Assembly: GCA_041659405.1 (NCBI GenBank)
Contig: JBAZYK010000004.1
Location: 96,852-128,851 of the forward strand
Reading direction: 5' to 3'
Source of the DNA: Candidatus Altimarinota bacterium
Lineage (GTDB): Bacteria > Patescibacteriota > Gracilibacteria > UBA1369
DNA length: 32,000 nt
Below, piece by piece: positions 1-32,000 of this stretch. Within the stretch, counting starts at the first letter, position 1, and each line of letters starts with the position of its first letter. A model generated the notes under the pieces. That model saw nothing but the letters and a program-made list of their open reading frames with translations. It was not told where the DNA came from and ran no database searches. A program made the position numbers and the translations under genes.

Positions 1-887
1 GCTTGAGGTTGAGGTGCGTTTCCGGTATTAGTCCCGGCTGCAGCAACGGCGCTTCCAACAGTAGCTCGGGCCGCATTTTCGGCGGCACCAACAGTATTCT
101 CGGCACTATCAGCGGCAATCGAGACGGTTTGTTTTTGCTCATCCGGTGTTTCACGAAGCGCAGGATTAGGCTTTGGAGTTGGATATGCTGTGCGCATTTC
201 CGGATGCACAGTTCTGAATTCCGGACGATTTTGTTTAGTATCTTGATGAATGCGGGTTTCCTGCTGAATACGTGCCTCTGTCTGAGTTGAAGAAATTTCA
301 GGCTTAATAGAAGCCATTTCCGGTCGGACCGAATTTGTTTCCGGTCGAACACTGCGCAGACTTTCTCGTGATTTTTGTTGCACAGCAGCCATTATTGGAT
401 CTCTTGTTTCTTCTTCAAAAGCTTTAATTGCGTGAGTCTTTTCACGGGTATTCAGATAGCCTCCGATTGTCAGACTTGATGCGGCCAAAAAGGCGATAAA
501 CATGCCATATCCCGGGTTTTTATCGGTAAGATTTACACCAAAATTTTTGTCAAAATAAATCGAATTGGTTACAAACAAAAGATAAAAAGAAAAAATCCCA
601 AAACTCAAATAAAGCTTTGGAGATTTTAAAGATTCAAAAGGAATTTTAACTCTCAAATGATTGGCAATAATTAAAGCCAGGGTCATTCCGGCCATAGCCA
701 AAAAAGTGAGCCCAATCAAATACAGCGGGCCATTGATCCCAATAAAAGTTTGTCCATAATGGAATGTATCCAAATCGCTATACCAAGGCAAAAACAGACT
801 CAAAATCATCAACAGGGAGCCGGCCCCAATCAGTTTTTTTTCAAAAGAAAGTTCTGAAACTATCTGATTAATGCGTTTATTTGGCAT
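1..887 (-). CDS. Hypothetical multi-pass membrane protein; C-terminal part runs off the window edge
   Basis: The ATG at 887-885 (minus) opens a frame that stays open to position 1. It is missing from the ORF track only because no stop codon lies in the window; the listed 3..290 + ORF is its same-phase shadow. The translation MPNKRINQIVSELSFEKKLIGAGSLLMILSLFLPWY... shows about four hydrophobic helices. A low-complexity tail with RPE-type repeats follows (SVRPETNSVRPEMASIKPE...RPEFRTVHPEM). Confidence 0.6.
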   Translation of the reverse strand, partial: MPNKRINQIVSELSFEKKLIGAGSLLMILSLFLPWYSDLDTFHYGQTFIGINGPLYLIGLTFLAMAGMTLALIIANHLRVKIPFESLKSPKLYLSFGIFSFYLLFVTNSIYFDKNFGVNLTDKNPGYGMFIAFLAASSLTIGGYLNTREKTHAIKAFEEETRDPIMAAVQQKSRESLRSVRPETNSVRPEMASIKPEISSTQTEARIQQETRIHQDTKQNRPEFRTVHPEMRTAYPTPKPNPALRETPDEQKQTVSIAADSAENTVGAAENAARATVGSAVAAAGTNTGNAPQPQ

Positions 888-1034
888 AAAAATTTTTATT
901 TATAGATTTGACGTGTGTGTTTGAACTATAAAAAGAAAAGTGCTATTTGTAAAGCAAAACCCCAATATTTTTGAGTACCCAAGTCGCACAAAAGCGAGTA
1001 GAATAGTGCAGAATTTTAGACTTTATTTTCTGCA

Positions 1035-2237
1035 ATGAAAGAAGCTTCCATCACGCACAAAGTGCCTATTTCTACCGCGAGCGGAGCGAGTTCCATCATC
1101 GCACAGGCGACTCAGGCACACGCCCCACTTCGCATTGCCATAGACATCCGCGAGGCCGGCCACGAAAAAACCGGTAAAGGCTGGTATACATATAATTTGG
1201 TTCAGGCACTGCTGGAAATTGATTCGCATAATGAATACATCCTTTATACCGATCAGGAAAAAAATTCTTACAAGGAATTTAAAAATGCTCACATTAAAAC
1301 CGTAAAAGGGAAGTCGGTAATTTGGCATTTGAATGTTTTGAAAGACCTTAAAAAGAGTCCGCCGGTCGACATTTTCTTTGCGCCGACCAGTTATATTATT
1401 CCCTGTTTTGCTCCAAAAAATTTGCGAGTGATTATTACCGTTCACGATTTGGTCGCATTTTTATTTCCAGGATCACATAATTCCAAAGCTGTTTTAATTG
1501 AACGCGTAACGTTGAGAAAAGCGCTCAAGAAAGCCGCAAACGTCCTTGTGGTTTCCGCGAATACCGAGAAGGATTTGCTGGATCGTTTCCATTATCCCAA
1601 AGAAAAAATCCACGAAGTTCCCTGCGCAACAACCGAATTTTATAAAGAAGAAATCGGCGAGCGCGAGTTAACCGCATTCAAGAAAAAGCACCATCTTCCC
1701 GATAAATTTATTTTAGCGGTTGGAACTCTTGAACCCCGCAAAAACTTTTCCACACTGATTAAAAGTTTTGTGATTGTTAAGCGAAAATATCCCGATTGCA
1801 AACTTGTAATTGTTGGCAAAAAAGGCTGGAAATATAAACTGATTGAAGAGGCTTTAAAAAAATATCAGTTGGAAAGTGATGTGATTTTTCCGGGATATTT
1901 GGTGGATGAAGATCTCCGCAAAATGTATCACCTGGCGAGCGTTTTTGTATTTCCATCTTTGTATGAAGGATTCGGGATTCCGCCTCTGGAAGCCATGGCT
2001 TGCGGGTGCCCCGTGGTAAGTTCCAACGTTGCGTCTTTGCCGGAAGTTATTGGAGACTCGGGACTTTTGATCGATCCAAAAAACGCCCACAAATGGGCCG
2101 ACGCGGTTTGCAGTTTGCTCGACAACGAACAAACCAGAAATATGCTGATCGAAAGAGGTCATCGCCGCGCCGAAAAATTCAGCTGGGCCAACTCCGCAAA
2201 AATCGCCCTGGAAGTTTTTGAAAGTTATGCAAGATAG
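1035..2237 (+). CDS. Glycosyltransferase, GT-B fold, family 4 (group 1) type
   Basis: 400-aa ORF. The C-terminal region [43 protein letters not shown] is the classical GT4 EX7E/nucleotide-sugar binding signature. The N-terminal ~30 aa are atypical, so the true start is uncertain. Confidence 0.85.
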
Positions 2238-2306
2238 AGATAAGCCTATCTTTGCGCAACCAACCGTGCAGGCATATAATTTGAGCGCTTCATTAAGCAA
2301 GTTTTT

Positions 2307-3215
2307 ATGGCTAATCAAACATCTTCACAGGCCCACTCCCTCCAGAAAATCGGCATTATCACCAAAAGTAATATTGGTGAGCGCAAAAGCGATCTAAAAA
2401 AAATTGTCGCGATGCTGAAGAAATTTAAAAAAGAGGTTTTGCTGGATGTAAATTCCGCGCCGGTTTTAGGTGTAAAAAATGGCCACAGAAAGACCGAACT
2501 GCTTCAGGTTTGTGATCTTGTTTTGACCCTTGGCGGCGATGGAACTTTGCTCAGAGCTGCCCGATGTACAGCCAATAAACCGACCTTAATCCTTGGTGTG
2601 AATTTTGGAAATCTGGGATTTTTGACTGAATCAATACCTGAAAAACTTGAGCAGGATCTTAAAAAATTATTTGAAGGTCATTATTATATTGATGAACGTT
2701 TTCTTTTGCGCATCAATCATTATCGCAACGGTCAAAGAATTAATACCTTTTTAGCTCTAAATGATGCGGTAATTAACCAGGGAGCTTTTGCCAGACTGAT
2801 TGAAATGCAGGTCGAAATTAACAAACAGCGCATGGTTACTTTTAAGGCCGATGGCTTGATCGTGAGCTCTCCGACCGGTTCAACGGGTCATGCCCTTTCT
2901 GCCGGAGGACCAATTGTTCATCCTTCTTTGCCCGCTTTTATTCTTACCCCAATCTGCCCCGCAACGCTTTCCGTACGCCCAATCGTCATTCCAAATGATC
3001 GCGAAATAAAAATAACTTTGACTACCCAAAGAAAAGAAAACCAAAATGTCGGTTTAACCTTGGACGGCCAAAAAACCATTCCGCTTCAATATGGAGACGA
3101 AATCAAAATCCGCCAATCCAAGCGCAAGTTTTTACTGATTCGCCTAAAAGGTGGCAGCAGCTATTACCGCATGCTCCGCAGCAAACTCCACTGGGGCGAG
3201 CATCATGGGGATTAA
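2307..3215 (+). CDS. nadK: NAD(+) kinase
   Basis: The GGDGTLL motif (LTLGGDGTLLRA), NFGNLGFL, and DGLIVSSPTGSTGHALSAGGPIVHP are the hallmark NAD kinase motifs. The length of 302 aa is typical. Confidence 0.9.
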   Translation: MANQTSSQAHSLQKIGIITKSNIGERKSDLKKIVAMLKKFKKEVLLDVNSAPVLGVKNGHRKTELLQVCDLVLTLGGDGTLLRAARCTANKPTLILGVNFGNLGFLTESIPEKLEQDLKKLFEGHYYIDERFLLRINHYRNGQRINTFLALNDAVINQGAFARLIEMQVEINKQRMVTFKADGLIVSSPTGSTGHALSAGGPIVHPSLPAFILTPICPATLSVRPIVIPNDREIKITLTTQRKENQNVGLTLDGQKTIPLQYGDEIKIRQSKRKFLLIRLKGGSSYYRMLRSKLHWGEHHGD

Positions 3216-3258
3216 AACAGCCAAATTCCGCTTATATAGCTCTCACACAGCCTGGCCA

Positions 3259-3287
3259 TTGAAGAAATTGCCGTTTTTTGGTATAAT
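3259..3287 (+). promoter_or_regulatory. Sigma-70-type promoter upstream of the 3330 ORF
   Basis: TTGAAG (3259-3264), a 17-nt spacer, then a perfect TATAAT (3282-3287), about 45 nt upstream of the ATG at 3330. Confidence 0.5.
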
Positions 3288-3329
3288 AAAGAGAAATAAA
3301 AAATCAGCACTCTTTAAACCCAAAAAAAT

Positions 3330-4169
3330 ATGCAAAAAAACAAAAAAAATCTTCTAATCGCTGGCGTCATAGTGCTAGTCGTTTTAGCAATAACCGGCCT
3401 GGTTTTAACTCAAGGCCAGAACTCTAATCTTCAGGGACTTTTGCCTTCACCATTTAGAAGCGGAACACCTTCTCAGGATCAAAATCGAGGGGGCCAAGTA
3501 CCAGCGAGCCCTGCTGAAAAACAAGCTGCTCAAAAAGCCGCTGACGCTGAAGCTGCTAAAAAGGCTGCTCTTGATGCAGCTGCTAAACAAGCCGCTGCCG
3601 ACAAATTAGCCGCTGAGCAAGCCGCTGCAAAAAATGACAAACAGCCAATGGGCAGCCCCAGTCAGGTCCAAAACCTGGTAGTTAAGATGTCAGCTCAACC
3701 GTTCGGTGGACAAAAAAATCCTAAAACAGATGGTCTCGATTCAGTCGCAGGTTTTGATATTTTGAGCAATAACCAGGCTCTGGTCGTTATAAAATCCATG
3801 ACCTTTAATATTAAAGGTGATAACAGCCCAAATGTTACTAATTATGAACTTTGGGCAAACGAAACCCAATTAACAACTGACAAGCCAGATGTTAATATTA
3901 GCAATAAAACAGTTACATTTAATAACATCAGGTTCGTTGATTTTGACCAATTTAAACAGGTATTGATCGCACAAACCAAATCAATAAATGTGGTTGTTAA
4001 AGCAACAACGGCCAATGTTCTCTCAGGAAAAAATCAAGGTGTGTCAGTTTTATATTGGCTTGAAGTAAAGTCGATTGCACTTGATTACGTCTTCAACGGT
4101 CTAAAGACCCCATATACTGCGGAATTTACCCCGGCAGTTGCGGGACAGGTATCAATCTACACAAAATAA
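3330..4169 (+). CDS. Hypothetical membrane-anchored/secreted protein with an Ala/Lys/Gln-rich low-complexity linker
   Basis: N-terminal hydrophobic anchor (LLIAGVIVLVVLAITGLVL). This is followed by a TolA-like AEKQAAQKAADAEAAKKAALDAAAKQAAADKLAAEQAAAK tract and a beta-rich C-terminal domain. No recognisable catalytic motif. Confidence 0.6.
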   Translation: MQKNKKNLLIAGVIVLVVLAITGLVLTQGQNSNLQGLLPSPFRSGTPSQDQNRGGQVPASPAEKQAAQKAADAEAAKKAALDAAAKQAAADKLAAEQAAAKNDKQPMGSPSQVQNLVVKMSAQPFGGQKNPKTDGLDSVAGFDILSNNQALVVIKSMTFNIKGDNSPNVTNYELWANETQLTTDKPDVNISNKTVTFNNIRFVDFDQFKQVLIAQTKSINVVVKATTANVLSGKNQGVSVLYWLEVKSIALDYVFNGLKTPYTAEFTPAVAGQVSIYTK

Positions 4170-4185
4170 AAGATTTCAAAATAAT

Positions 4186-4225
4186 AAAAAAGGGGAGGCA
4201 CACATTGTGAACCTCCCCTTTTTTT
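4186..4225. terminator. Bidirectional rho-independent terminator between convergent genes
   Basis: A5 run, then an 8-bp GC-rich stem AGGGGAGG (4191-4198) / CCTCCCCT (4212-4219) with a 13-nt loop, then a T-run (4219-4225). It lies between the stop of the 3330..4169 + gene and the stop of ppdK (4263, minus). Confidence 0.75.
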
Positions 4226-4262
4226 ATTTAAAACAATTTCTCACGCACGAAGTGAATTCCGT

Positions 4263-7010
4263 TTAATTCCTATTCAAGATCGCCGCCTGCGCCGCTGCAA
4301 CTCTGGCAATCGGAATTCTATAAGGTGACAAACTCACAAAGTCCAAACCGATTTTGTGGCAGAATTTGATTGAATCCGGCTCTCCACCCTGTTCACCACA
4401 AATGCCGATTTCAAGCGGTTTCTGGCCTTCTTTACGCGGTACACCCCGTCCCAATTCCACGCACATCTGCATCAAACGGCCAACCGCTTTTTGATCGATT
4501 GATTCCGTTGGATCACGGTCCAAAATTCCATGCTCAAGATAATAATTTAAGAATTTTCCGGCATCATCACGGCTATATCCCCAGGTCATTTGTGTCAGAT
4601 CATTTGTTCCAAAAGAGAAAAAGTCCGCATAAGGAGCCAGTTCATCGGCAGTCAAACAGGCACGTGGCAATTCAATCATTGTTCCGATTTTATATTCAAA
4701 TTTAATTTGCCCGGCATACCTTGCAATCACACCTTCAGCTGTTTTTCGGCTTACAATAAGCTCTTTTAAGTCCGCGATAAATGGCAATTCAATTTCCGGC
4801 ACAGGAACAATTCCACGGTTGCTTACCTCAATCGCCGCCTCAATAATGGCCTGCACCTGCATTTCATAAATTTCCGGATAGGTGATTCCAAGGCGCGCCC
4901 CACGGTGTCCAAGCATTGGATTTACCTCATGCAGATTCTCCACAATTTTTTCAATATCGGCGAGTTGCATGCCCATTTCTGTGGCCAATTCCTGCATTTG
5001 TTCCGTGGTCTTAGGCACAAATTCATGCAGTGGGGGATCAAGCAAACGAATCGTTACCGGCAGCCCACTCATCACTTCAAAAATCCCGATAAAATCAGCT
5101 TTTTGCATTGGCAACAATTTCGCCAAAGCCTTTTTGCGGCCTTCCACCGTGTTTGCCACAATCATTTCACGCACTACATCAATGCGATCACCTTCAAAAA
5201 ACATGTGCTCGGTGCGGCAAAGTCCAATTCCTTCAGCACCAAAATCCTTGCCAACCTGCGCATCTTTTGGAGTATCGGCATTTGTACGAATCCGCAATTT
5301 TCTAACCGCATCGGACCATGCCAAAATCGTTTTAAAATCTTCGGTGATTTCCGGCTCAACCATAGGAACCGCGCCAAGCATTACTTCGCCGGTACTTCCA
5401 TTTAAAGTAATCACATCACCTTCATGAATAACCAAATCGCCAATTTTTACAGTTTTGGTTTTTGCATCCACCATAATATCCGCGCAACCGGCCACACAGC
5501 ACTTGCCCATACCGCGGCAAACCACAGCGGCATGCGAAGTCATTCCTCCGGTAGAGGTCAAAATTCCTTTGGATACATGCATTCCATGAATATCTTCCGG
5601 TGAAGTTTCACGTCTTACCAAAATAACTCTTTCATCGCGTTCAAAAGTCCAATTAACAGCGTCATCGGCACTAAAAACAACCTTACCAACCGCCGCACCT
5701 GGTGAAGCCGGCAAGCCCTTGGCAATCACGTTTTTAGAAGCTTTAGGATCCAGATCCGGATGCAAAAGTTGTTTCAAACTGCTCGCGTCAATTCGTAATA
5801 AAGCTTCATCTTTTGTAATCAATTTTTCACCGACCATATCCACCGCAATTTTAATCGCCGCCTTTGCCGTGCGCTTACCGTTGCGGGTTTGCAGCATGTA
5901 GAGTTTGCCTTCCTGAATTGTAAATTCAATATCCTGCATGTCACGATAATGATTTTCCAGATTCTCACGGACCTGATTTAGCTGCGCAAAAATCTCCGGC
6001 ATCACTTCCTGCAATTGCGTTAATTTTTGAGGAGTACGAATTCCGGCTACCACATCTTCACCCTGTGCATTCATCAAAAACTCGCCATAAAACTCTTTTT
6101 CACCGGTTGAAGGATTGCGAGTAAAAGCCACGCCCGTACCGGAAGTATTTCCCATATTTCCAAAAACCATCGCCTGAATATTTACCGCTGTTCCATTCAA
6201 ACCGGTAATATTATTTAGTTTTCTGTAGGTATTCGCACGATCATTATTCCAGGACTTAAAAACGGCTTCTATGGCCAGTTTAAGCTGTTCTTTTGGATCA
6301 ACCGGGAAATCAATTCCAGCCTTTTCTTTTACAATTCGTTTGAATTCTCCGACTAAAAATTTCAAATCGGCCGCATCAAGATCGGTATCCAGCTTCACAT
6401 TTTTTTTAGTCTTCAATTTATCAATTTCATCTTCAAACATTTCATGTGAAATGCCCAAAACAACATTTCCAAACATGTTCACAAAGCGTCTATAAGCGTC
6501 ATAACAAAAACGTTCATTGCCCGTTTTTTTCACGAGTCCTGCAGCGGTTTCATCATTAAGGCCCAAATTTAAAATTGTATCCATCATCCCCGGCATCGAC
6601 ATTTTGGCTCCGGAACGCACCGAAACCAATAATGGATTTTGCGCGTCACCAAACTTCATTCCACTTTTTTCTTCCAGCTCTTTTAAATTTGTCTCAAGTT
6701 CAGTCTGAAATCCTTCCGGATAGTCGCCCCACTCTGCCGATGAATCAGCTCCACCACGTTCTGCCCTCTGATCCAAATAATACTTGCAGACATCGGTTGT
6801 AATCGTGAAACCTGGAGGCACAGGAAGCCCCAGATTGGTCATTTCGGCCAAATTGGCACCTTTACCGCCAAGTAGATCCTTCATGTCCTTATTTCCCTCT
6901 TTAAAAGCGTAAATAGACTTAATCATACGTGTATGTGGTTGTATGTGTGAAGTGCTGGAAGTGGCTGATGCTTTAGTCGCTTCACCTTTAGTAATAATAG
7001 CCTGGGACAT
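4263..7010 (-). CDS. ppdK: Pyruvate, phosphate dikinase
   Basis: LLGGKGANLAEM ATP-grasp start, phospho-His region GGMTSHAAVVCRGMGKCCV, and a PEP-utiliser C-terminal TIM barrel (LCRTEHMFF, FFSFGTNDLTQ, ICGEQGGEP). A canonical N-terminus would begin at MIKSIYAFKEG (ATG at 6926-6924), so the first 28 codons of the ORF may not be translated. Confidence 0.95.
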   Translation of the reverse strand: MSQAIITKGEATKASATSSTSHIQPHTRMIKSIYAFKEGNKDMKDLLGGKGANLAEMTNLGLPVPPGFTITTDVCKYYLDQRAERGGADSSAEWGDYPEGFQTELETNLKELEEKSGMKFGDAQNPLLVSVRSGAKMSMPGMMDTILNLGLNDETAAGLVKKTGNERFCYDAYRRFVNMFGNVVLGISHEMFEDEIDKLKTKKNVKLDTDLDAADLKFLVGEFKRIVKEKAGIDFPVDPKEQLKLAIEAVFKSWNNDRANTYRKLNNITGLNGTAVNIQAMVFGNMGNTSGTGVAFTRNPSTGEKEFYGEFLMNAQGEDVVAGIRTPQKLTQLQEVMPEIFAQLNQVRENLENHYRDMQDIEFTIQEGKLYMLQTRNGKRTAKAAIKIAVDMVGEKLITKDEALLRIDASSLKQLLHPDLDPKASKNVIAKGLPASPGAAVGKVVFSADDAVNWTFERDERVILVRRETSPEDIHGMHVSKGILTSTGGMTSHAAVVCRGMGKCCVAGCADIMVDAKTKTVKIGDLVIHEGDVITLNGSTGEVMLGAVPMVEPEITEDFKTILAWSDAVRKLRIRTNADTPKDAQVGKDFGAEGIGLCRTEHMFFEGDRIDVVREMIVANTVEGRKKALAKLLPMQKADFIGIFEVMSGLPVTIRLLDPPLHEFVPKTTEQMQELATEMGMQLADIEKIVENLHEVNPMLGHRGARLGITYPEIYEMQVQAIIEAAIEVSNRGIVPVPEIELPFIADLKELIVSRKTAEGVIARYAGQIKFEYKIGTMIELPRACLTADELAPYADFFSFGTNDLTQMTWGYSRDDAGKFLNYYLEHGILDRDPTESIDQKAVGRLMQMCVELGRGVPRKEGQKPLEIGICGEQGGEPDSIKFCHKIGLDFVSLSPYRIPIARVAAAQAAILNRN

Positions 7011-7043
7011 AGTAGCAGTTTTAAATTGTAGAGCAAGATTTGC

Positions 7044-7712
7044 TTAAAAATGAAAAAACTTCAAGAAAGATTCCATGATTGGGCCTGGGAAAACCGCCAA
7101 AGGAATCGCCAAAAAGTATGCGATCATTTGCCCGGTAAAAGCCGCAAATAGCGGTATGGTCAGGTTATCATCCAGTTTGCCGGTAAATAATTCCACAATA
7201 CTGGCCACAAAAGCCATACTCAAAAAAATCACCGGATAAAGCGGCAAAAACAGATATCCAATTACGCAATTCACCGCCAAGCCTCCCAAAAATCCTTCCA
7301 GCGTCTTGTTTTTATGGATTTTATGTCGTCCAAATTTGATTCCAATCAACGCAGAAGCTAAATCCCCAAAAATAGTTAAAAGCATCGCTGTCATTGCAAT
7401 CGGATAATCAAAAGCGGAAAAAGCAATGATTGTCGCGGCAATAAAGAAAATCGTACCGGTCACATTATTCATTTCCCGTTTTCTAAGCGCGATGAAATTT
7501 GGCAATTTTGGCATGTATTCAAGCCGTACATATTCAACTTCAAGCAGTATCAAAAACAGCAGGGTTAAGCCCAAAATACCCACCCTTTGCGAAAAATATT
7601 GTCTCAGCAATGTGTACGCCAAAAGCACCGGAAGCTCCATCAAATGAAAAAGTTTCCGAATTATTTCCTTATAAAGCGAATGTTTTTTCATAATTATTGC
7701 GCAGCTCATCAA
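7044..7712 (-). CDS. Polytopic membrane protein, polyprenol (dolichol/phytol) kinase / CTP-transferase-1-like family
   Basis: About 6 hydrophobic helices. The FGDLASALIGIKFGRHKIHKNKTLEGFLGGL segment resembles the GD..A...G..G....K(S/T)xEG signature of the COG0170 dolichol/phytol kinase family. The ORF starts with TTG at 7712; ATG alternatives exist at 7709 and 7691. Confidence 0.55.
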   Translation of the reverse strand: MMSCAIIMKKHSLYKEIIRKLFHLMELPVLLAYTLLRQYFSQRVGILGLTLLFLILLEVEYVRLEYMPKLPNFIALRKREMNNVTGTIFFIAATIIAFSAFDYPIAMTAMLLTIFGDLASALIGIKFGRHKIHKNKTLEGFLGGLAVNCVIGYLFLPLYPVIFLSMAFVASIVELFTGKLDDNLTIPLFAAFTGQMIAYFLAIPLAVFPGPIMESFLKFFHF

Positions 7713-7806
7713 ACTCCGGCTCGATTATACGCCCGCAGGAGTCAATTATAAATCAAAAATTATGAATTATAATTCTTCAAACAAAACAATTCGTAATTCG
7801 TAATTT

Positions 7807-10800
7807 CTAATTCGTAACCATAAACATTCTTCCTTCCGACCTACCAAACACTTCAGGGAAATAGGTCTCGGAAGCCATCGCCGGTAAATCATGATAAGTG
7901 CCCGGGGTGGTCGCTCTTACAAAATAATTAATTTCATAAACACCTTTTGGCAGGAAGTCCGCAAAATAAGTCATGCGATCATCCAAAACTTCGGAATGAT
8001 TAAATCTCCAGAGTTCGTTATAACAGTCCCAAGTTAGGCACATACTGCCTTTGCCATCATTTTGGTCCTGCAACTGTTGCTCTGAAGTCTTCAAGCTGAA
8101 ATCAACGCCTTCCAAACCGGCAGGCAAAAAGTCTTCAACCAAAACGTAATAGCTATCTTCAGGCACAATGATTGTCATTTTTCCTTTCAAATTTTCACCA
8201 ACTTTTATTGAAGTCAGCGGATTTTCTTCCTTTTTATCATCAGTCGCAAAATATTGTTGATGAACCTCAATTCCTTCATCGCGTGCCTTAATTTGCTCGG
8301 TTGGCAGGAAGTATTGCAGATTCATATCAAAATACATTTTTCCATTGCCGTTACGTACCGCCGTGATCTCGTTATCAAGATTATTTTGCAGCAAATCTTT
8401 AAGCGGAATTGTCACTTCTTCACGCGCTTCAATATTATTTTCAGTGAAGCCCTTATGGAGTTTTTCTGCTCCATTAACGGTCACAATGCCATCATAATCA
8501 ACGTTTAATTCACCGCTGGTTTTTAGGTATTCAATCAACGCCATCAAACTAACCGCCGTTTCCTGGGTAGAAGCAAAGTGCCCATTTTTCTTTTCCAAAA
8601 GCATGTAACGCAACATCTTTGGAACCAAAGGATTGGCCGGATCCAAGCGGTTTAACATCTGCAAAATCAAAGCTGTAGTACGATTATTTGTATCAAAAAA
8701 CTGATAATCCAAAGTGTTTTCTTCAAAATGCACGCCGCGTGGAGATTCCTTTGCTCTAGCCAAAATTTCGTTTTTGATAGTGTCGATTTTCTTTTGCACT
8801 TCCTGTAAAGCGGCACCACCAAGTTTTTCCTGGGTAATCAATTTCTGCAGATCCATCACCAGATAAGCCTGCGCGGAAAGATTTAAATTCTTGCGTAAAT
8901 CAAACAAATTATTACTTAAAGCCAAATCGCCTTTGCCCATTTCCGCCAGTACGTAAAGCGCAAAAGCACGTGAATCTAAATTATATTTATCGTATTTCGT
9001 GCTGCTAAGAGTGCTGTTTGTTAGTTGTGAAATTTTAACAGAATTACTGCCAATTTTACTCTTTAAGAAATTCACACCACGATTCATCACATTATCATCA
9101 ACGGTATAGCCGGCCTTTTTGCTTTCATTCAAGGCAAATAAAACATAGCTGGTTAAATGCGGAGTCGCTTCACTGGTTTCCCAAAGGCCCCAACCGCCAT
9201 TACCCTGTTGCAGTTTATATAAAGCCTGCAAGCCACTTTCCACATTTTTTTGTAGAGTTTTTTGATCCACCAATTTTGCCGCAATTTTTCCAAGTGCCGG
9301 CAAACTCAACATTTGTTTAATGGTCACATTTGGCAAGAGCGCGCTGGCAACCTGTTCAGCGCAGCCATAAGGATAAGTCATTAAATATTCAATGCCCTTG
9401 GTGATGGAAGAAGCTAAAGTAGGCGCAACCGCAATCGTTAATTTTCCAAATTTCGGATCGATATTATTTGGCAGCCAAACGGTCTCAACATGCTTATCAC
9501 CATTATCAATTACTGTCGAAGTAGCAACAGTTTCCGGGAAACTGTAAGGATGAATTGGCATTTTATTTTCCAGAATATCACCGATATTGGAATCATTAAC
9601 GGCAATAGCCTTAAATGTAATTACGGCTTCCGCTTCATCTAAAACGGTTGCTTTAAATTCAACTTTCTTTTCTTCGCCGGAACCCAAATGAATTCGCTGT
9701 TTATTAGAACCATTCAAAGTCACGCCACTCGCTTCAACCGAAACATCCAAATCAACCGCATTGGTAAGATAATTATGAACAATCGTTCCAACCGTAATCT
9801 CATCATTCACAATTAAAAATCTTGGCAAAATAGGTCGCACCAAAACATCTTTGCTGACAATAAAGTCCGTTTTTTGGCTTCCAACCAAGGTATTTGCAGT
9901 AGCGCCAATCGCCAGTATCTGCCAGGTGGTCAAATTATCCGGCAATTTAAATTTAATAGTTCCCACACCTTGTTCATTTGTATTCAAAGCAGCCTGCCAA
10001 TAAGCGGTATCTTTAAAGTTTCCACGTTTTTGTAATGTACCGCCTCCACCACCTTTTAACCCCGATTCAACCTGCACATTTATGCGTGATAAAGCCTTGG
10101 TTAAAGTTTCCGAAGTCATTACGCCCAAAGATCTCTTTCTGTAAAAATCATTTAAAAGATCAGCCGTAAAGTTTTCCACCAAAGACAAAACACTCTTATC
10201 CACAACACTTAAAGACATTTCCGCTTTCACGGGTTTTCCATTCACGTCAGTTGTTTTTACATTGATCGTAACTTCATCGCCGGGGTGATATTTTTGTTGA
10301 TTTGTCTGCACGCTAACCAACAATTTTCTACTTGAAGTATCAACTTGAAGCGTTGCATAACCCATTTTAAACGAGGCCACACTGCGCTCATCAATGGCAT
10401 CTTTGCCCGTAGGTTGCGCCAAACCGGCCTGATTATTATCGCCCTTAATCAGCACCACGGAAACAAATTCATTTGGGATCGATTTATCGGTAATCGGCAC
10501 ATCAATCACATCCGAATTGGATTTAATTTTGATAACTTTTTTATCCAAAATTTCGCCGCGTTCATAAGTAACCAAAGCATAAACATTTTGATACGGTGAC
10601 TTCACCATTACATGGGCGGTATCACCAATCTTGTATTCCTGCTTGTCCGCAACCAATTCAATACGGTCATTATTTGCCTGTCCCCAGTTAACAAAACTAC
10701 CTGAAGAAACATAAACAGTTGTTGACGAAGTTATTTTATTTCCACGACTATCTTTGCTTTCGGTTCCAACTTTAAACACACCGCCTTCTTTTGGAATAAA

Positions 10801-13800
10801 GCTTACGTTAGCCTTCCCCTGATTATCGGTTGTAACAGTTTTCTTTTCGATCAGGACGTCATCATAACTGTTTTCAAAATAATAATCGCTGTCCACATTC
10901 TTCTTTTTTACAGTGTTCCAATTGCGTTTATACAAAGTAACTTCAGTCGATTTTCCGCCAACCACCTTGCCATTTTCATCAACACTGACAAGATCAAATT
11001 TAGCCTCTTTCCCGGCCTGAACAACATCATTTATGCTCATAATGCCAACATAATATTCACCTTCATGAACCGAAACCGTCACACGATCGGAAACACTCTG
11101 ATTATTCAAATCAAAAGCCGTAACCTCAACCGTATAAAATTGACTCATTTTTTTATCCGCAATATTTAACGGAAGTTCAATTGTGTATTCGCCATTAGCG
11201 TCTAATTTGGCTTTCCCCTGGGAGACAACGGCTGTTTGTCCCTGACAGCCAAAGTAACAGGAATATCCTTCATCCGAAAAACTAAAGAACGGACTTAAAT
11301 TATTATCACTATTCAAAAAGAAGAAATAATCCTGACTTTTTACAGTCCATTGAATCGGCGCATTTGGCAGCGGCGCGCCAAAAAAGTAACTCGCCTTCAC
11401 TTTCAATTTCAAAGTATCGCCATTTACATAACTCTTTTTATCCGTATTTAAATTGATCTGATAATCCGGTTTTCGGTACTCTGCAACGTGGAAACTCTGG
11501 TACGACCCGATGACATTACTTTGCCCCTTGCCTGTTACCACTCCATTATTGCCGACAGCAACATTTAGAAAATAATCACCTGTAGCCGCCTGATTGCCAA
11601 GTTGCAATTCACCGGCAAAACTTCCATTCGCATTTAAATCCAAAGTTTTGCTATAAACAGCATTTCCCATACTGTCATCAATCGTGACCATAGCCTGTTT
11701 TACATCCGGCAACTTAAAGGCAGCATCTTTATCAACACGCAGAATCCCTTTGAAATAAACGGTATTTCCCGGTCTATAAATCGGCCTATCCATATAAACA
11801 TAGGCATAATATTTTGGAGCGTACGGATTGTAATCAATATTAAAACTGCTTGGATCAACACCTTCACTCCAGGTGGTGTGGGTCAGCGTAATGTCATTAT
11901 TTTTCTTTCCAAAAATTAAATATTGGCGATTATAAATATTTTCAGAGCCAGCCGACGCAGGCAAATCAAAAGTCACCAAACCATTTTGATCTGTTTTTCC
12001 GCTATAAAGAGCCTTTCCGTCGGTACTGCCATTTTGTATAACCGAAATATCCATGCCCGCATTTGGTGCGCCATCAGCAAAATTTGTCGCCCAGATAAGC
12101 AGTTTTGTTGGACTCATCTTCATGGTTAATCCACTGTAGCTCACCATAAAAATATGACGTTCAATTCTTAAATTAAGCGCTCCATCTTGTCCCGCGTAAG
12201 GGTTTTTTACCTGCGGACTCGAAACATCAAAATAATAATATCCCGGCGCCATAGCCATATTCGTCTCTTTCCCAAGATCGATTTTGGTTGTTACAGTTTG
12301 ATTAAACTGCTTGGCGATAGTTTTTGAAAAGCTCGTAAAAGGTCCGGCTGGAATATTGCTGCGCCAATCAATATAACCTCGTTGATAAATTTTCTTAAAT
12401 TCTTCTTCGGAAAGTTTTTTAAAATTAAGATTCATGGTATCAACATTGGTCGATTTTACATAAAAAACAGTCGGTTTATTGGCATCCACAACAGTTATAT
12501 CGGTTGGGCTCATTACTTCAAAAGTAGGCGAAATAGCCGCAGTTTTAAAAGTAAGAACAAAGTCCTGATTCAAAGTTTTTCCAAACTGATCCTTAACACC
12601 TTTTTGAATTGTGATCTTATAATCTGTGGACGGTTTGATCGCGTAAGAAACGTTCAAAACGGTGTCACTCAGACTTAAAGTAAGGTCAGGTTGATTCTCC
12701 AGTTTGGTATCTGCATCGATGGATTTTGGCTCAATCGCAAATTTTTCTTTGATGCTGTCCAAATCCATCGGCTGGCTAAATGTCAAAGAAATGCCACCAC
12801 TTAGCGGATAATCTTTCACTCCATTTTTAGGAGCAGTACTATTAACGGTAATTTCACCAACTGTTTTAAAGAGAATTCCTTTATCTTCGCCAAGTGTTAA
12901 AGTGCCTTCCACGCCGCCAAAATCCTTATCAACTTTCACCAGATAATATTGATCATAACCCAAAGGTTGCGCCGGACTTAACATCAAAGTTTTCTTTAGT
13001 TCTTCAGGTTCCGGCAATGTTATTTGAGTATCACCTTCTTTATATTCACTATCGGTTTTAAACTGATTCAAAGTGTAATAAGAAACCTGGAAAGGTACTT
13101 CGGCCCAATCATTGGCATTAAATTGTTTCAAGACGTCTTCCGTTGATTGTGGAGCAGATTTACCTGAACCACTAATGTTAGTACTCTGCGGGCAGTCTCC
13201 TCCACATCCAAAAAATTTCAATCTATTCTTATCACCCTTATAACTCCACAAATGAATCTTGGATGAAGCTTTATCAGCATTCATTATCTGGTTAAAGAGA
13301 AGTTGAATATTTGAACTGCTAGCTGGAAAATCGGAAAGATCGGAAAAAAAGAGTTGAGGGCCATTATATTTGCCCAAGTTTAGTGGAACCGTATTGATCA
13401 ACTCCGGTTTCAAAGTATCAAACGTCGCCACAAAATCCTGATCGGTTTGACCACCCTCTGCCGAAAAAGTACCTTTTGGAATCGTCAAAGTATAGTGAGT
13501 TGAATATGCCAATTTATCAGGTATAAAGCGGATAGAATCAGTTCCAAGCCACTTCATTTTGCCGTTTGTTGGAGGATCAATTTTTACCGCGATTGCATTT
13601 TCAACACCCTGATCCAAAGTGGTTAATTGCGTCATCGGTCGATCAAAGTGCATCGTAATTTGCGCATCTATAGGCACATCAACCGAACTTGCAGCAGGAG
13701 AAAAAAGTAAAACCTGCGGTGGTCCGGTTATCTCAAAAACCTCTTCATAATCATAACGTAACGATTTTTGGAAAATACTTTTAGCCGCGCGATCCACAAA

Positions 13801-14322
13801 TACATTAAAGGTTTGTCCAACTTTAAATTGATCTTTTGGATAGAACATTAAAGCATTCCCGGACCAGTCAAATCGCCCTTCAACCTGCGGATTAACGCGG
13901 AAAGCCTTTTCAACCGAACCATGGTCCATCAACTGCGTAAAGACAACTTTTATTGGCGCATTATAAGAAATTTTTCGCACATTTGCCCTTAAGTTGTAGC
14001 CCTGAACTTCCGGAGCCGGAATAAATGGATAACTAGCAAATCCAACAGTAATAACCAAAAGTATAGCCACAACAAATGCCCAGCCTTTATTAAGTGATCC
14101 AAAATTAAATTTAGGCCAAGTAAATCGCGCCACACTACCCTCACGCATCACCTCTTTATGCTTCATCATTAACTTCGTCCGCAAATTCTTCTGGAACTGC
14201 GCGCGTGGAATTTCCGACGCATTGCTGGAAATTGCGCTCACCAATTTCTGCAGATCCTCAGGCCGTTTTTTGGCCTCCAGCATCTTCATGAATTCTCTAA
14301 TTTTTTTGGTGAGAAAGAACAT
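7807..14322 (-). CDS. Giant (2171 aa) membrane-anchored alpha-2-macroglobulin family protein with thioester-type CxEQ motif
   Basis: LMTYPYGCAEQVASALLPN (CAEQ encoded at 9352-9363) is followed by a GNGGWGLWE thioester-domain-like segment. There are many beta-rich Ig/MG-like repeats. A single TM helix (WAFVVAILLVITVGFASYPF) follows ~80 cytoplasmic residues. Size and domain order fit bacterial A2M (YfhM/ECAM-like). Confidence 0.88.
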   Translation of the reverse strand: MFFLTKKIREFMKMLEAKKRPEDLQKLVSAISSNASEIPRAQFQKNLRTKLMMKHKEVMREGSVARFTWPKFNFGSLNKGWAFVVAILLVITVGFASYPFIPAPEVQGYNLRANVRKISYNAPIKVVFTQLMDHGSVEKAFRVNPQVEGRFDWSGNALMFYPKDQFKVGQTFNVFVDRAAKSIFQKSLRYDYEEVFEITGPPQVLLFSPAASSVDVPIDAQITMHFDRPMTQLTTLDQGVENAIAVKIDPPTNGKMKWLGTDSIRFIPDKLAYSTHYTLTIPKGTFSAEGGQTDQDFVATFDTLKPELINTVPLNLGKYNGPQLFFSDLSDFPASSSNIQLLFNQIMNADKASSKIHLWSYKGDKNRLKFFGCGGDCPQSTNISGSGKSAPQSTEDVLKQFNANDWAEVPFQVSYYTLNQFKTDSEYKEGDTQITLPEPEELKKTLMLSPAQPLGYDQYYLVKVDKDFGGVEGTLTLGEDKGILFKTVGEITVNSTAPKNGVKDYPLSGGISLTFSQPMDLDSIKEKFAIEPKSIDADTKLENQPDLTLSLSDTVLNVSYAIKPSTDYKITIQKGVKDQFGKTLNQDFVLTFKTAAISPTFEVMSPTDITVVDANKPTVFYVKSTNVDTMNLNFKKLSEEEFKKIYQRGYIDWRSNIPAGPFTSFSKTIAKQFNQTVTTKIDLGKETNMAMAPGYYYFDVSSPQVKNPYAGQDGALNLRIERHIFMVSYSGLTMKMSPTKLLIWATNFADGAPNAGMDISVIQNGSTDGKALYSGKTDQNGLVTFDLPASAGSENIYNRQYLIFGKKNNDITLTHTTWSEGVDPSSFNIDYNPYAPKYYAYVYMDRPIYRPGNTVYFKGILRVDKDAAFKLPDVKQAMVTIDDSMGNAVYSKTLDLNANGSFAGELQLGNQAATGDYFLNVAVGNNGVVTGKGQSNVIGSYQSFHVAEYRKPDYQINLNTDKKSYVNGDTLKLKVKASYFFGAPLPNAPIQWTVKSQDYFFFLNSDNNLSPFFSFSDEGYSCYFGCQGQTAVVSQGKAKLDANGEYTIELPLNIADKKMSQFYTVEVTAFDLNNQSVSDRVTVSVHEGEYYVGIMSINDVVQAGKEAKFDLVSVDENGKVVGGKSTEVTLYKRNWNTVKKKNVDSDYYFENSYDDVLIEKKTVTTDNQGKANVSFIPKEGGVFKVGTESKDSRGNKITSSTTVYVSSGSFVNWGQANNDRIELVADKQEYKIGDTAHVMVKSPYQNVYALVTYERGEILDKKVIKIKSNSDVIDVPITDKSIPNEFVSVVLIKGDNNQAGLAQPTGKDAIDERSVASFKMGYATLQVDTSSRKLLVSVQTNQQKYHPGDEVTINVKTTDVNGKPVKAEMSLSVVDKSVLSLVENFTADLLNDFYRKRSLGVMTSETLTKALSRINVQVESGLKGGGGGTLQKRGNFKDTAYWQAALNTNEQGVGTIKFKLPDNLTTWQILAIGATANTLVGSQKTDFIVSKDVLVRPILPRFLIVNDEITVGTIVHNYLTNAVDLDVSVEASGVTLNGSNKQRIHLGSGEEKKVEFKATVLDEAEAVITFKAIAVNDSNIGDILENKMPIHPYSFPETVATSTVIDNGDKHVETVWLPNNIDPKFGKLTIAVAPTLASSITKGIEYLMTYPYGCAEQVASALLPNVTIKQMLSLPALGKIAAKLVDQKTLQKNVESGLQALYKLQQGNGGWGLWETSEATPHLTSYVLFALNESKKAGYTVDDNVMNRGVNFLKSKIGSNSVKISQLTNSTLSSTKYDKYNLDSRAFALYVLAEMGKGDLALSNNLFDLRKNLNLSAQAYLVMDLQKLITQEKLGGAALQEVQKKIDTIKNEILARAKESPRGVHFEENTLDYQFFDTNNRTTALILQMLNRLDPANPLVPKMLRYMLLEKKNGHFASTQETAVSLMALIEYLKTSGELNVDYDGIVTVNGAEKLHKGFTENNIEAREEVTIPLKDLLQNNLDNEITAVRNGNGKMYFDMNLQYFLPTEQIKARDEGIEVHQQYFATDDKKEENPLTSIKVGENLKGKMTIIVPEDSYYVLVEDFLPAGLEGVDFSLKTSEQQLQDQNDGKGSMCLTWDCYNELWRFNHSEVLDDRMTYFADFLPKGVYEINYFVRATTPGTYHDLPAMASETYFPEVFGRSEGRMFMVTN

Positions 14323-14356
14323 ATTATAAGGTAAAATAATATTTTTTTTAATTCAT

Positions 14357-14397
14357 CGCCGGTTTAGTGGCCGGCGGGGAACCGTCTTCGCGGTCCC
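14357..14397 (-). promoter_or_regulatory. Two tandem GC-rich hairpins in the sigma/A2M intergenic spacer
   Basis: Hairpin 1: CGCCGG (14357-14362) / CCGGCG (14371-14376). Hairpin 2: GGGAACC (14377-14383) / GGTCCC (14392-14397). On the transcribed (minus) strand they are followed by an A-run, not a U-run, so this is not a canonical terminator. Confidence 0.3.
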
Positions 14398-14400
14398 TGG

Positions 14401-14985
14401 TTAAGCGAAATATTGTAAATCAGGTTTTATTTTACGAAGAGTACGGTAAAGGATAATCGCGACATTACTTTCGGAAAGACCGGTCATCTGGACAATTTCT
14501 CGATTCGACAATTCGCTAAAAAATTTCAACTGTATTACTAAAAGTTCTCGTTCAGGTAAAGTTTTCATAACCTTTTTAACCACATCGGAAAGCTCTTCGC
14601 GGGCTGCTTTAATGTGTGGCGAAGCTTTTTCTTCCGGCTCGGAAACACCGTAAGCCCGCTCAATATCGGATGTCCTGGTTTTATTATGTCTCTGGTAATA
14701 ATCATTCAAAACATTGCGGGCTATGCGGAAAACCCAGGCACCAAAGGGTACACCGCGCCATTCAAATTTTTGGATATTTTCCAGCACCTTCATGAAAATA
14801 TCACTCACCAGATCCTCGGCATCATCACGATCATTTATCTTGGCAGCAACAAAAGAATAGACCTTTGGAAAATAAAAATCATAAAGCTTCCCAAAACTTT
14901 CGTTATTTGATTTGGCATCCATCACAAGCTGTTTTTCGTCGCTGAGATCCATCTTTTTTGTGGGAGAAAAGGCGATTGATCGCAT
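14401..14985 (-). CDS. ECF-type RNA polymerase sigma-70 family factor
   Basis: Region 2 (DAEDLVSDIFMKVLENIQKFEWRGVPFGAWVFRIARNVLNDYYQRH) and region 4 HTH (LSNREIVQMTGLSESNVAIILYRTLRKIK). 194 aa. The true start may be the internal MDLSDEK. Confidence 0.85.
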   Translation of the reverse strand: MRSIAFSPTKKMDLSDEKQLVMDAKSNNESFGKLYDFYFPKVYSFVAAKINDRDDAEDLVSDIFMKVLENIQKFEWRGVPFGAWVFRIARNVLNDYYQRHNKTRTSDIERAYGVSEPEEKASPHIKAAREELSDVVKKVMKTLPERELLVIQLKFFSELSNREIVQMTGLSESNVAIILYRTLRKIKPDLQYFA

Positions 14986-15179
14986 TCCGCATCGATCACC
15001 GATACCCCAACAGTATAAGAAAGCGTTAGCATAAGCAAGGCGATCGAAAGAAAAATCACTATTAATAACAGCGCCCCAAAAAAAGTATTACAAAGTTAGA
15101 CTTTGCTCCAGACTCGGCACTTTAATAAGTTGTGCGTGCGCACAGATTTAAGTCTAGAAAATGGCTTCTGCGAGCCAAA

Positions 15180-17771
15180 TTATCTTACTTCAAAAGCAAC
15201 ATTTTTACTCTTCAATACCTTGCCATCACTCAGAACCACCTCTGCCCGCAATTTGTGTGACCCTTTTATCGGCAGCCACAAGGCACTAAAAGGGGATACC
15301 TTATTGGCGACAACCAAAGTTTCATCAATAAAATATCTAACTTCACCGGTATCAAGCGGCACCGTAACCCGCAAAGGAATTTTTTGATCTTTTAAAGGAA
15401 GCGTTCCTTCGATCATGTATTCATCGCCATTCCGTGGCGAATCAATTATCACCTCCGTAAAGTTCGCGCCCGCACTGCCCGCCGCCCCCGCGCCGCCCGT
15501 CGAGCCTGCACCGCTTGCCCCAGTCTGCGCACTCACCGTCTTCCCGCACGGCTCCACATAAGGCAAAGCCAGGCTTTCCCCAACCGCCCATTTTTGAAAT
15601 TTTGGCGGATAAACAACAAAAGTTTTTTGTTGCAGGTTGGCCGGCACGCCTTGGCTACTCAGCGCACTTTCACCTTGCGGCCCACCGCCCAGCGCGCCAC
15701 CGTCAGCGCTCCCACCCACGCAGGCATCCTGAATAATATGTCCGGAATTTTTATCGACCCAAAATTGTTTATAATAATCATCTTTTTCTTTTGGCTCTGT
15801 TCCGGGCACAAACAGTTCAAAAACCCGATCCTGACACAAATCCGTAGGCAATTTGCCGGAAATTCCACAAATTTCCACCTGTTTTAATCCCGCCGGTTTC
15901 ACAAAATCCGTTACCGCCATCCCACTTCCGCCGCCCCCCAAAGCCCCCAACGCCGACTCCATAAAATCATGCCAAATTGGACCCGCTCCATCCACGCCGC
16001 TTATATTATTCATCGGCGTTGCGTCTGCGTTTCCAACCCAAACCGCTGTTAAAAGTTGCGGAGTAAATCCAACCGTCCAGTTATCACGAAAATTTCTGGT
16101 TGTACCGGTTTTAACCGCTGCTGGCCTGCTTAATTCAAGCACGCTACCTTCTCCAAAACCGCCAAGTCTGGCCAACGGATCTTTTAAAATATCAATAATT
16201 TGATAAGCGTGTTCCTTTCCATGTTGTCCCAAAACAAATTGTTCCGGTGGGGGAGTCCACTGATACAAAATTTTCCGCTGCGAATCTTCAATTTTTAAAA
16301 TTGTGCTCAAATCCCTTTCGTTACCGTAATTCGCCAACATATTAAAAGCGCGCGCAAAATCCAGCATTCTAACTTCGGCTCCACCAAGCGTTAAAGCCAG
16401 CCCATAAAAATTCGGATCCTGATCCAGAGTATTAATTCCAATTTTTCTTAAAAAAGAAATAAACGCCTCAACTCCCACAAAATCCAAAGTTTTCACCGCC
16501 GGAATATTAAAAGAACTCGCTAAAGCATTACGCAAACGCACCGGACCATGATACCGCAAATCATAATTTTTCGGCTCATAAGCGCCGGTATCGGTCGAAA
16601 AAGTTGTGGGAACATCATCCAAAATTGTCGCAGGTGTATACCCTTTTTCCAGTGCCAGTAAATAATTAAATGGCTTAACGGCAGAGCCAGGTTGTCGCAG
16701 CGCTGTAACCATATCCACCGCTCCATCAATATTTTCATTAAAATAATTTTCACTTCCAACCCACGCTAAAATCTGTCCGGTTTTTGGATCCAAAGAAAGT
16801 AACGCTCCATTTGTAACATGTTTATCATGCAAAAGTTCAACCTGCCTGGAAACCGTATTTTCAGCCTTTAATTGCAGATTGTAATCCAGTGTTGTGTAGA
16901 TGGATAGCCCCCCGCGATTCATGATTTGATCGCCCAATTCATTGATGACATACTGCACAAAATGCGGTGCTTTCATTTCGGTTTTATTGCGACGCAAATG
17001 GAGTGGTTCTTCGTAAGCCGCCTTGTTTTCCGCATCTGAAATAAATCCATTTTTAGTCATTTGATCCAAAACATATTGCTGTCTTTTTTTTGCCGGATCA
17101 AAATACAAAAATGGATTATAAGCAGACGGCGCTTGTGGAAGCCCCGCCAGGAACGCGCTTTGGGCCAGATCCAAATCATTAACATGCTTGTCAAAATAAT
17201 CCAAAGCCGCAGAATCCGATCCATAAGCCAAATTTCCGTAATAAATTTTATTCAGATAAAGTTCCAAAACCTGATCTTTTGTATAAGAGTGACTCAAACG
17301 AACTGCATATAAAGCCTCCATAATTTTGTCACTCAGGCCGCGTTCCCTATTAACTCCAAGCAGATTTCTTACGAGTTGCTGCGGAATAGTGCTGGCTCCA
17401 CTCACAATTCTTTGCTCGCGCACATTAAAGAAGAGCGAACGCAAAATCGCCCCAAGATCAACGCCACCATGTTCATAAAAATTTATATCCTCTGCCGCTA
17501 AAGTGGCATTAATAAAATTTTTTGGAATCTGATTTAGCGGAACAAAAGTCTTTTTCCCCGAATCCGGCTGCAGAATTTCATATAAAAGCACTCCATTCCG
17601 ATCAAGAATTTTAGTAGAAGGCAACTGATTACCCGCCACAAACAAATCCGGCAACGGCATCACATAAGCAACGTACAAATAAAAACTAAAGCTTAAAAAT
17701 AGCAGCCCAAAAACAGCGGCCAATAGCCAAAATATAATGGGGTGATCCTTCCTGTGAAAAAAAGTTTTCAT
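15180..17771 (-). CDS. pbpC: Bifunctional class A penicillin-binding protein (transglycosylase/transpeptidase), PBP1C-like
   Basis: GT51 motifs: AAEDINFYEHGGVD and GASTIPQQLVRN. Transpeptidase motifs: SAVKPF (SxxK), SSFN (SxN) and KTGTT. An N-terminal TM anchor is present. The C-terminal beta domain (IDSPRNGDEY...VRYFIDETLV...WLPIKGSHKLRAEVVLSDGKVLKSKNVAFEV) matches the pattern of the PBP1C C-terminal domain. Confidence 0.88.
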   Translation of the reverse strand: MKTFFHRKDHPIIFWLLAAVFGLLFLSFSFYLYVAYVMPLPDLFVAGNQLPSTKILDRNGVLLYEILQPDSGKKTFVPLNQIPKNFINATLAAEDINFYEHGGVDLGAILRSLFFNVREQRIVSGASTIPQQLVRNLLGVNRERGLSDKIMEALYAVRLSHSYTKDQVLELYLNKIYYGNLAYGSDSAALDYFDKHVNDLDLAQSAFLAGLPQAPSAYNPFLYFDPAKKRQQYVLDQMTKNGFISDAENKAAYEEPLHLRRNKTEMKAPHFVQYVINELGDQIMNRGGLSIYTTLDYNLQLKAENTVSRQVELLHDKHVTNGALLSLDPKTGQILAWVGSENYFNENIDGAVDMVTALRQPGSAVKPFNYLLALEKGYTPATILDDVPTTFSTDTGAYEPKNYDLRYHGPVRLRNALASSFNIPAVKTLDFVGVEAFISFLRKIGINTLDQDPNFYGLALTLGGAEVRMLDFARAFNMLANYGNERDLSTILKIEDSQRKILYQWTPPPEQFVLGQHGKEHAYQIIDILKDPLARLGGFGEGSVLELSRPAAVKTGTTRNFRDNWTVGFTPQLLTAVWVGNADATPMNNISGVDGAGPIWHDFMESALGALGGGGSGMAVTDFVKPAGLKQVEICGISGKLPTDLCQDRVFELFVPGTEPKEKDDYYKQFWVDKNSGHIIQDACVGGSADGGALGGGPQGESALSSQGVPANLQQKTFVVYPPKFQKWAVGESLALPYVEPCGKTVSAQTGASGAGSTGGAGAAGSAGANFTEVIIDSPRNGDEYMIEGTLPLKDQKIPLRVTVPLDTGEVRYFIDETLVVANKVSPFSALWLPIKGSHKLRAEVVLSDGKVLKSKNVAFEVR

Positions 17772-17849
17772 AATAACTCAAACACGCCAAAGATTCAGTT
17801 CGTGCAAAATTATAAACCCTTTCAGCCAAATTCCTATTACAAAATTCTT

Positions 17850-18275
17850 TTACTTCCAAACCTGATACCACTTCCTTTTTGGCTGTTCCAAGAGTTTAAA
17901 TTGATTTTCCAAACTCAAAAAACGATCCTGAAACGCCTTCATAAAACGCATAAAACTTTCTTTGTCCTTCTTGTTACCTTCCAGCAAACCTTCAACGTGC
18001 GCCTGCAATTTTTGAAGATCCTGCAAAGTTGCAACCTCGGCGGAAACGGCCTTTGACTCTTCCTTGATTGAGCGTTGTTCACGATCAAAAATCGAACTCT
18101 GGCCAAGTTTATAAAACTTAACAAGACTTTCCTGGGTAATCAAATAATTAAAACCCTGTGGAGTCCTTTTTTTCTTTGCCTGAAGCTTTTTGCCTTTCAA
18201 AGCACGACGAATGGTTTGTAGCGATTTACCACTTATCTTAGCGGCTTCTTGAAGCGTTAGCAGAGTTTCAGGCAT
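17850..18275 (-). CDS. Helix-turn-helix DNA-binding protein (excisionase/MerR-like HTH) with coiled-coil tail
   Basis: The N-terminus LLTLQEAAKISGKSLQTIRRALKGKKL resembles the excisionase-family HTH. The rest is a charged coiled-coil-like sequence. A possible TTGATT-18-TATAAT promoter (minus) lies at 18316-18345. Confidence 0.55.
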   Translation of the reverse strand: MPETLLTLQEAAKISGKSLQTIRRALKGKKLQAKKKRTPQGFNYLITQESLVKFYKLGQSSIFDREQRSIKEESKAVSAEVATLQDLQKLQAHVEGLLEGNKKDKESFMRFMKAFQDRFLSLENQFKLLEQPKRKWYQVWK

Positions 18276-18368
18276 GAATTTTTATTAAAAAATCTTTTAA
18301 AAAACTATCACCGGCATTATAGTGAATAGTCGTTTGGATAATCAAGAGAGAAAATCAAAAAATCCTTA

Positions 18369-18398
18369 TTGACCATTATGATGAGCCAATGCTACACT
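18369..18398 (+). promoter_or_regulatory. Candidate promoter for an orphan small RNA
   Basis: TTGACC (18369-18374), an 18-nt spacer, then TACACT (18393-18398). No ORF lies downstream. Confidence 0.3.
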
Positions 18399-18409
18399 AT
18401 AACTACAAA

Positions 18410-18485
18410 GACCTTGTCTCCAAATTGTCACCGTATGGTGGCGTTTCCATGATTTCCATGGAATAGGAGCGGGGTCGTTTTTTTA
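18410..18485 (+). ncRNA. Candidate small structured RNA (Y-shaped, three helices) ending in a U-run
   Basis: Closing helix: GACC/CUCC (18410-18421) pairs with GGAG/GGUC (18466-18476). Inner hairpins: CACC-GUAU-GGUG (18429-18440) and CCAUG-AUUUC-CAUGG (18447-18461). A T7 run follows (18478-18484). The region is non-coding in all frames. Confidence 0.25.
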
Positions 18486-18626
18486 TTTAAATTCCCAAAT
18501 ATCATCGATTAATTTGTTGATGATTTTTCTTTGTGTATTTTAAAACCTGCGTCCCCCGATTCATCTATAAAAACGATCATAGTATTTTCAATACGGTGAA
18601 AATTACTACTATCTTAGTGGTTTGGC

Positions 18627-18659
18627 TCTTTTGAAAACCGACTGGTGCAGGGCACGCAG
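18627..18659. repeat. Outer homology box, left copy (inverted partner at 24979-25010)
   Basis: CTTTTGAAAACCGACTGGTGCAGGGCACGCAG versus the reverse complement of the right copy TTTTTGAGAACCAACTGGTGCAGGCAGCGCAG. By-eye alignment gives roughly 85% identity with one 1-nt indel. Confidence 0.6.
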
Positions 18660-18738
18660 TGATGCCTGACACCGCGTGCTCTGGAAAACATAATGCTAAA
18701 ATCTGCGCCGCCTGAGGCGGGGGGCAGGTAGCACGGGG

Positions 18739-18868
18739 CGTTTTTGGGTAAAAAAGCCTTGCATCTTTAAAAAGATATTGGTAGGATAACCCTCCTTATC
18801 ATTAAGCGCCATTTATGTTAGAAATAAGAGACCAGATAAACTTAATTGACGATAGCCATATAACCAAA
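18739..18868. repeat. Core inverted repeat, left arm (promoter + leader + ATG + first ~18 codons of the AspRS-like gene)
   Basis: 18755-18854 aligns to the reverse complement of 24608-24714 with 3 mismatches plus one 7-nt tandem duplication (AAGCGCC) in the right arm. Weaker homology extends outward over a CGTTTTTG(G/T)GTAAAA(A/G)AGCC stretch. It also extends inward to codon 18. Confidence 0.92.
18759..18787 (+). promoter_or_regulatory. Putative promoter of the plus-strand island operon (inside the inverted repeat)
   Basis: TTGCAT (18759-18764), a 17-nt spacer, then TAGGAT (18782-18787), 27 nt upstream of the ATG at 18815. An identical element is mirrored at 24682-24710. Confidence 0.4.
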
Positions 18869-20158
18869 CCAGTCGAGATTGATGACTTAAGCAAGAGGTC
18901 AGGGGAGACCGTGCAAATGGAAGGTGCTGTTCACAAGATTAGAAGCTTGGGGAATGTAGCTTTTATCGTTATTCGAACTATAAGGGATAAATTACAGGTT
19001 GTTCTGGATGGTGAATCCATGCAATTACTTTCCGGTTTGAAAGAAGGCGATTTTGTAAAATTCAGTGGCGTTGTGGAAGAAAATCCTAAAGCATATAAAG
19101 GGCAGGAAGTTAGAGCAACAGCCATAGATAAGTTAAGTGGAGCAAAGGATGTATTAGAAGTTAATCTTGGGGCAAAAGAGCTTCCAATGAATCTTGAAAC
19201 AAAATTGGATCGTAGGATTTTAACATTAAGGCATTTGCGTGAAAGAGCGGTTTTCAAACTGCAGGAAGGAGTTGGTGTTGCTTTTCGAGAATATCTTTTG
19301 GATCAGAGATTTACCGAAATACATTCGCCCAAAATAGTTGCAGCAGGAGCTGAAGGAGGAGCCAATATATTTAAACTTGATTATTTTGGACGACCTGCTT
19401 TTCTTGCTCAAAGTCCTCAATTTTATAAACAATTTATGGTTCCTGTGTATGGTAGAGTTTTTGAAGTGGGGCCAGTTTTCCGCGCGGAGAAACATGCGAC
19501 TTCGCGTCATATTAACGAATACACATCATTAGATTTTGAAATGGGTTTTATTGATTCTTTTAGAGATGTTATGTCGATGGAAGTTGGTTTTTTGAAATAT
19601 CTTATAGGGGTTTTGGGGCAGAGGTATGGACATGAACTTGAATTGCTTGGCATAAAACTGCCGGATATTAGTAGTGTCCCAGCTATTAAATTCGCTGATG
19701 CTAAGGAACAAGTAGCAAAAAAATATAACAGAAAATACAGAGATCCTTATGATTTAGAACCAGAAGAAGAAAGATTGATCGGAGACATGGTTAAGCAAGA
19801 AACAGGAAGTGATTTCGTATTTCTAACCCATTACCCTAAGGCCAAACGTCCATTTTACACTATGTCGTCTACTGAAGATCCAAATTATACCGAAAGTTTT
19901 GATCTGCTTTTCAAAGGATTAGAAATTACCACTGGTGGTCAACGAATTCATGATTATGACACACAGGTAGAAGCCTTAAGAGCAAAAGGGTTAAATCCAG
20001 ATGACTTTAAGGATTATCTTGAATTACACAAAAATGGCACTCCTCCTCATGGTGGTTGTGGAATTGGACTTGAGAGGTTAACATTAAAACTTTTAGGAGG
20101 AACCAATGTTAGAGAAGCAACGCTCTTCCCAAGAGATTTGAATCGTCTTACTCCTTAA
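18815..20158 (+). CDS. aspS: Archaeal/eukaryal-type (class IIb) aspartyl-tRNA synthetase, catalytically intact, with an extra N-terminal ~20-aa tag
   Basis: OB-fold anticodon-binding start (VQMEGAVHKIRSLGNVAFIVIRTIRDKLQVV). Motif 1 is FTEIHSPKI and the Asp-specific motif is AQSPQFYKQ. Motif 2 is VFRAEKHATSRHINEYTSLDFEM and motif 3 is PPHGGCGIGLERLTLKLLGGTNVREATLFPRDLNRLTP. The 447-aa length fits the short archaeal-type AspRS. Whether it is the housekeeping copy or a paralog cannot be told from this window. Confidence 0.85.
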   Translation: MLEIRDQINLIDDSHITKPVEIDDLSKRSGETVQMEGAVHKIRSLGNVAFIVIRTIRDKLQVVLDGESMQLLSGLKEGDFVKFSGVVEENPKAYKGQEVRATAIDKLSGAKDVLEVNLGAKELPMNLETKLDRRILTLRHLRERAVFKLQEGVGVAFREYLLDQRFTEIHSPKIVAAGAEGGANIFKLDYFGRPAFLAQSPQFYKQFMVPVYGRVFEVGPVFRAEKHATSRHINEYTSLDFEMGFIDSFRDVMSMEVGFLKYLIGVLGQRYGHELELLGIKLPDISSVPAIKFADAKEQVAKKYNRKYRDPYDLEPEEERLIGDMVKQETGSDFVFLTHYPKAKRPFYTMSSTEDPNYTESFDLLFKGLEITTGGQRIHDYDTQVEALRAKGLNPDDFKDYLELHKNGTPPHGGCGIGLERLTLKLLGGTNVREATLFPRDLNRLTP

Positions 20159-20169
20159 AGTGTAAAATT

Positions 20170-20928
20170 ATGTATCGAGAAGGTATTGAAGTGAAAAGGG
20201 ATACAAATGCTGGCATACTCCTCGAATACCCTTCTTGTCTCGAAGTTGTTGAGAAACTCTTTCCTGATAGTTGTGAAAGAATTTATTATCCGAATGACGA
20301 AGATTCTGTTGTTCATGTGAATCGTGAAGGAATAGATGTTGCATTCATTGCAGGACATGGGGCAAGTATCGCAGCGTGCATGGCAGAAAGACTGCGCGTA
20401 TATGGGGCACAAGCATTAGTACGTATTGGAACGTGCGGTGCCCTTTCAAAAACAGTGCGCCTTTGGGAACCGATCATCACTACGGCATGTTTTAGCGACG
20501 AAGGTACTTCGAGACATTATCTTCCCGAAGGATTTCCTATTGTTTCAAATCCAGCATTAAATCTGGCTCTTCGTGAGCATTTTGAAAAAAGCGGGATAAC
20601 TCCGCAAGAAGGCATATCCATTACGACTGACGGAAGATGGCGGGAGGATCCAGGGCTTTTTAAAAAGTTACATGAACTTGGGGTAGTTTCGGTTGAAATG
20701 GAAACTGCAGCCATTCTTGCTGTAGCGCAATATCGAAAACTATTTGGCGCTGCGATTAATATCGCGACAGATTTGCCAGCAGATGTAGAGAGTGAACATG
20801 ATTTTAAGGGGATTCCTGATCGTGAAAACTATGACGAAAATTTTGATAAGAGCTTACGGATAATTATCCCGATAGTTATCGATACGCTTGTTGCCTTTCA
20901 GAGAGTTGTTTTAGCTTCTCATCTATGA
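20170..20928 (+). CDS. Nucleoside phosphorylase/nucleosidase, PNP_UDP_1 (DeoD/Udp/MtnN) superfamily
   Basis: GHGASIAACMAERLRVYGAQALVRIGTCGAL (the GxGxxS...E.L...G...IR.GTCG pattern) and VSVEMETAAILAVA (the EME-x-AA motif). It starts 11 nt after the AspRS stop. Confidence 0.75.
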   Translation: MYREGIEVKRDTNAGILLEYPSCLEVVEKLFPDSCERIYYPNDEDSVVHVNREGIDVAFIAGHGASIAACMAERLRVYGAQALVRIGTCGALSKTVRLWEPIITTACFSDEGTSRHYLPEGFPIVSNPALNLALREHFEKSGITPQEGISITTDGRWREDPGLFKKLHELGVVSVEMETAAILAVAQYRKLFGAAINIATDLPADVESEHDFKGIPDRENYDENFDKSLRIIIPIVIDTLVAFQRVVLASHL

Positions 20929-21560
20929 AAAGAGAATGGAATAACATTTCTGATGATACTGAGACGATGGTATTTACAACCCCTTTGCCAGATGCGCGAA
21001 TTTTATCGTTAGCGCCGCCTGAGTCTTCAAGTGTGCTTGATATAGGTTGTGGTTATGGTCGTGTCTTAAAACATATGTATGAAATGGGATATCGAGATCT
21101 TACTGGGATTGACGTTTCCGATGGACTTATATTAAGAGCTAAACAATTGTGTCCTGATGCCGTCTATCGCATTCAAGATATTGAGAGTATCCAACTTGAA
21201 CAAAAATATGATCTGATTTTAATCATGGGAGTTATTGAATATATTTTGAGTGATGAAAATCAGAAAGAATTTTTTGGTAAAGTGAGTAGAGCTCTTCGCC
21301 CTAATGGACACGTATTATTAGAAACATTTGTTCTTGACCCTACAAATATATGTCAGTACATGGCTGGACTATTGAAAACAGGCCATTTGGGCAGATTTAC
21401 GAATAACAGTAAGGGATTTGAGTGTCATCATCAATCTTATGCAGTTGTAGATAGACTTGTGTCTGAATTTTTTGAGGTAATAATCCGAACTCGCCAAAAA
21501 TTTTTAACCTGGACTGGCTATGAATGTAACGGGTATTCACTTATTCTTCGGGCTAAATAA
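20925..21560 (+). CDS. Class I SAM-dependent methyltransferase
   Basis: Motif I VLDIGCGYGRVL, an acidic loop TGIDVS, and a post-I/II pattern (YDLILIMGVIEYI, LRPNGHVLLE). It has a 4-nt ATGA overlap with the upstream gene. Confidence 0.8.
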   Translation: MKREWNNISDDTETMVFTTPLPDARILSLAPPESSSVLDIGCGYGRVLKHMYEMGYRDLTGIDVSDGLILRAKQLCPDAVYRIQDIESIQLEQKYDLILIMGVIEYILSDENQKEFFGKVSRALRPNGHVLLETFVLDPTNICQYMAGLLKTGHLGRFTNNSKGFECHHQSYAVVDRLVSEFFEVIIRTRQKFLTWTGYECNGYSLILRAK

Positions 21561-21583
21561 TTTTTGTGATATACTTTCAATAT

Positions 21584-21766
21584 ATGATATCTTCGCAACA
21601 CAACTCTTCTCTACGCCAGCTAGAACGTCTAATGCAAGAAAAGGATGAGGAACTGACCCGTCTAGACAATCTTAAAAAAAATGAATTTAGAGATATGCGG
21701 CGATTATCTGAAATAGATATGACGATACAAGAAATAAGGCGTAAAATGATGTTTCACCATGAATAA
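21584..21766 (+). CDS. Small (60 aa from the ATG) charged coiled-coil protein, hypothetical
   Basis: The tracked ORF 21566..21766 starts with GTG; the first ATG is at 21584. Its stop overlaps the HIT gene start by 8 nt (ATGAATAA), which suggests translational coupling. No recognisable motif. Confidence 0.35.
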   Translation: MISSQHNSSLRQLERLMQEKDEELTRLDNLKKNEFRDMRRLSEIDMTIQEIRRKMMFHHE

Positions 21767-22169
21767 ATGTGTTTTTTGCATTATTGCGCGACGCGAAAAA
21801 TCTGCCAACATTGTGTGGGAAGATGATTATGTGATGGCTTTTTTGGATATTGATCCTATTTCAGATGGTCACACCCTTGTGATTCCAAAAAATCATATTC
21901 GCGATGTAAGTGGGCTAGACGAAAAAACAGGCTCTCACGTGATGAGTGTTGCAAAAATTTTAGCATCCGTTATAGAAAAAACTTTTGGATTCGATGGTAT
22001 CGAAATCAGAGCTGTAAGTGGACATTTCCAAGATGTTCCTCATTTTCATTTGCACGTTTTTGGCAGAAATAAGATAAATGACATAAAGATTATATATCCT
22101 AAAGGAATCAATAACTCTCCCGAATATTTGGCTAAAAACGCTAAAAAAATCAAGGATGAATTGAAGTAA
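21759..22169 (+). CDS. HIT (histidine triad) family nucleotide hydrolase/phosphoramidase, Hint branch
   Basis: CVFCIIARRE N-terminus, DGHTLVIPKNH, and the histidine triad VPHFHLHVFGR. 136 aa. Confidence 0.9.
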   Translation: MNKCVFCIIARREKSANIVWEDDYVMAFLDIDPISDGHTLVIPKNHIRDVSGLDEKTGSHVMSVAKILASVIEKTFGFDGIEIRAVSGHFQDVPHFHLHVFGRNKINDIKIIYPKGINNSPEYLAKNAKKIKDELK

Positions 22170-22176
22170 AATTTTA

Positions 22177-23175
22177 CTATACGATCTTTGGTAATTTCTT
22201 TCCATTCCTATAAGAGTCAACTAAATCTGTATAATCTGATTTTTTATTCCCCTGTTTACTTGGACTAAAAGCAGTTAGATATCTGTTTCCAGAATCTGGA
22301 CATAAAACAACTAAATTTTTTCCAGTAAGCCCGTTATCGTCTACAAACTGTTTTGCCGCTGCCACTGCCAATCCGCTAGAGCCTCCAATGTAAATTCCAG
22401 TTTCAGTTATTAGATTTTCTATTTCCATCAATGCTAGTGCATCCCGTACTTCCACTACATTTGCGAGAATATCCAAATTTAAGTTTTTAGGGATGAAATC
22501 TTCACCAACACCTTCTATTGCAGTTACCACGTTTCTACTCTCATTTATTCCATGAAATTTTGTGTAGTAAACTCCTGAATCTGGAGTTACTCCTACAACT
22601 TTCGTAGGAAGATCTTCATCTTTAAAATACTGTGCAACGCCGGAGGCCGTCCCTCCAGTTCCCATAGGACTAAATACATAATCTGCATTTGGAACATTGT
22701 TATGTATTTCAGGGCCGGTCGTTTTTTTATGAGCTTCTGGATTTAAAGGATTATTAAATTGATCTATGAAAATCGAATCACGAGTATTTTGTGCAATGAT
22801 TTCAGCGAAACCTCTAAAACCCAATGGGGATTCTGAATGTACGGATTCATCCACCATAATCAATTCTATTCCGTATCTTTGTAAAAGCTTAACCTTATCA
22901 GGACTAGTTTTGGATGTTATTATTAGCACTAATCTAAATCCATAAATTTTTGAAGCCATAGCCAGTCCAATTGCCAAATTACCACTGCTATATTCAACTA
23001 CTGTTCGTCCGCGTAAACCTATTTTTTTATCTAATGAATTACATACATGAAAAGCAACACGATCTTTTATAGACAAACCTGGATTCGCTCCTTCAAGTTT
23101 TAAATGTAGGCGATTGTCTTTATAAGGTATTTCAACGATTGGAGTATTACCAACCAAATTTTCCGCATTACGCAT
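22177..23175 (-). CDS. PLP-dependent beta-replacement enzyme of the cysteine synthase / CBS (fold type II) family
   Basis: PLP-lysine motif NPGLSIKDRVAFH, phosphate-loop SPMGTGGTASGVAQYF, and the overall CysK/CysM layout. 332 aa. It starts 2 nt after the upstream PP-loop gene stop. Confidence 0.85.
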   Translation of the reverse strand: MRNAENLVGNTPIVEIPYKDNRLHLKLEGANPGLSIKDRVAFHVCNSLDKKIGLRGRTVVEYSSGNLAIGLAMASKIYGFRLVLIITSKTSPDKVKLLQRYGIELIMVDESVHSESPLGFRGFAEIIAQNTRDSIFIDQFNNPLNPEAHKKTTGPEIHNNVPNADYVFSPMGTGGTASGVAQYFKDEDLPTKVVGVTPDSGVYYTKFHGINESRNVVTAIEGVGEDFIPKNLNLDILANVVEVRDALALMEIENLITETGIYIGGSSGLAVAAAKQFVDDNGLTGKNLVVLCPDSGNRYLTAFSPSKQGNKKSDYTDLVDSYRNGKKLPKIV

Positions 23176-23177
23176 AG

Positions 23178-24647
23178 CTATTTTTTGTTAAAAAAACGTC
23201 TAAAAAGTAAAGAATCTGGGACTTCTAAGCGCGGTCCATCACAAACACGTTGATATATCCAGCCTAAACCATCAACAAATTGCGGAATTTCTCCATGAGA
23301 AGCTATCGTCGGAACCCTGCGTCCAAAATATTGTTCATACGGCATTACTCTATCGTCATCATTTAAATGATCTGCTGGCAAAGCAGAATAATCAACTCCC
23401 AATTTTGCACTCATTTTTTCCCTGTCACCAACAAAATTTAATGACTGATCAGTATTTGAGCTATCAACTGTTTGATATCTACCCGAGTATCTCTGGTCAA
23501 GATATTCTGCAACTTTTGGATTGAAAGGCAGTTCTTTGGAGAAAAGTTGACTTTCTGCAATAACGTCTTTCCCATATTTAGCTACAAGCTTGTCGTATAA
23601 TGGATTTCCAAATAAATAACCTGGTGTATCAATTACTTGAGGCATTTCTCTAAGATACTCGTATCCTTTTAAATGCATTGCAGTACTTGCGAGTTTTATA
23701 CGTTGACATTTGTCGCAATATCCACAATCAGAGGCATTTTCGCTATTCCAGCATGATACGCGAGATTCAAGTGCTGCAAGTCCGAATTTACGTCGTATGT
23801 ATTCAAATACTGAATATGTGCTTAAGGTGGCAAGAGGGTAAGTAAAACTTACCGATGGTCCCAATAATGATTCCAAATACTTTTGATGCAATTCCATTGC
23901 CATCGGACTCTCATAAGGAGCTCTTCTTCGATTTGAATTAAATCCCAAAACATCAAATGAATGACCAATTGCAATGTGTTGAGGAACTCTATCTTCGACG
24001 TTCCATAAAGATGCAAAGTATGTCATTGAAATATCAAATGGCTCATATCTACCATCAAGTCCATTCCTACAAACATCGTGCTCATAAGTAGAATAATCAG
24101 CATTATCAGTAGGGTTCTTCTTATCATAATCAATTTTGTAGTCGCGAAGATCAAACCCGCATGCTTTTAATATTTCAGCTGATACAAAAGAGTCTCTTCC
24201 TCCGCTATTTCCAATTACAATTTGATTTGGAACAGCAGTGACCGGGTCTGGATGTAATTCCGTCAATGTCCTCGCGGTCACAAGTGGTGGACGAGCATCA
24301 TCCAGCGAACCAATGACCCCCGAACTGAGACGGCCGATAAATTCAAAAGATCTAGGATCTAAATCAAAATCTAAATTGATTATCATGGATTGACGAAATT
24401 TGCCAATCATCGCGGCAATAAGTGCAGATTTTATTATTTCAAGACCAACCTCTGTTGGCTTCTCTTTTGCAGTAAATCCAATTACCGATAAAATTTTACT
24501 TTGTATATCACTAGCTCTAAGTACAGCGGAATTTTGTGCGTGTTCAAATTCGCAATTAATTATTGCATCTGAACTGACTTCACTACCTTGTTTATTGGTT
24601 ATACGATTATCGTCGATTAAGTTTACCTGGTCTCTTATTTCTAACAT
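23178..24647 (-). CDS. PP-loop ATP pyrophosphatase, QueC/ExsB-like, with C-terminal Cys cluster and large extra N- and C-terminal regions
   Basis: SGGxDS PP-loop (IVIGNSGGRDSFVSAEIL). SCWNSENASDCGYCDKCQRIKL resembles the QueC zinc-binding CxxCxxC tail. At 489 aa it is about twice the size of canonical QueC. The N-terminal MLEIRDQVNLIDDNRIT is shared with the AspRS-like protein. Confidence 0.7.
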   Translation of the reverse strand: MLEIRDQVNLIDDNRITNKQGSEVSSDAIINCEFEHAQNSAVLRASDIQSKILSVIGFTAKEKPTEVGLEIIKSALIAAMIGKFRQSMIINLDFDLDPRSFEFIGRLSSGVIGSLDDARPPLVTARTLTELHPDPVTAVPNQIVIGNSGGRDSFVSAEILKACGFDLRDYKIDYDKKNPTDNADYSTYEHDVCRNGLDGRYEPFDISMTYFASLWNVEDRVPQHIAIGHSFDVLGFNSNRRRAPYESPMAMELHQKYLESLLGPSVSFTYPLATLSTYSVFEYIRRKFGLAALESRVSCWNSENASDCGYCDKCQRIKLASTAMHLKGYEYLREMPQVIDTPGYLFGNPLYDKLVAKYGKDVIAESQLFSKELPFNPKVAEYLDQRYSGRYQTVDSSNTDQSLNFVGDREKMSAKLGVDYSALPADHLNDDDRVMPYEQYFGRRVPTIASHGEIPQFVDGLGWIYQRVCDGPRLEVPDSLLFRRFFNKK

Positions 24648-24732
24648 AAATGGCGCTTGGCGCTTAATGATGAGGAGGGTTATCCTACCAATATCTTTTT
24701 AAAGATGCAAGGCTCTTTTACACAAAAACGGG
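24594..24732. repeat. Core inverted repeat, right arm (promoter + leader + ATG + first ~18 codons of the PP-loop gene)
   Basis: Its reverse complement aligns with 18739-18868 (see the left arm). It contains a 7-nt tandem duplication AAGCGCC AAGCGCC in the leader that is absent on the left. Confidence 0.92.
24682..24710 (-). promoter_or_regulatory. Putative promoter of the minus-strand island operon (mirror of 18759-18787)
   Basis: On the minus strand: TTGCAT (24710-24705), a 17-nt spacer, then TAGGAT (24687-24682). The sequence is identical to the left-arm element. Confidence 0.4.
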
Positions 24733-24978
24733 ATCATACGTTTTCCACAGATCAGTAGTTTTTTATTATGCGAACAAAAGTACACAACAACACAATTCTG
24801 GAAGGATTTAGCAAAATTCATTTTGGCTTGCAGGTGCGGACTTTTGACCATTTTCGCCTTCACTGGAAGGAATTCCCCACAATTTTTAGCACTCGTTAGT
24901 GTGCATTTACAAAGAAATTTTCCCGAGTTTTGATTTGAAATTATTTCAAAGAAAAAAGCGTATGACCCCAAAAATATC

Positions 24979-25010
24979 CTGCGCTGCCTGCACCAGTTGG
25001 TTCTCAAAAA
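24979..25010. repeat. Outer homology box, right copy
   Basis: Inverted partner of 18627-18659. It abuts the U-run of the tRNA-Lys terminator. Confidence 0.6.
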
Positions 25011-25034
25011 AAACCTCTGTAGGTTAGCCTACAG
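25006..25034 (-). terminator. Rho-independent terminator downstream of tRNA-Lys
   Basis: On the minus strand: CTGTAGG-CTAA-CCTACAG (a 7-bp stem, 25017-25034), followed by AGG and then a U8 run (plus-strand A-run at 25006-25013). Confidence 0.6.
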
Positions 25035-25114
25035 TTCATCTAAAATATATTCTAGCAGAGTTGTATAATCCCTTCAAAAAACCGAAAATTTTCATTTTAA
25101 CGGTATTGAATCCC

Positions 25115-25190
25115 TGGTGGGCTAGATCGGAATCGAACCGATGACCATCTCCTTAAAAGGGAGCTGCTCTACCGACTGAGCTACTAGCCC
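25115..25190 (-). tRNA. tRNA-Lys (anticodon UUU), CCA encoded
   Basis: The 76-nt reverse complement GGGCTAGTAGCTCAGTCGGTAGAGCAGCTCCCTTTTAAGGAGATGGTCATCGGTTCGATTCCGATCTAGCCCACCA folds as a cloverleaf. It has a 7-bp acceptor stem, a 4-bp D stem, the anticodon loop CTTTTAA, and a TTCGATT T-loop. There is one G-A mismatch at 27:43. Confidence 0.95.
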
Positions 25191-25379
25191 GCACGTTTAC
25201 CTTTTTGTTCCGCGCTTTATGCTCTGCGCATTTGCCTCACGCCGCACCTTTTTAAAACTCCACCTTGGCATTCCGGCGAAAAGCTTCCACATTTTAGGGA
25301 TGATAGAAGGTTTTTTCAAGGCCATTTTAAAACTGGCCGCCCGATAATCAAATAACATACGCTTTGCTCAAGACCTAAA

Positions 25380-26051
25380 CTAGGCCTTTTTGTGCATCAT
25401 TCCCCTGACAATAAAAAAGAGTCCCGGAAGGAAAAACCAAAAATTGGCATAATCCAGCATGATTTTTATAAACCTTGAACTGTTATAAACATCGTTCAGT
25501 ACACTTGCGGAAACCGCGCTTACCGCAGCCCCACCTGCCGCAACAGCAACATCCGCCGCAGCTCCACCCGTTGCCGCGACAACATTTGCTCCTCCACTCA
25601 CCAATACGGCTCCGGAACTCACGGTCGGCCCAATTAAAGACGCTCCGGATATAAAAACCAAAACGGCACTTATCATCAATCCTCCACTTAAAACTCCCAA
25701 TGTAATCAATTCCGCAAACCGCGCGGACGGAGGGCCATCCACGATCGCTTCAACTTGAAAAAGTCCTCTTACCGCAATCAAAACAACCAAAACCAGCAGA
25801 ATCAAAACTTTAAAGTATGCCACCGCCTGCTGCTCGCTTCCAATCGATAAAAAAGATAAAACCTTCAAAAAACCCTTTAATCCAACAACATACTTGTCAA
25901 AAACATTGCCCAATCCATCCGCACAAAGTATTGCTACATAAGTTCCCAGAATGACTTTTAATGTTTGATTACGGCCTATTATAAAGCTATAGGCTATAAC
26001 CACCGCGAAAAACACAAGTATAAAAAGGTCCCAGGAGAGATGTAAATTCAT
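25380..26051 (-). CDS. Polytopic membrane protein, tentatively CvpA-like
   Basis: The N-terminus SWDLFILVFFAVVIAYSFIIGRNQTLKVILGTYVAILCA resembles the CvpA (colicin V production) family N-terminal pattern. The C-terminal half is rich in Gly and Ala. The functional call is weak. Confidence 0.45.
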   Translation of the reverse strand: MNLHLSWDLFILVFFAVVIAYSFIIGRNQTLKVILGTYVAILCADGLGNVFDKYVVGLKGFLKVLSFLSIGSEQQAVAYFKVLILLVLVVLIAVRGLFQVEAIVDGPPSARFAELITLGVLSGGLMISAVLVFISGASLIGPTVSSGAVLVSGGANVVAATGGAAADVAVAAGGAAVSAVSASVLNDVYNSSRFIKIMLDYANFWFFLPGLFFIVRGMMHKKA

Positions 26052-26175
26052 GAAAAATAAACAAAAATCAACTGGAAGTAATTATAATGGAATTCCCAAT
26101 ATAAGAAAAGAAAATTTTCATTCTGATTTTTATTTCAGTTTTCGCAGTTGAAGTTGATCCCATTTTTTGCACTTT

Positions 26176-27354
26176 TTATCCTTTAAATTTTCCAAAAAAT
26201 CCATCTTTTAATCCTTTAATGTTAACTCCACCCTCTTGTGCCAGTTGTAAATAAAGTTCTCTTTCTTTTCGTGTGAGTTTTGCCGGAATATCCACAGTTA
26301 CCTTTACAAACTGGTCACCTTTTTCATCGGATTTTAATTTTTTGATCCCGTATCCTTTCATTTTGAAAATTTTCCCACTTTGTGTTCCTGCCGGAATCTT
26401 TAACTCGAATTTTCCCTCTAGGCCCGCTACTCCAACCTCATCGCCCAAAACCGACTGCAATAAATGGATATGAATTTCACAATGAATATCGTAGCCATCA
26501 CGAACAAAAACTTTACTTGGTGCCACAAGCAAATGAACGTATAAATCGCCCGCAGGTCCCCCAAAAGTCCCCGCTTCACCTTTCCCCGTAACTCTAATGG
26601 TTGAATCATTATCCACGCCCGCAGGAATTTTCACGCGCATTTTTTCGCTTTTACGAACGCGCGTCGTGCCATGGCAAACCGTACATTTTTTTTCTTGAGT
26701 GCTGCCCTCTCCATAACATTCGGAACAAACTTGAGTGGTCGCCATTTGCCCAAATAAAGTTTGGCGTACGCTTCTTACTTCTCCGCTACCTCTGCAGGTT
26801 GGGCAAATAATTGTCTTGCTGCCAGGCTCCGCGCCTGTTCCACGGCAATGATCGCAGCTGAAAGTTTTTGTGATTAGTAATTCTTTTTCCGTGCCAAAAG
26901 CCGCCTCTTCAAAGGTTATCTGCAATTGAAATTCAATATCTTCACCCTGTCTTGGTCCACGTTTTTTTCCGCGTGATCCACCGTGCCCGCCGCCCTGTGA
27001 TCCAAAAAAAGTTTCAAAAATATCCGCAAAACCACCACCTTCGGAAAATTGCGAAAAATCAAATCCGGATCCATTAAAACCTTGTCCAAAGCCCGCACCG
27101 CCGCCTTGTGCGCCGCCATATCCGCCACCACCAAATGCATCTGCCGATCCAAACTGATCATAATTGGAACGTTTTTGCTTATCGGAAAGCACTTCATAGG
27201 CTTCATTGATCTCCTTGAATTTGCTCTCGGCTTCTTTATTGTCTTTGTTTCGATCAGGATGATACTGCAAAGCCATCTTTCTATAGGATTTTTTAATTTC
27301 CTGATCAGTAGCGCCTTTTTGGATACCTAATATATTGTAATAGTCTTTGGCCAT
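26176..27354 (-). CDS. dnaJ: Molecular chaperone DnaJ (type I Hsp40)
   Basis: J-domain ([34 protein letters not shown]), a G/F-rich region, and four CxxCxGxG zinc-finger repeats ([32 protein letters not shown]). The start is set at MAKDYY (ATG 27354-27352). The tracked ORF's 15-codon extension overlaps tRNA-Glu. Confidence 0.95.
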
Positions 27355-27363
27355 AATTTTTTT

Positions 27364-27438
27364 TGGTAGTCCTAACGGGAGTCGAACCCGTGTTTCCACC
27401 GTGAGAGGGTAGCGTCCTAACCACTAGACGATAGGACC
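27364..27438 (-). tRNA. tRNA-Glu (anticodon CUC), CCA encoded
   Basis: The 75-nt reverse complement is GGTCCTATCGTCTAGTGGTTAGGACGCTACCCTCTCACGGTGGAAACACGGGTTCGACTCCCGTTAGGACTACCA. It has a Glu-type short D stem, the anticodon loop CTCTCAC, and a T-arm ACGGG-TTCGACT-CCCGT. There is a G1-U72 wobble pair. Confidence 0.9.
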
Positions 27439-27467
27439 AAATGCCGCCTAAAAATTGCAGCCCTAAG

Positions 27468-27496
27468 ACTGTAGCCTAGAATAACAGGAATTTCAA
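27468..27496 (-). promoter_or_regulatory. Putative promoter for the tRNA-Glu/dnaJ transcription unit
   Basis: On the minus strand: TTGAAA (27496-27491), a 17-nt spacer, then TACAGT (27473-27468), about 30 nt upstream of the tRNA 5' end. Confidence 0.45.
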
Positions 27497-27667
27497 TGAG
27501 TCGTGGTATTAAAATAAAACAAAAGGGGGCTCTCTCATTTTCAGCGGTTCTTTTTCACCCATTTTACCGAATCAAAACCTTCTATGGTTATGCGGATGGC
27601 TTTGATTTTTTTTACAAGCTCTGCCCCGGTTGTTTTTGGCTTTTTGCTAATTTTGATGGTGGGGAGT

Positions 27668-28081
27668 TTAAGCATAAGATTGAGATTTAATAATCTTATT
27701 GTATTCTGTCTCCATTTTAATATCAAATGTATAAAGTTCGTCAACCTTAAAAAGCAAAGCTGAGGTAATGATCAATAAATCAAGTGCTCTTAATTTAGCA
27801 TGTCTTGCGCATTCCAATACGTGTTCATGCCAAAATTTATAATCATAATCCAAGAGCATAATATTGTCCGTATTATTGAAGATCATTTTCACTTCCTTTT
27901 CAAATGAGGGTTGATTTAGTTTAATGATATTATTCATCACTTCCGCGTAAATTATCATCGGGACCAAAATAATTACATTCCTCTTCATTAGTTTTTTAAA
28001 AATTTGATCAGCCTGTTCTTTGTGCATATCTCTAACGAATAACGATATCCATACCGAGCTGTCCAGCATCACTTTTTTCAT
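27668..28081 (-). CDS. PIN-domain ribonuclease (VapC-like toxin), no adjacent antitoxin ORF
   Basis: MKKVMLDSSVWISLF provides Asp1. YAEV provides the Glu. LRALDLLI and YTFD provide the further acidic residues. 137 aa, which matches the size and motif spacing of a PIN domain. Confidence 0.8.
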   Translation of the reverse strand: MKKVMLDSSVWISLFVRDMHKEQADQIFKKLMKRNVIILVPMIIYAEVMNNIIKLNQPSFEKEVKMIFNNTDNIMLLDYDYKFWHEHVLECARHAKLRALDLLIITSALLFKVDELYTFDIKMETEYNKIIKSQSYA

Positions 28082-28119
28082 GGGGGATTGGTTACTATCA
28101 CCACCAGCTTACCCCCTCT

Positions 28120-28162
28120 ACATTAAAATTTTCTAAACGGATTATGAAATCTGTCTAAAATC
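28120..28162. repeat. 43-bp direct repeat, copy 1 (upstream of the PIN gene)
   Basis: ACATTAAAATTTTCTAAACGGATTATGAAATCTGTCTAAAATC is identical at 41 of 43 positions to 29977-30019. Confidence 0.92.
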
Positions 28163-28243
28163 ATTGCGCCCACCTGTGCGCGCGCACAGAGTTCCATTAT
28201 CGTGCGCCATTGCGCTGTTATCGCGCCATTTAGTTCGCATAAC

Positions 28244-28277
28244 AAAAAACTTCGGCACCGTAGACGTCTACAGCGGC
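28244..28277 (-). terminator. Possible rho-independent terminator of the AbiE operon
   Basis: On the minus strand: GCCGCUGUAGAC/GUCUACGGUGCC, an imperfect palindromic stem centred on GTAGACGTCTAC. It is followed by GAAG and a U6 run (plus-strand A-run at 28244-28249). Confidence 0.4.
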
Positions 28278-28345
28278 TTTCTACCGCGGTGGTGGGCTTT
28301 CCACCTGTAATTATGCGCACTTTTTCTGAAACTTTGCCGTGCCGC

Positions 28346-29098
28346 TTAATCAATACGCATAAATGGAAGTGACCTTACCATGTCTTCAATTTTCTTGGGC
28401 TCCACCTTGCGTGAATAAAATATCCTGTCAATTTCCATTTCTTTTTGTTCCTCCAGGAATTTCCAATTATTAATAATATTGGCAAGAGTAATGGGTTTTC
28501 TTATTTCCTTCCGCTTAATGAATTTTATAATTTCAGCAAAATCCGGCTGGTATTTTTCAAAAAGCAAATATAAATCATAATAATCACGGTATCGTGCCCG
28601 TTCACTCATGGCTCTGATTTTTTCTGCGCATATTTCCCGCTCATCCATGACTTTTATGTTCAGATCGATTCCCCAAACATTATTGTATTTCATGATTTTA
28701 GGCGGCAAAAGTACATTTTGCAGAAAATCAATTTCAACTTTTAAAGAATTTGGCTGAATTAATGGGCCAATGTACTGCAGTTTTTCAATTTTTACCGTTG
28801 CGCCTGAAAGATAATCTTTTTTTATTTTTAAATATTTTGTATTAGTAAAAATATTACGAATATCTTCCAGCCTGATTGTTTTTTGATTAGCTGAAAAATC
28901 CAAATCTTCAGAAAATCTGTGTTGTTCAAGATAGCAGTGATTGAGCGCGGTACCACCTTTGAAAATTAATTTTTGGCCAATGGAAGACTCGGAAATAATT
29001 TGCAAAACAAGAGCAAGAAAATAATCTTTTTCGGCTATATGCAAAGGATATTGCAATGTTTTTCTGTTGATAACTTCCAGCTGCTGCCTTGTAATCAT
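28346..29098 (-). CDS. AbiEii/AbiGii-family nucleotidyltransferase toxin (DUF1814-type, type IV TA / abortive infection)
   Basis: LIFKGGTALNHCYLEQHRFSEDLDFS is the signature GGTAL...R.S.DlDf nucleotidyltransferase motif of this family. 250 aa. It has a 4-nt overlap with the upstream AbiEi-like gene. Confidence 0.85.
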   Translation of the reverse strand: MITRQQLEVINRKTLQYPLHIAEKDYFLALVLQIISESSIGQKLIFKGGTALNHCYLEQHRFSEDLDFSANQKTIRLEDIRNIFTNTKYLKIKKDYLSGATVKIEKLQYIGPLIQPNSLKVEIDFLQNVLLPPKIMKYNNVWGIDLNIKVMDEREICAEKIRAMSERARYRDYYDLYLLFEKYQPDFAEIIKFIKRKEIRKPITLANIINNWKFLEEQKEMEIDRIFYSRKVEPKKIEDMVRSLPFMRID

Positions 29099-29910
29099 GT
29101 AAGATATTTATCAAAGTATTTGTCGTAGTATAGGCGCCATTTTGAACTGAATCTATCGCTATCCTTAAACATCCAATGTGTGCTTTTTTTAGCACTGATT
29201 CTTTTATGAAGACCTGACGAATCAATGCCGATTAAATCCAAAATGAAACCAAAAATTTTCATTGTTGCGATGGAAGAATTGTCCAAATATTTATTCAGTC
29301 TGGCAAAATTTAAGCTTTTATTATGTTCACGAATTTTTTCAATTACCAAATCAATGGAATATTTATTTCTATGAAAATTCACAATATCTATCAGTGCTTT
29401 TTCTGCTGTAGCAATGCGCGTTTTACCTCCATCAATATCAAACTCCTGCCAGCCAAAATAATTTTTTTTTTGAGTCTTGATGAATTGATATTCCATATTG
29501 TTAAGTTTTACTGTTTTATATGCTTTCATTGATACTGATGTGGTCTTATCTGTAAGCTGATCAAACATTCCGTGATGTTGCATAGCCGACCAAAAGGAAA
29601 CATATGATTCAGGGACAAGAAGATTTGCTACCAGGTATGGAGATATAGATAGAAACCCTCTATTTCCAAAATCGGAAATGACATATAATCCTTTTTTAAT
29701 GCGCACAAGCCAGCCATTTTTCCTTAGTTTTACAATAGTATTTTTAGTTTGACCGTGATCCCAGAGACCGGTAGCCTTGTCAAAAATCTGCTCCGAACTT
29801 ACAACTTGCCCATAATTAACAATTAAATTTTCAAGTAACAGGCTTTCTTTGCTATTTAAAATGGTTTTATTCATATACACATAGTCATTAATATTTATGA
29901 CTTTATGCAT
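29095..29910 (-). CDS. AbiEi-family antitoxin / transcriptional regulator (type IV TA)
   Basis: It sits immediately upstream of, and is translationally coupled to, the AbiEii-like gene. It has a winged-helix-like N-terminus (ESLLLENLIVNYGQVVSSEQIFD...WLVRIKKGLYVI) and a typical size of 271 aa. The call rests largely on operon context. Confidence 0.7.
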   Translation of the reverse strand: MHKVININDYVYMNKTILNSKESLLLENLIVNYGQVVSSEQIFDKATGLWDHGQTKNTIVKLRKNGWLVRIKKGLYVISDFGNRGFLSISPYLVANLLVPESYVSFWSAMQHHGMFDQLTDKTTSVSMKAYKTVKLNNMEYQFIKTQKKNYFGWQEFDIDGGKTRIATAEKALIDIVNFHRNKYSIDLVIEKIREHNKSLNFARLNKYLDNSSIATMKIFGFILDLIGIDSSGLHKRISAKKSTHWMFKDSDRFSSKWRLYYDKYFDKYLT

Positions 29911-29976
29911 ATATTCTATACCATACCCGCTAAATGATCAATGTTTTGAATACGATGCGAACACAATAACAAACGC

Positions 29977-30019
29977 ACATTAAAATTTTCTAACCGGATT
30001 ATGAAATCGGTCTAAAATC
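29977..30019. repeat. 43-bp direct repeat, copy 2 (upstream of the AbiE operon)
   Basis: ACATTAAAATTTTCTAACCGGATTATGAAATCGGTCTAAAATC; see copy 1. Confidence 0.92.
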
Positions 30020-30235
30020 GCAATTTTATGATGATCTGGAATTCCTCAGCCCCGCCACTGGCACTTCCACCACCTCCCCATCCGATTACCCAAAATCCCA
30101 TAAAATTCACACTCCCGCATCCTCATTTCCCCGCTCGACTACCCAAAATCGCCAAAAATATCAGACCACACCACATTTCGCCGCCCCCGTCACCCGCATT
30201 TCTGAAACGTTTTACCCCCTTTGGAGTTTGTTAAA

Positions 30236-30264
30236 TTGACTTCGAAAACGTGATTTGTTAAACT
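30236..30264 (+). promoter_or_regulatory. Candidate promoter heading the long non-coding region upstream of the S-layer gene
   Basis: TTGACT (30236-30241), a 17-nt spacer, then TAAACT (30259-30264). Confidence 0.35.
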
Positions 30265-30714
30265 TTCGCGTGAGCATAAATCGAGCCAATGCACCAAAGT
30301 CGCACGGCTCGTTTAAAATAACGCTCACGGATACCCAAACGGATACACGGAAAATAAACCGGATAGTCGAGTTTCAAAAAAACATCAAGAGTAAGAGCAA
30401 AAACGGCCTCATCCAAATCCCCGGCGAACACAAACCCGAATACCCAAGGATGAGCCACAGACCTTTCTTTATACTATCGGATATACCAAGCAATTTTTGG
30501 TCTTTGAAAATCAGGCACACGAGGTTTTTCTTTCTCTCTTAGGTTATAAAACTCATCTCATTCATGAGCTTTTTTTGATAAAAGCTCTTCTTTCTTCTTT
30601 AAATTTATACTTAAATTTAATCGCGCTTTTACTCAAGCTATAAAAGCGAACTTCTCAATTTAACTTTGATCTAATTCTCTGTTTATTTATTTATTTCTTT
30701 ACCTTATAAGCAAA

Positions 30715-32000
30715 ATGGATATTGCTACTGGTTTAAAAAAGGTCCGCCAGGGTGTAGCTAGTATCAGTCTTGCAACTATGTTAGTGAGCATGCTCCTAAC
30801 AGGCGTTGCACAGGCTGCTGTGGCTAACTACAATGATGTACCAGCAGGTGCTTGGTACTACACCCCTGTCATGACTATCGCTAATGCAGCTATCGTTGAT
30901 GGCCCATCTGCGTTAAACAATTACAATTACAACCCAACAGGCGTTGTAAATCGTGCAATGATGACTAAGTTTGCCGTTTTGGCAGCTAAGTTCACTCTCG
31001 TAAATCCTGCAACTCCATCCTTCAAGGATGAAGATAAGGCTGCTTGGTACTATCCTTATGTTGAAACTGCTGCTGCTCACGGTGTTGTGAGTGGTTACAA
31101 AGATATTAGCGGTACTCTTACAGGCAATTTTGGCCCTGGCGACTCTGTAACAAGAGAACAGGCTGCTAAAATCCTCGTAAACGCTTTCTCTTTAGCTGCT
31201 TTCACACCGGTTAACGCATCATTCCCTGATGTTAACCCTACTATGTGGTCATATTCCTTCATAGAAACTGCTCGTCACTGGTCAGTTCTTAAAGGAAACC
31301 CAGATGGTACTTTCAAACCATTCAACAACATCAACCGTGCTGAATTGGCACAAATGGTTGTTGGTGCTATGAATCCGGTTGCTTTGGTTGATCAACCACC
31401 GGCAGTTGCTGGCGCGTTGACTGTAGCTCTTGCTTCAGACACTGCAAAAGGAACAACTCTTCCAAGCAACGCAACTTCTGTTTCGTTGATGAAGGTCAAC
31501 TTTGTTGCTGCGACAAGCGATGTTAAAATCAATGGCCTTACAATCCACAAATCCGGCGTAAGTGCATTGCCAAGTGCTTTCCAGGGTTATCTTTACAATG
31601 GAAACGACCGTTTAACATCCGGAAAGAGTTTCAGTGGTACAACTGATGACATGGTGTTCACCAATTTAAATCTTTCGATTTCAAAAGGAAACACTTTGGC
31701 TCTCACTTTCAAAGGTGATATGGGCGATGTTACTACAACCGGTAATGTACAATTCCAGGTTAAAGCGGTTGATTCCACTGCTGCGTCAGTAGGTGGTCTT
31801 CCTGTTACAAGTTCGGAATTCGCATTATCTACTACAGATGTTGGTTCTGTTACCATTACAAAGAATGGAACGGTTACAAATCCAAAAGTTGGTGAAGATG
31901 GCGTAACAATCGCTAAATTCAAGATTGCTGCCGCTACAGAAGCTGCAAACATTCAACAATTGGGTTTGTATCTTGCCGGAACTATCACTACAACCGATAT
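30715..32000 (+). CDS. SLH-domain S-layer / cell-surface protein, C-terminal part runs off the window edge
   Basis: The ATG at 30715 opens a frame that stays open to the window end (not in the ORF track for lack of a stop). It has a signal peptide (LATMLVSMLLTGVAQA-AVA). Three SLH repeats follow: YNDVPAGAWYYTPVMTIANAAIVDG..., FKDEDKAAWYYPYVETAAAHGVVSGY...VTREQAAKILV and FPDVNPTMWSYSFIETARHWSVLKGNPDGTFKPFNNINRAELAQMVV. After these come beta-rich Ig-like repeats. Confidence 0.85.
   Translation, partial: MDIATGLKKVRQGVASISLATMLVSMLLTGVAQAAVANYNDVPAGAWYYTPVMTIANAAIVDGPSALNNYNYNPTGVVNRAMMTKFAVLAAKFTLVNPATPSFKDEDKAAWYYPYVETAAAHGVVSGYKDISGTLTGNFGPGDSVTREQAAKILVNAFSLAAFTPVNASFPDVNPTMWSYSFIETARHWSVLKGNPDGTFKPFNNINRAELAQMVVGAMNPVALVDQPPAVAGALTVALASDTAKGTTLPSNATSVSLMKVNFVAATSDVKINGLTIHKSGVSALPSAFQGYLYNGNDRLTSGKSFSGTTDDMVFTNLNLSISKGNTLALTFKGDMGDVTTTGNVQFQVKAVDSTAASVGGLPVTSSEFALSTTDVGSVTITKNGTVTNPKVGEDGVTIAKFKIAAATEAANIQQLGLYLAGTITTTD

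Follow-up and report, generated by a model that had tools for sequence, protein, structure and literature searches.

Our comparison of the window, by which we mean the whole 32-kb stretch of DNA analysed, with related loci makes it probable that the expression module of an AspRS gene underwent a lineage-specific inverted duplication, that the second copy was fused in frame to a PP-loop ATPase gene, and that the interior between the two copies was inverted inside an island next to tRNA-Lys. The feature is an ordinary rearrangement scar in one Gracilibacteria lineage and not a new kind of genetic system. A first-pass annotation had entertained an undescribed system; this idea has to be abandoned, since the 5′ regions of the two genes are unrelated in relatives, which lack the repeat. 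Another of its suggestions, a footprint of island assembly or rearrangement, is supported by the same comparison.

A repeat search and self-BLASTN recovered a single significant inverted repeat in the window (Table 1), which settled its extents. The core arms are identical at 121 of 129 positions (93.8%; BLASTN E = 2e-40), a 7-nt tandem duplication aside, and share uninterrupted identical runs of 41 and 32 nt, the longer of which (18756-18796) reaches from -35 to about +1 and contains the promoter-like element. As first described, 18755-18854 and the reverse complement of 24608-24714 differ by three mismatches and the 7-nt duplication, and each arm carries the promoter-like element, a leader, the ATG and about 17 codons; 17 codons are common to both. 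The repeat is not an assembly artefact, since the layout recurs in a strain of 99.8% identity that was assembled independently: the contig concerned (L008; ENA ERZ27249449, MEGAHIT), from another sample, is collinear with window 13178-32000 in the same orientation, with 99.825% identity and no SNP across 14918-31412. Given this second assembly, a chimeric arm is unlikely, and the concern that the inverted duplication might be artefactual can be set aside.

Table 1. Features of the island and its surroundings, in window coordinates
Feature	Position	Strand	Remarks
HTH_17 gene	17850-18275	-	Backbone, outside island; Pfam PF12728, 26.2 bits, just under gathering cutoff 27
Island, 6.74 kb	18363-25103	.	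In window, absent from L021; starts 11 nt 3′ of tRNA-Lys
DUF3800-IX RNA motif	18410-18480	+	Left end of island, outside repeat; Rfam RF02968, 62.6 bits vs gathering score 36.8
Left Box A	18629-18659	+	Outer limit of duplicated segment
Hairpin 1 (GCACGC...GCGTGC)	18652-18679	+	Conserved upstream of AspRS in relatives; missing in right arm
Left Box B	18679-18695	+	Weak match; collinear with rest of arm
Hairpin 2, GC-rich, then T run	18705-18725	+	Left arm only; conserved in L009, L014
Left core arm	18739-18867	+	Native AspRS promoter, leader, ATG (18815), codons 1-17
Promoter-like TTGCAT-N14-TGG-TAGGAT	18759-18787	+	-35 box and extended -10 box
AspRS, archaeal-type non-discriminating, 447 aa	18815-20158	+	Pfam tRNA-synt_2 and OB fold
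PNP_UDP phosphorylase	20170-20928	+	Pfam/NCBIfam; plus-strand operon (rest of operon 20170-22169)
SAM methyltransferase	20925-21560	+	Plus-strand operon
66-aa ORF	21566-21766	+	Plus-strand operon
HIT protein	21759-22169	+	Plus-strand operon
CysK/SbnA-like PLP enzyme (PALP)	22177-23175	-	Second gene of minus-strand operon; Pfam PF00291, E = 6e-61
QueC-like PP-loop ATPase, 489 aa	23178-24647	-	SGGRDS motif and CxxC Zn-binding motif; first 17 codons copied from AspRS
Right core arm	24595-24730	-	Copy of AspRS promoter, leader, ATG, 17 codons; in-frame fusion with PP-loop gene
Tandem duplication AAGCGCC-AAGCGCC	24652-24665	-	Right leader; right arm only
Promoter-like element, right copy	24682-24710	-	Identical to left copy
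Right Box B	24734-24750	-
Decayed outer right arm	24734-25009	-	Box B, ~227-nt AT-rich stretch replacing hairpin 1, Box A; hairpin 2 deleted
Right Box A	24978-25009	-
Terminator hairpin after tRNA-Lys	25017-25034	-
tRNA-Lys(UUU)	25115-25190	-	Backbone gene; ARAGORN and Rfam

The origin of the module emerges from the relatives. The AspRS genes of L009, L014 and L001, whose products are 88%, 82% and 80% identical to that of the window, have orthologous Box A, hairpins, TTGCAT-N14-TGG-TAnnAT element, leader and M-x-E-I...LIDD N-terminus, and in L001, L009-L013 and L014 the module is single-copy and lies at AspRS only. The plus-strand operon genes of the window recur in L001, and the AspRS operon of L009 sits behind rpe without the PP-loop genes. 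The 17-residue N-terminus was found in none of 15 PP-loop homologues, all of which start about 17 residues later. Moreover, the PP-loop 5′ region of L001, the closest cluster, is unrelated to the module, and the inverted repeat is absent from L001, L002 and L005. Judged from these sequences, the module is native to AspRS and foreign to the PP-loop gene, so that the AspRS expression module would have been copied in inverted orientation and in frame onto the latter. The arms are far closer to each other than to their orthologues (93.8% versus 58-70% identity). Of the eight sites at which they differ, six match the closest relative, L009, in the left arm, and the derived state lies on the right (PP-loop) arm at six. 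Together with the identical 41-nt promoter stretch, this indicates that the duplication is young.

Both gene assignments made at first pass hold. AspRS matches the NCBIfam model for aspartate--tRNA(Asn) ligase (NF003483) with 532 bits, the cutoff being 353, and the minus-strand gene encodes a QueC-like PP-loop ATPase; its neighbour PALP scores below every NCBIfam equivalog cutoff. The AF2 model of the PP-loop protein has a QueC-like core and pLDDT values below 50 for residues 1-25, which are predicted to be disordered. AspRS, HIT, PP-loop and PALP genes are adjacent in all six distinct loci. AspRS and PP-loop diverge from a common intergenic region in L005 and in the Peribacteria relatives (L002/L023, L024, L025), and at some loci this region contains a HIT or methyltransferase gene as well.

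Within the arms, the promoter is the best preserved part. The two copies are the only matches to TTGCAT-N17-TAGGAT in the window (0.07 expected by chance), and TTGCAT/TTGCTT, TGG and TAnnAT/CATAAT are kept in four orthologous AspRS upstream regions. Since the duplication, the promoter has stayed identical in both copies, whereas drift has affected the codons that were copied and, on the PP-loop side, the outer part of the arm. A Shine-Dalgarno sequence was found for none of 22 ORFs, and in an organism without such sequences initiation would depend mainly on the leader and the early codons. Further out, the first-pass annotation had proposed weaker collinear homology. For Box A this is borne out, the pair scoring well above chance (z = 9.2; score reached by 0 of 1000 shuffles), and a diverged Box A lies upstream of AspRS in L009 and L014. 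Box B taken alone fails to exceed chance (12 of 14 positions identical, z = 2.0, 61 of 1000 shuffles reaching the score). Homology between the arms ends at the T run of Box A. For hairpin 1, RNAalifold on the window, L009 and L014 gave 11 pairs, five of them with compensatory changes; a homologue search with the AT-rich stretch of about 227 nt in the right arm detected none.

The duplicated module lies within an inserted island, since the flanks of 18363-25103 adjoin in L021, L027 and L026, where the same tRNA-Lys is found at the corresponding sites, followed by the HTH_17 gene and then PBP. By BLASTN, L021 positions 1207-3488 match window 27439-25104 and positions 3513-6155 match window 18362-15721, with only 24 nt between the two blocks; its HTH_17 homologue, 84% identical, directly follows tRNA-Lys. 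The site is empty in L027 as well, and in L026 it holds a different small cargo, a dCMP deaminase gene. These syntenic loci uphold the proposal of an island beside tRNA-Lys and its terminator, both of which lie where they had been placed. The repeat had been thought to bound the segment; this is incorrect, as its outer ends (18629 and 25009) lie about 265 nt and 94 nt inside those of the island. A 6-nt direct repeat, TCAATA, at both island junctions is not significant. In agreement with the earlier remark that integrase and transposase are missing, a Pfam scan of window ORFs of at least 110 aa, apart from a 2171-aa ORF (7807-14322), the ORF at 31593-31952 and short overlapping ORFs, found no recombinase, integrase or transposase domain.

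Evidence for the inversion comes from one 2.3-kb contig, L014, which starts about 37 nt past the expected tRNA-Lys end and thus covers neither the tRNA nor the far end of the island. The 66 nt upstream of its Box A align end to end with the tRNA-Lys 3′ flank of the window (z = 10.4) and show no alignment to the left flank (z = 0.8). The aligned stretch includes, directly upstream of AspRS, a homologue of the terminator in which the stem carries a compensatory change. A second contig of the same study, L020, is 85% identical to the right flank of the window and ends inside tRNA-Lys. Because the flank on the tRNA-Lys side adjoins the AspRS end in L014 but the PP-loop end in the window, the island interior has probably been inverted, with the repeat marking the breakpoints. 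Against this stands L009, which is closer than L014 by AspRS identity and yet has its operon behind rpe, so that the ancestral state depends on the species tree. Moreover, the hairpins of the relatives sit on the left arm, in the inversion model the outer part of the copy, and their loss from the tRNA-side arm would call for selection once the inversion had taken place. The left spacer showed none of the homology to PP-loop upstream regions of relatives that a one-step model would predict if those regions were conserved.

These points leave room for an account without inversion, which we consider unlikely: the AspRS 5′ module would have been inserted upstream of a PP-loop gene already located beside tRNA-Lys. 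The left arm, attached to AspRS, keeps the hairpins of the relatives and looks like an untouched original, and L001 already has the same convergent order without the repeat. The arrangement in L014 would then mean that the copy also took in the terminator flank, or that L014 was rearranged separately. However, only the AspRS side in L014 and the PP-loop side in the window have in common the terminator together with 66 nt beyond it, so that an account lacking the inversion has to add either a further loss on the left side or another event in L014.

Under the preferred reading, duplication with inversion, a module spanning Box A, promoter, short leader, ATG and the first 17 codons would have been copied from AspRS, and the second copy would have replaced the native promoter and first few codons of the PP-loop gene. 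The copying most likely accompanied a flip of the ~6-kb gene block beside tRNA-Lys, which would have left the two copies bordering a 5.7-kb interior whose orientation is reversed with respect to the tRNA-Lys flank. This may have happened in one event, in which staggered breaks inverted the segment and duplicated the breakpoint sequence in inverted orientation, or by duplication first and homologous recombination between the copies afterwards. Both routes yield the present structure and are not separated by the data; staggered breaks, template switching during replication, and a duplication with subsequent inversion by RecA would all fit the sequence and cannot be told apart.

A past inversion, as the L014 flank suggests, is the part of the first-pass inversion proposal that is supported; of active switching there is no sign, no recombinase having been found among the ORFs scanned and two assemblies showing one orientation. 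That RecA or a site-specific recombinase still flips the 5.7-kb interior through the 129-nt arms, as in phase variation, is in our view very improbable. Identical runs of 41 and 32 nt are long enough in principle for homologous recombination, and an earlier inversion is itself part of our reading. However, the arms are 6% diverged and differ by an indel, which argues against recent homogenisation, and the two independent assemblies span both arms and agree on the orientation. The Pfam scan described above offers no candidate enzyme, and the HTH_17 gene belongs to the backbone, being present at the empty sites. Furthermore, since each arm contains the same inward-facing promoter, flipping would leave each gene with the same module.

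Even less credible is a transposon-like unit with the repeat as its terminal inverted repeats. Three relatives lack the inserted segment, which has an inverted repeat within it and a tRNA gene beside it, but its anatomy disfavours a mobile element: the island extends about 265 nt and 94 nt beyond the repeat to 18363 and 25103, the arms are the upstream region of AspRS itself, single-copy in relatives at other loci, no transposase or integrase was found among the ORFs scanned, and the only junction repeat is the 6-nt TCAATA. To a cis-regulatory RNA (riboswitch, T-box or leader peptide) needed by both genes and conserved for function we give hardly any credence: AspRS genes in other bacteria are often under leader control, and the leader and first codons are common to both genes, but neither arm has an Rfam match at E values up to 5, the leader and 5′ coding region common to the arms fold no better than shuffled sequence (z = 0.4-1.2), the PP-loop genes of relatives lack the element, and the hairpins conserved in relatives are confined to the left arm, where they precede the promoter.

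As a likely effect of the rearrangement, two operons with linked functions would have the same start signals for transcription and for translation. We infer that one promoter sequence and one unstructured initiation region now serve both convergent operons, AspRS-PNP-MTase-HIT and PP-loop-PALP; co-regulation of both operons, one of the readings put forward at first pass, is therefore plausible as a consequence of the repeat. Any benefit of the module copy we can only infer.

Each of several known systems resembles the locus in part. As in fimS/hin-type invertons, promoters are involved and a DNA segment lies between inverted repeats; unlike there, the arms measure about 130 nt and have diverged by 6% instead of being short and exact, no recombinase was found among the ORFs scanned, and the promoters lie within the arms and face inward, so that expression would be independent of orientation, only one of which is seen. 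The presence/absence polymorphism directly 3′ of tRNA-Lys, with other cargo in L026, recalls tRNA-adjacent genomic islands. Unlike integrase-type islands, this one has no integrase among the ORFs scanned and no tRNA 3′-end repeat at the far junction; the drop in G+C is small (about 0.35-0.41 inside versus 0.39-0.44 in the adjoining kilobases), and the cargo includes an AspRS that looks housekeeping. Staggered breaks have been invoked to explain inversions whose breakpoint sequence, originally single-copy, is duplicated in inverted orientation on either side (Ranz et al. 2007, PMC1885836). The likeness is that a sequence single-copy in outgroups is now present twice, inverted, at the segment ends, and that no repetitive element or recombinase is involved; to judge from one L014 contig, the segment has probably also been flipped relative to an outgroup flank. 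That model concerns Drosophila chromosomes and repair by NHEJ (PMC1885836), whereas here a 5.7-kb segment of a CPR bacterium is affected, and the duplicate has given rise to a gene fusion in frame as well as to another promoter that looks functional. Finally, as in promoter capture with 5′ gene fusion, the promoter, leader and N-terminal block of one gene precede an unrelated gene and give it a chimeric N-terminus; here, donor and recipient share a conserved neighbourhood, and the inverted copy lies in the same island.

Our comparison of the window with its own reverse complement, by repeat search and BLASTN, revealed one significant inverted pair (E = 2e-40), whose arms agree at 121 of 129 positions (93.8%) and of which only the right one carries a 7-nt tandem duplication (Table). 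The nearly identical inverted arms described in the first-pass annotation are therefore real, and so is their content: each holds a promoter-like TTGCAT-N17-TAGGAT element, the only two matches to this pattern in 32 kb (0.07 expected by chance), and then a leader of about 20-27 nt, the start codon ATG and 17 codons that both arms share. Of the two outer homology blocks proposed at the same time, Box A stands well above chance (z = 9.2, score reached in 0 of 1000 shuffles), and Box B, taken alone, does not (z = 2.0, reached in 61 of 1000). Assembly chimerism, which would have reduced the repeat to an artefact, is excluded for practical purposes, since an independent assembly from another sample (L008, ENA ERZ27249449) is 99.825% identical to and collinear with window positions 13178-32000, has zero SNPs within 14918-31412 and carries both arms in the same orientation. 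The arms correspond to no known RNA family, Rfam searches being empty at both gathering and E-value thresholds, and a structured leader was rejected because folding was no better than that of shuffled sequences (z-scores 0.4-1.2).

We are highly confident that the module of promoter, leader and first codons was copied from the AspRS gene to the PP-loop gene, in this lineage only. Orthologues of the left arm lie upstream of AspRS in the loci L009-L013 (88% amino-acid identity), on the contig L014 (82%) and in L001 (80%), the closest cluster, which matches the window in its six genes and their convergent order; in all of these the duplicated sequence is single-copy and restricted to AspRS. In these orthologous 5′ regions, a T run and Box A are succeeded by a hairpin whose pairs covary, then by Box B and by a second, GC-rich hairpin that precedes another T run; the promoter-like element reads TTGCAT (or TTGCTT)-N14-TGG-TAnnAT (or CATAAT), and beyond a brief leader the encoded N-terminus has the form M-x-E-I...LIDD...EIDDL. 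On the PP-loop side, the first 17 residues, MLEIRDQVNLIDDNRIT, are an N-terminal addition present in none of 15 aligned homologues (44-65% identity), and residues 1-25 are disordered in the AlphaFold model of the window protein (pLDDT 82.7). The PP-loop gene of L001 has an unrelated promoter region and start, and the inverted repeat is absent from L001 as well as from the divergently arranged clusters L002 and L005; these findings contradict the idea, raised in the first-pass annotation, of an undescribed conserved system. The arms are far closer to each other than to the AspRS orthologues (58-70%), and at six of the eight sites where they differ the left arm matches L009, the closest relative. 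The copy is therefore younger than the split from the L009 lineage, with AspRS as donor. Since copying, the codons have drifted by three amino-acid changes, and a 41-nt stretch from the -35 element to about +1 is still identical between the arms. No further module copies or closer relatives were found: a metagenome scan with the AspRS 5′ module returned one contig that was already known, and a scan of genome representatives gave no match.

Two hairpins are conserved upstream of the AspRS promoter in the window, L009 and L014. The first shows compensatory changes at 5 of 11 pairs among the three sequences, and the second is the GC-rich one preceding the T run. Both lack an Rfam match and are missing from the right arm; they might represent a small RNA, an attenuator or a terminator with an insulating role. 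The right arm has about 227 nt of AT-rich sequence between Box A and Box B. Neither this stretch nor the left spacer (18363-18626) showed significant similarity to the PP-loop upstream regions of five other loci (L001, L002, L005, L024, L025) or to the other, and the AT-rich stretch, which was also compared with window positions 1-18000, showed none there.

From the comparison with L014, it seems rather likely that the interior between the arms was inverted. On this contig, which is only 2.3 kb long and does not reach the tRNA, the stretch of 66 nt preceding Box A matches the 3′ flank of the window tRNA-Lys end to end (score 21.5, z = 10.4), whereas it does not align with the left flank of the window (z = 0.8). 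A terminator hairpin lies within the aligned flank, and its stem shows a compensatory change between L014 (CTGGAGGCTAGCCTCCAG) and the window (CTGTAGGCTAACCTACAG). Thus, the same flank is joined to the AspRS end in L014 and to the PP-loop end in the window, where the arms cease to be homologous precisely at the Box A T run. L020, a contig from the same study as L014, is 85% identical to the DnaJ-membrane-protein flank of the window and terminates inside tRNA-Lys, as would be expected if L020, tRNA-Lys and L014 followed one another in a single genome. In the simplest reading, the flank would have stayed put and the interior turned over between breakpoints lying in the duplicated module. [quoted passage not shown] After the flip, the tRNA-side arm would have lost both hairpins, and the arm now serving AspRS would have retained them. 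L009, although closest by AspRS identity, carries this operon elsewhere, at a locus where PP-loop genes are absent. Of the readings offered in the first-pass annotation, inversion of the interior, taken as a past event, and a footprint of assembly are those favoured by the L014 flank.

The segment 18363-25103 is very probably an island 3′ of tRNA-Lys, as its position had suggested at first reading. Relatives with a shared backbone were reached through homologues of the 223-aa membrane protein adjoining tRNA-Lys (n = 3); two of them have an empty site and the third carries other cargo. In L021, BLASTN blocks 1207-3488 and 3513-6155, with 24 nt between them, correspond to window 27439-25104 and 18362-15721. 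Since the flanks are adjacent there, the intervening 6.74 kb of the window represent an insertion, which starts 11 nt after tRNA-Lys. The arms had been taken to bound this unit; the island extends about 265 nt and 94 nt beyond their outer ends, and they are therefore not terminal repeats of the insert. In agreement with the first reading, no integrase or transposase domains were found among those window ORFs of at least 110 aa that were scanned against Pfam, a set other than the ORFs at 7807-14322 (2171 aa) and 31593-31952, and the only att-like direct repeat at the junctions is the 6-nt TCAATA. The HTH_17 gene was rejected as an island excisionase, being present at the empty site of L021 and having no homologue beside the L001 cluster; it is a backbone gene. 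The left end of the island contains a DUF3800-IX RNA motif, which has no DUF3800 gene nearby and is itself absent from the empty site of L021. Across the clade, the tRNA-Lys 3′ flank is a variable spot, empty in two relatives and occupied by a dCMP deaminase gene in a third and by the 6.7-kb island in the window.

A second block absent from L021 adjoins tRNA-Glu and bears toxin-antitoxin genes. Within it, the AbiEi/AbiEii pair lies between two copies of a 43-nt direct repeat (95% identical) that resemble the ends of an inserted cassette.

Coordinates of features in the window and, where a locus is named, in that locus
Feature	Coordinates	Strand	Remarks
Left arm	18739-18867	+	AspRS gene
Right arm	24595-24730	-	PP-loop gene
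Tandem duplication AAGCGCC	24652-24665		right arm only
Box A, left / right	18629-18659 / 24978-25009
Hairpins upstream of AspRS promoter	18652-18725	+
Same hairpins, L009	about 9835-9915
Same hairpins, L014	about 85-165
DUF3800-IX RNA motif	18410-18480	+	Rfam RF02968, 62.6 bits
Archaeal-type aspartate--tRNA(Asn) ligase	18815-20158	+	NCBIfam 532 bits, cutoff 353
PNP/UDP-family phosphorylase	20170-20928	+	Pfam, NCBIfam
SAM methyltransferase	20925-21560	+	Pfam, NCBIfam
66-aa ORF	21566-21766	+	no family match
HIT protein	21759-22169	+	Pfam, NCBIfam
HIT gene, L001	3032-3439		PP-loop strand
CysK/SbnA-like PLP enzyme (PALP)	22177-23175	-	Pfam PF00291
PP-loop ATPase, 489 aa	23178-24647	-	SGGRDS motif, QueC-like Zn motif; no Pfam or NCBIfam family
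tRNA-Lys	25115-25190	-
tRNA-Glu	27364-27438
Second block	27440-30198		absent from L021
PIN	27668-28081
AbiEii	28346-29098
AbiEi	29095-29910
43-nt direct repeats	28120-28162 / 29977-30019
Site in L021	3401-3598		empty; after DnaJ and membrane protein: tRNA-Lys, 122 nt, HTH_17 gene (84% identical), PBP, ECF sigma factor
Site in L027	8623-8771		empty; after DnaJ and membrane protein: tRNA-Lys, 73 nt, HTH_17 gene
Site in L026	4134-4981		different cargo; after DnaJ and membrane protein: tRNA-Lys, dCMP deaminase gene, 144-aa gene, PBP
AspRS-PNP-methyltransferase triad, L015	7001-11593
AspRS-PNP-methyltransferase triad, L017	7001-13601

The source organism is represented by a Candidatus Gracilibacteria MAG. 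Many Gracilibacteria read UGA as glycine. In the window the standard code 11 is adequate and the alternative code unneeded, since 20 of the 22 ORFs stop at TAA or TAG and the long ORFs (2171, 915 and 863 aa) are free of in-frame TGA; the two TGA stops both lie inside 4-nt ATGA overlaps with the next start. A Shine-Dalgarno-like sequence precedes none of the 22 ORFs. The proposed pairing of an AspRS-like gene with a PP-loop ATPase on the opposite strand was confirmed by the NCBIfam score of the former and the motifs of the latter. As the two convergent operons end 7 nt apart and no recognisable terminator was found between them (22169-22177), transcripts from the two identical promoters should collide.

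The PP-loop family has no Pfam or NCBIfam model. It forms no more than 19 clusters in a set of 5.8 billion proteins, and all members found belong to Gracilibacteria or Peribacteria; the three loci among GTDB representatives are all Candidatus Peribacteria. In the AF2 model, extra N- and C-terminal domains accompany a QueC-like core, and searching by structure matched only this core and, weakly, a uS11-like N-terminal domain. In all six distinct PP-loop loci (window, L001, L002/L023, L005, L024, L025), the gene neighbours an archaeal-type, non-discriminating AspRS, HIT and the CysK/SbnA-like PALP. In L001, as in the window, AspRS and PP-loop genes are convergent and about 6 kb apart; L005 and the Peribacteria relatives have them diverging from a shared intergenic region, which in some also holds a HIT or methyltransferase gene. 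The HIT gene itself shares its strand with AspRS in the window and L024, and with the PP-loop gene in L001, L002, L005 and L025. Such switches between otherwise collinear clusters imply that small local inversions recur in this neighbourhood.

Both window operons have identical -35 and extended -10 elements, a common unstructured leader and common early codons, and in a host without Shine-Dalgarno sequences leader and early codons probably set initiation efficiency. The duplication would thus equalise expression of the two linked operons, and a co-regulatory benefit, the remaining reading of the first-pass annotation, is conceivable though somewhat doubtful. Quite unlikely is the further proposal that the rearrangement was kept because AspRS and PP-loop/PALP/HIT form one undescribed pathway in need of matched expression, with chemistry on Asp-tRNA or aspartyl-adenylate. 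Such a pathway might, for example, amidate or thiolate its substrate by way of adenylation, in parallel with GatCAB or in its place, the ammonia or sulfide coming from the PLP enzyme, and the duplicated promoter, leader and early codons would then restore the co-regulation that relatives obtain from the shared divergent intergenic region. Our search of the literature on GatCAB in CPR bacteria found nothing useful. In the loci L015 and L017, the AspRS-PNP-methyltransferase triad is joined by other accessory genes, encoding a PALP enzyme, an SbnB-like OCD/mu-crystallin protein, a Lactamase_B_2 protein and a short paralogue of tRNA-synt_2b, which suggests alternative amino-acid-modifying modules around the same core.

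Overall, the locus provides a clean bacterial example in which a rearrangement probably duplicated its breakpoint sequence and, in one step, handed a second operon the full transcription and translation start of its partner gene. Moreover, in a host without Shine-Dalgarno sequences a portable expression module may need to include the first codons. Around the repeat lie two leads: the site 3′ of tRNA-Lys, where insertions vary among Gracilibacteria, and the PP-loop ATPases, a rare and uncharacterised family that always accompanies a non-discriminating AspRS. Nothing indicates an active invertible switch, in which the interior would still be flipping: a single orientation was observed, divergence between the arms has reached 6%, the scanned ORFs include no recombinase gene, and flipping would rewire no promoter. 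On the same grounds, the structure differs from invertons. It also differs from integrase-type islands, with no integrase among the scanned ORFs and only TCAATA shared by the junctions, from TIR-bounded transposons, its repeat ending inside the island ends and no transposase being found among the scanned ORFs, and from known leader RNAs, in both Rfam match and fold. Instead, it resembles a scar left by inversion with duplication, to which promoter capture and a 5′ gene fusion are added. It is one more case of a known evolutionary process and reveals no regulatory or mobile system of a new type.

Follow-up and report, generated by a model that had tools for sequence, protein, structure and literature searches.

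The window (the whole 32,000-nt stretch of DNA that was analyzed) carries seven tightly packed open reading frames in two convergent operons (Table 1), and all seven were confirmed at the coordinates given in a preliminary description of this DNA, whose spacing and family assignments also hold. The AspRS gene (aspS) is followed after 11 nt by the gene of a PNP/UDP-family protein (PNP), which overlaps by 4 nt that of a methyltransferase (MTase); a 66-aa reading frame begins 5 nt further on and overlaps the HIT gene by 8 nt. The HIT gene converges with the gene of a CysK-like enzyme (PALP) at a stop-to-stop distance of 7 nt, and PALP is preceded, with a gap of 2 nt, by a double-sized QueC-like PP-loop protein (PPL). 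The long reading frames are uninterrupted under genetic code 11, and the PNP gene stops at a TGA codon that gives it the length of its homologs in L009 (252 aa) and L008 (248 aa). A tRNA-Lys gene and an excisionase-like HTH gene flank the region, and AbiE and PIN toxin–antitoxin genes are found ∼3–5 kb away.

Table 1. Genes and repeat elements at the aspS locus of the window.
Feature	Position	Strand	Evidence or remark
Outer 31-nt block	18629..18659	.	inverted repeat at 24979-25009, 84%, pair I3
Left repeat arm	18739..18867	+	repeat search and alignment
AspRS, 447 aa, OB-fold anticodon-binding domain and class II catalytic core	18815..20158	+	
PNP/UDP-family protein, DeoD- or AMP-nucleosidase-like, 252 aa	20170..20928	+	PNP_UDP_1, 84 bits
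Class I SAM-dependent methyltransferase (MTase), 211 aa	20925..21560	+	family match
66-aa ORF, GTG start, fills MTase–HIT gap	21566..21766	+	putative gene
HIT (Hint-type) nucleotide hydrolase/phosphoramidase, 136 aa	21759..22169	+	81 bits
PALP, CysK/CBS/SbnA-like fold-type II PLP beta-replacement enzyme, 332 aa	22177..23175	-	
PPL, three-domain PP-loop ATPase, 489 aa	23178..24647	-	
Right repeat arm	24595..24730	-	repeat search and alignment

The synthetase is an archaeal-type, AspRS2-like, probably non-discriminating (ND) enzyme: it matches the aspartate--tRNA(Asn) ligase model NF003483 at 532 bits versus a cutoff of 353, and its best solved relative is the ND AspRS2 of T. thermophilus (1N9W, 363 bits), with which its motifs QSPQ, FRAE, GGQRIH, and PPHGG align. 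It is canonical and intact for its type, with no remodeling of the active site, and all AspRSs found in related clusters likewise exceed the ligase cutoff and retain the full anticodon-binding domain. These linked synthetases are polyphyletic, the copy in L001 being 38–44% identical to the others while PPL and PALP of the same locus are not outliers, which indicates adjacency to AspRS in general rather than to one AspRS lineage.

PALP displays the PLP lysine (SIKDR), the SSGNL loop, and the GTGGT and GGSSG motifs, with a family match of 207 bits, and is 54–87% identical among cluster copies; in L001 its gene and that of PPL overlap by 4 nt. In PPL, a disordered N-terminus (residues 1–25) precedes an alpha/beta domain (∼29–110), a QueC-like core (∼135–325) with an SGGRDS PP-loop and a four-cysteine site (C299/C308/C311/C314), and a conserved C-terminal domain with the motifs LPYExYF and GPxLxVPD. 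Across 16 PPL homologs the SGGRDS motif and the four cysteines do not vary, and when remote relatives are added to the alignment, only the first Ser and the Arg of the PP-loop lose this invariance. Although the Pfam QueC model scores 19.9 bits, under its cutoff of 22, the AlphaFold model (pLDDT 82.7) matches QueC 3BL5 with a Foldseek probability of 0.99. Neither protein falls cleanly into a primary-metabolism family: CysK, CBS, and SbnA models all give PALP ∼205–220 bits, under every equivalog cutoff, cutoffs that PPL misses as well, and PPL has only 42 representatives in 1.84 billion proteins and 19 clusters in 5.8 billion, its Elizabethkingia anophelis relative forming a singleton cluster. 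By these counts, PPL is a rare family of accessory character.

The remaining genes differ in how widely they are shared. HIT, whose HxHxH motif is canonical (HFHLHVF triad) and whose N-terminus holds a CxxC, accompanies PPL and PALP in all Peribacteria loci and occurs also in L023. The nearest solved structures to the MTase of the window are N-methyltransferases (ToxA, N,N-dimethyltransferase); MTases are also found in L003, L016, and L023, and L018 (P0147) has one as a fusion with PPL. The PNP-like gene is found in L008 and L009 and is interrupted by a frameshift in L007, the closest relative; no other PPL locus has it. It is a lineage-specific accessory, and close relatives of the window are the only ones in which it is linked with aspS and the MTase. 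The 66-aa reading frame has no family match, nor a tblastn match in any related locus. These last two, which the preliminary description counted as part of the set, fall outside its conserved core.

An inverted repeat of ∼130 nt with arms 92–96% identical, an observation that goes beyond the preliminary description, places the aspS promoter, 5′UTR, and 17 codons on the PPL gene (repeat pairs I1, 73 nt at 96%, and I2, 64 nt at 92% complementarity). The left arm holds the T-run of an upstream hairpin, a promoter-like element (TTGCAT, 18759–18764; TAGGAT, 18782–18787; 17-nt spacer), the 5′UTR, the ATG at 18815, and aspS codons 1–17. The right arm repeats the promoter-like element (TTGCAT, 24710–24705; TAGGAT, 24687–24682), bears a 7-nt tandem duplication (AAGCGCC) in its 5′UTR, and grafts the ATG and 17 aspS codons onto the PP-loop gene. 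The left arm is taken as the native copy because L007 retains the promoter block ahead of its own aspS (88% identical), and this locus shares the aspS N-terminus too. In the alignment, the grafted residues are missing from PPL homologs, and the AlphaFold model has them within the disordered segment. On these comparisons the repeat is native to aspS and foreign to PPL. With the promoter, leader, and 17 codons copied onto the PPL–PALP operon, the two convergent operons would have a common control region, and therefore should be switched on together. The outer 31-nt block may be a leftover of a longer duplication or a common site.

AspRS, HIT, PPL, and PALP co-recur on eight distinct Peregrinibacteria/Peribacteria contigs (the window, L001, L003, L005, L011, L013, L014, and L015). 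HIT–PPL–PALP is invariant in all eight contexts and adjoined by AspRS in seven, in four arrangements: convergent, divergent, AspRS–HIT divergent from PPL–PALP, and a single co-directional operon. Three close relatives (L007, L008, and L009) hold different cassettes at the aspS locus, those of L008 and L009 encoding truncated methanogen-type SerRS-like/aa:carrier-protein-ligase-like proteins with SbnA/SbnB. Remote PPL relatives, at about 23–27% identity, retain these partners. The gene order on an unassigned metagenome contig (L023) is AlrN-like–PALP–PPL–MTase–CysE–HIT–AspRS, and E. anophelis (L016) carries an MTase, AspRS, a GerE (LuxR-type) regulator, and a GNAT together with AlrN-like–PALP–PPL–CysE–MFS transporter. 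PALP and PPL are fused in P0164, and L022 carries an APRT-like PRTase; on a mobilizable Exiguobacterium plasmid (L026), PALP and a short PPL are followed by an NRPS A-PCP-C module and accompanied by an MFS transporter and an HTH-TPR regulator. The gene-neighborhood survey suggested in the preliminary description thus gives a positive answer, with the MTase joining the other four genes in remote lineages. The clustering goes far beyond what chance would give, since remote homologs in unrelated taxa are again surrounded by these partners. The small-molecule role envisaged in the preliminary description gains support from CysE (two loci), MFS exporters (two loci), the NRPS module, the PRTase, the LuxR-type regulator, and the GNAT.

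That PALP and PPL, usually together with HIT and an MTase, lie next to aspS in distant bacteria suggests a small-molecule pathway linked to the charging of tRNA with aspartate. From these data we infer a model, with a probability of roughly 0.4, in which an accessory cassette makes a beta-substituted-alanine-derived, aspartate-related small molecule, with AspRS and HIT being self-protective, or AspRS being an aspartate donor. Its conserved core would be PALP acting with PPL. PALP would convert an activated serine into a beta-substituted alanine; CysE makes O-acetylserine, and in the remote versions the cluster-encoded enzyme would provide it to PALP. QueC converts a carboxylate, with ATP and ammonia, into an amide, and PPL would similarly adenylate a carboxylate at the expense of ATP to form an amide or, alternatively, a nitrile or another acyl derivative, the MTase tailoring the product. 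The proposed product is a mimic of aspartate or aspartyl-adenylate, which would account for the company that the pathway keeps with an archaeal-type AspRS and a HIT adenylate/phosphoramidate hydrolase. AspRS could then protect the producer as an insensitive or overexpressed target, and HIT by hydrolyzing adenylates that are toxic or mis-made; a less likely role for AspRS would be to give the pathway activated aspartate.

Resistant aaRS copies carried by inhibitor gene clusters are a precedent for this model. Several observations count against it. In Peregrinibacteria this aspS may be the sole, housekeeping copy, since the window and L008 have PBP1A–aspS synteny in common and AspRS identity to relatives declines roughly like that of the housekeeping PPDK; the logic of a second, resistant copy is therefore unproven here. 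No exporter, CysE, or regulator lies within the window, PALP and PPL occur without a nearby AspRS in L013, L018, and the plasmid L026, and secondary metabolism would be unusual in a reduced CPR genome. The full anticodon-binding domain of every AspRS copy also fits a tRNA-dependent role. A nucleobase or nucleoside theme, raised in the preliminary description, is weakly hinted at by the PNP-like gene, the PRTase of L022, and the ToxA-like resemblance of the MTase; the Asp-linked nucleotide proposed alongside it as a product gains no support.

If AspRS were biosynthetic rather than protective, aspartate from Asp-AMP or Asp-tRNA would be joined to the amino acid made by PALP and PPL, giving an aspartyl conjugate, while HIT recycles or edits stray adenylates; the counterparts of AspRS would be the NRPS adenylation module of the Exiguobacterium plasmid and the SerRS-like ligases of L008 and L009. 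Activating enzymes do seem interchangeable beside PALP-type enzymes, and Hint enzymes act on aaRS-made aminoacyl-adenylates, as with LysRS. We consider this unlikely, however, as there is neither an aminoacyl-tRNA-dependent transferase (Fem, CDPS, or PacB type) nor a carrier protein, the AspRS active site is unremodeled, and housekeeping Asp-tRNA is normally enough. Likewise unlikely is a tRNA-dependent role, in which the ND-AspRS would make Asp-tRNA(Asn)/Asp-tRNA(Asp) and PPL would adenylate the beta-carboxylate of tRNA-bound Asp and then amidate or derivatize it, yielding GatCAB-independent Asn-tRNA or a novel aminoacyl-tRNA; PALP would be a coupled subunit generating ammonia or another nucleophile, like the glutaminase domains of other PP-loop amidotransferases. 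The ligase-type scores and anticodon-binding domains of the cluster AspRSs accord with such a role, as does the best solved relative, the transamidosome AspRS2 of T. thermophilus. QueC-family chemistry suits carboxylate amidation; PALP and PPL show translational coupling and, in one lineage, fusion, like synthetase and ammonia-donor pairs; and the PPL N-domain bears a weak resemblance to the RNA-binding fold of ribosomal protein uS11. Peribacteria also produce few amino acids (PMC4736985). Set against this are the weakness of the uS11 match (TM 0.39–0.53 on target), the acidity of PPL and its N-domain (pI about 5–6, unusual among tRNA-binding enzymes), the lack of any consistently linked tRNA gene, the CysK (beta-replacement) rather than dehydratase type of PALP, the loci without a nearby AspRS, and a rare, accessory PPL family whose partners (CysE, MFS exporters, NRPS module, MTase, PRTase) have no role in transamidation. 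The plainer alternative in the preliminary description, here an ND-AspRS with a new amidotransferase, is weakened.

A fortuitous or purely historical linkage, in which the Peregrinibacteria have a housekeeping aspS next to a region of variable content and its neighbors there are functionally unrelated to it, would fit the other cassettes at aspS in close relatives, the PBP1A–aspS pair shared with L008, and the flanking tRNA-Lys and excisionase-like genes, which suggest an insertion hotspot. It is very unlikely, given that the adjacency persists through four rearrangements within Peribacteria and recurs with the remote PPL relatives of a Bacteroidota genome and the unassigned contig, and that the PPL operon of the window has acquired the promoter of aspS. 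An anti-phage or conflict system, combining a QueC-like protein, as in QatC, Cap9, and DpdC, with a HIT nuclease/hydrolase, is the least plausible reading. QueC-like proteins are found in defense systems, Cap9 is among the PP-loop matches, PADLOC gives weak matches to QueC (16.9 bits) and ThsC-type HIT (40.8 bits), the toxin–antitoxin genes are nearby, and one remote relative lies on an IMG/VR contig; however, PADLOC reports no system-level match, TGT, ATPase, and nuclease partners are absent, the partners are metabolic (PALP, CysE, MTase, NRPS, MFS), and the IMG/VR match sits at a contig end beside host-like genes.

The preferred reading, a self-protected cassette for an aspartate-related small molecule, can be set beside known systems in which HIT enzymes and S51 peptidases guard against AspRS-targeting aspartamide-adenylates (PMC7157772, PMC9239234). 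Counting against this reading, the cluster HITs are of the canonical HxHxH type and lie outside the MccH clade (HxHxK), which was shown to hydrolyze processed microcin C.

All seven ORFs that the preliminary description had assigned to the island were recovered in place, with gaps or overlaps of no more than 11 nt within each operon. They form two convergent operons, AspRS–PNP–MTase–66-aa ORF–HIT on the forward strand and PPL–PALP on the reverse strand, and 7 nt separate the HIT and PALP stop codons. The family assignments proposed earlier were confirmed for the AspRS, the PNP/UDP-family protein, the class I methyltransferase (MTase), the Hint-type hydrolase (HIT) and the CysK-like PLP enzyme (PALP). 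No homologue of the 66-aa ORF was detected in family searches or among the related loci. Genetic code 25 (Gracilibacteria) was ruled out by the length of the PNP, which agrees with that of its homologues; the standard code applies. The source is a CPR bacterium of Peregrinibacteria/Peribacteria type, to which NCBI gives the label 'Candidatus Gracilibacteria'.

The island is flanked by an inverted repeat of ~130 nt, a feature overlooked in the preliminary description, whose arms are 92–96% identical and differ by one 7-nt indel. In each arm a promoter-like element (TTGCAT and TAGGAT, 17 nt apart) precedes a short 5'UTR, an ATG and 17 codons, and the resulting N-termini read MLEIRDQINLIDDSHIT in AspRS and MLEIRDQVNLIDDNRIT in PPL, the QueC-like PP-loop protein. 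The same promoter block and N-terminus are found at the 88% identical aspS of L007, a close relative of the window's aspS region, and the repeat sequence is therefore considered native to aspS. The grafted N-terminal residues are absent from PPL homologues and are disordered in the PPL model. Judged from these sequences, the control region and start of aspS have been copied onto the PPL–PALP operon, and both convergent operons should consequently fire together. A second operon has thereby acquired the promoter and first codons of an aminoacyl-tRNA synthetase (aaRS) gene, a clear case of promoter capture that would enforce co-expression. An origin of the repeat as an assembly artefact or as transposon ends was rejected because the arms differ at several positions as well as by the indel and hold the native aspS promoter and start, and because no transposase is present.

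A palindrome in the shared promoter (ATCTTT-AA-AAAGAT) was dropped as a candidate operator, since it is not conserved in L007. Upstream of aspS, Rfam searches returned no T-box or other leader RNA at the gathering threshold or at E<=1, and a GC-rich element there folds no better than its shuffles (z = -1.4). In the 540 nt that separate aspS from the HTH gene, the Rfam motif DUF3800-IX has a hit that ends in a stem and U-run; no DUF3800 protein was noticed near it.

With the tRNA-Lys on one side and the excisionase-like HTH_17 gene on the other, the island may occupy a hotspot for insertions; there was no sign of an integrase. Farther out, the window contains a 2171-aa ORF; Peribacteria typically carry giant, often cysteine-rich surface proteins (PMC4736985). 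The true start of the DnaJ ORF that overlaps tRNA-Glu is probably a downstream ATG.

By equivalog score and architecture, the window AspRS is classed as an archaeal-type, non-discriminating (ND) AspRS2, and charging of both tRNA(Asp) and tRNA(Asn) is predicted. It scores 532.4 bits against the aspartate--tRNA(Asn) ligase model NF003483 (cutoff 353) and 383.9 bits against TIGR00458 (cutoff 368.4), and the cluster-linked copies of L001, L003, L016 and L023 reach 440–484 bits with the aspartate--tRNA(Asn) ligase equivalog model. Pfam assigns tRNA_anti-codon and tRNA-synt_2 domains within 447 aa, the short type that lacks the bacterial GAD insertion. The closest solved structure is the archaeal-type ND AspRS2 of Thermus thermophilus (1N9W/3KFU, 363 bits); the motifs QSPQFYKQ, FRAE, GGQRIH, PPHGG and GLERL line up with 1N9W, and the Asp and ATP motifs are intact. 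At the position equivalent to Trp26 of the discriminating T. kodakarensis AspRS, the window enzyme has a His, as does ND AspRS2 of Thermus; Q, L or D occurs there in other cluster copies. PBP1A–aspS synteny is common to the window and L008, and AspRS identity to relatives declines about as it does for the housekeeping PPDK, a calibration that showed Peregrinibacteria to be well sampled; both observations are compatible with this aspS being the organism's sole AspRS. The cluster aspS of Elizabethkingia anophelis (L016) is presumably an extra copy, judging from general knowledge of the species and a singleton protein cluster.

The PP-loop protein combines an SGGRDS motif with the cysteines C299, C308, C311 and C314; these cysteines and G146, G150, D152 and S153 are invariant, remote relatives included. 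At 489 aa it has extra conserved N- and C-terminal domains compared with the single-domain QueC of ~220 aa. An AlphaFold model built from 16 homologues (pLDDT 82.7) has three domains, with a core that matches QueC (3BL5); for the N-terminal alpha/beta domain, only weak matches to ribosomal protein uS11 were obtained. Motifs, four-Cys site and modelled core thus bear out the earlier view of a double-sized QueC-like protein. Its match to Pfam QueC (PF06508) covers residues 265–316 only and scores 19.9 bits (cutoff 22), and no NCBIfam model matched. PALP has the PLP-binding motifs and the full beta-replacement set, and scores 208.8 bits against cysK (cutoff 351), 219.9 against cysKM (344), 164.9 against cysM (394) and 204.2 against SbnA (350). 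The clean assignment to primary metabolism that the preliminary description had weighed was therefore not obtained, PALP falling under every equivalog cutoff and PPL under the Pfam threshold. No queD, queE, folE or tgt was found in the window or any related locus, and the window cluster has no OCD/SbnB gene. The HIT protein scores 81 bits in Pfam; HFHLHVF and DGHTLVIPK are kept in all nine cluster HITs, as are the third and the N-terminal His. The MccH clade is marked by ExxxxxHxHxKxx, with Lys for the third His, and by loss of the N-terminal His (PMC7157772); an MccH-type immunity HIT was ruled out on the canonical HxHxH of the cluster proteins.

PPL is rare, with 19 clusters in 5.8 billion proteins and 42 representatives in 1.84 billion. 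The neighbourhood survey suggested earlier found AspRS, HIT, PPL and PALP together repeatedly: the HIT–PPL–PALP trio is kept in all eight distinct Peribacteria contexts, which have entirely different flanks, and an ND-type AspRS adjoins it in seven, L013 being the one without a nearby AspRS. Of the proposed seven-gene unit, these four genes recur together and the MTase joins them in remote lineages; the PNP is confined to the window's relatives, and the 66-aa ORF does not recur. The L001 AspRS is only 38–44% identical to the other linked copies while its PPL and PALP are no outliers, which argues that the linked synthetases derive from several lineages. Outside the window, aspS is followed by a PNP-like gene and an MTase only in the close relatives L007–L009, which have other cassettes in place of PPL, and the apparent frameshift in L007 suggests that the PNP-like gene is dispensable. 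In the alternative cassette of L008 and L009, the SerRS-like protein (~330 aa) is truncated, methanogen-type and resembles amino acid:carrier-protein ligases. The best NCBIfam hits of the L009 SbnB-like and SbnA-like proteins are both below equivalog level (271 bits, cutoff 327; 253 bits, cutoff 350), and by resemblance the pair may be linked to diaminopropionate synthesis; the L009 PALP-type enzyme is 31% identical to that of the window. The region upstream of the L015 operon also encodes a ~390-aa AlaRS-related (tRNA-synt_2c) protein.

Profile searches extended the family to full-length PPL relatives at about 19–25% identity. Fusions among them and a strict pairing indicate joint action of PALP and PPL. 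AspRS recurs twice and HIT once at this evolutionary remove, which shows a functional linkage that goes beyond inherited synteny. The CysE proteins, MFS exporters, NRPS module and regulators found there are hallmarks of a small-molecule pathway; transporter and regulator occur together only in L016 and L026, and the window has neither an exporter nor CysE. The short PPL of L026 (355 aa) is missing the C-terminal domain, and AspRS is absent from that mini-cluster. The gene directly upstream of PALP in L016, L018, L022 and L023 encodes conserved proteins of 236–342 aa that are 27–47% identical to one another and faintly resemble the alanine-racemase N-terminal domain of fold-type III PLP enzymes (AlrN-like); it is missing from the Peribacteria clusters. 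The tardigrade PALP::PPL fusion is either contamination or a gene that the animal acquired horizontally. Relatives in cultured Elizabethkingia anophelis, Metasolibacillus meyeri and Exiguobacterium acetylicum (on a plasmid) make the function experimentally accessible. The E. anophelis PPL is MDV3769049.1, from assembly GCA_032913785.1, and the M. meyeri genome encodes WP_326123130.1.

Positions and gene arrangements in the window, in Peribacteria loci with PPL (L001, L003, L005, L011, L014, L015), in relatives of the window aspS region (L007–L009) and in loci of remote relatives (L016–L018, L022, L023, L026)
Locus	Position (strand)	Feature	Remark
Window	7807-14322 (-)	2171-aa ORF	
Window	17850-18275 (-)	Excisionase-like HTH_17 gene	Opposite side of island from tRNA-Lys
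Window	18410-18480 (+)	DUF3800-IX RNA motif	Full length; 62.6 bits against a gathering score of 36.8
Window	18739-18867	Inverted repeat, left arm	
Window	24595-24730	Inverted repeat, right arm	
Window	25017-25034 (-)	Intrinsic-terminator-like hairpin	Follows tRNA-Lys
Window	25115-25190 (-)	tRNA-Lys(UUU)	Just outside right repeat arm
Window	26176-27438 (-)	DnaJ ORF, overlapping tRNA-Glu(CUC)	GTG start 27399; tRNA 27364-27438
Window	27668-29910 (-)	PIN-domain gene and AbiEi/AbiEii type IV toxin-antitoxin pair	A few kb from island
Window		AspRS arrangement	Convergent
L001, L003, L005		AspRS arrangement	Divergent
L011		AspRS arrangement	AspRS-HIT divergent from PPL-PALP
L014, L015/L021		AspRS arrangement	Single co-directional operon
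L007	11356-12092	PNP-like gene	Two overlapping fragments
L008	11364-13205	Alternative cassette	SbnA-like and SbnB-like pair, MBL-fold hydrolase, SerRS-like protein
L009	12719-16637	Alternative cassette	As L008
L015	1233-3053	S51-family peptidase	3-5 kb upstream of AspRS-HIT-PPL-PALP operon
L016, Elizabethkingia anophelis		MTase, AspRS, LuxR-type regulator, GNAT, then AlrN-like-PALP-PPL-CysE-MFS	PPL a singleton protein cluster
L017, Hypsibius exemplaris	10001-13929	PALP::PPL fusion, OWA54050.1	Intron-containing; annotated cystathionine beta-synthase
L018		PPL::MTase fusion	
L022		AlrN-like-PALP-PPL, then APRT-like phosphoribosyltransferase	
L023, metagenome contig		AlrN-like, PALP, PPL, MTase, CysE, HIT, ND-type AspRS	All co-directional
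L026, Exiguobacterium acetylicum plasmid p1, NZ_CP075898.1	83737-91441	PALP, short PPL, NRPS A-PCP-C, MFS, HTH-TPR regulator	Mobilizable plasmid

Based on these data, a simple model would suggest that PALP converts O-acetylserine or O-phosphoserine to a beta-substituted alanine and that PPL, by analogy with QueC and other PP-loop enzymes, adenylates a carboxylate to yield an amide, nitrile or other acyl derivative. The MTase would tailor the product, as its nearest solved relatives are N-methyltransferases. The persistence of AspRS and HIT suggests a product similar to aspartate or aspartyl-adenylate, against which an AspRS of divergent type and a hydrolase of adenylates and phosphoramidates would shield the producer. 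In other inhibitor clusters, extra aaRS copies give protection. Obligatory co-expression of pathway and protection fits the shared promoter of the window. Processed microcin C is countered by HIT enzymes and by S51 peptidases, which cleave it (PMC7157772, PMC9239234). We tentatively favor an aspartate- or aspartyl-adenylate-like product with AspRS and HIT as producer protection, at a probability of about 0.4. Were it correct, an AspRS-directed antimetabolite would for the first time have a route that is neither ribosomal nor MccB-based, and CPR bacteria would offer a rare example of a pathway to a bioactive compound. Literature searches turned up no account of these genes in combination. The PPL family itself, which passes no Pfam or NCBIfam model and has no solved structure, is an unexplored PP-loop branch with an obligatory PLP-enzyme partner.

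In another reading of the same gene set, AspRS would activate aspartate for the pathway, in parallel to the NRPS module of L026 and the SerRS-like ligases of L008 and L009; we consider this rather unlikely. It is also unlikely that PPL transforms Asp-tRNA with PALP as a coupled donor subunit, an arrangement that would accord with the ND type of the AspRS, amidation chemistry of the QueC type and the amidotransferase-like coupling of the two proteins, and that would open a new route of aminoacyl-tRNA synthesis. Against it, PPL is acidic and its distribution rare and accessory, the partners are metabolic and export-related, and a linked tRNA is absent. The more specific proposal, a new two-component PLP-plus-PP-loop enzyme acting on tRNA-bound Asp from the ND-type AspRS to give GatCAB-independent Asn-tRNA or an unknown aminoacyl-tRNA, and mobile among CPR, Bacteroidota and other bacteria, appears distinctly improbable.

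Chance synteny is unlikely. A role in defence is likewise unlikely: PADLOC matched no system, returning only isolated weak domain matches (QueC, 16.9 bits; ThsC-type HIT, 40.8 bits; mad1/mad2 at domain level). A pyl-like cassette with a dedicated tRNA was ruled out by the lack of a conserved tRNA near any cluster, the tRNA-Lys(UUU) of the window being an ordinary neighbour.

Compared with characterized systems, the cassette does not belong to microcin C, queuosine biosynthesis, cysteine synthase, SbnAB or GatCAB. Features in common with microcin C systems, whose immunity genes include the HIT phosphoramidase MccH and the S51 peptidase MccG, are AspRS as the pertinent target, a HIT hydrolase encoded alongside and, about 4.4 kb upstream in one locus (L015), an S51 peptidase, but the window has no MccB/ThiF-like enzyme, no apparent short precursor peptide ending in Asn and no MccC-type exporter, and its HIT departs from the HxHxK-plus-Glu pattern of MccH. 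The absence of a ThiF/MccB-type enzyme, noted earlier, held in the domain scan of the window genes, and no ThiF-like domain was found among neighbours of the related loci. PPL shares the SGGxDS PP-loop and C...CxxCxxC metal site with QueC, ToyM, DpdC, QatC and Cap9, and its core fold with QueC, yet it is twice the size of QueC, stands outside a queuosine gene context and is always paired with a PLP enzyme. The fold-type II PLP motifs of PALP recall the CysK of CysE/CysK cysteine synthase, SbnA (L-Dap), DcsD (D-cycloserine), cysteate synthase and AMA synthase, and remote cassettes encode their own serine O-acetyltransferase as CysE/CysK systems do; L009 has an SbnA/SbnB-like pair. Unlike CysK and SbnA, PALP reaches no equivalog level and lacks an SbnB partner in the window, and we know of no CysK, SbnA, DcsD, cysteate synthase or AMA synthase system with a PP-loop ATPase as obligatory partner.

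The cluster AspRS is of the same type as that of the ND-AspRS/GatCAB transamidosome, whose Thermus AspRS2 is its best solved match. In contrast to that complex, amidation would here fall to a QueC-like PP-loop protein, in a module of rare and accessory occurrence. The cluster holds no GatA/B/C homologue, and neither the scanned window genes nor the related loci gave an amidase or GatB domain. Like the pyl cassette (pylT-pylS-pylBCD), it would be a mobile unit that joins an aaRS to enzymes for a non-standard amino acid, with an ATP-dependent amide-forming step, but it has no dedicated tRNA gene in any locus and its AspRS active-site motifs are canonical. Clusters for aaRS inhibitors carry a resistant target synthetase, as for mupirocin (IleRS), albomycin (SerRS), agrocin 84 (LeuRS) and borrelidin (ThrRS); the literature searches gave no natural example in which the resistant synthetase is AspRS. 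The CysK-like and QueC-like enzymes match no known aaRS-inhibitor pathway. The likeness lies in an intact aaRS of divergent type, here archaeal-type in bacteria, among biosynthetic-looking enzymes, with an exporter and regulator in some versions. The cassette is built on an uncharacterised PP-loop family and by analogy would work most like an aaRS-linked antimetabolite cluster.
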